Shown: positions 1 to 64,000 of the stretch, piece by piece
Layout: the number at the start of each line of letters is the position of its first letter
How positions within the stretch are numbered: position 1 is the first letter of the stretch
Source of the DNA: Mobula hypostoma
Taxonomy: Eukaryota
DNA length: 64,000 nt
Direction: 5' to 3'
NCBI RefSeq assembly: GCF_963921235.1
Contig: NC_086097.1
Location: 20,338,001 to 20,402,000, forward strand
The notes under the pieces: model-generated
Seen by the model: the letters and a program-made list of their open reading frames with translations, nothing else
The model's database searches: none
Told to the model about the DNA's origin: nothing
Position numbers and translations under genes: made by a program

Positions 1-360
1 AATTATGCCCCCCCAGATTATATCCACTCGATCTATGCCTCTTATTATCTTGTACATCTTTATAAGTCAACTCTCATCCTCCTTTGCTCCAGAGAAAAAG
101 CCCTCACTTGCTTACCTATCCTCATTAGACATGCTCTCTAATCCGGGCAACATCCTGGTAAATCACCTCTGCACCCTCTCTAAAGCTTCCACATCCTTCC
201 TATGATGAAGTGACCAGAACTGAACTCAGTATTCCGAGTGTGGTCTAACCAGCTTTTGTTAGAGGTGGAGCATTACCTTGTGGGTCTTGAACTCAATCCC
301 CTGTCTAATGAAGGCCAGTACACCATTCGCCTTCTTAACCGCCCTATCAACTTTCACAAT
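1..360 (-). mobile_element. CR1-like LINE ORF2 C-terminal fragment
   Basis: Minus-strand ORF 259..495 reads VKVDRAVKKANGVLAFIRQGIEFK..VMLHL, near-identical in sequence to the CR1 copy at 20.8-21.1 kb. Confidence 0.8.
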
Positions 361-954
361 CATGTGGGCTTCCTCGAGTTTCCCACCACACCTGAAAAAT
401 GCGCAGTTTCCTCTGCTATTTTGCCCAGCGATAATTGGCCCTGTGTCTAAGTGGGTGGCAGAGGCTGGCTGGAGCAGTTGGGGAATGTAGTTCACGGAGA
501 AAATTAGTGGAGAATAGGATTAATTGGTGAGCTGGCATGGATGATTACCCAAAATGGCCTCACTCTATACTGTAAGGAAATTATAATTATGTATATGGAT
601 ATATTTAAAGCTGAGATTGTTAGGTTCTTGATTAGTAAGGGAGTCAAAAGTTATGGGGAGAAGTCAGGAGAATGGGGCTGAGAGGGATAATAAATCAGCT
701 ATGATAGAATGGTAAAGCAGACTTGATGGGGTGAATGGCTTAATTATGCTCCCCTGTCTTCTGGTCTTATTTTAGAGTAGGTTAAAGGTCAACACAACAT
801 CACGGGCTGAAGGGCTGTAATGTTCTATGGGAATTAAATCACATTGGTGAAGTGTTTTATCTCAGTACCTCCTGCATTTTTGACCTACATCCATTGCTAC
901 TTTGGAGTTAATTGCTCCAACTCAGGAATGCAATTGGATTCTTTGGTTTGCAGA

Positions 955-1295
955 ATCAGGGATCTTCAAAAAGGCGATGCCTCAGAAAGGTGACTCCATC
1001 ATTAAGGACACCCATCTACCAGGACATGCCCCCTCCTCATTGCTACCATCAAGGAGGAGGTACAGGAGCCAGAAGATACACACTGAACATTTCAGCAGTA
1101 ACTTCTTCCCCTCTGCCACCAGATCTATGAATGGGCATTGAACCCATGAACACCTTTTCCTCACTTTTTGCACCAATTATTTATATATATTTCTTATTGT
1201 AATTTATAATTTATTATGTATTACAATGTACTGCTGCTGCTAATCAACACATTTCAAGACAAATGCCGGTGATATTAAACCTGATTCTAATTCTG
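955..1295 (+). mobile_element. Rex1/Babar-like LINE 3' fragment
   Basis: SIIKDTHLPGHA..SLLPS.RRYRS...NFFPSA motif, followed by an AT-rich 3' UTR ending AAACCTGATTCT(A/G)ATTCTGA. The same tail recurs at ~13.6, 52.0, 52.8 and 59.1 kb. Confidence 0.75.
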
Positions 1296-1569
1296 AAGAA
1301 AGAGATGAGTCTATGATAAAGTGAGCAAACAGAAGGCCCAGGGATGGCTGAGGAGGTCACAACCCCAAGAAAGGGGTCGTGTGTGAGGGAAACCAGAGAC
1401 CACAGGAACAGACGGAATGGAGGCCTGGAACCTTGGGATTGGGCAAAATGGGAGCCAAAGACCGCAGGAGCTGGAATGCTCAGACAGCTTGGTCCCTTGC
1501 GTTAGAGGTCTGATCTAGCAGAATTCTGTAATATCGAGGCCCTGGTCTGTGCAACTTCAGAACACCACA

Positions 1570-1832
1570 AAAAAAAACCCAGACTGCTGGAGAAACTCAT
1601 CAGGTCAGGCAGTATCTGTAGAAGGAAATGGGCAATCAAATTCCTCCCCATGCCCTGCCACAGATGCTGCTCGGCTCACGGAGTTCCAGACGAAGGGTCT
1701 CAACTCAGAATGTTAACCATCCATTTCACTCCACAGATGTAGCTTGGTCTGATGTTTTTTTTGTTTTAAACATCCCTCCAACAGTCTGCTTTTTTTGTGT
1801 CAGATTGCAGCATCTGAAAGCTTTTGTTTCTC
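1570..1832. mobile_element. Degenerate Penelope-type terminal-repeat fragments in inverted arrangement
   Basis: Opposed CAGGCAG(T/C)ATCTG and CAGATGCTGC segments, plus a decayed hammerhead-like core CAGACGAAGGGTCTC at ~1686. Confidence 0.5.
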
Positions 1833-1919
1833 TTGGAAAGAGAAATGGAAGGTTATGTGGGAGGGCAGGGTTAGTTTGATCGTAGAATAGGGCCTGTCCT
1901 GTAGGTAACTTCAATTCAG

Positions 1920-4900
1920 CATAGGACGTAGTGACGTGGAATCTCCCTGTAAACATTCCTAATATCTAGAACGTTAGGACCAACCATTTGGTGCCCACCG
2001 GATGGATGATTGTGGGTTGACGAATATACAAAAAATTCTCGAATACATTATTTGAGCAGAAAGTGGTGCGTAAGCAATTCAAAACATTATCTTAATAAAC
2101 CTATAAAACGCGCCCAGAAAAAAAATGTAATATCACTTAGTCATTTTCTAAGCAGCAGAAATTTCCAGGCATCATGTGACAAGGTGCGCGTCTTTCACAT
2201 GACCTCCCGCCTCCAACCACTCCACCCCATTCAGTTTTGCCAATTTTTTTGTTGCCGTGTGTAATAAACAGCAGTGCTCAAAGACGGAGAAAAGCGGTAA
2301 TGTTGTTCGGAAAGAAGAGTTGCACGCAGAAGTACAACGGTACTCCGCGGGTTAATTTTCAGTTGCTGAACTCTGCAGAGCGATTCTAGGCGGCTGACCT
2401 CCTAAATGAAGCTAATTGCCCAAGTTGGGGCGCGCTCGGTATGTGTTGGGACAACGTTCAGGAACCTCCACTGAAAATAAGTAAAGTGGAATATTCCTCT
2501 TTAGCGTTGCAGTAGGCGAGAGGCTGGTGTGTTTATACTGCGCAAACTTACTTGATTCATTCCTACCAGCAGAAAACAATCGCAAGGAATTGGCATTGCC
2601 CCCGACGCACACGTCTTGCAACAGGGTTGCATTATAATATTTAACACATTATTCTATTGACGCAGATACTGCTCATGCTGAGTGGTGTTGGTTACATTAA
2701 CCCGTTTTAAAAAAAAATACAAATACGCGCGCGGGGTAAGGCAATAATAGACAAGCGCAGAAGCAACTAGATCAACTGCCCTGAATGTATGTGTACAAAT
2801 ACATTGAAAAATTGCAAAAACTCTGCTTAGTAGTAATTACTCGAAAGCACGAGTTTCGACTGTTCCTGTGGCGGTTGTTACATTGTATACGCGGTAAAAA
2901 TGTAACAAAACCTGTGACTGGAGAAAAATAACCAATTAACTCTCATCACACACCATTCATTTGTATTCTGGTACATGAGATGGAAATATACGGATTGATT
3001 CATCCTCACGCTTCCCCGAAATATGTTTGGTGGAGAGAGAGAGAAAAAAAACAACCATCAAATCTGGAACAGGCGTTGGTTATAAAAGGGGAGGGGTGTG
3101 TGTGTGTGGGGCTTCTCTTTTTTTAAAGAACAGAAATAAGCCAATACAATCAAATAAACCGTAACTGCGATCAATACCATTTTCCCCCAAAATATGAACA
3201 AACGAGATAATTTAAATGTTAAAATGTATTAATTATATAATATTTAATTTTTATAAAAGGATTTGAGGGGCGAAGGCTTCGGCGACGCTTCGTGAATTTC
3301 CGTCTTTTTTCGGCTGGTTACATGAAGATGGAATCTCCCAGTAAGAACTGGTTGCAACCGGTTGTTGGATTTTTTTGTGAGGGAAAAGACGAGCAGCAGT
3401 GAAAAAGCTCCCCACATTCACTCCACGATAGCACATATAATATATATTTTAGCACATTCAATTGCATTTTCAAAGCTTTAAGGTTTGCAGAGAAACTAAA
3501 GAGACAAAGAGAGGGAAAAAAAGGCGCATCACCTTTAAGTTTGCACAGCATTGCACATCAGGAAGCTAATTTATTTTCAACTGCAATTCTGTAAGAAAGG
3601 AGGGAAAGAGGAAAAAAAAACGCATAAGAAATATATCATCAATATTGGAACAACTGTTGCCAACTGTTTTCGCTAAAGACCAAAGAGACTTTCTATTTCG
3701 CTCTGGGATTGTGAGGAGTGGAGGATTGTTTTTTCATCTCAAATAAATCACAACTCTAATCAAGGAGAATCTCGAGAAGGGATTTGCAAACCATTTGGTA
3801 AGTTGACTAGTTCTCTCTGCTTTACAGCAGGCATGGGTTTTGAAAGGGGGATGGGGCCTGTATTTTGGTGTTCGACACGCTTAGGGGAGTGTCTTTCATT
3901 TTCACTATAGTTTTTAGTCGGGGGGAGGGGGTTGTGGGAGGAATTCAGTTGGAAACACGAGTCTTGTGTATCCTTCTAACCTGCTTTTAATCATTCATTG
4001 CCAAGTAGTTTCTGGCGATTTTATTTTTAGTAATTTAATCTAATTGCTGCCTTTACCTGCCAAAGATAGAGCCTTGAAATAATTTTAACACGCAGTTTTA
4101 AAAAAAGACGGAGTATTTATCAAAAAATTAAAGACTAGCAATCCAGTCTCGGCATCCGTAACACAGCTTTAAGCGCATGTTTTGTATTTGGCCGCGCGTT
4201 TGAAAATCTTGTAAGTATTGTGAAGCTTTGGCTTAATTTCGAGAAGAGTTGCATCTGCTATTTAATCGTGCTGTTTAATTTTAAACATTTTATGGTTAAC
4301 GCAACTTTACCGCCTTAAATTTGCTTATACTTTTTTTTTGTTGTATTTTCGACGTGGCGCAGCTTGTTCGGCCCAATACGGTTCTAAAACCTTTCGTTTT
4401 TTGCTTTGTATATTTACACAGTAGTAAGTCGGTCTTTCACGGCAACCGCGCTGTTTTCCTTTGCCTTTTTTAATATATTAAAAAATGTAAACTGCATCCC
4501 TCCGGCCAGAGATCGTGTTCTAAGTTAAAAGTGCGCGCAGATTATTCATGTTGCTGTGGACGAATTCTAAATTTTATTCAGCGATTTTGTGTTTCTGGTT
4601 TTTTTTTGAAGTGTTGATTGAATGGCAACTTTTCCTATCGGGTGCGACTTGTATTGCGCGGTTTGGTGACGCTCCCTGGAGGTCTTGTGCAATTATTTAA
4701 ACCACGTTTTGAACTTTGTAGGCAAGACCACCAAATCTGAGCAGGAAGGGGTTTGAGGTCCCACCTTCGCAGCCCCTTGCCTATTGGGTTTTGTGACTGA
4801 AATTGGGCGGCGGCGTTTCTGGTTGGTTCCCCGAGCTGTCATTTCCCGACACAGCTCGTTAGGTTGCAGTGTATTCGCTGCTGGGACGCGAAAGCTTTTT

Positions 4901-5165
4901 TAAAAAGTACCAATTCTCACCCCGTTTCCTCGAGGACGGTTTCAGAGCTGGTTCCCACTGCGGGTCAGCCAGCCCTGCTTACGCTTGCGCCTGGCCCAGT
5001 GAGATATGTTCCCCAAGTGAAATGCTGGAAACACTCAGCGGGTCGGGCAGCATCTGTTAATGAACAGTTGTTTTCTGACTTCGATTCAGAGCCTTCAGAG
5101 AGCAGGCCGCTACTGAAGTGCGGTATCTTTGAATGAGACATTCAACACTGCCGAGTCGGTACTAC
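1920..5165 (+). promoter_or_regulatory. CpG-rich promoter region of an unidentified host gene
   Basis: Repeat-free stretch with visibly dense CpGs (CGCGCGCG, CCGCGG, GGCGGCGGCG) against CpG-poor flanks. TATAAAAGG at ~3081 and ~3252, CCAAT at ~2932 and ~3141, GTGACGT at ~1931. Confidence 0.75.
3280..3797 (+). other. Probable non-coding first exon (5' UTR); 5' boundary uncertain
   Basis: Starts about 30 bp downstream of the TATA at 3252, is purine-rich unique sequence, and ends at consensus donor TTTG|GTAAGT (3797/3798). No + strand ORF of 60 aa or more. Confidence 0.55.
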
Positions 5166-5249
5166 CTGGTCCCTATTTACTCCACCCATAGCGAAAAATA
5201 AAAAGAAATCTCGTTTCTTGCAAATTGATGCTTGTGGACAAATCAATAA

Positions 5250-5965
5250 AGTTCAAAGTACATGTGTTACTGTATACAACCCTGAGATTGGTTATCTCAC
5301 AAGTATACTCAATAAATCCAATCACCAAATAGAATCAATGAAAGACTGTTGCAAATATTAAAAAAACTAAATAATGTTAATAAGTAATGAATATCACAGA
5401 CATGAGGTAAAGTGTCCTTAAGTGAGTCCATTGGTTTTAGGAACAGTTTGGTGATGGGGTAAATGAAGATGCCCCCTCTGGTTCAAGATTTTGATAGTCG
5501 AGAGGAAATAATGCTTCCTGAACCTGGCAGTGTGAGTCCTGAGGCTCCTGTACCTTCCTCCCAGCAGCGAGAATAGAGCATGATCTGTGTGGTGGGAGTC
5601 TCTGATGATGGATGCTGCTTTCCTGTGACAATACTCCATGTCGATGTGCACAGTAGTGGGGAGGGCTTTACCTGTGACGCTCCAGGCCATATCCTGACGA
5701 AGGGTCTCGGCCCGAAACGTCGACTGTACCTCTTCCTAGAGATGCTGCCTGGCCTGCTGCGTTCACCAGCAACTTTTATGTGCGTTGCTTGAAATTCCAG
5801 CATCTGCAGATTTCCTTGTGTTTGCGTTTTTAAATCCACTACTTTCAAGGGCATTGGTGTTTCCATACCAGGTTGTGATGCAGCCAGTAAATATACTCTC
5901 ACTACACTTGATAGAAGTTTGTCAAAGTTTTAAATATGCTGACTGTTCGCAAACTCCTCAGAGTA
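5250..5965 (-). mobile_element. Rex1/Babar-like LINE 3' fragment, interrupted by a hammerhead-bearing repeat
   Basis: Minus ORF 5418..5690: CHRKAASIIRDSHH..HALFSLL.GRYRSLRTHTARFR..YF. Confidence 0.75.
5692..5828 (+). mobile_element. Penelope-type short repeat with minimal hammerhead core (copy A)
   Basis: CTGACGA(5694-5700)-A-GGGTCTCGGCCC-GAAACGTC-GACTG, followed by the family body GATGCTGCCTGGCCTGCTGCGTTCACCAGC. Confidence 0.75.
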
Positions 5966-6646
5966 GAGGCATACCAGCAGGGACAGTAGGCTGTTTAGCT
6001 GATCCCATCCTCTTGAACTGCTGCAGTCCTTCTTTTGAAGGCATGCCCAGTATTATGAGGTAGACTGGCTCAAGATTTTGAATCCGAAAGGATTGGTTAT
6101 ACATTTCCACCCTTGTTCTTGATGGCTTCATGTGTTGCTATTGGAATATTGTGGATCATTTACTACTTTAACTGCCACCTTGTGCCCCAGGTAACCAGTT
6201 AGATGTTAAGGATGGTGTTGATCAAGTAGGCTGCAATGGCTTGGGTCGTGGTGAATTTGAAAGCAGCTGGAGCTGAACTTGTCCAGGTAAATCAAGAATC
6301 ATTGTTCTAGCTTGTGATTTTCAGATGGTAGAATGATCTTGGGCTGTCTGACTTGCTTCTGCAGTCACATCAATCTGGCTGCTTTAGCAGAGTATCTGGT
6401 CGGCTGTGATCCCTTGGGTGATAATGTTGGGGGACTTGGTGACAGTTCAGAGATGAACTTTATTTGTCACATGTACATCAAAACAGTGGAGTGCATCAGT
6501 GACCAAATACAGTGAGAGGATCTGCTGGGTCGGCACAACATTGTGGGCCGAAGGGCCTGTACTGTGCTGTACTATTCTATGTTCTATGCTGGGAGCCTGT
6601 AAGTGTCACCACACTATCAGCACCAACAAAGTGTGCCCACATATTC

Positions 6647-7510
6647 TGGGGTGGCATGGTAGTGTAGTGGTCAGGCCGATGTTTTACAGCAGTGGTCCCC
6701 AACCACCGGGCCACAAAGCATGTGCTACCGGGCCGCAAGGAAATGATATGATTTGGCGCTATGAAACGATATGAGTCAGCTGCACCTTTCCTCATTCCTT
6801 GTCACACACTGTTGAACTTGAAATAACCTACCAAATAACACATAAAACCTAAAATAGCACTAACATACAGTAAAAGCAGGAATGATATGATAAATACACG
6901 CCTATATAGAGTAGAAATAATCTATGTACAGTGTAGTTTCACTTAACAGAATCGGGAAAATTGAGCCAAAACTGATTTGTAGAGAAATAAAATCAGCACA
7001 TACACGCATACACACACAGGTGCCCGCGCAAGGCTTCATGGTCATGGTAGTCTTTCTCGGGGTAAACACAAGTGTCCCGTATTTGACTGCTACTTTTGTC
7101 CCTTATTTGGGAGTGAGAAAGTTGGCAACCCTAACTGTAAAAGACATGTTGAGGTGAGTTTAACCCTACTTGAACACTGCCCCCCCCCCCACACCCGGTC
7201 GGCCGGCCCGCAAGAATATTGCCAATATTAAACTGGTCCGCAGTGCACAAAAGGTTGGGGACCTCTGCTTTACGGTACCAGCGACCCAGGTTCAATTCCC
7301 ACTGCTGCCTGTAAGGAGTTTGTACATTCGCCCTGTGACCGCGTGGGTTTCCTCTGGGTGCTCTGGTTTCCTCCCTCAGTCCGACGATGTACTGGTTGGT
7401 AGGTTAATTGGTCATTATAAATTGTCATTTGTGAGTCTCAGATTAAATTGGGATTGCTGGGTGGTGCAGCTTGAAAGGGCCTTTTCCGCACTGTATCTCA
7501 ATAAATAAAT
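6647..7510 (+). mobile_element. tRNA-derived V-SINE (HE1-like), split by a hAT MITE
   Basis: A-box-like TAGTGTAGTGG, B-box GGTTCAATTCC at ~7289, V-domain GCGTGGGTTTCCTCTGGGTGCTCTGGTTTCCTCCC, A-rich tail. Further copies at ~7530-7650(-), 8140-8420, 23790-24440, 32200-32530. Confidence 0.75.
6690..7267. mobile_element. Non-autonomous hAT (Charlie-like) DNA transposon
   Basis: TIRs CAGTGGTCCCCAACC / GGTTGGGGACCTCTG; imperfect 8-bp TSD TTTTACAG (6682-6689) / CTTTACGG (7268-7275). Confidence 0.8.
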
Positions 7511-7689
7511 AGATTTGCTACCTCTAACCTGTACGTGTTTGGAATGTGGGCAGCAACTAGAGCACCCAAAGGAAACCCACGCCCTCGTGGGGAGAACGTA
7601 CAAACTCCTTACAGACAGCAGTGGGAATTGAACCTGGATTGCTGATATTGTAAAGAGATTGTATTAATCAGAATGCTCTTATGCCATCC

Positions 7690-8095
7690 TTAAATGTTAA
7701 GAGTAAGTGACTTTGTTACTGGAGTTGGTCAGTATATGGGTCTTCTGAGGCCCATATGTTTCCACTTCTCAGTCCATGCCTGAGTGTCACTGCATACCAG
7801 CGTGGAGAATGCCTCTTGCTGAGGAGTTACGAATGGAACTGAATGTTATGAACTCATTAGTGAGCATCTTGACCCCTGACCTTGTGATGGAAGGAAGGTC
7901 AATGCAGCCGAGGATGGTTGGTTGGAGGATGCTGCACTGAAGAGCATCTGCTTTGGTTTGGATGTCCTGGTGTTGGGAAGATTCACCTTGAACCACAGTG
8001 CTGTCCCTTTGTGTGAGGCATGACTCCAATCAATGGAGTGTTTTTCTCCCCTCGAGATCCGTTCACTTCAGTTTTACCAGCAATCCTTGCTTTAA
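7690..8095 (-). mobile_element. Ancient CR1-group LINE RT core fragment
   Basis: Minus ORF 7787..8029 LQCSILQPTILGCIDLPSITRSGVKMLTNE resembles decayed PQGSILGP..F..INDLP....MFADD. Confidence 0.55.
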
Positions 8096-8424
8096 GGAGA
8101 GAGAAAAGTTCTCTTGCTTGTTGCTAACGATTAGTGCAACACTTTAGTACAGGCGATGGCCGATCAGGGCTTAGTTCCTGCTGCTGTCTGTGTGGAGTTT
8201 GCATGTTCTCCCTGGGACTTAGTGGGTTTCCTGCAGCTGCTGCAGTTTCCTTCCACTTCCAAAGACCTGCTGGTTAGGGTTCATGGGTTGTGGATACGCT
8301 GTGTTGATACCTGAAGCATGCCGACACTTGTGGGCTGCCCAGAACAATCCTTTCTGATTTGAATTGATGCAAAATGACACTGTATGTTTCAATGTACTTG
8401 TGACAAATTACTTGACTTTATTTC

Positions 8425-9605
8425 TTACATCTTCACATACATGAGTAAAAATCTTTACCTTGCGTCTCCCTCTGAATGTGCAATGTGTAAATTATAGTAA
8501 CTTGTAATAAGTAGTATGTACAGTAAGATATACAACAGAGCAGTCAATGTAGCTTAGTAGCTTTGTGTCAGCATGAACTAATCAGTCTGATGGCCTGGTG
8601 GAAGAAGCTGTCCTGGAGCCTGTTGGTCCTGTCTTTAATGTTGCGGTACCGTTTCTCGGATGGTAGCAGCTGGAACAGTTTGTGGTTGGGGTGACTCGGG
8701 TCCCCAATGACCCTTCGTGCCTTTTTTGCCCACCTGTCGCTCTAAATGTTCTGAATAGAGGGAAGTTCATATCCACAGATGCGCTGGGCTGTCCGCACCA
8801 CTCTCTGCAGAGTCCTGTGATTAAGGGAGGTACAGTTCCCATACCAGGCAGTGATGCAGCCAGTCAGGATGCTCTCAAAGAAAGTCCTTAGGATTTGGGG
8901 ACTCATACCAAACTTCTTCAACCGTCTGAGGTGAAAGAGCCGCTGTTGTGCTTTTTTCACCACACAGCTGGGATGTACAGACCGTGTGAGATCCTCGGTG
9001 ATGTGTATGCCAAGGAACATGAAGCTGTTCACCCTCTCAATCTCAGATCCATTGACATCAATGGGGGGTGAGCCTGTCTTCATTCTTCGTGTAGTCCACA
9101 ACCAGCTCCTTTGTTTTTGTGACAATGAGGGAGAGGTTTTCTTGACACCACTGTGTCAGGGTGATGACTACTTTTCTGTAGGCTGCCTCGTTGTTATTTG
9201 AGATAAGGCCAATCAATATAGTAGCATCTGCAAATTTAATTAGCAGATTGGAGCTGTGGGTAGCGACACAGTCATCGGTATACAGAGAAGGGGGCTTAGG
9301 ACCCAGCCCTGGGGGGGGGGGGGCGGGGGGCTCCTGTGTTGAGGATCAGAAGTGAGGTAGCCCACTCTTACCACCTGCTGGCAATCTGACAGGAAGTCCA
9401 GGATCCAGCTTCACAAGGCAGGGTGAAGGCCGAGGTCTCTGAGCTTCTTGTCAAGTTTGGAGGGAACTATCGTGTTTTGAATGCTGAACTGTAGTCCAAG
9501 AACAGCATTCTCACATAAGCATTCCTCCTCACTGGGTGTGTAAGGACTGTGTGTAGAGCTGTGGCTATTGCAGCATCTGTCGATTGGTTGTGTCAGTAGG
9601 CGAAC
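8425..9605 (-). mobile_element. Rex1/Babar-like LINE RT C-terminal half plus 3' UTR
   Basis: ORF 8742..9125: IERVNSFMFLGIHITEDLT...VVKKAQQRLFHLRRLKKFG...ESILTGCITAWYGNCT. Closely related + strand copy at 23885-24335. Confidence 0.85.
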
Positions 9606-10329
9606 TGAATTCAGTTCAATCCTAACTTGAATGTCTTTTTGTGACGGGGAGAAACTGGAGCACCGGGAGGAAACCATACATAGTCACGGGATTGGCATGC
9701 AAACACCTTAAAGACAGCAGCATGATTTGTACTCTGATCTCACACCTGACACTCTAAAGCAGGGGGTTCCCAACTCTTTTCTAAAATGCCATTAACCTGG
9801 CTGTAAAGCATTATGCTAACTGCTACATGACCACACATGTGCTGCTCAGTGCCACAAGTAGTCACTCTCTAGTCGTATCTCAAATTCAGCTCAGTGTTCC
9901 ATGTTGGGTTCAAAGCTGCGAATCAGTGGAGCTGAGTAGACCAGGTGGAATCCAAAGTGGGCCCGAATGAGCAGGTTATTGACTATTACGTGACGCTTGA
10001 AGCATTGTCAACAGTGCCCATTACATTGTTGGTGATTGAGAGTAGATTCGTTGATGAACAAGGTCGGACTTGGTCTGCTGTTTGAAAACAGCTGTTTTTC
10101 ACACAAGTAGATGCCTCTGCATTGGAATGGAATAGCTAGATGTACAGATGGTTCTGGAGTGTAGATCTTGAAGTTTACAGTGGGCACTGGGTCAATCTGT
10201 CCAAGATCTTGGAGCCACTTTTTCCTGTTACTGGTTTGATTAGTCTGTTTAAACTAACCATACAAACACCCCTCCTCATGGGTTAATGTGGTGACCTGTC
10301 TACGATGTCCCTATCCAAACTTCTCTCAA

Positions 10330-10905
10330 ATGTTACAATTGAACCCGCATCTGGGCATTTCATATTTCCTGGCATGCAAGAGAATGAGGAGAGATCGTGC
10401 TGAGGTATACAAAATTGTGAGCGGTGTAGATAGGGTAAATGCAAGCAGGTGAGATGGGTGACACCAGAACTGGAGATCATAGGTTTGGGGTGAAAGATGA
10501 AATATTTAAGGGGAGCCTGAGGGTGAACTTCTTCCCTCAGGGTGGTGTGAGTGTTGGATGTGAGTTCGATTACAACATTTAAGAAAAGTTTGGGCAAGTA
10601 CATGGATGGGAGGGGTATGGAAGGATGCACAAACAAGAAGATCTGCAGATGCTGGAAATCCAAGCAACACACACAACACACTGGAGAAGTTCAGCAGGCC
10701 AGGCAGCATCCATGGAGCAGAGTAAACAATCGGTGTTTCAGGTCGAGACCCTTCATCAGGACTGGGGGAAAAAAGAATTAGAAGTTAAAGAGAAGTATGG
10801 AGGACTATAGTCCAGGTGCAGGTCGATGGGACCAAGCAGAATAACAGATTGGCATGGTCTAGATGGGCCAAAGGGCCTTTTTTGTGCTCTCGTGCTCTAT
10901 GACTA
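10330..10905 (+). mobile_element. CR1-like 3' fragment interrupted by a minus-strand Penelope-type repeat (10627-10790)
   Basis: GAGGTATACAAAATT.TGAG.GGT.TAGATAGGGT CR1 3' motif. The insert carries a reverse-complement hammerhead core at 10727-10764. Confidence 0.65.
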
Positions 10906-11090
10906 GTCCTGGATTTCACAATTAACTGAGATAGTTTCTCTCTCTACCAAGTTTTGACTAATATATCAAGAATGCTGATCAAATCATTCCATGACGATCT
11001 AAATTCCAGAGTGCATTTCTAGATGATATATTCATAAGTTAACCTTCAGATGTTGGTCAAAACGAACAGAACAGTAGGGTCTGATTCTCT

Positions 11091-11703
11091 CACTCATGTC
11101 ATCTTTATTCTGGTGCTCAATTGTCTTCTCTGTGCCTGCATTTCCAGGTACCGATGGGTGGGAGATATTTGAAGGGATAAGGTCCAGGTAGATGGGACAA
11201 GGCAGAGGACGAGATTGGCATCAGATTGGGTACCTCCTGTACCCAACAAAGTGGCCTCTGAGTGGTCCCATGGTGTTCTGCTGCTGTTGCCCATCCTCTT
11301 CACAGTTCAGTGTGTTGTGCATTCATAGACACCATTACTGTAACACATAATTATTTGAGTTACTATCACCCTGCTGTCAGCTTGACCCAGCCTGGCCATT
11401 CTCCTCTGACGTCTCTCGTTAATAAGATGTTTTCATCCACAGAGCTACCTCTCACTGTTTGTTGTTCTCACCGTTCGCTGTAGACTCTGGAAATCAGGAA
11501 ATCAGCCGTCAAACCACCCTGTCTGCCACCAACAATCATTCCACAGTCAGTCACTTGGGTCACATTTCTTGCCCATTCTGGTGTTTGGCCTGAACAGCAA
11601 CTAAACCTCTCGACTACGTCTGCATGGAGATGCTGCCACGTGATTAGATAATTGCGTTAGTGAGCAGGTTTACAGGTGTAGCTAATAAAGTGAGCATTGA
11701 GTG
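11091..11703. mobile_element. Tc1/mariner-derived non-autonomous element (decayed)
   Basis: Ends CACTCA..CATCTTTATT and TAATAAAGTGAGCATTGAGTG, with an internal copy of the end motif (AACAAAGTGGCCTCTGAGTG ~11246). Resembles fish Tc1-type TIRs. Confidence 0.5.
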
Positions 11704-12749
11704 CAGAGTGAATCAAATTGGCTAATGGCTGGCTTCCAATGGTAGTGAGGAGCTTAGGAGGAAGCTGAAATGGATCACTTGTACGGCACTTTTTGCTGAG
11801 AATGGTTGCTAATGTCTCCAGCATTCATGTGTGGGGGCGCTGCCATCACCGAGGAAGGTCTAGGAGCCGCCTTCCCCGGTTTCCTGTTTGATTGTCATCC
11901 ACTTGTCACAGCTCTAGAGCCTTTGTCTGATCTGTCGATTTAAGATGCTCAGTTCTGACTTTCCTGGTCTTTCATGATTAGCAGCACCTAATGTTCTTTC
12001 CTTTTGTACCCCTCTGAACCACTGTTGATTGTGGTAGAGTAAGTGACGATACACTGGGCTGTGAGGTCAGTGTGTGGTGCTGGATATATCTGCTGATGGT
12101 CCACAGTTTTGTTCCCCATACCTGTCTGAGTCTATCCCGTTTTTGCATGATTGTAGTGCCGTCATGGAGAACGTCCTTGTTGCGAAGGTAGGACTGCTCC
12201 AGGTAGATAGTGCAGTGGTCACATCCACCAATGCTGTTGTGGGCAGGTGTACCTGCCTGGGGTTACCTTGGCACGAATGAGGTCAGGTAGGTTGGTTCAT
12301 TCATTGTCTGCTGCAGACATGATCTAACAGTGCAACACAGGATTCTGCAGGTGCTGGAAATCCAGAACAACAGACACACTCAGCAGGTCGGGCAGCATCT
12401 AACAAGAAGCATAAACAGTTGACGTTTTGGGCTGAGACCCTCTATCTGTCCTCTCCACAGATGGTGACTGACCTCCTTCAGCATTATGTGTGTTCATTTA
12501 ACAGTGATGTCCTTCAACAGTCTGTCACTGTTGGTGTTCCCAAGCCACTCTTGATGACAGACATTGAAGTCTCATTATGTGTAGTAGGGTGGTATAATAT
12601 AGTGTGTGCTCACTGGTTTCAGTGCACTTGTTGTACATGATGAAATGCTGATGCCTCATCTGGGGATGGATGGTATTGGATGTGAGATAATCAATCAGTT
12701 TTAATATCACTGGCATTGGTCATGAGATTTGTTTTGCAGCAGCGGCAAT

Positions 12750-13122
12750 ATATTCATCATCGTCATGTGCCGTGTCATTTGACCTGGGCGATCATGTTCT
12801 CCATGATTGTTCTTGGCAAAGTGGTTTGCCGTTGCCACCTTCTGGGCCAGTGTCTTTACAGGTCGGGTGACCCCAGCCATTATCAATGCTCTTCAGAGAT
12901 TGTCTGCCTGGTGTCAGAGGTTGCACAACCAGGACTTGTGACGTGCACCGGCTACTCGTACGACCATCTACCACCTGCTCCTGTGGCTTCACGTGACCAT
13001 GATCTGGGGTGGGGTGGGGGGCTTACACAGGTGCTACACCTTGCCCAAGGGTGACCTGCAGGAGGTCACCTGAGGTGCCTTGCACCTCCTTTGGTAGGGA
13101 TGTATCTCTACCCCACCACCCA
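12750..13122 (-). mobile_element. SINE-like element with (GAT)n tail, probably RTE-mobilised
   Basis: A second copy at ~29400-29680 is clearly homologous (GGGTGACCCC.GCCATTATCAAT.CTCTTC.GAGATTGTCTG). Confidence 0.6.
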
Positions 13123-14585
13123 AACAGTACATTGTAATACATAATTTAAAAACTATAAGTTATAATAAACATAAAAGTTAAGTAGTGAAAGAAAGGGAAA
13201 ATAATAGTGAGGTAGTGTTCGTTGTCTATCCAAAAATCTGATAGTGGAGGGGAAGAAGCTATTGCTGAAAGTTTGAGTGTGTGTCTTCAGGCTTCTGTAC
13301 ATCCTTGATGGTAGGAATGAGAACAGGGCATGTCCTTGGTGATAGGAGTCCTTAATAGGCCTATATTTGACCTGATGTCATTGTCATTGGTCTGAAGTTC
13401 CTGTGGAGAGCTTGAAGGGCTAATCTCTCCAGCATGTGTACCCTTGTACTGCCACCCTTTTGTAGTCTGTCCTGCCTGTGACATGGGCCATACCAAGTGA
13501 TTGGGTTGGAGGAGATTGGGACACCATCTCTAAGATCTGTTATTTATATATTCTGTAATATCATGTATTGCATTGAACTGCTGCTGCTAAGTTAACAAAT
13601 TTCACGACACATGCCGGTGATAATGAACCTGATTCTGATGTCACCTGAAAATGACAAACTTCTAGAGGTTCACATTGTCATTGTTCATCACAGCCAGGTG
13701 TAGAATCGCCAATGCCCAGAAACGGAAAAGTCAATTGAAAGTAGTGGACACAGCCCAGTCCATCACAGGCAAACCCCTCCCCACCACTGAGCACATTTAC
13801 AAGGAGCGCTGCCATAAGAAAGCAGCATCCATCATCAGGGACCCTCACTGTCCAGGCCATGCTCTTCTTTCGCTACCATCATCAGTCAGGAGGTACGAGG
13901 CCTTGAGTCTACCCCACCAGGCTCAGGAACAGTTATTACCCTACAGCCTTCAGGCTCCTGAACTGGCACGGATAACTTCACTTGCCTTAACTCTGAACTG
14001 ACTCACTCACATACGTTCTCAGTGGTAGTTATTTTGACTTGTACACATCGTCTTCTTTTCCACATTGTCAGTCTTTGCTTCTGTATCGTTTTTCATTGAT
14101 TCCACATATCTTTAGTTTTTTGTAAATGCCCACAAGAAAATGAATCTCAAGTTAGTACATGGTGACATGCGTGTACTTGGATAAGTTACTTTGCCTTTGA
14201 CTTTTGATATTATTTGGTCTCCTCCTTCCCTGAAACTTAAAACTGCCTTGTTTCATTCTCTAGTTCTGACAAAGAATAATGGACCTGCAATACGAACTCT
14301 TTCTCTCTTTCCAGGATTACTGTCTGCCAAGCATTTAATGTCACCTGTGCTTGACTAGTCTGAGGGATAGTTCTTCCAATCTAGGTGCCATTCCTCAGAT
14401 GTTTTGGTGAGGATTTTGCAGGCCATCAGGGTGGGGGCTAGGAGTGATTTGCTTGGTGCTGAGTCCAATGCCAAATTGTCGTCTTGCTTTGTTCTTTTCA
14501 TCTTTGAACTAAGCAGTGCTGATAACATTGAGTGACATACCAGAATACTTCAAAAGCAATTAAACACTGGCCATGGGTCTTGGGT

Positions 14586-15378
14586 CTTCAAAGGTTTCAA
14601 AGGTACATTTAATGTCAGAGAAATGTGTACTATATATCGTGAAATGCTTTTTCTTCGCAAACATCCATGAAAACAGAGGAGTGCCCCCAAAGAATGAACA
14701 ACAGTTAAATGTTAGAACCCCAAAGTCCCCCCCCAGCTCCCTTCCCTCCCCTGCGTGAGTGGCAGCAAGCAACGATTCCCCTCCCCCCCCCACCGGCAAA
14801 AAAAAGGCATCAGCACCCACCACTGAGCACACAAGTGTGAGCAAAGCAACAGCAAAGAGACAGACTTGCAGTTACTCTAAAGACTACATTGTTCACCTGG
14901 CATTTGACATACCACAGGCTCTCTCCCTAATAAGGGAGAAAGAGATGTCTCCATTTCACAGCGAGAGGGGAGACATAACAAACAACTCGCCGTCTACAAT
15001 GTTAAAAGTCCATTGCATCGCTTTTTCCGAGACCTCTGGCCAAAGATCTTCCAGCTCCCACGATGACGCACTGATCCCGTGCTGAGACACTGACCTTCGA
15101 TTCGCCTGTCTCCAGAGCCACGAAATCTGGGACCTCCGAAGGCGAGCTGAGCTCTTTGGCTGAGCCCTTGGCATGACGAACAATGGCCAGTTGTGAAACC
15201 CCGAGAGCTGGTCCCATTCCTGCAAAGAACCGTAGTTAGTGGGTAACTCCAGGTTAGGGTCTTCAGAAGAACCCTGAAAGGGAAAAATAGAGATATTAAA
15301 GATGGAAGTAGAGCTGTTTCCGAAGACGCAAGCAAAGGATCTGCTGTTAGGCGCCATTAACCCTCCTAAGCTCCGCTT
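14586..15378 (-). mobile_element. Non-autonomous non-LTR element (GC-rich body, TTTGAAACC-type tail)
   Basis: CpG-rich non-coding body; minus-strand 3' end ATTAAATGTACCTTTGAAACCTTTGAA, similar to the Rex1-type tails. Related piece at ~56915-57215. Confidence 0.5.
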
Positions 15379-16909
15379 TCAGTCGGATATACCGTGATCA
15401 ATAAAGCATAGCAGATTTCCACCCCCATGAAGCATAACTAGAACAAAAATAAGGGTCCATTTCACCTATCTGGTAGATTCCCTGGTCAGCATTATTTAGA
15501 TTGGTTAGTTATTCAAATTTTAAATTAAACGCTTTTAAACTCCACACTGCCTTAGTGACATTTAAACTCTCATCATTTGAAATACTAATCTGTTAATTTA
15601 AGCATTTTGCCACCAAAATTGCACAGGATAACTAGATCCATTTTTTGTTTCACTATCCCAAATCCTATATTCTTGAAGATGGTGGATACTTCATGTTGTT
15701 TTATGACCCTTGCTGGAGGACATTTCTATTGCTTGGTTTCAAAGCTAATGGGAGCCATGGTAGTATTGTGATTTAAAAAAAAATTAAATGTATAGTTAGG
15801 TGGGTGGGTTGGGGGGCTATTGCACATCAACCATCATTCAATGTTGGTAACCACTCACTACAACATTGACCACAACCCATAAACTCACTTTCAAGAACTT
15901 TACAGCTCATGTCCTCAATATTGTTTGTTAATTATTATTATCTTTGTATTTGCACTGTTTGCCTTTGCACATTTAGTCACCTACCTACGGGAAACATGTA
16001 AATAAAGTTGGAAGAGTACAGAGAAAATTTAGAAGGATGGAGGATCTGAGTTGAAAGGAAGACTGAATGGTTTAGGACTTTATTCTTTGGAACGTAGAAG
16101 ATTGAGAGGAGATTTGATAGAGGTATACAAAATTGAGGGGTATAGATGGGGTAAATGCAAGTGGAGTTTGGGTGGGACTACAATGAGAGGTCATGGGATA
16201 AGGGTGAAAGTTGAAAACTTTACTGGGAACATGAAGGGAAACTTCATGAGAGTGGTGAGCGTGTGGAATGATTGCCAGCACAAGTGGTGCATGTGAGCTC
16301 AATTTCAACATATAAGAGAAGTTTTGATAGGTACACGGGTGAGAGGGCAATGGTGCTGGTGCAGGTCAGTTTAAATGGTTCAGCATGGACTTGATGGGCC
16401 AAAGGGCCTGAATCTGTGCTGTACTTTTCTGTAATTCTATGACAATTGCTTGCCAGTCTTTGTGGTATGTCATTCTTTCTTTTTAAATCTTTTTATTATT
16501 GTATATCATTGATTCTATTGTAATTCTTTGTTCTACTGTGAATGCCTACAAGAAAATGAATCTTGGGGCAATATCAGGTGACATATCCATACCTTGGTAA
16601 TAAATTTACTTTGAACTTTGAGCATCCTTAACATTTGCACTGTAGAGATCACTGGATGTTACATCAGTTGCTTACGCATAGAGTGAGATTGCATTTGCAA
16701 ATCGCCTCATTGTGGCTGTTAGCCTCATCTTCCATCCCCAACATACACCCGATGCCATGCAACTCAAATAACTTAGACACTTGGATCAAGGTAGCTATTT
16801 TGGTTTACTGCATTGCTAGATAACAAAGTGGAGGTTGATAGGTTCTTGGTTGGTAAGGGTGTCAAAGGATATGGGCCGAAGGCAGGAGAATGAGATTGAA
16901 ATGGATGAT

Positions 16910-18250
16910 AAAAATTCGAAGTGAATTTATTGTCAAAGTACATATATGTCACCATATACAACCCTGAGATTCATTTTCTTGTGGGCATACTTAATAAATC
17001 CAATGACCATAATAGAATCAGTGAAAGACTGTACTGACAGGGCTGATGACCAAGGTGCAAAAGACAACAAACTCTGAAAATGCGGAAAGAAATAATAATA
17101 AATAAATAAATATTGAGAACATGAGATGAAGAGTCCTTGAAAATAAATACATAGGCTGCAGTAAAAGTTCAGTGATGACTAGTGAAGTTGAGTGAAGTTA
17201 TCCCCTCTCGTTCAAGAGCCTGATGGTTGAGGGGTAATAACTGTTTCTGAAACTGGTAGTGTGAATCTTACGGCTCCTGTACCTTCTCCTTGTTGGCAGC
17301 AGCACGAAGAGAGCATAGCCTGGGTTGTAGTGGTCCCTGCTGATGGATGCTGTGTTCAAGTCGAATCTGAATAAAACTCAGGAGACCAGCTTCTTTTAGT
17401 TACAACAGTTTATTGCACCCCCTCCTGCAGGAGTTTGAGACCCAGTTGTCGAAGGGAAGGCACGTAAGTACTGCCACCATCCGATAACTGGGCTCACTTA
17501 GTCAGATTACAGCCGTATATTTATACATAGTAAGCCCCATACATTACTGTTGCTAGATGTTATTAGAACTGGTACGCCCACCAAGTCTGTTGGAGCAAAA
17601 CTTAATTACTTAGATAAGAGAGTCCAGTAAATCAAGGTTTTAATTACAGATGAATGTACTGTACTGTCCAGTCCTTATCAGTTATTCCCTTTGCTAGGCC
17701 CTGACTTAATTACAGATGGATATTCATTCCTGTCCTTATCGGAGAGTCCTCCTCCTCCTACTCAAACGAGGGTACAATGTTATCAAACTCTCAATGTCTC
17801 TCTGCACACCAAGGGAGAACTAGTATAATCTGTTACTTTAGCTAACTGCTGAAGACAGAGTTTACTTCAGTTCAAGAATTCCTATTAAGTCCCAATTATT
17901 CTTTTAGCCAGAGGTCACATAGGTTCAAAATGATTTCTTTATATTCTCAATTCCTCAGCTGCTTTCCTGTGACAATGCTCCATGCAGATGTCCTCAGTGG
18001 TGGGGAGGCTTTACCTGTGATGGACTAGGCAGTATCCATTACTTTTTGTAGGCTTTTCTATTCAAGGCATTGGTGTTTCTGTGCCAGGATATAGATACTC
18101 TCCACCACACATCTGTCGAAATTTGTCAGAGTTTTATGTGTCATGCTGAATCTTCGCAAACTTCTAATGAAGTATAGCTGCTGCCATGCATTCTTCATTT
18201 CCTCTCCCTAAAATGATACTCAGCTCATTGGTCTTGCTGACATTGAGTAA
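16910..18250 (-). mobile_element. Rex1/Babar-like LINE fragment hosting a solo LTR
   Basis: GATGGATGCTG|...|GCTGCTTTCCTGTGACAATG rejoins across the LTR and is homologous to 5250-5965. Confidence 0.75.
17353..17957 (-). mobile_element. Solo LTR, family 1
   Basis: TG...CA termini, perfect 4-bp TSD GCTG (17349-17352 / 17958-17961), minus-strand TATAAATA and AATAAA. Homologous to 59536-60091. Confidence 0.85.
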
Positions 18251-18411
18251 TCAGAATCGGGTTTAATATCACTGGCTTATGTTGTGAAATCTGTTGACTT
18301 TGTGGCAACAGTACAAAGCAATATACAATAGAGGAAAAAAAAACTGAATTACTGTGTGTCTGTGTACATATATATGATTTTATTATAGTATAAATAATAT
18401 GTTATTACAAC

Positions 18412-19822
18412 TTTTTTTCTCACCCGTTATGGGTGGTGTGTATGTGTATTTTCCCCTCAATCTTGGGTCCTCTACCAGAGGCCTGGGAGCTTGGGGATTC
18501 GACACAGTACCTTTGCTGTTCCTAGTAGTGCACTCTTCTGAACTGAGATCTCAGATGTTGCTCCTGGCATTTGTTGGAGCCGCTCTCCCAGTCCAGGAGT
18601 CACAGCTCCAAGTGCTCCTATCACCACTGGGATTAGTCTGGCTTTGAACTTCTCCCATACACTCTTCTAGTACTCAGTTGCTGTTTTGGTTGTTCAGGTA
18701 CTGGCACGTTGTGCTCGGGAACTGTGCGAATACTTTGCCTTGTTCTTTGGAGAAGAGTGCATTCATTCACTTGGCCTCAGCATCATTAGTGTATTTCTGT
18801 AGCCTGGTAGCCAGAGCTGTTAACCATTGCTTGGCATTTTCCAGGGCTTCGGCTATGGACATACCTCTGTACTTCCCTATTAGCCAAGATGAATCTTTGG
18901 TCTTCCCACCTTTCTACAGCTCAGTTATTCTGCTTCCAGTCACTGTCTCCAGGGGAGGTTATAACAGGACTCCCCACTGTACTTCATTTTGTAGCCCAGC
19001 ATTTCTAGGACTGCTGCTGCCGATGCATATCAGATTTTTGGTCTCTGCTTTGCTGGAGGTTGCAGTTGAGTAGTACTTCGTTGGCTGCTTCCAGCATGTT
19101 GTTTAATGGAATTTTATCACAAAGTCTCGAGGGTGGGGGGGGGCCTAGTTTGTTGATTGACAGTTACTAGTTTAGCTATGATCTTTTCTCTGATTGCAGC
19201 AGCCAGCATCAGTATGGCCGGAAGTGAGGTTCAAACTTGCATTTCCCATGTACAAGGTGATGCTATTACCTTTGCGCCACCTGTGAGTTGCGGAAGTGGG
19301 GTTTGAACCCTTCCCGATCGGATCGGTTCTGTGGTGATGTTCCTCTGATGCACTGCAACTATATGTCTTCCAGTTCAAGATGTGATAGCAATCCTCTGAC
19401 AATGTTTGATCGCTGGGTAGGTAACCAGTTGTTTTTTCATGAATGTGGACGACAGTCTTTGTGGTTGCCAGAGTCCCCACTTGTGCTTGATGTGTCCTCT
19501 TTCAAGTGGGTTGCTGTTAAAGTAGCACTCCATTAATTCCGCGTAGTCCAGTCTCGTCCGTGTATGGTTTGTTCCGGTAGCCAATTTCTCACCTGGTGGT
19601 CCCCACCATTGATGCGGACCCTGATAATCCGGGTGATGTCAAAGCCAGCATGGCTCTTGTTCTCGTCACTCTCATCCGGAGGTTTTTGTGGGCAGATGTA
19701 GCATAAGGACGAGAGGTCCAGCCCGAGACCCCTACAGGGCCACCACCCACCTCTGGGACCTGAACCCTGGACCCCCATGCCGCAGAGCCCGGACAGCTCC
19801 TGGTGTAGGCCTCCAAAGGGCT
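18412..19822 (-). mobile_element. Internally deleted R4/Dong (Rex6-like) non-LTR retrotransposon
   Basis: Minus strand 18.58-18.47 kb translates LQQMPGATSEISVQKSALLGTAKVLCRIPKLPGLW*. The N-terminal frame ELMECYFNSNPLERG is at 19375..19584. No RT motifs lie between them. Confidence 0.65.
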
Positions 19823-19825
19823 ATA

Positions 19826-19872
<47 letters not shown>

Positions 19873-19906
19873 ATATATGTGTGTGTGTGTGTGTGTGTGT
19901 CTGTGT
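19822..19906. repeat. (TG)n microsatellite with TA interruptions
   Basis: Directly visible. Confidence 0.95.
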
Positions 19907-20461
19907 TTATGAAGTAGTGCAAAAAGAGATATTAGAAAAAGTAGTGAGCTAATGTTGTTGTGGCACCACTCGGTCAGATTTTCAGTCAACACCTTTGATT
20001 CGGCCTGTGACAGTGGCTTCATCAGCAAACTTAAATATGGCATTGGAGCTGTGCTTAGCCACACAGTCCTATGTGTAAGGCGGGGGCTAAGCACACAGCC
20101 TTCTGGTGCACCTGTGCTGATGGAAATTGTGGAGGCCATTAGCCATGATAGAATGATGCAACAGACTCTGGGCCGAATGGCCTAATTCTGCTCCTATGTC
20201 TTACGGTCTTAAGTTGCTTCCAGAATTGCTTGCTCCTTCAGCAGATCTGCCTTTGCTCCCAATCCTACAGAAAATAGTGGATATAGCCCAGTCCATTACG
20301 GGTAAAGTCCTCCCCACCACTGAGCACATCGACACAAAATGCTGTCGCAGGAAAGCAACGTCCATCATCCAGCACCCCGGCCATGCTCTCTTTTTGCTGC
20401 TGCCATCAGGAAGAAGGGACAGGAGCCTCTGACCCCACACCACCAGAGCCAGGAGCAGTTA

Positions 20462-22318
20462 CTAGACACTGGAATACTACAGCACAGTACAGACCCTTCG
20501 GCCCTCGCTGTTGTGCCGACCCATATATTCCTTTTAAAAACAAATACTAAACCTACACTACCCCGTAACGCTCTATTTTTCTTTCATCCATGTGCCTGTC
20601 CAAGAGGCTCCTAAATATTCCTAATGTTTTAGCCTCCACCACCATCCCTGGCAAGTCATACCAGGCACCCACAACCCTCTGTGTATAAAACTTACCCCTG
20701 ATGTCTACCCTAAACTTTGTACATATGCCCTCTGGTGTTTGCTATTCGTGCCCTGGGAAACAGGTACTGACTATCCACCCTATCTATGCCTCTCATAATC
20801 TTGTAGACCTCTATCAAGTCCCCTCTCATCATTCTACACTCCAAAGAGAAAAGTCCCAGCTCTGCTAACCTTGCCTCATAAGACTTGTTTTCCAATCCAG
20901 GCAATTTCCTGGTAAATCTCCTCTGCACCCTCTCCATAGCTTCCACATCCTTCCTGTAATGAGGTGACCAGAACTGAACACAATACTCTTAAAAGTGTGG
21001 TCTCACCAGAGATTTGTAGAGTTGCAACATGACCTCTCTACTCTTGAACTCAATCCCCCTATTAATGAAGCCTAGCATCCCATAGGCCTTCCTAACTGTC
21101 CTATCAACCTGTACAGCGACCTTGAGGGATGTATGGATTTGAACCCCAAGGTCCCTCTGTTCATCCACACTCTTACGTAACTGACCATTAACCCTGTACT
21201 CAACTTTCTGGTTTGTCCTTCTAAAATGCATCACCTTACACTTGTCTGAATTGAACTCCATCTGCCACTTTTCTGCCCAACTCTGCATCCTGTCTATATT
21301 CTCCTGTAACCTTCGCCAACCTACAGCTCCATCCTCCAATCTTCTTGTCATCTGAAAACTTACTCATCCATCCTTCCACCTCTTCATCCAGGTCATTTAT
21401 AAAAATCACAACGAGCAGGGATCCCAGGACAGATCCTTGTGGCACTCCACTAGTCACTGACCTCCAGGCAGAATACTTTCCTTCCACTACTACCCTCTGC
21501 TTTTTTCCTGTAAGCCAATTTTTTATCCAAACAGCCAAGGTTCCACTGATCCCATGCCTCATGACTTTCTGGATGAGTCTCTCGTGGGGGACCTTGTCAA
21601 ATGCCTTGCTAAAATCCATGTAGACCACATCTACCATCCTACCCTCATCAATTTCTTTTGTTACCTCTTCAAAAAACTCAATTCGGCTCGTGGGGCATGA
21701 CCTTCCCTTCACAAAGCCATGTTGACTATCCTTGAGTAGACTGTACTTTTCCAAATGCTCGTAGACCCTATCCTTAAGAATCCTTTCCAATAGATTGCAG
21801 ACCACCGACGCAAGACTCACCGGTCCATAGTTCCCAGGATTCTCCCTATTAACTTCTTTTAAACAAGGGAACTACATTTGCCATTTTCCAATCCTCTGGC
21901 ACCTCCCCTGCAGCCAAAGAGGATTCAAAGATCATAGCTACTGCTCCAGCGATCTCTTTTCTCACTTCCCACAGCAACCTGGAGTATATCACGACCGGCC
22001 CTGGGGTCTTACCAATCTTGATGTTCTTAAGAAGATCCAACACTTCTTTCTTAATCTCCCCACTGTCCAGCACACAGGCCTGTTCTATTTTGACCTCGCC
22101 CTGATCAAGGTCCTTTTCACTTGTGAATACTGAAGCAAAGTATTCATTTAGGACCTCCCCAACCTCCTCTGCCTCCAGGCACATGTTGCCTTCTTTATCC
22201 TTTAGCGGCCCCACCTTCATTCTTGTCATCCTTCTGTTCTTCACATACGCATAGAGCGCCTTGGGGTTCTCCTTAATCCTACATGCCAAGGCCTTCTCAT
22301 GCCCCCTTTGAGCTCTAG
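20462..22318 (-). mobile_element. CR1-like LINE, 5'-truncated, RT plus 3' UTR (frameshifted)
   Basis: ORFs 21849..22289, 21236..21820, 20989..21351 and 20710..20946 carry ANVVPLFK, QHGFVKGRSC, YMDFSKAFDKVPH, SGVPQGSVLG, KFSDD, RGDLIEVYKIM. Inserted into a + strand Rex1 fragment (20265-22600). Confidence 0.92.
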
Positions 22319-24619
22319 TACCTCATCCACCAGGCTCTGGCACCAAAGCGAATAACTTCACTCTCCCCGTCACTGAAATTTTCCCACAACCTATGGCTTC
22401 TCTTTCAAGGACTCTTCATCTTATGTTCGCAATATTTATTATTATTAATTACTTTTTGTATTTGTATAGTTTGTATCTTTTACACACTGAGCACATAGGT
22501 TGGTGCAGTCCTTCATTGATTCTGTATGATTATTGTTCTGTTAGGGATTTATTGAGTATGGCCAAAAGATAATGGATCTCAGGATTGTATATAGTGACAG
22601 CTGAAGTTGTTTCTTGTCAAGTTTTCAAGGTCAGAGTCAGCATCTGTAATAGTCCATGCTTTCAGGTTCAGGTGCCCGTGGCTGGGCTTTTGCCGCAATC
22701 CTGTCTGAAAAATGTTGCATTTTGCTTTCAGGAGTTAGAGGGAAAGATCATTGATTTGTGCGGAATTACTGCAAGAAAGATGTCACTATTGAGATGGACA
22801 GTCACAGTGATACACAGCAAGACAAAGCTTAGTAGGATGAATTATCAAAAACACGAGAATCTGCAAATGCTGGAAATCCAGACGCAAAATGCTGGAGGAA
22901 CTCAGCAGGTCAGGCAGCATCTATGGAGTAGAATACACAGTTGATGTTTTGGGTCAAGACCTTTCATAAATAATCAAGGCTGCTTTCCAAATTATGCATT
23001 GCATTTTGAATCACTCCAAGGATTAGTTCAAGTTTTGTCACAATTCTTCAGTTTAAAAAAAAAAGGCATTTTATAATTTTATTATATTGCAAAATTAGTG
23101 AGCAATGGTCTTGGATATTGTTCAGGTAGGGCACTGAATCAAGCCTCTGTCTGCCCTTTTGGGATCTGCTGACTAACTGCAGAGTGAGGAAGTTCTCCCC
23201 AGTGACCTGTCAGTGATCCTCTCCATCAGCATGGCTGAAACTTGATCAGAGTGAGGATCATGTTCTTCTTTATGGGGCCTTGTTTGCTGTTCCATTTCAA
23301 GCACTAAAACATTCAACCACTTAAAAACTGTGTCCGAAGTACCTGAAAGGAATCAAGTGAATGTCAATTAAGATAAGGTTTGAATTTGGGTGAAGAGAGG
23401 GACACCAACAGGCAGAAGTGAGGCATTAGGAGAGTTGACGATGCAGAGGTATAAGAACTGGAGGTCTGATGGAGAATTATTTGAGGGAGAAATGGTGTTC
23501 TGGAAAGGAGAATGAAATGAAGTTAAGGGGAAAGCGGGTACCTGGGAACACTGGAGTAGCACAATGTGGCTCCTTGTACCTGCTTTGCCATTTAATGTCT
23601 GACCTTGATATCATTATCCTATGCGGACCCCATAACTCAAGAATCCTTTAATATCTCGAAATTTATTGATTTCTGTTCAATATAGTCATCAAATGAAGTT
23701 ATGTAGTTTTACTTTCCCCTGCTGAAGACATTTTTTGACTAGTATTAGGTTGACTTTGTATCTTAGTAGTGAGCCTTATACTTTAGAGCGCCAGTTCAAT
23801 TCCCGCTGCTGTCTGTAAGGAGTGTGTATGTTTTCCTTGTGGCTGCATGGGTTTCCTCCGGGTGCTCCGGTTTCCTCCCACTAAGAACTTTCACAATTGA
23901 GAGCCTCCTGACTGGCTGCATCACTGTCTGGTATGGGAACTGTAACTCCCTTAATCACAGGACTCTGCAGAGAGTGGTGCAGACAGCCCAGTGCATCTGT
24001 AGTTGTGAACTTCCCATGATTCAGGACATTTACAGAGACAGGTGTGGAAAAAGGGCCCGAAGGATCACTGGGGACCCGAGTCACCCCAACCACAATCTAT
24101 TCCGGCTGCTACCATCCAGGAAATGGTACCGCAACATAAAAGCCAGGACCAACAGGCTCCGGGCAGCTTCTTCCACCAGGCCGTCAGACTGATTAACTCA
24201 CGCTGATTTGAGTGTATTTCTGTGTTACATTGACTGTTCTATTTATTATAAATTACTATGATTGCACATTACACATTTAGATGGAGACATAACATAATGA
24301 TTTTTACTCATGTATGTGAAGGATGTAAGAAAGTCACTTCCTTCATTCATTCACATCCCAAAGATGTACGAGCCAGAGGGTTAAATGGCAGGGGTTTGTT
24401 AGTCTGGAAGGGCCTGTGCTTGTGCTGTCCCTCTAAATAAAAAATGGTCCCAAATGACCGAATCATGTATTGACTCAGGACTCTCTTTTCCAGAGATCCC
24501 AGGTAGAGTAATACCATTCCTGTATCAACTCTGTCAGCCTCAAAAATTTTTGGCCATTACAATGAAATTGCCTCTTATTTTTAAAGTTTAAAAGTTCAGT
24601 TTTATTTGTCGCAATGAAA

Positions 24620-25610
24620 CGGAAGAATGGGCAAAAGAGTGGCAGATGGGATACAGTGTCGGGAAATGTATGATAATGCATTTTGGTAAAAGGAACAATA
24701 TTGCAAACTATTATCTAAATGGGGAGAAGGTTCAAACATCAGAGGTGCAGGGGCACTTGGGAGTCCTCGTGCAAGACTCCCAGAAGGTTAATTTGCAGTT
24801 TGAGTCTGTGGTAAAGAAGGCAAATGCAATGTTGGCATTTATTTCAAGGGGAATAGAATATAAAAGCAAGGAGATAATGCTGAGCAACACACATCAAAGT
24901 TTCTGGTGAACGCAGCAGGCCAGGCAGCATCTCTAGGAAGCTGCCTATAAATGCTGCCTGGCCTGCTGCGTTCACCAGCAACTTTGATGTGTGTTGCTTG
25001 AATTTCCAGTATCTGCAGAATTACTTGCGTTTGAGATGATGCTGAGGCTTCATAAGATGCTAGTCAGGTCACAACTGGAGTGTTGCCTATATCTCAGAAA
25101 GAGTGTGTTCTTATTGGACAGAGTCCAGAGGTAGTTGACAAGGATTGTTCCAGGAATGAGGGGGTGAACATCAGCTTTGGGCCTGTACTCGCTGGAATTT
25201 AGAAGAATGCGGGGGGGGGGGGGGAGGGAATCTCATTGAAACCTACTGAATATTGAAAAATCTAGATAGGGTGGAGGTGGAGAGGATGCTTCCTCAAGTG
25301 GGGGTATCCAGAACTAGAGGGCACAGCCTCAAAACTGAGGGGTGACTTTTCAGAGCAGAGGTAAGGAGGAATTTATTTTTAGCTCGAGAGTAGTAAATCT
25401 GTGGAATGCTCTGCTACAGACTGTGATGGAGGCCAAGTCCATCGGTATATTTAAGGTGGAAGTTGCTTGTTTCCTGATCGGTCAGGCATCAAAGGATATG
25501 GCGAGAAGACAGGTGTATGGGGTTGAGTGGGATCTGGGATCTGCCATGATGGAATGGTGGAGCAGACTCGATGGGCTGAATGGCCTAATTCTGCTCCTGT
25601 CTTATGGTTG
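24620..25610 (+). mobile_element. CR1-like LINE 3' portion with a hairpin insertion
   Basis: ORF 24646..24909 KCMIMHFG...VVKKANAMLAFISRGIEYKS; 3' tail GGGCTGAATGGCCTAATTCTGCTCCTGTCTTATGG. Confidence 0.85.
24885..25032. mobile_element. Penelope-type repeat inserted as an inverted pair
   Basis: 48-bp inverted arms 24883-24930 / 24951-24998 (1 mismatch); TSD GAGAT(A/G)ATGCTGAG at 24871-24884 and 25033-25046. Confidence 0.8.
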
Positions 25611-25660
25611 CATCAAACCAAATCAGTGAGGATAATCTCTTACTAACTCTTCCTTCAGTT

Positions 25661-25696
25661 AGTCCTGACGAAGGGTCTCGGCCTGAAACGTCGACT
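25661..25696 (+). ncRNA. Putative minimal type I hammerhead ribozyme (copy B) inside Penelope-type repeat 25637-25795
   Basis: Stem I AGUC/GACU, core CUGACGA, extra A, stem II GGGU-CUCG-GCCU, then GAAACGUC with predicted cleavage after C25692. Repeat flanked by TSD CAGTGAGGAT (25624-25633 / 25796-25805). Confidence 0.72.
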
Positions 25697-27166
25697 GTAC
25701 CTCCTCCTAGAGATGCTGCCTGGCCTGCTGCGTTCACCAGCAACTTTTATGTGTGTTGCTTGAATTTCCAGCATCTGCAGAATTCCTGTTGTTTGCAGTG
25801 AGGATTATGCATGTGTTGCCATGCTTCTGGTGCTAACATAGCTCACGAAGCCTAACTTTGGAATATGAGAGGAAACCGGAACACCCAGAGGAATTTCCTC
25901 AAATCAATGGGGAGAAACTGCAAGCTCCTTACAGAAATTGAAACAGAAAGCAGGAATTGAACTCTGCTTTATTTTTGTAAATTTAATTTAATTGCTTGAT
26001 AATTTTTTTGCTGGCTATGTTACTGTGCCCCCATTCCCCCCCCCCAACATTAACAGCCCCATGTTAGGCAGATGCTCCATTACACCAATTGTTCTGATAA
26101 ATCTTTGCAGTCACCACTATCACACAGATGGGTAGGAAGACTGGTTTGTTTGAATAATGAGGAAGGGAGGGAGAGTGCGAGGTTAGATTGGTGGAGTTTG
26201 TTGTCTTTGGAAGGGTGGGGTGTGGTAGACGTGGGAGGTGGCAGTGGGGGGTACACCAGAGGTAGGGTGTAGATAGTGGCAAGCCTTTCCCCATAACAGG
26301 TGTGTAAGACTCGGGCTTAGTTTAGGGCAGTTTTATCGGACGATGACCCTGACGTCAATAGTGGGTGAATTATTGGAAGGTATTCTCAGGGAGAGGATAT
26401 ATAATTTGGGTAAGTAGTTGGAATATGGAACACTTTTTTTAGGGGTGCTGGGGGCAGAAGCTCTTGCAACATTTAAGTAATGTTGAGATGAACACTCGAA
26501 TCAACATAGCAGCAAAGGCTAAAGACCAAGTTTGATAGATTGGTCACTGTGGACTTTGTGGGCTGAAAGGCCCGGTATCGTACTCTGACAGTATTCCATA
26601 TACCATCTCCTGAGGGTGTTGTATAATTTCAGGAAGACACTTGCAATGCTCTACCCCGAAGAAGGGTCTCGGCCCGAAACCTTGACCATCTATTCATTTC
26701 CACAGATGCTGCCTAACCTGGTGTGTGTGTGTGTGTTGCTCCAATGTACTATTTACGTGTAAGGCCACTGGGATCTCTTCTGAGCCTCTTGGATTCCCAG
26801 CATCTGCAGTTCTTGCTTAGAGAGATCAAAACTTAAAATATAAAATGGACAAATGCTTGAACTCCAAGTTCGGCAGCATCTGAGGAGAGAGGAGTGGAAC
26901 TAATTCTGGGTTGGTGACTTCTTATTGAAAGAAGGCAAAGATAAAATATGTTTTGTAGAAGGGAAGGGGACTTGGGAATAAAGGCAATGTCTGTGACAAG
27001 GAGGAATTGGAGAGGAATAGTCCACTAAAAGAATAGTCCTTTTTATTTTCCTGTCATTTATTGCTGATGAAGATGAGGGACTGCTGGGAAACATTGAAAG
27101 GTCCAAATGAGAATGCCATGATAACTCACGAAATTGCTTGGAGTGAGAGGTATTAAGAATTGTAAG

Positions 27167-27727
27167 TGTAACCCTCAGGTTCAGCGAGTGGCTTACTCTT
27201 GGGAAAGACGGCCTCTGGCCCAGCCAAACTTCAGAAATTTTGTTTGGGTGGATGCTGCGCGATGTGTTCGCCTGTTACAAATCAGTACCCCGAAATAACA
27301 AACTGCACACGATACGCATTTAAACGATTGAGCTTTATAATTCTTACTTTGACTATAGGGTTAGTAAAGAAACAAAAAAGGAAAAAGGCCCCTTCTCATG
27401 AAACAGTTGGAGCTCACGGTTTTCCTGTCGGTTCGTTCTCCATCGATTCCACACCCCACACCCCGCCCTCCCCGGTGTTGATTCCTGGCCCCATTTCAAG
27501 TCCACTCTGTCCTGCAGACTGCGACTTCTCCGTTCTGGTATCTGCTGTCTCCATCTTCTGCCAAACAAAGACCTCAAAACCTTCACTCAAGCACACAAGA
27601 AAGAAAAATGTCTCCTCTCATTGGCCAGTGCACATTCCAAAGCCCCCGTTATCTCTAGTCATAGCCCAAACACTGCGCTACAGAGAAACCATTATATTAA
27701 GAGGGAAACCTTTTCAAAGTTGTTACG
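27167..27727 (-). mobile_element. Solo LTR, family 2 (Gypsy-like termini)
   Basis: TGTAAC...GTTACG termini, 5-bp TSD GTAAG/TTAAG (1 mismatch). Orientation is inferred from minus-strand CCAAT. Confidence 0.65.
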
Positions 27728-27844
27728 TTAAGAAATCCACAAGAATCTTAATGGAACTCATGGTGCAATAATCGTGCGCCTCGCTCCAGATAAGAAGGCT
27801 GGCTATTCCAATCGCATCAGGATCAAGAATACCTTGCTGTTTAA

Positions 27845-28440
27845 GGTTGAAAGAGTACAGAGAAAATTTTGAAGCATTTTAACAGGACTTGAGGACATGA
27901 GATAAGTTGAATAGGTTAGGATGACTTTCTCTGGAGCATAGGAGAATAAGGGTGTTTTGATAACAGGTATACAAAATTATGAGGGGTATAGATAGGATAA
28001 ATTCCACTGAGATCGGGCGAGGCGAAAGCAAGAAGTCATGGGTTAAGGATGAACGGTGGAATACTCAAGAGGAACCTGAAGGGGAACTTCACTCAGAGGG
28101 TGGTGTGAATGTGCAACGAGATGCCAGTGGAAGTACTGGATTTGGCTGCCAGTCCTGCTGAAGGGTTTGGGCCTGAAACATTGGCTGTACTCTTTTCCAT
28201 AGAGGCTGCCTGGCCTGCTGAGTTCCTCCAGCATTTTGTGTGTGTTTCTCAAATTTCCAGCATCTGCAGATTTTCTCTTGTTTGTACTAGATACGGAGAA
28301 GTTTGGATAGGTACGTGAATGGGAAAGGTATGGAGGGCTATGGTGCAGGTGTGGATCAGTGAGACGAGGCAATATAACATTTCAGGATAGACGAGATGGG
28401 CTGAGGGCCCGTTTCTGTGTTATGGTGGTCTTTGACTCTT
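27845..28440 (+). mobile_element. CR1-like 3' fragment containing a Penelope-type repeat (28149-28285)
   Basis: CR1 3' motifs on both sides; the insert starts CAGTCCTGCTGAAGGGTTTGGGCCTGAAACATTGGCTG (decayed hammerhead). Confidence 0.65.
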
Positions 28441-28894
28441 AAGAATATTTGTGGCATGAATTTAAATTGGAAGTAACAAGAGCAACAGCTCAATAAGGTG
28501 ACTATTTTAGGTGTATGTTGAATCACTGAGTATGTGATGTTACCAGGGAGAAACGAGGGAATTGATGGTTCCTGTCTTCAGCTGTGAAGTGAGGGGATCA
28601 ATTTCTGACAAGGGAAGTTGGGGTGGAATGCAGATGAAGTGTTTGTGCAGAGAAAGTTAATCTGGCCAGTTGAGTTGGCCTCAATCAATAATCTGCCTGG
28701 GTGACAGGCAACCAAAGCTTTGCATTGTATCTCAGCACATGTGGCAGTATAATAAACTGAACCCAACCATTTCTGTTTGACAAGGTGTCTGTAGGTAGGA
28801 ATTGGGATCTGAGATGGTGATTGCAGAATTGATCATTGAGGGCAGGCTTCCGAAGAGAGAGGGTATGGGCTTTGAAAGAGTTGGAACTCAGTGC

Positions 28895-29392
28895 CAAGAA
28901 ACCGTATATGACTAAAGGAGCTATATTTATGAACCTGCTTAACGGGAAGGGCTAGTGAAGAAAAGAAAGAGAAAACAAAAGGTCCATTATAATTAAACAG
29001 TCAAATATGCACAAGTTGGAGCTCAACTTGAATTCTGTGTCACTCGAATGCTGGGCTCTCGGTATGTGTGATAGCACACACCACCTTCTGAATGTCGCTC
29101 ATAGTCCATCTCGAACAAACGGGTCTCCCACCAGGTTGTACCTACGACTGGTTCTCCCCAGATCTTTTCTCTTCATCTCCTGCCGAACAAAAGCCCCAAG
29201 ACTGACTTTAGTGTCCCTCACCAAAAAGACCTCCCCTCAGTTCCACCATCCTAATTGATTGGCACACATTCCTCATCACCCTTATCTTCAGCAATAACTT
29301 AAACTGAATGAAAGCAGAACAGACTGCTCTTACAGAACTGCTAAATGAAATACCTACAGCATAACAGTAAAGATGTGAACCAGGGCGTTACA
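28895..29392 (-). mobile_element. Truncated LTR distantly related to family 2
   Basis: Ends CAGGGCGTTACA and shares motifs with 27167-27727 (TAGT.AAGAAA..AAA, ATTGGC....CACATTCC). The other terminus was not found. Confidence 0.45.
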
Positions 29393-31689
29393 TACAGAAG
29401 TGATTTGCCATTGCCTTCTCCTGGGCAGTGCTGTTACAAGACGGGTGACCCCTGCCATTATCAATTCTCTTCGGAGATTGTCTGGCTGGTGTCAGTGGTC
29501 ACGTAACCAGTTCTTGTGATGGGCACCAGCTGCTCAGGCGACCATCCACCACCTGCTCCCATGGCTTCATGTGACCCTGATCGGGCTGCTAAGCAGGTGC
29601 TAGGGTGACCTGCAGGCTAGTGGAGGGGAGGAGCACCTTGTATCTCCTTGGGTAGAGACGTGCTCCCGCCCCGCTGCCCATCGAGCTAACCAGTGAACTG
29701 CAGTTAAAAGGCATTATGTAATTTTGTTGTGGATCAGTTTATAAACCAAAAATGTGAAATAAAAACTTGCAGTCACCAAAATGTCTGGAGCAGAGAAAAC
29801 ATTGGGTTATTGTTGTTCCTTTCTGTGGCTTTCTGGTGCATCAGGCAGCAAGCTTGCCGTTTCTTTAGCATTTTGTCTTGTTTTTTTTGAGGCCGAGTTG
29901 TTCACTCAATGCTCAACCCGGCACGGATGGAAAGCATGCAAGGAGCTGGCCAGATACAAACCTGGGATCACCTGCTTTGCAGTTTGGTGCATATGTCTCT
30001 ACACTGCCAGCCTGCTTCAATGGAAGGAGTTGACTATATATGCGATCTGCTATAAATGGGATGCTGAAATTGCAGTTGGATTTTATAATGTAATTCACTG
30101 GGTGGTGAGAATAATCAGAGTACTGGTTACCTGGCTGTGGTAACCTGTATCTAGAGAGGCCTCATGACCTCTTGCATGCATCTAGTAGATTATTGAATGA
30201 TAGAAATGAGATATGCCTTGTGTTCTATGGGAGACTTTGTCAGTGTATGCAAGATTATCAGTTGAATTCTTTTTCTGTTATCCAAAAGTGCACGTTGAAA
30301 TAAGGAACTGAATTCTATCAGCAGCTGAGACAAATGGGGAGGTTTTTAATTGAGCTTAACTAGATTTTCTACTGTGAATTAATAATTAATCCATATAAAT
30401 GATTGATTGGAAGTGCATACAACACAAAGTTATCAACCATGAAGGGGGTTTATGGGTATTTATGAAAGGACAGCTGTGATAAATTAAAACTGATCCAGTT
30501 AATTGTTCAGTTGTGTACTGTCATATGAAGAGACTAAATCATTATAAACACATAAAGCTAATTGTACCACCATTCATGCTGTTTGTTGTTATTACTGTCC
30601 ATCCTGGTGATCACTATTAACCAGGAACTCACTGTGCCCGACAAGAAGAGGAGTGTAGTGGTGATGGGGAATTCAATGGTCAGAGGAGCAGACAGGAGTT
30701 TCTGTGGACATGAAAGGGAATCACACTTCTTTTGATTAAGAAGTGTCAAAGGTTGTGGGGAGACTGGGGTTGAGATGGATGCTCAATCAGCCACGATGGA
30801 ATGGCGGAGCAGACTCGATGGGCTGAATGGCCTACTTCTGCTCCTATGTCTGCATGTAATTGGATGAATGTCCAGCAGGAAACCGCCTCCTGTCATCTGG
30901 AAGGCAACTCCAATAATGCCCAAAAGAGTTTAACAAAGGAACTCCAGCACCTGGGACATCATTTACACTAAATTTACTTTCCTGAACTACTGCTGCATGT
31001 TACTGCAACGTCATCTGCAAACATTTACTGCAGACTGCTCCACACCCCCAACTACCATCACCAAGAAGTCACCACCCCTTCATGCTCTCCTGGGAGTCTT
31101 GCGCCATCATGATAAGGAAATATACCCTTTATTGCTGGAACTGTGTCCTGGAGTTCAGTCCCCGAAACCGTGCACGTGCAGGTGTTATCTGGCTTTTTGA
31201 AACTCTGGCGGAAGTTGGGCTGACCTTGGTTCTTCAGACAGTATGGGTTGAATAGTTTCCTGTTTGTCTTGTTTGCTGTCCACCAGCAGGAAGCTTGTTT
31301 GGAGGCGAGTTGGAATATTGAAGTGAGAAGGATTGACAAAAGTGAGAGGGTGCAACTTTGTTTTACATTTGTCTGCTTTGAGACTGGATTTACTGTGGTG
31401 CAGTCCTCTTCTATTGGATTCCTCCTTCCAATGATCCCCTCTCAAATCTTAACTCATCCCACTCCTCCCCAACCCACTAACCTTTCCCCTCAACTGGCCT
31501 CACTAAGCATTTGCCAGCCTGTGCTCCCACCCTCCCACATTATTCGGGCTTTTGCCCTTTCCTTTCCAGTCCCGATGAAGGTTATTGGCCTGAAACCCCT
31601 CTTCCATAGATGCTGCTTGATTTGCTGACTTCCATCAGCATTTTGCTTAAGGTTTCCAGCATCTAAAGAATTTCCTTTGTGCCCGTGGT

Positions 31690-32040
31690 CTGGTTGGTTA
31701 GTGGGGTGCGAGATGGGGTGACATTTCGCAGAACAGCTGAGTTTGAGATACATTGTTTGCATGCCTGACACCATTTCCCCAAAACTCTTAGTTCTCTCAT
31801 GGCAAGAGATTGCGGATGGAGGAAAGGATGTTCTCGAGGCTTCCTTGGGAAAAGTAACACCTCCAGCGCCCCATGAGCCCATCAACAATGACGACTCAGA
31901 ATGGAGAAGGACCATTCAGGGTGGCATTGAGTCCATGTGTTTGGAAGCCCAAGTATCACCTACTCGCACATTTCATCAAGCCTCACTCCTAACAGTCTGT
32001 GTCCAACATTGGGCTCATCAATCTCCCTGGAACCCATAGA
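31690..32040 (+). mobile_element. Old RTE-like LINE C-terminal fragment
   Basis: ORF 31743..32039 PKLL...GGKDVLEASLGK...DDSEWRRTIQGG resembles the RTE C-terminus. Confidence 0.45.
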
Positions 32041-32877
32041 ATTGTGGTGAAGTAAATCATCCCTGACATCCTCTGAAGTTGTATTTGCAGTTCTTTGCTA
32101 GTGGATCATAGAACAATATAGCCCAGGAGCAGATCCTCTGGCCCACACTTGTATCAAACTAATTAGTGCCACATGTCACAGAAGCATAGGGGCTATCACA
32201 ACCCTTTACAGTCCCAGCAATCAGAAAATCAGGGTTCAGTTTCCACCAATGTGTGTAAGGAGTTTGTACATTCCCCCTGGGGCCATGTGGGTTTCCTCCA
32301 AGTGCTGTAGCTTCCTTCCACATTTCAAAGCCGTACAGTTGTGGGCATGCAATGTTGGCACTGGAAGCGTGGTTCACTGTCGGTCATGATGGAATAGCAG
32401 AGCAGACCCGATGGGCCGAATGGCCTAATTCTACTTCTGTGTCTTATGGACATTTATATGCTGTCCTCAGCACATACTTGGGTTGTGTTGGATGCATTCT
32501 ACTGTGAGTTTCTATATACACGTGACAAATAAATGCCTAACCAAACTAATCCCTTCCTACAAGTGCCTGTATCTCCCAATTCCCTGCACGTTTTGTGTGC
32601 TTATCTGGAACCAAGTCACCACGTTTGCAAAGAGCAGGTCTCACAAACAAGGCTTCTACACTGTTCTTCAAAATAATGTCATGAGATCTTTAAATCTGCC
32701 CAAACTTGCATGTTTAGTACTCTTGTTTGTCAGTGTTTGGGCTCAGCTTTGAGGGTGCAGAGTCCAACAGTGTTTCACAGTGAATATTTTCCTGGAAGAA
32801 AATCCAAATTCTACCATGGCATGCAGGGAGTCCAAATTCCACCTGTAACCTTTTGTGGGTGTGAGTTTATTGCTTTT

Positions 32878-35800
32878 ACTTTCCAATATTTTTATTAGTT
32901 TTACATAGAAGAATACAGAGTACAAGAAAGTTATCTATAAAAGGTCAAAAAAGATTTTTAAGAAACCTACCAATTATATCTATTCATAATAATCTCATTA
33001 TTCCGTATTCATGTAACTTAATAGTTATATTGAAATCTACTAATTTATTACAAAAAAATGTCTAACCCCTACCAAGACCGAAGCTGTTTATTAAGGAGAA
33101 AAAAAGGTAAAATACCTTCTTGTATAATAAAAATTAATAATAGCCAACATCTGAATTTAAACAGCAAATTGAAGGTTTTGAAAGTTTTGAAAATAATTTA
33201 GAAAAGGTCCTCAGAACGTTTGAAAGTCTTGACGAGATTCAGAAATTGAACAACTAATCTTCTCTAAATCTAAGCATGACATAACGTCGCATAACCATTG
33301 GGCATGAGGAGGAGAACAAAAACGCCCTCCTAGCTATAAGAGAGCTAAAGGCTAAAATATGTAAATCAGGTGTCTTCAGCTTGATATCTTGTTCTGCAAC
33401 AATACCGAATAGGGCTGTCAGAGGGTTAGGCTTAAAATTGACTTTGAAAAGTAAAGAAAAAGTTTCAAAAACTTCCTTCCAATATTTTTCAAGACTCGGT
33501 CAAGTCCAAAACATATGAATTAATGAAGCTTGTCCATTATTACATCTGTCACAGTAAGGAGCTATATCCGAATAAAAACAAGAAAGCGTATCTTTAGTCA
33601 TATGGACTCTACATACCACCTTAAATTATATGAGGGAATGGCGAGCACATAGCGATGAAGTATTAACCAGTTTAAAAATTTCATTCCAAGTTTCCTCAGA
33701 TACTGATGTCTGTAAATCTTGTTCCCAGAGATTCTTAACTTTGTCTAAAGGAACATTCCTCGTCTCCAGTAACATACCATAAATATTAGATATCGAACCA
33801 TTATGAAAAGGTGTCATATTAAAAATTACATCTAGTAAGTTCTTATAACCGTATAACCATAACAGCACAGAAACAGGCCATCTTGGCCCTTCTAGTCCGT
33901 GCCGAACTCTTACTCTCACCTAGTCCCACCGACCTGCACTCAGCCCATAAGCCTCCATTCCTTTCCTGTCCATATAGCTGTCCAGTTTAACTTTAAACGA
34001 CAACATCGAACCTGCCTCAACCACTTCTGCTGGAAGCTCGTTCCACACAGCTACCACTCTGAGTAAAGAAGTTCTCCTTGAGCTTGATGATTTTTAGCAA
34101 GAGTTGAAATATCTGAGCTTATAGGAAATGTGCGTAATAGAGATCTTAGAAAATCTCTGATTTGTAGATATCTAAAAAAGTGAGTTTGGGCTAAGCTGTA
34201 TTTAGCTGACAATTGCTCAAATGAAAAAAGATTTCCTCTTAACAAACAGATCCCAAAAACATTTAATACCCAACCTGTCCTATTCTTTAAAAACTAAATC
34301 AGTCATGGAGAGTTTAAAAAAAATTAGAGTAAGTGGGACTTAAAAGGGAAAAATCTCAATAAACCAAAATGTTTTCTAAATTGTATCCAGATCCTCAGAG
34401 TATGTTTAACTATTAAATTATGAGTTGGTTTACTTACAAATAAAGGGAGGATCCAAGAAGAGAAATAATAGAAAATTTATTAACAGAGTTAGCTTCTAAA
34501 GAAACCTATACCAGACAGTCTACACGATTAATATAATATAACCAAAATGTAAGATATCGTATATTAACTGCCCAGGAATAAAACCTAAAATTAGGTAAGG
34601 CTAAACCTCCAGACTTTTTAGATTTTTGAAGATGAACTTTATTTAAGCGACCTTTATTTTTCCATATATAGGAGGATAAAATAGATTCAAGAGAGTCAAA
34701 AAAGGATTTAGGAATAGAAACAGGTAAAGCCTGAAAAAGAGAGATAAATTTAGGTAGAATATTCATTTTAATAGAATTAATTCATCTAATCAACGATATT
34801 GAAAGAGGTGACCAATTTAATGATAACCTTTTTACATGGTTCAATAAGAAAGTTTTCTTTAAACAGGTGTTTGTAATTCTGAGTGACTGTTACACCCAAA
34901 TAAGTAAATTGATTCCTTACAATTTTAAAAGAGAGATTAGTATTAATTAATACCAAATTATTTAAAGGAAATAATTCACTCTTATGTAGGTTCAATTTAT
35001 ATCCTGAAAACTGGCTAAAATGGGAGAGTGAAGAATGTACGCAAGGTAGCGAGGTTTCAACATTAGAGATAAAAAGCAATATATCATCAGCATAAAGTGA
35101 GATTTTGTGGGTGGTACCTCTCCTTAAAATACCACAGATATCATTAGATTCTTGACAAGCAATGGCAAGGGGTTCTAAAGCTAGATCAAAAAGCAAAGGA
35201 CTCAACGGACTGCCTTGTCTAGTTCCGTGGTGAAGTTTAAATGGTTTGGAATTTTGAAAATTAGTAAGAACTCGAGCAGAAGGAGATCAATAAAGTAATT
35301 TAATCCATTAAATACAATCTGGTCCAAAATTAAAATTTTCTAAGGTTTTAAATAAATAATTCCATTCAACCCGATCGAAGGCCTTCTCGGCATCTAAGGA
35401 TATCACACATTCCAATATCTCCTGAGAAGGAGAGTAAATAACATTTAGTACACGGTGTATATTAAAATGGGAATGTTGGTTTTTAATAAATCCAGTCTGA
35501 TCATCAGAAATAATAGAAGATCAACTATCTTCAATCCTACGAGCCAGAACTTTAGAAAGAATTTTGGTATCAACATTGAGTAATGAAATTGGCCTATATG
35601 AAGAGCATTCATTTGGGTCCTTGTTCTTTTTTAGGATAAGCGAAATAGAAGCTTCACAAAAAGATTGAAGCAAACTACCCAATTTGAAAGGATCCAAAAA
35701 GACTAGGTATAACTGTGGTATAATTAATGAAGAAAAAACCTTATAAAATTCTTCAGAAAATCCATCTGGACCTGGAGCCTTCCCCAAGTGTAATGAACAT

Positions 35801-38796
35801 ATAGCCTCGGCGATTTCCTCATAAGAAGTGGGTTGATCCATCTGATTGCAGTTACCTGCAGCAAGTGCACAGATATTTAATTGATCTAGAAAATTATTCA
35901 TTACAGTATTATCTTTAGGGGAATCAGAACTATAAAGTTTAGAATAGAATTTCCTAAAGGTACCATTTATTTCAGAGTAATCAGATGTCCTATCACCAGT
36001 AGTTTTGCAAATTTCTTTAATTTGTCATTTAATTATGGAAGTTTTTAATTGGTTGGCCAATACTTTGCCTGATTTATCTCCGTTAATGTAAAATTGAGCT
36101 TTATCTTTAAGAAGTTGAGTTTCAATTGGATATGTTAACAGAAGATCATACTTATTTTTTAACTTCAACATGTCTTTTATATAAAACAGGATCTGGAGCT
36201 ATAGCATATTTTTGATCCAGTTGTTTCAATTGATTAGCTAATTCAATTATTTCTTTATTAGCTTTATTCTTAACACTGGCACTATAAGAAATAATTTGTC
36301 CTCTCATATAGGCCTTGAAAGTATCCCATACAATAAGGTTAGAAGTCTCTTCCTTTTTATTCTCTTCAAAAAACAAGATAATATGCTTCTCTAGAAATTT
36401 TAAAAATTTCTTTTCAGATAACAAAGTTGTAGTAAAACACCAAAATCTGTTGGTTTGAGGAAGACCAGGGAGATTTAAAGATAGAAATACAGGAGCATGA
36501 TCTGAAACAGCAATCTCTTTATATTCACAGGAATGAACTGATGAAATCATTTGACTATCAATAAAAAAAAATCAATCCTGGAATATGTATGATGAACATG
36601 GGAAAAAAATGAGCACTCCCTATCTAAAGGATTTAAAAAAAAATGCCAAATATCAACAATACCACACTTCAATAAGAAAGATTGAATAAACAAAGCTGAT
36701 TTATTAAGAGACGCTGGTTTAGAAGATGATCAGTCTAAAATTGGGTCTAGCCAACAATTAAAATCTCCTCCCATCACCAAAGAATAAAGATTCAGATCTG
36801 GTAAAAAAAACACAAAAAAAAAACGCTCAAAGAATCCTGGATCATCTACATTTGGGGCATACACATTGGCAAATACTATTAATTTATTATCTAGTTTTCC
36901 TGAAACTATAACAAAACGTCCATTAGTATCAGACGCTACTTTATGTTGGACAAAAAAAAAGTGTATTATCTATATGAATCAGAACTCCTCTAGATTTGAC
37001 CTGAAAAGAAGAATGAAAACAAAGTCCGTTCCAATGGCTAGAAAAACGTGGATTATCACATTTGTGTATGTGAGTTCTTGTAAGAAAATAATAGGGACCT
37101 TAAATTTCCTAATATAAGCAAAAATCATTACGTTTAACAGGGTGATTTAACCCTTTCACATTAAAAATAAGTAAATTAATGGTCCATTTTTAATATTTAA
37201 AGGAAGGGTTAAAATGTAAGTTAAAACCAAGCCATAATTCTTGAGAAATGGTAACCAAGCAAAAAGTTGGCTAAAAATTTGAAAACAGCTTCTGAGGGGA
37301 AAAAAAAATCATACCCCTGCCCACCTCCCAAAGAAAGAAGACTGACCAATAGAAAGTCAGCATCTACAAACTACGGATAACCCCCAAAAAAACTGGTTAT
37401 CGCTCCAATTAGTTTCAAGGTTATTTATATTCCAACCTAGACTAAACAGTATCCAAACAAGAAATTCAATTCTCGTGTATCAAAAATACAGTATTAAAAA
37501 ATACGAAAGGAAATTAGTTACAAAAGTTTACCAAAAGTAAACCATACAATTATTCATACAGAAAGACATTAAACATTGATCTTATATCTTCATGAAAAAA
37601 CAGACTAAGCAGTTAGCTTTCAAATTTAAAAAATCTTTGTGCATCAGCATTTAAATGAAACCATTTGAAGGATCCATCTTTAATGAGATTCTCAGTCAAA
37701 CTGAGTAGCCAAGGGACAAGTTAAAACCGTTGTTAAAAAAATTCCAACAAAGCTTGTTTAAACTTAGCATGTTCCTGCATAACCTGAAGCGAATATTCTT
37801 CGAGAATCTTAATATTCCACCCTGGAACCAATCATACCTCTTGGACAGGATTTGCGAATTAAAAGTTTCTCATTTAATCTTGTGTCTTCATGTAAGGACA
37901 AACTAAACAGCTAGCCTTTGGATTTAGCCCCCGGATTTTAAAAAACAGTTGAACGGAACCATTCGAAAGATCCATCTTTAAGTGTGATTCTGAGTCGGGC
38001 TGGGAGGCGAAGGGGAGGCTTGAAACCCTTATTAAAAAGGTCGGACATAACTTCTTTGAACTTAACATGTTCCTGCATAACCTCAGGCGAGTAATCTTCG
38101 ACAATTCTAACCTTACGACCGTGATAGTCAATCATGCCTCTTCGACGAGATTCGCGAATTAAGAGTTCCTTTGTTTTAGATTCCTGAAAACAGGTTATTA
38201 CTGATCTTGGTCTCTGACCCTTAGGAGGTCTAAACGCAGGAGATCTGTGAACTCAATCAATCATAGGCACAGACGTTAAAATCTCCGGAAATAATTCTTG
38301 CAAAAAGTTTGCAAAAGATTCCATAGGATGAGACCCAGAACCCGTAGGTTGTTTCTTCTACTTCTATTTTTCTAGGATGATAATCTTCTGTCTTAATTTT
38401 TTGTTGGACTTTGATTGCTTTTCACAAAGCTTTTGCAAATCATCTACTTCCATTTCCAGAGATGCCAAAATCGCTTCGTTTTTTTTCTAATACGTTTATC
38501 GTGTTCATTAAGAGTTTGTTGAAAAGAATCCAATTTACCATCTATTTGTTTAAATTCAGAGCTGAATTGTTGGAACTTCTCAGAGGCTTCTTGTGTATGA
38601 CTTTGCAGCAGATCCATGATAGAATCCAAAGAAGCAGGGAGATCATCCTTTTTAGTACCTCTGGCCCTCCTTGTATCCATAATGAAAGAATGTCACACTT
38701 AAAAAAGAAGTTTCAAGACAGGTTGGAAATAGTAAGATAACTGGAGTTGGAGCAACGGCAGATTTGTTACTCCATCAGCCACCACCAGGAAATCTC
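32878..38796 (-). mobile_element. Near-full-length decayed L1-clade element (ORF1 + EN/RT ORF2)
   Basis: ORF1-like RIVEDYSPEV...LRLPARLRIT; ORF2 KAPGPDGFSEEFYK, YRPISLLNVDTKILSKVLARR, SLYADDILL, GGLALPNFR. 14-bp TSD AGTTTATTGCTTTT (32864-32877 / 38797-38810). Confidence 0.92.
33846..34082 (-). mobile_element. CR1-like 3' end nested in L1
   Basis: GC-richer block with tail (TAACCA/G)n and AACAGGCCATCTTGGCCCTTCTAGTCC interrupting the AT-rich L1 ORF2. Confidence 0.75.
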
Positions 38797-40311
38797 AGTT
38801 TATTGCTTTTTAAGTTCAGAAAAATCATTCTACTAACCGAGCCTACTAACCGAGCTAAACCTAATACTTATAATGATACTAATAACTTTGGTTGTGTGTT
38901 GTAAGTAATTTCACACTCTCAGTACTTTTTTTTTTAATGGGTCCTTTAAGCCAAATAATAGTTCATGGCATAAAAAAAGATTAGGAACCCCTGGTTTGGA
39001 TATGAGCAGATGCAAAAGCCATCTCCTTCACTCATCGGCGAAAAGCAGCATCTGCTGTCCTTCAGACCCATTCAAATGCGATAAACCAGTTCAGTTCAGA
39101 ATGCAGTTACAAGTCATTTCAGTTAAAGGACGATTGGGGAGGGGCAGTAGTTACTGACTTTGCCAGAGGTATTCACCTTCCGTCAATTAAAAAAAAAATT
39201 GATCTCAGTTTTTGCTGTAGCTTTTTAACTGCTGGTTGTTCATTCCCATTTCCAGTTATTGTTGCATTTTCATCAAATCTTCAAATTAAAAAAAACAGCA
39301 TTCCCTTCCAAAAGCGTGCCTTCTGATGATTAATATTCCTACTAACAGAAAACCCTATAAACCTCCACTTAAATCGCCAAGCCACTCCATGACAGGCAAA
39401 GCCCTCCCCATCAAGCAGCGCAGTTACATGGAGTACTGCCACAAGAAAGCAGCATCTATCTGAAGACCCCCATTATCCAGGCCCTGCTCTCCTCTCGCAA
39501 ATGCCATCAGACAGGAGGTGCAGGAGCCGTGGGTACACATGACCAGGTTCAGGAACAATTATTATCCTACAGCCATCAGACTCCTGAACCAGTGTGGATA
39601 GCATCACTCACCACAACACTGAAAATGGCACCATAATCTATTGACTCACTTTGAAAGTCACAGACTGGTGTGAAAACACCAATGCCCAGGAATGGAAAAG
39701 TCTACAGGAAGCAGTGGATTCAGCCCAGTCTATCACAGCCAAAGCCCTCAACACCATTGAGCACATTTACAAGGAGCGTTGCCACAAGAAAGCAGCATCC
39801 CTCAGCACAGAACCCCGCCATCCAGGCCATGCTCTTTTCTCGCTATTACCATCAGGCAGGAGGTTACAAAGCCTTGGGTCCACAACACCAGGTTCTGGAA
39901 CAGTTACTACTCTGCGGCCATCATGCTCTTAAACTGGCATGGTTAAGTTCACTCACCTCAACTCTGAACTTATTCCACATCCTGCAGACTCATTTTCAAG
40001 GATTCTACAACTCGTGTTCTCTGTATTATTTATTTACTTCACTTTTATATTTATTACTTCTATTTTTAATATTGGCATGATGTCTTCATTTGCACATTGG
40101 TTGTTTGTTCATCTTAATTGTTTTCCATCAATTCTATTGTATTTCTTTATTTTCCTGTCAATGCCTGCAAGAAAATGAATCTTAAGGTAGTATATGGCAA
40201 CATATACGTACTTTGATATTAAATTAATTTTGAACTTAGTTAAATTTAACTTAAAGTTGAACTTGGGGTACTTGGAGGCATATGATAATCGGTAGAAGGC
40301 CTTTGACAAGG

Positions 40312-40967
40312 TTAGATTGTTAGATTATGAGGACACTCAGTCCTTGTTTATTGTCATTTAGAAATGCATGCATTAAGAAATGATACAATGTTCCTCCAGT
40401 ATGATATCACAGAAACACAGGACAGACCAAGACTAAAACCGACAAAAAACACATAATTATAACGTATAGTTACAACAGTGCAAAGCAATACCGTAATTTG
40501 ATAAAGAGCAGACCATGGGCACGGTAAAAAAAAAGTCTCAAAGTCCCGATAGCCCATCATCTCACGCAGACGGTAGAAGGGAGAAACTCTCCCTGCCATG
40601 AACCTCCAGTGCCGCAAACTTGCCAATGCAGCACCCTGGAAGCACCCGACCACAGCCGACTCTGAGTCTGTCCGAAAACTTAGAGCCTCCGACACCGAGC
40701 ACCATCTCTGCCGACGGCTTCGACCCCACCCCGACCGCCGAGCAACAAGCAAAGCCGAGGATTCGGGGCCTTCCCCTCCGGAGATTTCGGATCACACAGT
40801 AGCAGCGGCAGCGAAACAGGCATTTCAGAAGTTTCATCAGATGTTCCTCCATGCTCTCATGTCCATCTCCATCAAACCAGGATTGGACACGGCACCCTAC
40901 TTGACAGGTAACAGATATTCATCACCGGAGTGGCTGCTGCGCGCTGCGTCGTGCCGCCATCTTCTCC
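40312..40967 (-). mobile_element. Non-autonomous non-LTR element starting AAGATGGCG, (AATCT)n-like tail
   Basis: Homologous over its full length to 48928-49602(+). Splits a CR1 at AAGGCCTTTGACAAGGTT|CCACA (KAFDKV|P). Confidence 0.75.
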
Positions 40968-40969
40968 TT

Positions 40970-42097
40970 CTCCACAAATGAGGCTACTTAACACTATCAG
41001 CCCATGGTATTAAGTGAAAGATAACTAGCATGGATAGAGTATTGGCTGATTGGTACGAGGCAAAAAGTGCCTTAAGGGAACCTTTTCTGGTTGGCTGCCA
41101 GTGTTTGACAGGTGTCTATGTTGGGACAGCTTTTTATGTAATACTTTAATTATTTGGATGCTGAATTGATGGCTTTGTGGCCAAATTTGAGAAGATATGA
41201 AGATAGGTGGAGGGGCAGGTAGTTTTGAGGAAGTAGAGAGGCTACAGAAGGACTTGGACAGATTAGGAGAATGGGCAAAGAAGTGGCAGATGGAATAGAG
41301 TGATGGGAAAGTGTATGGTCATGCACTTTGGTAGAAGAAATGAAAAGAGTTGAGTATTTTCAAAATGGAGAGAAAATACAAAAATCTGAGGCAAAAAGGG
41401 ACTTGGGAGTCCTTGTGCAGGATTCCCTAAAGGTTAATTTGCAGGTTGAGTTGGTGGTGAGAAAGCAAATGCAATGTTAGTATTCATTTCAAGAGGACTG
41501 GAATATAAAAACAAGGATGTAATGCTGAGGCTTTATAAAGCACTGGTGAGGCCTCACATGGAGTATTGTGAGCAGGTTTGGGCTCCTTATTTAAGAAAGG
41601 ATGTGCTGAAACTGATGAGGGTTTAAAGGAGGTTCACAAAAATGATTCAAGGATTGAAAGGCTTGTCATATCAGGAATGTGTGATGTCTCTGGGCCTGTG
41701 TTCACCAGAATTCAGAATAATGACAGGTGACCTCATTGAAACTTGTTGAAAGGCCTTGATAGAGTGGATGTGGTGTGGATGTTTCCTAGGGTGAGAGATT
41801 CTAAGACCAGAGGACACAGCCTCAGAATAGAGAGGTGTCCTTTTAGAATGAGGAATTTCTGTAGCCAGAGAGTGGTGAATCTGTGGAATTTGTTGCCGCA
41901 GTCGTTTGTGGAGGCCAAGGTCATTGGATATATTTAAGGCAGAAATTGATAGATTGTTGTTGAGTCAGGGCATGAAGGGATATGGGGAGAAGGCAGGAGA
42001 GGTGGGGCAGCAAGAGAAATTGGACCAGCCATGATGAAATGGTGGAGCAGACTCGATGGGCCAAATGGCCTAATTCTGCTCCTACATCTTATGGTTT
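40970..42097 (+). mobile_element. CR1-like LINE RT C-terminal part plus 3' UTR
   Basis: Homologous to 24620-25610; ORF 41743..41937 KGLDRVDV..MFP...TRGHSL...FCSQRVVNLWNLLP. Confidence 0.85.
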
Positions 42098-45000
42098 TCT
42101 TTCTTTTCCAATATTTTTATGAATATTATATAAATTACATGAATACAAATACAAAATTCATAAGGTACAAGTAAATAATACGAATTACATTACACTTAAA
42201 TCACAGTAATATGATCATAGTATCCCATATTCCAAATCAATCATATAGAAAAAAAGATTAAATTAGGAAATAAAATAAAATAATTGTATTTATTTAGAAA
42301 AAAATCTACCCCCACTACCAAAATGAGCTGGTTGGTAAAAAAAAAAAGAAAAATACCTTACCATATGATATTATAATAATGGCTCAGTGTGGGCACGTGG
42401 CCAAGTGGTTAAGGTATTTGACTAGCAACCTGAAGGTTGTGAGTTCGAGCCCCAGCCGAGGCAGCGTGTTATGTCCTTGAGCAAGGCACTTAACCACACA
42501 GTGCTCTGCGATGACACTGGTGCTAAGCTGTAATGGCCCTTGCCCTTCCCTTGGACAACATCGGTGTCCTGGAGAGGGGAGACTTGCAGCATGGGCAACT
42601 GCCAATCTTCCATACAACCTTGCCCAGGCCTGTGCCCTGGAGAGTGAAGACTTTCCGGGCGCAGATCCATGGTCTTGCAAGACCATGACGGATGCCTTAA
42701 TGGCTCAGATCCATACTTTAATAACAGTTCAAAGATTGTGAAAATAATTCAGAAAGGGTTCCCAAAGCGTTAGAAAATCATGTTTGGAATCAGAAATCAA
42801 ACAACGAATCTTCTCTAAATCAAGGCACAACATAACATCAGATAGCCATTGAACATGAGTGGGCGGGGCGGCCTCCTTCCACTTGAGCAAGATCACCCTC
42901 CTGGCCATAAGCGACATAAAGGCCAATACCCGCAACTTAGGTGGCTTCAATTTTGTAGTGCTATCCTCAACAATACCAAACAAGGCAGTCAAAGGATTGG
43001 GCTTAAAGCCGATATTGAAAAGTGCAGAAAAAGTTTGTAATACATCTTTCCAGAATTTTTCAAGGCTTGGACATGTCCAAACATATGAATTAGTGTGGCC
43101 ATTCCATTAGTACATCTATCACAGTAAGGGGAAATATCTGTGTAGAAACGAGAGAGCTTGTCTTTAGACATATGAACACTTATGTACCACTTTGAATTGT
43201 AATAAAGAATGACGAGCATATAATGAAGAATTATTCAATTTTAAAATAATCTTCCATCTCTCTTCAGATATGAAAATCTGTAAATCCTTTTCCCAATCTC
43301 TTTTAATTTTATCTAAAGAGGCCTTTTTCAGTCCCAACAGTAGGTCGTAAATGTAAGATATTGAACCGTTATCAAAGGGTTTCAGATTAAAAATTGTATC
43401 TATAATATTCTTATCTGGAGTTGTAGAAAATGTAAGTAATTGAGATCTTAAAAAATCTCTAATCTGTAAGTATCGAAAAAAAGCGAGTGTTGGAAAGGTT
43501 AAGTTTCGTTGAAAGTTGCACAAAAGAAGAGATTCCCTCCATCAAACAAATCCTGGAATCGTTTAATACCCAATCTATCCCATTCTTTAAAAGATGAGTC
43601 AATTAAAGATGGTTTAAAAAAACTATTAGAAAATATGGGATTTGAGAGGGAGAATCTCAGTAAACCAAAATGTTTTCTAAACTGTAACCAAATCCTCAAA
43701 GTATGTTTAACCACCACATTGTCAATTAGTTTATTTAAAGATAAAGGAAGCGATGATCCAAGTAAATAAATAATGGAAAATTTTATAACTGAGTTGACTT
43801 CCAAAGAAACCCATGTGGGGCAATTCTCATGGTTAATGTAATATACCCAGAATGTAATATTTCGAATATAAACTGCCCAATAATATAACCTAAAATTGGG
43901 TAGGGCAAATCCTCTGTTCTGTTTGGTTTTTTGAAGGTGAGCTTTATTTTTACAAGGTTTTTTATTCTTCCATATATAGGAAGAAAGAGTTGAATCCAAA
44001 GAGTCAAAAAAAGATTTAGGAATAAAAACAGCAACAGCTTGAAAAAGCTATATAAATTTAGGTAAGATATTCATTTTAATAGAATTGATTTGGCCAATCA
44101 GTGATAAAGAGAGAGGCAACCAATTAGAAAGTGTTTTTTTAACATAATTCAATAAACTTAAAAAAATTTCCTTAAATAAATCTTTATAATTCTTAGTAAT
44201 TGTTAGTCCTACAGATGTAAATTGTTTTCTTAAAATTTTAAAAGGAAGGTTAATGTCAGTTGGTATTAAATTGTTTAAAGGAAACAGTTCACTCTTCTGT
44301 AAATTTAATTTATGTCCTGAGAACTGACTAAAATTAGTCAGTAAACGGAACACAAATGGTAAAGAGGTTGTAACATTAGATATAAAAAGCAATAAATCAT
44401 CAGCATAGAGCGACACTTTATGAATAGTACCTCTCCTTAAAATACCAATGATCTCTTTGGACTCTCAAAAAGCAATTGCTAAGGGTTCTAATACCAAATC
44501 AAAAAGCAGAGGGCTCAAAGGGAAACCTTGTCTAGTTCCACGTTGGAATTTAAAGGGTTTAGAATTCTGAAAATTAGTAAGAACCTGAGCGGAGGGAGAT
44601 AAATAAAGTAATTTAATCCAATGAATAAAATTAGGTCCAAAATTAAATTTTTCTAAGGATGTAAATAGATAGTTTCATTCGACTCTGTCAAAAGTCTTCT
44701 CTGCATCAAAAGATATCACACATTCCGATATTTCCTTAGATGGAGAGTACATAACATATACAAACGCTGTATATTAGAATAGGAATATCAATTTTTAATA
44801 AATCCTGTCTGATCGTCAGAAACTATAGAAGATATAATATTTTCAAGTCTGCGGGCCAACACTTTAGATAAAATTTTAGTATCAAAATTGAGTAAAGAGA
44901 TGAGTCTATATGAAGAACATTCAGTAGGATTTTTATTCTTTTTGAGAATGAGCAAAATGGAAGCTTCGTAAAAAGACTGCGGTAATCTTCCTACCTTAAA

Positions 45001-47858
45001 GGAATCTGTGAGGGTAGAACATAAGTGTGGTATAAGCAAGGAGGAAAAAGCCTTATAAAACTCTCCAGAGAATCCATCGGGTCCTGGGAGTTTCCCAGAA
45101 TGCAGTTCTTGAATAGCCTGAGCAATTTCCTCCTGGGAAATGGGTTGACCCAATTGTCTACGATCATCTAACAAAAGATTAGGAATATTTAATTGATCTA
45201 AAAAATTATTCATTGCAATATCATCATTAGCAGAGTCAAAATTTAGAATAAAATTCCCTAAAAGTGTCATTAATTTCAAGGTGGTCAGTTGTTGTGTCCC
45301 CATTAATTTTACGTATTTCTTTAATTTGCTGCTTGGCTATAAATGGCTTCAATAGTTTACCCGTTTTATCTCCGTGAATATAAAATTGAATTCTATCTTT
45401 TAAAAGTTGGCTTTCAATTGGATACGTTAAAAGAAGATCATATTTAGTTTTAGCTTCAATACGTCTCTTACATGTTTCAGGATCGGGTACCGAACCCTAT
45501 TTATGGTCTAGTTGTTTTAACTGATTGGCTAGTTCATTTCTCTCTTTGTTAGCTTTTTTAGTAATGTTTGCAGTATAAGAAATAATTTGACCCTGGATGT
45601 ATGCTTTAAAAGTATCCCATATAATAAGACTAGACGTCTCTTCCAACGTATTTTCTTCAAAAAAATGAGTAATTTGATTATCCATAAATGTTAAAAAGTC
45701 CTCATCGGATAACAGAGTTAAATTAAATCACCAAAATCTACTCATAGGGATAGGACCAGGAAGATTTAAAGATAGAAGTGCAGGAGAGTGGTCAGAAATA
45801 GCAATCTCTCTATATTCGATCGATTGAACTAATGGAATCATTTGACTGTCAATAAAAAAAATCAATCCTGGTATAAGAATGATGAACATGAGGAAAAAAA
45901 AATACTCCCTACCCGTTGGATGGAGAAAATGCCAAACATCAACTATAACACATTTAGTTAGAAAGGATTGGACAAACAAAGCTGATTTATTAAGTGTGGC
46001 TGGTTTGACAGATGAGCGATCTAATACTGGATCTAACCAGCAGTTAAAATCTCCTCCCATCACAAGAGATTAAGTACACAAATCTGGCAAAAATGAAAAT
46101 AGACGTTCAAAATATCCTGGATCATCTACATTGGGGGCATATACATTAGCAAAAACAATCAATTTACTGTCTAAACTCCCTGATACAATAACAAATCGAC
46201 CATTAGGGTGGAAACAACTTTATGCTGAACAAAGGAAACTGTATTATCTACAAAAATTGAAATTCCACGTGATTTTTGCATTAAACAAAGAATGAAATTG
46301 CATATGCTTCTACCGAGTAAAAAAAACGTAAGCTATCACAGCTGCGTATGTGCATCTCTTGTAAGAAAATAATGGGTGCTTTTAATTTTTTAATATAAGC
46401 AAACACTTTGTTCCTTTTGATGGGGTGATTCAGCCCTTTCACATTCAAATATTTTGAACCATTTTAAATACCAATCAACATGTAATTAAAAGATCTGGCC
46501 ATAAGTTATTAAAACTAGAAAGCAAACTGTAAGGTAAGGTATTCAAACAAGCAATCATATATTCAACCCAACACAGCTCCCAGAGAAAAATAGGCCCGCC
46601 CCCCCTCCCCCTCCCCCACCCAAAGCGAGAAAGCTAATCAATAGGCAGTCAGTGAGCTAAGAACTAAGTTCCCTCCCCAAAATATCCTGTTGACAAAAAA
46701 GTCTGGTCCTACAAAGTTATTATGTCCCTACCAAGACAGAACATAAAAAGAAAAATAACTCTGTATTCAAAACTATGAAAGGATCAGTTTAAACAAATTC
46801 AAAGAAAGCTGTGTTAAAATAAAGCCTTGAAAAGGGACATAGTAAAAAAAAGTATCAGCAAAAAATATAACAAAGGACGATATATGAACAGCTAAAATGT
46901 AGGTTTAATGAAACCTTATTTCAAATTCAGATTAACAGAAGAAAAAATTGATCAAATAAGAAATAACAGTTTTAGACTTCATCCTTCAGAAACTCTTTTG
47001 CATCTTCAACTGACTTTATTCTTTTTCACAATCCGTTCTTCAAAACAATACTCAGACGACCGGGGAACCGAAGGGATGGTTTATATCCTTTATTGTAAAA
47101 TTCCAACATAACTTCTTTATACTTCATGCGATCAGCCATAACTTCAGGCGAATAGTCTTCCACAAATCTAACCTTGTAATTTCGGAGATCGATCATTCCT
47201 TGTCGACGGGTATGGCGAACTAAAAGGTCCTTAATATGAAATTCATGAAAGCTTAGTATGACCGACCTGGGTTTTGCCGCCGCCGTCAACGGCTTCGATG
47301 TCGGTGAGTGATATGCTCAATGGAGCTTCGGCTCGGAAGTGAATAAAGCAGGGACTAGCTGTTTCAGAAAGTTTGCAAAAAACTTCGTACGGTCAGCGCC
47401 TTCAACTGATTCTTCAAGGCCCAGAATTTGCAAGTTATTTCTCCTGTTTCTATTTTCGATGATCCTTTTCATCATTTTATCATTGGATAATGATAACTCT
47501 TTGCAGAGTTTAATTGTATCTTCAAGTGTCGCCAGCTTTGCAGTATTTTCCTGAAATCGGTTCTCATGCTCGGATAAAGTTTATTGAATTTTATCCAATT
47601 TGCCGTTAAGTCGTTGAAACTCCTCAGAAAATTCCGATTTTTGCCATTTAAGGAAGTCACTGATTGAATCCAAAGTGACTGGGGATTCGTCTTCTGTTTC
47701 TCTTTCTTTAGTAGAAGCTTTTGTTCTTTTCCCAACCATAGTAAAGCAGTATTAAAGTCTTATAGTAAAGTTTCAAAAAAAATGTCTGGTAGGAGACAAT
47801 TAAGTAAACAGGGTAGGAGCCATCTGAAACGTGTTACTCTATCAGCTGCCAACAGGGC
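42098..47858 (-). mobile_element. Second near-full-length decayed L1-clade element (different subfamily)
   Basis: ORF1 VRFVEDYSPEVMADR..YKPSLRFPGRL; EN GGDFNCWLDPVLDRSS and ISDHSP; RT GPDGFSGEFYK, DQTGFI, SLYADDLLL. TSD not clearly resolvable. Confidence 0.9.
42388..42697 (+). mobile_element. tRNA-derived SINE nested in L1
   Basis: A box TGGCCAAGTGG, B box GTTCGAGCC, perfect 11-bp TSD TAATGGCTCAG (42377-42387 / 42698-42708). Confidence 0.88.
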
Positions 47859-48913
47859 TCTGTGATGCTTTTAAAACCTACTGTAATTTTGAATCTTTAA
47901 TTTAAAACTCACCTTAATGTCGTATGCCCAGAGTAAGGTGGTCCTATATTATCCAGTCTTTCTTTGATGTAACTAAGTCCCTTGCCCCTTGTACCATTCT
48001 GTACCATCTCCAAAGCTGGAGAAGCTAGTTCATTGAAGATCCAACCCTTTTCTCTTTAGGCATGTAAGTAAAGAAAATGCATATTGTTTTTTTTAACAAG
48101 GCCACTGTTGCTTTGTTTTACAACCCCCCCCCCAAGCGTTTATGTAGGTACCTGAACCTGCACACCCTGTGAAATCCCACCCTTCATTGTTTGCAGAGCT
48201 ACAAGTCAGTGAACAAGTCTTGTAGCAGAGCAGGACTTGCTTTTGGCTTGTCATTTCTCTTAGTGATTTAGTACAATTAGTCATACAACTAGTACATCAG
48301 GTAGGACTTGTTTTATTCCCTTCTTCCCTGGTTTCGAATAAGGGAGGAAATTAACACCCTGTAGCTGTATTTTATGGAGCGTTCTCAGCACACACATGTC
48401 CTAAAGATCGGCTTTTTTTTGTAACATGTACATCAAAATGTATCATTTTGCTTCAAATCAAATCAGCGAGGATTGTGCTGGGCAGCCCACAAGTGCGGCC
48501 ACACGGTGTGGCATGCCCACAACACTCAAACCTCAACGGTATGTCTTTGGAATGTGGCGGAAATCCCACGTGGTCGTGGGGAGAACGTACAAGCTCCTTA
48601 CAGGCAGTGGCTGGAATCAAACCGGATCTTACAGCTGATGGTGTAAAGCGTTGTGCTAATCACCAAGCCATTGTGCCACTCTTAACCTATCATTGCCACT
48701 GTCAAATCTCGTTTGCATTGGACCTTTTGCTATGGGGACTGATAGAAGACAGGTCTTTCTTACCCGTAAATCCCAATAATTGTCCACTACGTTATTGCAT
48801 ATGTAAAGGTTGGAGCTGTGGCTCAGGGATTCCCACTCTTGTTTCCAGGTCGGCAGTTTCCACTCCTGGTTTGCTTCAGTTCAGCACTTCATCTGGACCC
48901 TCCAGCCCTAATG

Positions 48914-49598
48914 GGGGTGGGGGGGGGAAGAAGATGGCGCGATGACTGTGCGCGCAGCCACTTCGGTGATGATATCTGTTATCTGTCAAGTAGGGGACTG
49001 TGCACAATCCTAATTTGATGGAGACAGATGTGAGAGCACAGTGGAACATCTGGAAAACTTCTGAAATGCCCGCTTCGCTACCGCTGCTACTGTGTGGTAA
49101 CCGGAATCTCCGGAGCTGACAGCCCCTGAAATCCTCGGCTTTGCGTGTTTCAGCGACCGGGGAGAGGTCGAAGGCGCTCGGCAGAGGATGGCGTTGGGGA
49201 GGTTGTATCGGAGAGGCTGCTCGGAAGCTTGGAGTTTTCGGATGGATGGACTCGGTCGGCTGGGCTCAGCTGCTTCCAAGGTATCGGCAAGTTGACGGTG
49301 CCTGGAGGTTTATGGCAGGAGTTTCTCCCTTTTGCCGCCTGCTATCGGAGACTCTGGAGTCGATCGACTTGGGACTTTGAGAATTTTCTTTTACTGTGCC
49401 TATGGTCTGTTCTTTATCAAATTATGGTATTGCTTTGCACTATTGTAACTATATGTTACAATGATGTGGTTTTGTCAGTGTTAGTCTTTGGTCTGTCTTG
49501 TTTTCTGTGATATCACTCTGGAGAAACATTGTATCATAATGCATGTATGCATTTCTAAATGACAATAAAAGAGGACTGAGTGTTCTTATAATCTAAAT
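48914..49598 (+). mobile_element. Non-autonomous non-LTR element (AAGATGGCG family), second copy
   Basis: AAGATGGCG at 48931, 3' AATAAA then ATAATCTAAATCTAA; possible TSD CTAATG (48908-48913 / 49599-49604). Confidence 0.75.
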
Positions 49599-51479
49599 CT
49601 AATGAAAAGTCTCTGCCTGAAATGTTGACACCTGCATAGATGCTGCCTGGCTCACTGTGTTCCTCCAGCATTTTGTGTGTGTGTTGCAGAAGGTTGTGTG
49701 TTTCGGCTCTTTGTAACGTACAGAGATTATGTAAAGTTCTATACTGCAGGGGTGCTACACTGCCCTCCAGATGAGCGATAAAAACAAGAGGCCCTGCCTG
49801 CCCTTTGACACTGGTTTGAAAAAGTTTGCATCAGTATTTCTAAAGCAGCATATTGAATGTGTCGTTTCAATGCCAATTGTGTGGAAGTTGTTGTGCTTTC
49901 CTTTATAAGTAACATTTAATTAACTGTGTTAATTCAGGTTCATTATTGGAATAATAGAAGTTACTACGCAGGTGGTACATTTCCTTGTGATGTGCAGGAG
50001 GGAAATTGCAAAGAGAATTGGATGTAATTGGTAAATTATTTTAAGAAACTCTAAAAGGGAGTCCTTGCCAATTATAACAGGGTGATGTCTTTAAAGGGAA
50101 AACTTAGAGCCACCTCTACACAATTTGTGATCTGAAACACATTAAGTAGAGAATAAGTTGTAACTTTGAAACGATGTTGGAGAAAAACTTCAGAGGGCAG
50201 AGGAGTTGTAGTTATTAGATATTAGTTTTAAAAAGCTATCTTGGCATGGTAGGCTAAACAAGAACGATGTTTGATCATTCTAAAAGCAAATTTTACTTTG
50301 GAACTGGCAGTGGCCAAAATGCTCCGAGCTTCTGTTTTATGCATGGACCAGTGAGTTTGTGAGCTTGTCAAATTTCCATTTTTTTTTAAAAGACAGGTTT
50401 GGTTTCATGTTGACTTTTGTATTATTTTCCAAAGAAATAATCATGGAAAAACAACTGCTATGAAACCTCTTTGTTTTTCATTCCGTGTAGTATTTGACTA
50501 ACCAGGTATCACTGTAGCGCCCTCTGGGTGAGATGGCCCATAATTTATCCATTGCTTTTATGTTAGACTATGCAGGTTGAGTGATGGATTAGGAACGGAG
50601 AAAATTTTGTCTGACCAGCATTACTGTGAAGTAGTAGGTTTCCGTTTCTATCTAGAAAATGCTTGAGCATGATCTTGAAGTAGTAATTGTCTTCTCCACA
50701 GAGGTGACCTGACCAGCTGAGAATTTCCTTTTATTTTTCTGATTTTTTTCCCCCCAAATTAGATCCTCAGCACCCACAGCATTTTGCCTTGTGTTAAGGT
50801 TCACAATTCTGTTGTGAGCCTCAATTGGGTAGGCTTGTTAGGCTGCCAGTGCCTGACATAAAAGAAATTTTTTAAAAAAAGCATGCAGGTGCTGGAAGTC
50901 TGAAATGAAAGGTCTTTAATCTAAATCGCTGACTCTTTTTCTTTCCTCAGCCACAGCTGACCTGATTTTTCCTATCACGCTTTGTTCTGATCCCAGTGTG
51001 TGGAATAGTTGTATGTAGCTGGATTAGTTAATGGCTTACTAGAAATGTAATATTTGCGAATGATCTGAAACTACTGAACGTAATTGATCAGAAGTATATC
51101 TAAGCATTTTCTGACTAATTAAAACCTTAATTTTCTGAAGTCTTGCTGAGAAAGTAATAGCTGTGGAATAAATTATTCTCAGGACCATTTATGAACTGGG
51201 TGTCTCACTCCAGCTGCGAGGAGTATTGGCCCGGGAGTTGGATTGGAGTTGTGCCCAGTAACTTGTGTGGAAACTAACTGATGTGCTTCTTTCCTTTACG
51301 ACATGAATAACGTTTAAATAGCTTTGCTACTTTGGCTTCATTACTGGAATAATGAAAGTAATTTTACAAGTACATTCCTCTCAAGTGCTCAGAGTCAGAA
51401 AGGTGATGTATTTATTGTTTAAGACTGTAAGACATGGTGCATAATTAGGCTGTTTGGCCCGTCGTATCTTCTCTGCCGT

Positions 51480-52050
51480 TTATGGTTGATTTATTGATGC
51501 AGTTATAAAGAAGGCAAGACAGCAGCTATACTTCATTAGGAGTTTGAAGAGATTTGGCATGTCAACAAATACACTCAAAAATTCTATATATGTATCGTGG
51601 AGAGCATTCTGACAGGCTACATCACTGTCTGGTATGGAGGGGCTACTGCAGAGGGTTGTAAATCTAGTCGACTCCATCTTGGAAATTAGCCTACAAGGAG
51701 CGGTGTCTCAGAAAGGCAGTGTCCATTATTAAGGACCTCCAGTACCCAGGGCATGCCCTTTTCTCACTGTTACCATCAGGTAGGAGGTACAGAAACCTGA
51801 AGGCACACACTTAACGATTCAGGAACAGCTTCTTCCCTTCTGCCATCCGATTCCTAAATGGACATTAAACCTTTGAACATTACCTCACTTTTTAATATTA
51901 TTTCTGTTTTGCATGATTTTTAATCTATTCAATATATGTATACTGTAATTTATTATTTTAAATTTTTTTCTATATTATGTATTGCATTGAACTACCGCTA
52001 AATTAACAAATTTCATGTCACATGCCGATGATAATAAACCTGATTCTGAC
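51480..52050 (+). mobile_element. Rex1/Babar-like LINE 3' fragment
   Basis: Homologous to 955-1295 including the AAACCTGATTCTGA tail; upstream it encodes KKARQ.LYFIRSLKRFGM. Confidence 0.8.
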
Positions 52051-52557
52051 TATCCCTCTCAACCCCATTTCCTTCCATTCTCCCCATAACCTTTGACACC
52101 CTTAGTAACAAAGAACCTATCAACCTCCACTTTAGATGTAACCAATGACTTGGCCTCCACAGCGGTCTGTGGCAATGAGTTCCACTGGTTCACCACCCTC
52201 GAGCTTGGGTTCCCAAGCATATGCCAGTGAGCCTTACCATTAACCGAGGGACCCATAGACTCCAGATTGGGAACCCCTTCCCTAGCTAAAGAAATTCCTC
52301 TTCATTTCTGTTCTAAAGGGATGTCCTTGTAATCGGAGGCTGTGCCGTCTGGTCCTAGATTCCCCCACTATCGGAACATCCTCTCCACTTCCAGTATATC
52401 TAAACCTTTTAATACTGAATAGCTCAGGTTTCAATTAGATGCCCCCCCCCGCCCCATTCCTCTAATCTCCAGTGAGTACAGGTCTGGAGCCATCGAATGC
52501 TCCTCATACATTATGGCCAAAGAAGTTAAAGGGCATGAAGGCATGAGCCTGTGGTTA

Positions 52558-52686
52558 TTACGCAAACAAGTCTTACTAACTCTTCCTTCAGTTAGTCCTG
52601 ACGAAGGGTCTCGGCCTGAAATGTCGACTGTACCTCTTCCTAGAGATGCTGCCTGGCCTGCTGCGTTCACCAGTAACTTTGTGTGT
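52558..52686 (+). mobile_element. Penelope-type repeat with hammerhead motif (copy C, core 52594-52629)
   Basis: AGTC-CTGACGA-A-GGGTCTCGGCCT-GAAATGTC-GACT; perfect 12-bp TSD AGCCTGTGGTTA (52546-52557 / 52687-52698). Confidence 0.75.
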
Positions 52687-55600
52687 AGCCTGTGGTTAGG
52701 TTGATTGGGGTACAAGAATAGTCGTTGGGTTAGGATCTAAATTGTTACTTGTTTAGCTTTCTATGTTTGTGTAATCACCTGTTTGTCTATAAATATTCAG
52801 TAGGAAAGAATCAGGTTTATTATCAGTGGCATGTGACGTGAATTTTGTTAAGTTAGCAGCAGCAGCAATACATAATCTAGCAGAGAGAAAAAAAAATAAA
52901 TCAATTACGGTATATGTATATTGAATAGATTTTTTAAAAAACATGCAAAAACAGGAATACTGTATATATTTTTTTAAAAGTGAGGTAGTGTCCAATGATT
53001 CATTGTCCATTTAGAAACAGGTGTCTGGAGAGAATGTCACAGGATAACTGTGCATAGTCCACACACATGGCACCCAAGGTCAGGATTGAACTGAGAGCTG
53101 GATCTGTGCTGTTGCAGCATTAATGCTAATCCTGAACTGCAAATACTTACATGTAGTCACCCTGAACATATCTCGCAGTAAGGAGGCTCGGTATATATTT
53201 TTTAATAGTCATCCTGGATTCTGGGATTGAAAGGCTTGTCATATGAGGCACATTCGATGGCTCTGGAATTCAGAAGAATTCTCATTGAAACTTTTTGAAT
53301 GTGAATGTGCGGAGGATGTTCCCAATGTTGGGGGAGTCTAAAACCAGATGACACAGCCTCAGAATAGAAGGAAGTCCATTTTAGAATGGAGATGAGGAAT
53401 TTCATTAGTCAGAGAGTGGTGAATCTGTGGAATTCGTATGCATGGTCAGCCGTGGAAGCCAAGTCTTTAGGGATACTTAAGGCAGTGGTTGACAGATTTT
53501 GATTGGTCAGGCCATGAAGAAATATGAGGAGAAGGCAGAATATTGGGGATGAGAGGGAAATAGATCAGCCATAGTGAAATGGCAGAGCAGACTTGATGGG
53601 CCAAATGGCCTAATTCTGCTCCTATACCTTCTGACCTTATGGCCTTAGTTAGATCCCAGTCTGAGGACCTTCTGATTCCCAAACTTGATGCAGCCATTTG
53701 GGTCCTATCTGTCTCATTTTGAATAGCCAAGCTGAAGTACAGCACAGAAACGTGTCCTCAGTGGATAGCTGAACAGGGCTATAATCTACGGATGCCCTGT
53801 TTGTGCTGTCCGTCAAGTACCAACCTATCCTCATCCCATTTACCAGTATTGGCTCCTTGGTGGATCAAGTGCTTGTCCGGACACTGCAAAGTTTTGAGAG
53901 TCCGATTCAGATTTATTTGTCACAAGTATGTTGAAACTTACAGTGGAATATATCACTTAGTGCTGTAATGTATGGTGACAGTTGCAGGCTGCCCTAGCGC
54001 AACCTAGAGACGTGCTGGGGTCAGACTGCAAATATCGCCACTCATTCTGGCACCAACATAGCATGTCTTAAGGTTGTCATAACCGGGGTAGCTATTGGGG
54101 ACAAGCTCCCTCTACCCATTAAATGCTCCCAATCCTGTACGTCTCAAATAGCCTCTGACAACCAAGTCCGGCTCCTGGCCTTCGCGTGTGGCTTAGTTAG
54201 TTAGCCAGGCGGAGCAGTTTCTACTGACGGGAAGGGGCAAGGGTGGGTTACTGGCACCTTAAAACCAGTTGCTTCAGGCAGATGGGGCATGTCAGCTGTG
54301 GTTGGCATCTCATCTGGAGGAAGGAAAACTCTGATCTCAAACTTGGCACTGCTTTGCAGCTGCACCCACTCATGGGGAAGGCTTCCGGAATAAACCCTGA
54401 GGGAAAACTCCAGAGCTGGAGTCCCTGAGGCAGTCCTACATTGAGTTCAAAGCTGACAGGCAGCTCCTGCGATGCTGCTGGTACCAAACTGTATTGGTCT
54501 CTGTTGTTCCTTTGGGTTGATCAGCAGCAAGGTGGGGGGGGGGGGGAGTTTGCTACATGGGCAACAGCTAGCTCTCCATATCGTACCTCCCTAGCTTGTA
54601 AACAGCTGGGACAGACTATCCTTGGTCAACCCGGACCAACGTAGGCCTCAGCATACCGACGGTGTGACACAGAACAACACCGGCAACAACAAAGTAAGTC
54701 CCTCACACACAGACAGACCTTCAGCCCCCGGGCATGCCACCGCCCCTCTATTTCTGCCACCCTGTTGGACAGCGTTTTGTAAACTCCAAACACCCTCTGG
54801 GTGGAAAATACTTCCTCATATTTTTGCACGCTGCTCTCAGGAGCTTTTCTGCCCCAGGGGAAGCAAAGCCAGTCTAACAGTGACGCTCCATCCCAGGGAA
54901 CAGCTGGAATGTAGTGGCGTGCGTTCTTCACAGTAAAGTAAGATGAAGATTAGCATTGCGATTTTGTGTGTGTGTTACTCTGGATTTCCAGCCATTTGCA
55001 GAATCTCCTGCATTTAGATTAGTTTTAATTGTCACATGCACATCGAAACATACGGCGAAATATGTCATTTTGCATCAATGACCAACACAGACTGAAGATG
55101 TGCCGGGGTGGAGCCCGTAAGTGTCGCCAGGCTCCTGGTGCCAACGTGGCATACTTGCAATTTATGTATCCTGACTTGCACATCTTTCGAACGTGGGAGG
55201 AAGCTGGCCCGGGAGAATACACAAACTTCTTATGGACTAGTGGCCGGAATTGGATCTCGATTGCTGGAGCTGCAGAGCATTAACGCTAACCCTTGCGCAA
55301 CTGTGCCGGCTAGAATTCCTTTTGGAGCTGCACGGAGGCTAGCCACTTCCCTGCGCCATCCTGGAACAAGGTATCGAAGACCACAAGGGAGTGAACTCTG
55401 CAGGGAAGTAAATGAAGTGAACACAAGAGGCTTAAATGTTAGTCATAACTACGGGCTTTCAGCGAAGTCTTAAAAGAAGCAGCGGATCTAATTGCTTGGG
55501 ATGGCCAGCAATAATGAGGTGCTCTCTCTCTACACCTTTAAAACTGGTTTTCTCACACTCTTCCCAGTTCTGATGAAAAAACCCTGACCTGAAACAATGA

Positions 55601-57257
55601 CTTTCTTTTCCTCCCCCATGGATGCGACCCAATTTGCTAAGTTGTTTTCTGTTCAGTTTCGGATTAAAATTAGGAATAAGCATGGTTTTTTTTTCTTCCT
55701 CTGTTAAAGTGGCTGCACATTTGGATGCAGTACCCTCTCGGGGGCCACTCGAAGGTTTTTATTCCTTTGTTAAATGTGTTTTTTGTGATCACAAGACAAT
55801 ACTGGACTTCGGGTATAGTAGGTCTGCCGTATCAGTGAGCTGCCCGTTGGTCAGAGTAACCAGCTGGTGTGTCAGAGGAGGAGCTGGCCGGCAGGTTGGA
55901 AGAGCTGACGTGGGTGCGGACCGTGTTGGTGCCGGCTACTCGAAGGCATCAGAGTCGGTGTGCGACGGCAGCCTGCAGTATAACCATGGGTGATTGTCTT
56001 GGACATTTTTCTGTTGTAGTGAGGACTAGACCTCAAGCCACGTGTTTGCCTGGGGCTGCAGTTGAGGTGAGGAGACACCAAAGGAGGTGCAGCATGGCAT
56101 CCGTGCTCAGTTGGGGGCTGCCCTCTCCCGTGGGTACTGCCCTCCAGTGTTCGATGGTGGAATGACCATACATTGCCAGGAACTGTACCATCAATTTGTG
56201 GGAACATATCACTCAGGGTCTTGGACTAGATATGTGTTTTTTTTGCATAACTTTTTTTTCTTGTTATTTTGAATGTTCTGTGTATGTTCTGCACCTTGGC
56301 CCTGGAGGAACACTATTTTGTTCAGCTGTATCCATGTATAGTTGAATGATAAGTAAACTTGATTTGATTTGATGGAAAGTATCCTAACTGGTTGCACCAT
56401 GACCTGGTATGGAAACGTCGATGCCTAGTTTTGGAAAAGTCTACCAAGAATGATAGATACAGCCCAATTCATCGCTGACAAAGCCCTCCCCACCATTGAG
56501 CACATTTACATGGAGCTCTGCCACAAGAAAGCAGCATCCATCATCAAAGACCCCACCATCCAGGCCATGCTGTCTTCTCACTGCTACCGTCAGGAAGAAG
56601 GAGCTTTAGGTACCACACCACCAGGTTCAGGAACAGTTATTACCCCTCAACCATCAGGCTCCTGAACCAGTGTTGATAACTTCACTCACCTCAACACTGA
56701 ACTGATTCCATAAACTATGGACTTACTTTCAAGAACCCTCCAGCTCAAGGTCTCATGATTATTTATTTGCAGGTTTTGTTTGTCAGTCTTTTGATGGATA
56801 GTTTTTTTTTGTAAATGCTAGTATATTTCTGTATTCTCCTGTAAATGCCTGCATGAAAATAATGTATGTGATTAAATATGCACACTTTGATAAGAAATTT
56901 ACTTTGACTTTGAAACCGCCTCCCTTTTCCGTACATCCTCTGCGGCAAAATTGTGTTCCGTCTCTCGCGATGCCTCAGTCGGCGATACCCAGCCTGAAAT
57001 CGGTCATCCACGGGGCCGCACCCCGGAGGAACCTGGAGAATGTTGGAAAATGGTCAGCCCACGAGCTCCAGGAACAGGAACTCCTCTGCTGTTTTTTTTT
57101 AAAAAGTGCAGTTTGAGTGCCACTTGCAGATCAGGACCTCGATCGAACCCCCAACTACCTTGAAAAGGGAAACAGGGACATTAAGGAGAAGAATTAAGGC
57201 TATTTTTCGCAGATGAGCTCAAAGAGGCAACCACTTGTCACCATCTTAACTCTGTCC

Positions 57258-57532
57258 ACTGAGAACTTTAACCTCTCGCTTCGACAGTCTGAGGTACCTT
57301 GCTGCTTCAAGCAAGCTTCAGTTATACTAGTGCCTAAGAAAAATATGGTAACCTGCCTCACTGACAATCATCCAGAAGCACTTACATCCACAGTGACGAA
57401 GTGCTTTGAGAGGTTGGTGATGAAACACATCAACTCCTGCCTGAGAAGTGACTTGGGTCCACTCCAATTTGCCTACCGGCACAACAGGTCCACAACAGAT
57501 GCCATTTCTTTGGCTTTTCAATCAAACCTGGA
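57258..57532 (+). mobile_element. Rex1/Babar-like RT N-terminal fragment
   Basis: ORF 57213..57563 VPCCFKQASVILVPKK...ALTSTVTKCFERLV...LQFAYRHNRSTTDAI. Confidence 0.85.
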
Positions 57533-58214
57533 AAGATGCATACGTCACGGTGATAAAGTTTAAGGGGAAGGGGGATTCTCAAGATCCCTGTGAACAATGG
57601 ATTCAGTACTGACAATGTCTGTGACTGCAGTGTGTTTGAATAATGTCTCACAGCTGCCTTCTTTGGAGCAAGATGATTAAAGTTTGCCCAGATCCACATC
57701 AGATGTCTCTGAGCTTTTCACACCTTTTGATTTTGACAAAAAGCAGAACCTGATGGAAATTAGACAGAACATTCCTTCCTTAATTAAAGCATAAATTTGT
57801 CGGATGTTCTTGTCTTTGTAATTAAGTTGTGGCTCCAGGAAACCAGGTAGGACATTCTTTTCTTTAATTAAGGTGGCTGGAGTGTCTTTAACAAGTTGAT
57901 TGTACTTTTATACCAATAGTCCATTGACTTGGCTTGAATAGTTATCAAACTGATTGTTGTCTGTATCAATAGTCCATTGACTTGACCGAAATAGTTATCA
58001 AACTGATTGTTCTTTTGTATCGGTGGCTTTATACCTTCTGACAATTCTGACATTGGGCAGTGAATTTGTAGAACCGCCGGGGAGATGAGAAAGGTTCTTT
58101 CCCTGATGTTGGGTCCAAGTTCACTCACCGGCTGAGCTTGAAGAAATAAATGGGTGGAAAGATAGATAATGATCTTTTTGTGCTGTCGTTATTTGATCTA
58201 GCAAAGCTACGTTT

Positions 58215-60465
58215 ACATTGATGCTCATTATCGTCTATAGTTCAGCAGTCAATACTAACATCACCTCAAAATTAATCAATAAGCTTCAAGTCCTTTGCCT
58301 CAATATCTCCTTGTGCAATACGATCCTCTTATTTCCCCAGTCAGTTCATCTTGGCAACAACATTTCCTCCACAATCTCCAACAGCACAGGTGCACCATGA
58401 GACTGTGTGGGTAACCCCCTGCTCTACACTTATGACTGTGAGGCTAAGCACAGCTCCAGTGCCACATTTAAGTTTCCTGATGATGCCACTGTCGTGGGCG
58501 GAATGAACATATACTGAAGGAGATTGAAAATTTGGCTGAGTGCTGTTACAACAGAAACCTCTTGCTCAATGTCGTCAAGACCAAGACCAAGGAGCTGATT
58601 GTTGACCTCAGGAGGATGAATCCGAGGTCCATGAGCCGGTCCTCATCAAGGGATCAGCGGTGGAAAGAGTCAGCAACTTTAACTTAGTGTTATCATTTCT
58701 GTGAATCTGTCCTGGGCCCAGCGCGTAAGTGCAATTGCACGAAAGCACGGCAGCACCTCTACTTCCTTAGAGGCTTGTGAAGATTTGGCATGACATCTAA
58801 ACTTCGACAAACTTTTGTGGATTTGTGGTGGAGAGTATATTGACTGGCTGCACCGCAGCTTGGTATGAACACACCCATTCCCTTGAATGAGAAATCCTAC
58901 AGCCCAGTCAGTCACAGATAAAATCCTCCCCACCGCTGAGCACAGCTAGATGAAACAGCGCAGGAAAGCAGCATCTGTCATCAGAGATCAGCACCACCCA
59001 GGTCATACTGTCCTCTCACTGCTGTCATCAGAAAGGAGGTACAGGAGCCTCGGGGCTCACAACACCAGGTTCAGGAACAATAACCAGAATCAGGTTTAAT
59101 ATCACCAGCATGTGTCGTGACATTTGTTAACTTAGCAGCAGCAGTACAATGCAATATATATATAAAAAAAAGTAAATCAATTGAAGTATATATGTATATT
59201 GAATAGATTAAAAATAGTATATAAAAAAACAAATAATATATATTCTTAAAAAAAAAGAGTCAGGTAATGTTCATGGGTTCATTGTCCATTTAAAAATCAC
59301 ATGGCAGAGGGGAAAAAGCTGTTCCCGAATTGTTGAGTGTGTGTCTTCAGGCTTCTGTACCTCTTTCCTGATGGTAACAATGACAAGAGGACATATCCAG
59401 GGTGTGATGGACATCGCCTTTCTGAGGCACCGCTCCTTGAAGATGTCTTAGATGCTATGGAGGCTGGTACCCAAGATGGAGCTGACTAATTTTACAACTT
59501 CCTGTAGCTTCTTATGGTCCTGTGCAGTAGCCCCCTGAGGAATTGGGGATATAAAAATTATTTTGAACCTATGTAACCTCTGGCTAAAAGAATAATTGGG
59601 ACTGGATAGGAATTTTTGAACTAAAGTAAACTCTGCCTTACCAGCTTACAGAGAGACATTGAGAGATTGCTAACATTGTATTCTCGTTTGACTAAGGGGA
59701 GGAGAGCTCATCAATAAGGGCAGGAATGAACATCCATCTGTAATTAAATTGAAGCCTCGCAAAGGGAATCGCTGATGAGGAATGGACAGCACATCTGTCT
59801 GTAATTAAGCCTTGATCTAGCAGACTCTCTTATCTGTAACTAAGTTTTGGACAAATAGACTTGATTGGGCATATCAGTTCAAAATACATCCTGCAACAGT
59901 AATGTATGGGGCTTACTATGTATAAATATACGGCTGTAACCTGAGGGAGAAGGTCCCCTTGTCGGATGGTGGCAGTATTTACGTGCCTTCCCTTTGACTA
60001 TTGGGTCTCAAACCTGCAGGAGGGTGCGCAATGAACTGTGGTAACTATAAAAAGCTGGTCTCCTGCATTTTATTCAGATTTGACTTCAACACCCACTCTT
60101 CCCCCCCCTCCCCCCACACCAGACAATTATTATCCCTCAACCATCAGGCTCTTGATCCAGAAGGGATAACTTCACTTGCCACATCACTGAACTGTTCCCA
60201 CAACTGATGAACCTCTTCCTCTCATGTTCTTGATATTTATTGTTTGTTTATATATTTATTATTTTTTTTTCTTTCTGCATTTGCCTAGTTTGCTGTCTCT
60301 TGCACACCGGTTTTGCACAATGACTATGCCCTGTTGGGTGCAGTCTTTCATCGATTCTGTTATGATTATTGGGTTTATTGAGTATGCCCGCAAGAAAATG
60401 AATCTCAGGGTTGTATATAGTGACATTTATGTATGTACTTTGATAATAATATTGCTTTGAACTTT
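58215..60465 (+). mobile_element. Rex1/Babar-like RT C-terminal half with nested minus-strand Rex1 3' end and solo LTR
   Basis: GCACCATGAGACTGTGTG (decayed GAPQGCV) and KF.DD motifs. The sequence resumes at ~60124 after the nested inserts (GGAACAAT.. / GACAATTATT). Confidence 0.7.
59536..60091 (+). mobile_element. Solo LTR, family 1 (second copy)
   Basis: TG...CA; reverse-complement homolog of 17353-17957; TATAAATA at ~59921; imperfect C-rich TSD. Confidence 0.8.
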
Positions 60466-62359
60466 GCATGATGAATAGAGTGCTAGTGTTAGTGAAGAAA
60501 CTCTGATGCAGTGGTTTGTTGAGGCATGGAATCAAGCTTCTGTCAGAAATGGCTAGAATGTTAAATCCATTTTGGCTTGTAAAAGGGACGTGGATACTTA
60601 TTTAAAAAAATAATGTAGATTGGAGAGGCAGGAGGTTGGGATAAAGGGGGTAGTTTGGTGAGCTGGAGATTCAGTGACCCTCAGAGCTGTACAATTGTAC
60701 AATTTTCATTACCTGTGTTAACCCAGGTATATTTACAGGAGTCTGAGTGGTGTTGGCTGGTGGGTTTCCATCCTTGCATGCATCATCTGGAGTTCATTCC
60801 TGACTACTCCCCCTCCCCAGTGCTGTACACAATCTCTTCCTCTCGATCTGTTCGTTTCTTCATGCATCCCAAAGACAGGTGGGCCACTAAATTGACCCAT
60901 GAGTGGCAGAATTTTTGGGGAAAGTTGATGGGAATATGGGCAAACAAATGGAATTGATGTAAATGGTATGGCATTTTTAAAGTTTAAAGCAAATTTATTA
61001 TCAGAGTACATATATGTTACCATGTACCACCCTGAGATTCATTTTCTTGTGGGCATACTCAACAGATCTATAGAATAGTAACTATAACAGGATCAATGAA
61101 CAAGCACCCAACTGGGGCGTAAAACCAGAGTGCAAAAAACGACAAACTGCAAATACAAAAAGAAGAAGAAATGGTAATAAATAAATAAGTATCGAGAACA
61201 TGAGATGTAGAGTCCTTGAAAATGAGTTGATTGGTTGTGGGGACATTTCAGTGATGGGGCAAATGAGGTTCAGGAGCCTTTGGTTCAGGAGCCTGATAGT
61301 TGAGAAGTAATAACTGTTCCTGAAGCTGGAGGTGGGTGACTCCTGAGGCTCCTGTACCACCTTCCTGATGGCAACCATGAGAAGGGAGCAAGTTCTGGGT
61401 GGTGGGGGGACCCTGTTGATGGATGCTGCCTTCCTGCGACTTCTGCAGATGTGAGATGGAGAGTACATTAACTGGCTGCATCACGGCCTGGTACGGAAAC
61501 ACCAATGCCCTAGAACGGAAAAGTTGTGCAGAAGGTAGTGGATACAGTCTAATTCATCATGGATAAAGCCCACCCCAACCTCATTGAGCAGATCTACACA
61601 GTATTGTCAGAACCAACAAAAACGATGCTTCTTGTAAAGTGTGAATGTAATGTGGGGAGAATGGGTTCAACGTTTTCAGTGTCGGGGAACTATTTGACAT
61701 TCACAGTTCATGAATTGTGGGCCATGTGGGGGCAAATAGGGTAACGGGACCTGCTTACATGGGCACCCTGGCCAGTGTGGAGGAGTCGGTCGGTTTGAAG
61801 ATCCTCTTTCCAAGCTCTGTTACTCTATGCGGGTGCACAATGGTCACTGGAATTTTATGGGCAGCAGGGCTGTTTGTGTGCTGTGGGAGTATCTGTTGTA
61901 TCCATGCCAACATGGAAACCCCACGCTAGGTGAGGAAAGTCCGGTAAAGTTCTCTGCTTTGCATTTGGAAATACCTGGCAGCTTAGTCTGATATCAAGCA
62001 CAAATAGGAGCTTTCGGTGACACCTGTTTTGTATGTTCCCAGTTCCTCTGTCACGTAGGAGAGTTAGAAACAGCATTAGATTGACTGCTCTGCAGAGAAG
62101 ACAGCAGGCATGTCCCCTCTGTTTATTTCTTAGGCCACTGAGGGAAACTGGCTCATTCAGTAGTGGCAGGAGTACGTTGGCTGGCTTTGAGGTCAATAGG
62201 CCACTCGCATCCACCCCCAGTATCAGCCCATTTGTTATAGAGACATAGATCAAGGATAGTGCAAGGAAGCAGGCACTTCGGTCCAATTGGTCCATGCTAT
62301 CCAACGTTCCCATCTAAGCTAATCCATTTTGCCCATGCTTGGCCCATATCCCTTTAAAC

Positions 62360-62439
62360 CAGGGGTTCCCAACCTTTTTTATGCCACGAACCCCTGCCGT
62401 TAACCAAAGGGTCCGTGAATCCCAGACTGGGAACCCCTG
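62360..62439. mobile_element. 80-bp hAT (Charlie-like) MITE
   Basis: TIRs CAGGGGTTCCCA / TGGGAACCCCTG; 8-bp TSD CTTTAAAC / CTCTAAAC. Related copies or ends at 52204-52279, ~9760 and ~38930-38993. Confidence 0.85.
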
Positions 62440-63629
62440 CTCTAAACCTTTCCAATCCGTGCGTCTGTTAAATGCGGATGTATCTGCTTTATCTAGTTCC
62501 TCCGGCAGCAATTTCACGTACGGCTGCCCCTCCACGTGGGGGAGAAAGTCATTCCAACCCCTCAAAACGACATAGTGCACTTTATAAGCATTCTGACTGT
62601 TGCAAGCCGATTCAGTGCCAACAACTCTGAGAAATAACAACAGAAAGTTGCCCCTCAGATTCCTAATAAATCTCTCCCTAAACCTTTATCCCTTAGTACT
62701 TGATTTCCCCAGTCCTGTTAGCTGGACTTCCTCCGAGGACTGCTAAGATAGAGGGCTGTGAGACTAATGAATATCCTGCCACCACTGTGGTCTCAAAGCT
62801 AAGACAGCGAGCTGTTTACTTGTCCTGCACACTTCATGTACTTCTGAATTTTACATTACTATCCTATTTGTGATAATATTTTGTTTATGTGCTGTGTGTA
62901 ATATATGTATTATGTTTGGGCTGTGGTTTGGAGGGACATTGTTTAGTTTGGTTGTATACATGTACAATCAGATGTTTTGTTTAGTTGTATGTATGTACAT
63001 TGTTTTGTTTGGTTGTAAATATATACAGTCAGATGACAATAACCTTGAACTTGAAGATGAGTTGAAAAATAACTGCAGGTCCTGGAAACCCTCGGCAGGT
63101 CGAGAAGCAACAGTAGAATGAGATTTGGTTTCAGTCCTATTTTGGCTGCTGTCTGTGTGGAGATTGCACGTGCTGGTTGTGAGGACAATGGGCTGCTGTG
63201 GGTTGTCCCCTAGTGTGAAGGTGACGGGTACAATCTGTAGGGAGCTGATGGGAAGGTAGGGAGAGATTTAAAAAAAAGGATTAACCTGGATTATCAAGGA
63301 TCAACTTTATTCACCATATACATTTACATCAGTTGGGAATTTGCTGTGCTGTGTTGGTGTGACATGCATAAAAACAGTATTCAACAATTGTAATGCATGA
63401 GGATTTATAGAAAAAGAGTATATAGGTTAAAGTACAGACGTGGATATTACTGCAGGGTTTAATTGTAAATGGGAAGCTGATAGTTGGTGCAGATTCTGTG
63501 AACCAAAGAGCCAGTTTCCATGCCAAATGACTAACTTTTCTAAGAATGCTGCATCATCTGCCTAGTCGGTATGGCCTTTTCTGTTCTATTTCTCAGAGAT
63601 GTTAGATACAGAATGCCTTGATGAAAGCT

Positions 63630-63912
63630 GATACAGATGATGAGACTTAGGGATAGAATTAGGCCATTCGGTCCGTTGAGTCTCCTCTGCTATTTGATCA
63701 TGGCTAATTTGTTTTCCCTCAGAACCTCGTTCTCCTGCCGGCTCCCCATAACCTTTGATACTTTTACTAATTAAGTACTTATCAACCTCCGCTTTGAACA
63801 TACCCAGTGACTTTTCTTCCACAGCCGTCGGTGGCAATAAATTCCACAGATCCACCACCCCCTGTCTAAAGTGATTCCTCTTCATCTCTTTTCTCATAGG
63901 GTGTCCTTCTCT
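63630..63912 (-). mobile_element. CR1-like 3' end
   Basis: ORF 63586..63897 FRQGVVDLWNLLP..AVE.KSL..FKAEVDKYL. Other CR1 3' ends at ~590-770, 15990-16445, 52050-52510, 53210-53645. Confidence 0.8.
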
Positions 63913-64000
63913 GAGTCAGAAGGTCATGTGTTCAAGTCCCACTCCAGATATATAAACACACTCTTAGGCACGTAGATGAAAGGAAAGTGAAGGACTCTGC

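What the first reader, a model, noticed from the sequence alone, without database searches (positions are those of the whole stretch)
25661..25696. Intact minimal type I hammerhead ribozyme motif in a dispersed short retro-repeat
Seen: AGUC | CUGACGA | A | GGGU-CUCG-GCCU | GAAACGUC | GACU. Every conserved hammerhead core position (CUGAnGA, GAAA, UH) is present, helix I closes exactly (AGUC/GACU), and helix III is reduced to a palindromic ACGU. Known: Penelope-like retroelement terminal repeats and retrozymes carry such minimal hammerheads, thought to cleave as dimers through the palindromic helix III; an extra A after A9 occurs in some natural hammerheads. Inferred: this non-coding ~160-bp repeat with a 10-13 bp TSD is a mobilised ribozyme-bearing unit, with cleavage after C25692.
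Basis: partly seen in the sequence, partly recalled or inferred. Interest (0 to 1): 0.75.

Follow-up and report, generated by a model that had tools for sequence, protein, structure and literature searches.

The report
Penelope tail carrying a minimal hammerhead
The motif is a real minimal hammerhead fold at the end of a short, truncated copy of a very abundant Penelope-like jumping gene, a known arrangement; this lone copy is likely silent, and the family's copy ends suggest the jumping enzyme copies uncut RNA that likely often begins right at the ribozyme's first base.

Summary
The motif is present as described. A minimal-hammerhead descriptor finds 2 hits in the window and 0 in 100 shuffles; Rfam has no hammerhead hit. 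It is not a stand-alone unit. The 162-bp insertion (25634-25795, 10-bp TSD) is the 5'-truncated 3' pseudo-LTR of a Neptune-type Penelope-like element. Full-length siblings carry two such hammerheads about 3.5 kb apart around a 1,043-aa RT + GIY-YIG frame. This arrangement is published (PMC4209133). In 1.6 Mb of evenly spaced genome samples, 306 fragments were found; individual copies decay neutrally and show little covariation, but subfamilies keep the core. No copy starts at the cut site (0 of 59 arms), whereas 12 of 59 start at the ribozyme's front edge. All 12 inverted insertions have one short and one long 3' end. The templates were therefore likely uncut RNA. Cleavage was not testable. 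This scan noted the same family and the front-edge clustering earlier on other DNA of this genome. Verdict: new member of a known kind, modest interest.

The parts
25624..25633 (+). Left target-site duplication (10 bp exact; 13 bp with one mismatch, to 25636)
25634..25795 (+). 5'-truncated insertion: 3' pseudo-LTR plus tail of a young Neptune-type Penelope-like element; starts 31 nt upstream of hammerhead C3
25641..25662 (+). Splice-acceptor-like tract: TACTAAC (25641-47, branch-point consensus recalled), pyrimidine run, AG at 25661-62 overlapping helix I; splicing not shown
   Evidence: inconclusive
25659..25665 (+). Initiator-like YYANWYY (consensus recalled) with its A at 25661, the first base of helix I; this is where sibling copies often begin. 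Weak on its own: 6 such sites in the 302-nt spacer
25661..25664 (+). Helix I, 5' strand
25665..25672 (+). Core CUGACGA plus the extra A between positions 9 and 10.1
   Evidence: feature listed in PMC4209133
25673..25684 (+). Helix II, 4 bp with G.U wobbles at both ends, loop CUCG
25685..25692 (+). GAAA core, palindromic ACGU (25688-91) and C17; predicted cut after 25692
25693..25696 (+). Helix I, 3' strand
25709..25760 (+). Block kept across subfamilies as well as the hammerhead itself (likely the protein-binding / RT-start signal; inferred); the short 3'-end class ends near 25759-61
25761..25796 (+). About 35-nt optional 'tail'; the long 3'-end class; overlaps the start of the parent's open frame
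25796..25805 (+). Right target-site duplication
5692..5829 (+). Sibling young copy starting at the hammerhead's front edge (helix I 5' strand incomplete)
52572..52686 (+). Sibling young copy, short 3' end, hammerhead with ATGT in place of ACGT, TSD GCCTGTGGTTA seen by eye
24883..25035 (.). Head-to-head fold-back insertion of the same family, no hammerhead, one short and one long end

Best explanation
This is the minimal type I hammerhead motif of a Penelope-like retroelement's pseudo-LTR, left in a 162-bp 5'-truncated, likely dead insertion that was likely copied from uncut RNA. Shown: the same sequence flanks both ends of full-length elements that encode RT, a CX4CxxC linker and a GIY-YIG endonuclease; copies share two fixed 3' ends and vary at the 5' end; they carry 8-17-bp TSDs; and they run across the predicted cut site. 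Inferred mechanism: the element's protein nicks both target strands about 10-15 nt apart and starts reverse transcription inside the RNA at one of two sites (about +95 or +130 from C3). Here it used the +130 site, copied through the hammerhead and stopped at -31. In the parent element the hammerhead would cut only with help, either as a double hammerhead pairing through ACGU in tandem read-through transcripts or with the element's protein bound, trimming multimers or removing the 5' end. Cut RNA is likely rarely used as a template. As a solo copy, with its core predicted to be sequestered, this motif likely does not cleave.
For: 26 of 30 nearest siblings extend more than 200 nt upstream in shared sequence, up to RT and GIY-YIG. 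9 of 30 ORF-start loci have a same-strand upstream pLTR. In those 9, two pLTRs flank the ORF (hammerheads 3,510-3,523 nt apart in the 8 where both matched), and 5 of 9 have unbroken 1,041-1,043-aa frames. Pfam GIY-YIG E 7e-6; RVT_1 E 4e-5, below the curated cut-off; DKG, YIDD and CKRNKCYTC motifs. TSD of at least 8 nt in 32 of 57 insertions, 18 of them 13-15 nt, against 2 of 300 mismatched flank pairs. 3' ends of 64 young arms are bimodal; 12 of 12 inverted insertions have one short and one long end. 0 of 59 arms start at +23..+32. Across 5 subfamily majorities, identity is 0.77 in the hammerhead against 0.37 upstream and 0.31 in the linker; 9 of 11 core columns are invariant. Literature: monomers inactive and dimers weakly active (PMC4209133); protein-assisted cleavage, uncut RNA as the template and two internal RT starts in the Anolis element (PMC11167929).
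Against: No cleavage or transcript-end data. No Rfam hammerhead match. Covariation is nearly absent: paired fractions equal the independence expectation at all 13 pairs, with one weak compensatory signal at the innermost helix I pair (Fisher p=0.015, uncorrected and confounded by CpG decay). The block at +44..+95 is conserved as well as the hammerhead (0.76 vs 0.77), so conservation need not mean catalysis. The double-hammerhead fold (-11.5 kcal/mol) is far from the two-strand optimum (-30.3) and less stable than two open monomers (-14). The young family has G.U at 10.1-11.1. The clade label rests on one motif, not on a tree.
Confidence: 0.88

Rival explanations
1. The motif has hammerhead shape but no longer works as a ribozyme in this family; it is kept because it overlaps a transcription start, a splice acceptor or a protein-binding site of the pseudo-LTR.
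For: No copy boundary at the cut site; a core-sequestering fold is favoured by 4 kcal/mol and the dimer fold is unfavourable; wobble at 10.1-11.1; little covariation; initiator-like and acceptor-like motifs overlap helix I; Naiad PLEs spread without canonical hammerheads (PMC8557442, passages).
Against: Across 5 subfamilies, changes fall on tolerant positions (N7, H17 C/U, loop II), while 9 of 11 core columns stay fixed and both exceptions occur in clusters of only 3-4 old copies. One old group has U-A in place of C-G in helix I. The related Anolis motif does cleave with protein, and a C3G/G8C double mutant partly rescues it.
Confidence: 0.2
2. An independent short non-autonomous unit (retrozyme or SINE-like) of about 160 bp that is mobilised in its own right, possibly through a circular RNA.
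For: It has its own TSD; short copies are common, and 10 of 47 young insertions have an arm starting at the hammerhead's front edge; non-LTR retrozymes are proposed to derive from PLE pLTRs (bioRxiv 10.64898/2026.07.22.740005).
Against: Copy lengths form a continuum from under 100 nt to beyond full unit length. This copy's 5' end (-31) is shared by no arm in the 1.6-Mb sample (0 of 59 at -50..-21). It is a single copy, not a tandem array, which the preprint requires for an active retrozyme. It is 94-95% identical to full-length elements.
Confidence: 0.04
3. A host-adopted ribozyme that cleaves a host transcript at this locus.
For: The core and both helices are intact in this copy.
Against: 31 of 66 young copies are equally intact, and the share falls to 4 of 127 in older ones, as neutral decay predicts. 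The nearest descriptor-passing same-strand partner in the window is 27 kb away. No host exon was recognised in the 22 of 25 long ORFs scanned.
Confidence: 0.02

Closest known systems
Minimal hammerheads (min-HHR) in pLTRs of metazoan Penelope-like elements (Cervera and de la Pena 2014, PMC4209133; parts 1-2 of 4 read, one of two supplement files searched)
   Same: Type I, no real helix III, palindromic 15.2-16.2, extra base between 9 and 10.1, short helix I, two copies about 3 kb apart around the ORF, most copies solo and truncated, pairs on opposite strands.
   Different: Helix II is 4 bp (7-8 bp in the Schistosoma families); 10.1-11.1 is G.U in the young family; an extrapolated 8 x 10^4 intact motifs against about 4,000 and 9,000 reported for coelacanth and Xenopus. 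No shark or ray name was found in the searched supplement file.
Neptune/Nematis-type endonuclease-bearing PLEs (Craig et al. 2021, PMC8557442; passages read)
   Same: [quoted passage not shown]
   Different: Clear 10-15-bp TSDs in non-microsatellite targets in the copies inspected; clade not placed on a tree.
Poseidon element PAc of Anolis (Frangieh et al. 2024, PMC11167929; parts 1-2 of 4 read)
   Same: Two internal RT start sites bounding the tail, overlapping the ORF start; uncut RNA as the template; no ends seen at the cut site.
   Different: PAc lacks the linker type (Penelope/Poseidon clade) and its ORF starts inside the hammerhead; here the frame opens about 85 nt after C3. In vitro, PAc showed no strand difference in start site, whereas here 12 of 12 inverted insertions pair one short with one long end.
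Drosophila virilis Penelope hammerhead (as described in PMC4209133)
   Same: There the intron's 3' end maps to the 5' end of helix I; here an acceptor-like tract ends at the same place, and older subfamilies have a donor-like G|GTAA at the ORF stop.
   Different: Splicing is not shown here, the young family lacks that GT, and no intronless copy was seen among the 77 ORF-end hits examined (those aligned near the stop were printed).
Non-LTR retrozymes (bioRxiv 10.64898/2026.07.22.740005; part 1, discussion and passages read; supplements closed)
   Same: Type I hammerhead, pLTR ancestry, non-coding appearance.
   Different: Retrozymes are tandem arrays of a defined unit; this is a solo truncated copy of an autonomous element.

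Membership tests
Minimal type I hammerhead (PLE min-HHR) | Core CUGANGA, GAAA, UH | tested here: met
Minimal type I hammerhead (PLE min-HHR) | Helices I and II can form; palindromic 15.1-16.1 segment | tested here: met
   (helix I 4-5 bp, helix II 4 bp, ACGU)
Minimal type I hammerhead (PLE min-HHR) | Extra nucleotide between 9 and 10.1 | tested here: met
   A25672; A in 97% of 193 copies
Minimal type I hammerhead (PLE min-HHR) | G10.1-C11.1 pair (typical, per PMC4209133) | tested here: inconclusive
   G.U in this copy and in most young copies; G-C 82 and G.U 73 of 185 copies; G-C in 3 of 5 subfamily majorities
Minimal type I hammerhead (PLE min-HHR) | Covariation in stems across families | tested here: inconclusive
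   Paired fraction equals independence; one weak C-G to U-A change, p=0.015 uncorrected
Minimal type I hammerhead (PLE min-HHR) | Self-cleavage after H17 (dimer or protein-assisted) | not testable with these tools
   No raw RNA reads; contigs cannot show ends
Canonical hammerhead (Rfam models) | Match to a curated hammerhead covariance model | tested here: not met
   No hammerhead family among 18 matches at E<=10
EN+ Penelope-like element | Single ORF with RT and C-terminal GIY-YIG | tested here: met
   (in siblings 94-95% identical over the pLTR)
EN+ Penelope-like element | pLTRs in partial tandem with the hammerhead in each | tested here: met
   9 of 30 ORF-start loci
EN+ Penelope-like element | Inverted 5'-truncated copy and one-sided 30-40-bp tail | tested here: met
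   23 of 57 blocks hold both strands; 12 of 12 two-armed insertions have one short and one long end
EN+ Penelope-like element | Short TSD | tested here: met
   32 of 57 vs 2 of 300 control pairs
Neptune/Nematis clade | CX2-5CxxC linker between RT and EN | tested here: met
   CKRNKCYTC at residue 910; feature from PMC8557442
Neptune/Nematis clade | RT phylogeny with named references | not tested
   No named clade references among the 120 listed homologues
Non-LTR retrozyme | Tandem array of at least two hammerhead-bearing units | tested here: not met
   Solo copy between TSDs
Non-LTR retrozyme / SINE-like unit | Defined unit length with a shared 5' end | tested here: not met
   Length continuum; the -31 start is not shared

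The most novel reading that the evidence does not exclude
In this Neptune-type family the hammerhead occupies the first 36 bases of the element's own transcript, which starts at the first base of helix I, so self-cleavage would act as an uncapping switch that takes an RNA out of the template pool rather than a step that prepares it. Each insertion is made by a protein dimer that primes the two target strands at two different RNA sites, one short and one long. The genome's roughly 10^5 young copies would then be a fossil map of the PLE transposition cycle, including its unknown transcription start.
Probability: 0.35. Interest if true: 0.6.

Novelty: new member of a known kind. Interest (0 to 1): 0.27.

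Why it matters
The locus itself is one of several hundred thousand remnants (306 fragments in 1.6 Mb) and is ordinary. The family is useful. The role of PLE hammerheads is described as unclear in PMC8557442, and only a Poseidon-type element has been reconstituted (PMC11167929). Here there are open-frame full-length copies and enough young insertions to read mechanism from breakpoints: none at the cut site, a ten-fold excess at the ribozyme's front edge, and strict short/long pairing of ends. These give direct predictions for 5' RACE and in vitro assays. My searches found no paper on hammerheads of shark or ray PLEs, but the library is limited and a 2026 preprint reports retrozymes in one chondrichthyan genome.

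Tried and rejected
Rfam scan: no hammerhead; the miRNA-family matches at 24883-24998 are all below gathering score and reflect a fold-back insertion of this family. Folding z-scores of the motif and of the downstream block were not significant (-0.37 to -0.85), so no structure is claimed for the downstream block. Distant relatives: 13 metagenome loci at 25-36% protein identity gave 0 descriptor hits; the contigs are short and the descriptor strict, so this was not used. Expression: no RNA holder listed; two layings of assembled contigs (7 distinct runs of 18 listed) cannot show starts or ends. Joints from near the stop codon to the hammerhead edge are flagged 'between: not known' and fit divergent spacers of older subfamilies, so splicing is neither shown nor excluded. 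Intronless genomic copies as the cause of the front-edge cluster: flanks of young copies starting at -25..+25 were unrelated host DNA, TSDs or inverted arms, and none continued in shared ORF-end sequence except possibly L220, a deletion-like copy. RT stalling at the fold: it would predict stops at the 3' side of helix I (+31), where there are none. Second pass through the hammerhead in full-length copies: 0 of 9 stop at the edge against 12 of 50, not significant (p=0.18). The initiator match is weak: 6 such sites in 302 nt, and partly forced by helix I. Host gene context: 22 of 25 ORFs of at least 130 aa were scanned, giving four RVT_1 hits and one ALKBH8_N hit and no other family. File 1 of the PMC4209133 supplement could not be searched and the preprint's supplements were closed; either may list shark or ray motifs.

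Full report
Observation. A descriptor needing the core, two helices of at least 4 bp and a self-complementary helix III finds 2 hits in the window and none in 100 shuffles. Rfam gives no hammerhead match at E<=10. The monomer is no more stable than shuffles, and its best fold buries the core. The 10.1-11.1 pair is G.U. Positions below count from C3 (25665) as 0; the predicted cut is after +27.

What the repeat is. The insertion spans 25634-25795, between two copies of a 10-bp duplication. A search of the own genome (3.48 Gb) returned 40 scored near-identical places. Of 30 fetched, all share the 3' end (as the query selects) and extend 153 to at least 1,648 nt upstream in shared sequence, 26 of them more than 200 nt, running into a GIY-YIG and RT frame. 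Searching with the ORF's start gave 30 loci, 9 of which have the same pLTR upstream on the same strand. In those 9, two pLTRs flank the ORF; the hammerheads lie 3,510-3,523 nt apart in the 8 where both matched, and 5 have unbroken frames of 1,041-1,043 aa. The protein has DKG, YIDD, a CKRNKCYTC linker and GIY-YIG (the Pfam scores on the full protein are below the curated cut-offs, while a GIY-YIG fragment passes). That linker marks Neptune/Nematis PLEs (PMC8557442, passages). The closest named homologue is a Chiloscyllium protein at 72%, so the host is likely a cartilaginous fish. The window copy is therefore a 5'-truncated 3' pLTR, not a separate unit.

Abundance. I fetched 160 stretches of 10 kb at round coordinates on 19 large contigs. 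They hold 306 pLTR fragments, 64 young arms and 2.8% young-family DNA. Extrapolated, that is about 6-7 x 10^5 fragments and about 8 x 10^4 intact motifs (35 of 193 copies that cover the motif; 15 descriptor hits in the first 600 kb). Small contigs were not sampled.

Conservation. In 66 young copies, non-CpG substitutions are 2.5% in the core, 3.9% in stems and 1.9% downstream; 31 of 66 young and 4 of 127 older copies are intact; stem pairing equals the independence expectation. There is no sign of selection on copies. Comparison of lineages is different: among 5 of 14 clusters kept (at least 3 copies and a coherent upstream flank; 9 dropped), mean identity is 0.77 in the hammerhead, 0.37 upstream, 0.31 in the following linker and 0.76 in the block +44..+95; 9 of 11 core columns are invariant, and changes fall on N7, H17 and loop II. 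One weak compensatory change exists (p=0.015, uncorrected). The motif is thus maintained in active lineages, but catalysis is not the only possible reason.

What copy ends say. 3' ends of young arms cluster near +94-97 and +122-129 (the reference was cut at +129, and one search shows up to +132). All 12 two-armed inverted insertions have one short and one long end. This is the published one-sided 30-40-bp tail (PMC8557442, PMC3846280; passages), which in the Anolis element corresponds to two internal RT start sites (PMC11167929). Exact duplications of at least 8 nt flank 32 of 57 insertions, mostly 13-15 nt, against 2 of 300 control pairs. Of 59 arms not cut by a stretch edge (5 of 64 dropped), none starts at +23..+32, although shorter copies were detected, while 12 start at -5..+2, about ten times the neighbouring rate. 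These come from 10 of 47 insertions (corrected p about 3e-5). Earlier notes of this scan had reported this cluster. A hint was visible; the notes led me to enlarge the sample, and it held. The window copy itself starts at -31, outside the cluster.

Mechanism. Shown: cDNA crossed the cut site in this copy and in most others. Inferred: target-primed reverse transcription from uncut RNA, started at +130, with a staggered nick of 10-13 nt. This agrees with the Anolis result that uncut RNA is the dominant template and that cleavage needs the protein, and with inactive monomers and weak dimers in PMC4209133. The front-edge cluster fits an RNA 5' end at about -4 better than stalling, which should stop the enzyme at the 3' side of the fold. 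An initiator-like motif has its A at -4 in 11 of 14 clusters, but such motifs are common in this spacer. A splice-acceptor-like tract ends at the same place, and older subfamilies have a donor-like site at the stop codon, echoing the D. virilis arrangement; the young family lacks that donor, and contig data did not show splicing. Against efficient dimer cleavage: the double-hammerhead fold scores -11.5 kcal/mol against -30.3 for the best two-strand fold.

Comparison and verdict. It works like, and meets the sequence criteria of, a PLE minimal hammerhead. It fails the retrozyme criteria (no tandem array, no fixed unit). Searches for hammerhead + Penelope + shark or elasmobranch found one review and no paper respectively, so this family may be undescribed, but the kind is well known and this scan has met it many times in this genome. 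Interest 0.27; the breakpoint pattern, if it marks the transcript start, would deserve about 0.6.

Noticed in passing
window 24883-25035: Head-to-head fold-back insertion of the same family (near-perfect ~55-bp arms), one short and one long end, with a 14-bp duplication with one mismatch; it sits inside a decayed LINE-like fragment (CR1-like label recalled) and scores below threshold on several miRNA models.
   Followed up: partly
L075, L076, L080, L093, L127, L129, L181, L217 and others (12 two-armed insertions in 1.6 Mb): Every inverted insertion pairs one short with one long 3' end (12 of 12), suggesting strand-specific RT start sites in vivo.
   Followed up: yes
ORF stop to hammerhead spacer, e.g. 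L083, L077, L228 vs L067: Older subfamilies have a donor-like G|GTAA overlapping the stop codon and a 210-310-nt pyrimidine-rich spacer ending in CAG at helix I; the young family has lost that GT but has a branch-point-like TACTAAC/TACTCAC.
   Followed up: partly
window 25665-25692: The young family's C at N7 lets GACG pair with CGUC and bury the core; most older subfamilies have U there. The young family also has G.U at 10.1-11.1. Both changes would weaken the ribozyme in the most successful family.
   Followed up: partly
L061-L069, about +85 from the 5' hammerhead: The open frame begins inside the pLTR; some full-length copies have ATG there and others GTG, with a shared ATG 28 codons into the frame.
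   Followed up: no
window 5692-5845: Copy starting at -2 whose 3' end runs about 15 nt past the usual tail into ORF-like sequence.
   Followed up: no
window 33300-38100 and 42900-47200 (minus strand): Two decayed AT-rich LINE copies about 9.3 kb apart, 72-77% alike, with RVT_1 hits.
   Followed up: no
window 55570-55610 and 28149-28285, 10629-10765, 22845-22967, 12336-12446, 26654-26749, 49597-49691, 31566-31680: Older, mutated hammerhead-pLTR copies; 16 profile hits in the window in all, plus a divergent CUGAUGA...GAAA candidate at 55570.
   Followed up: partly
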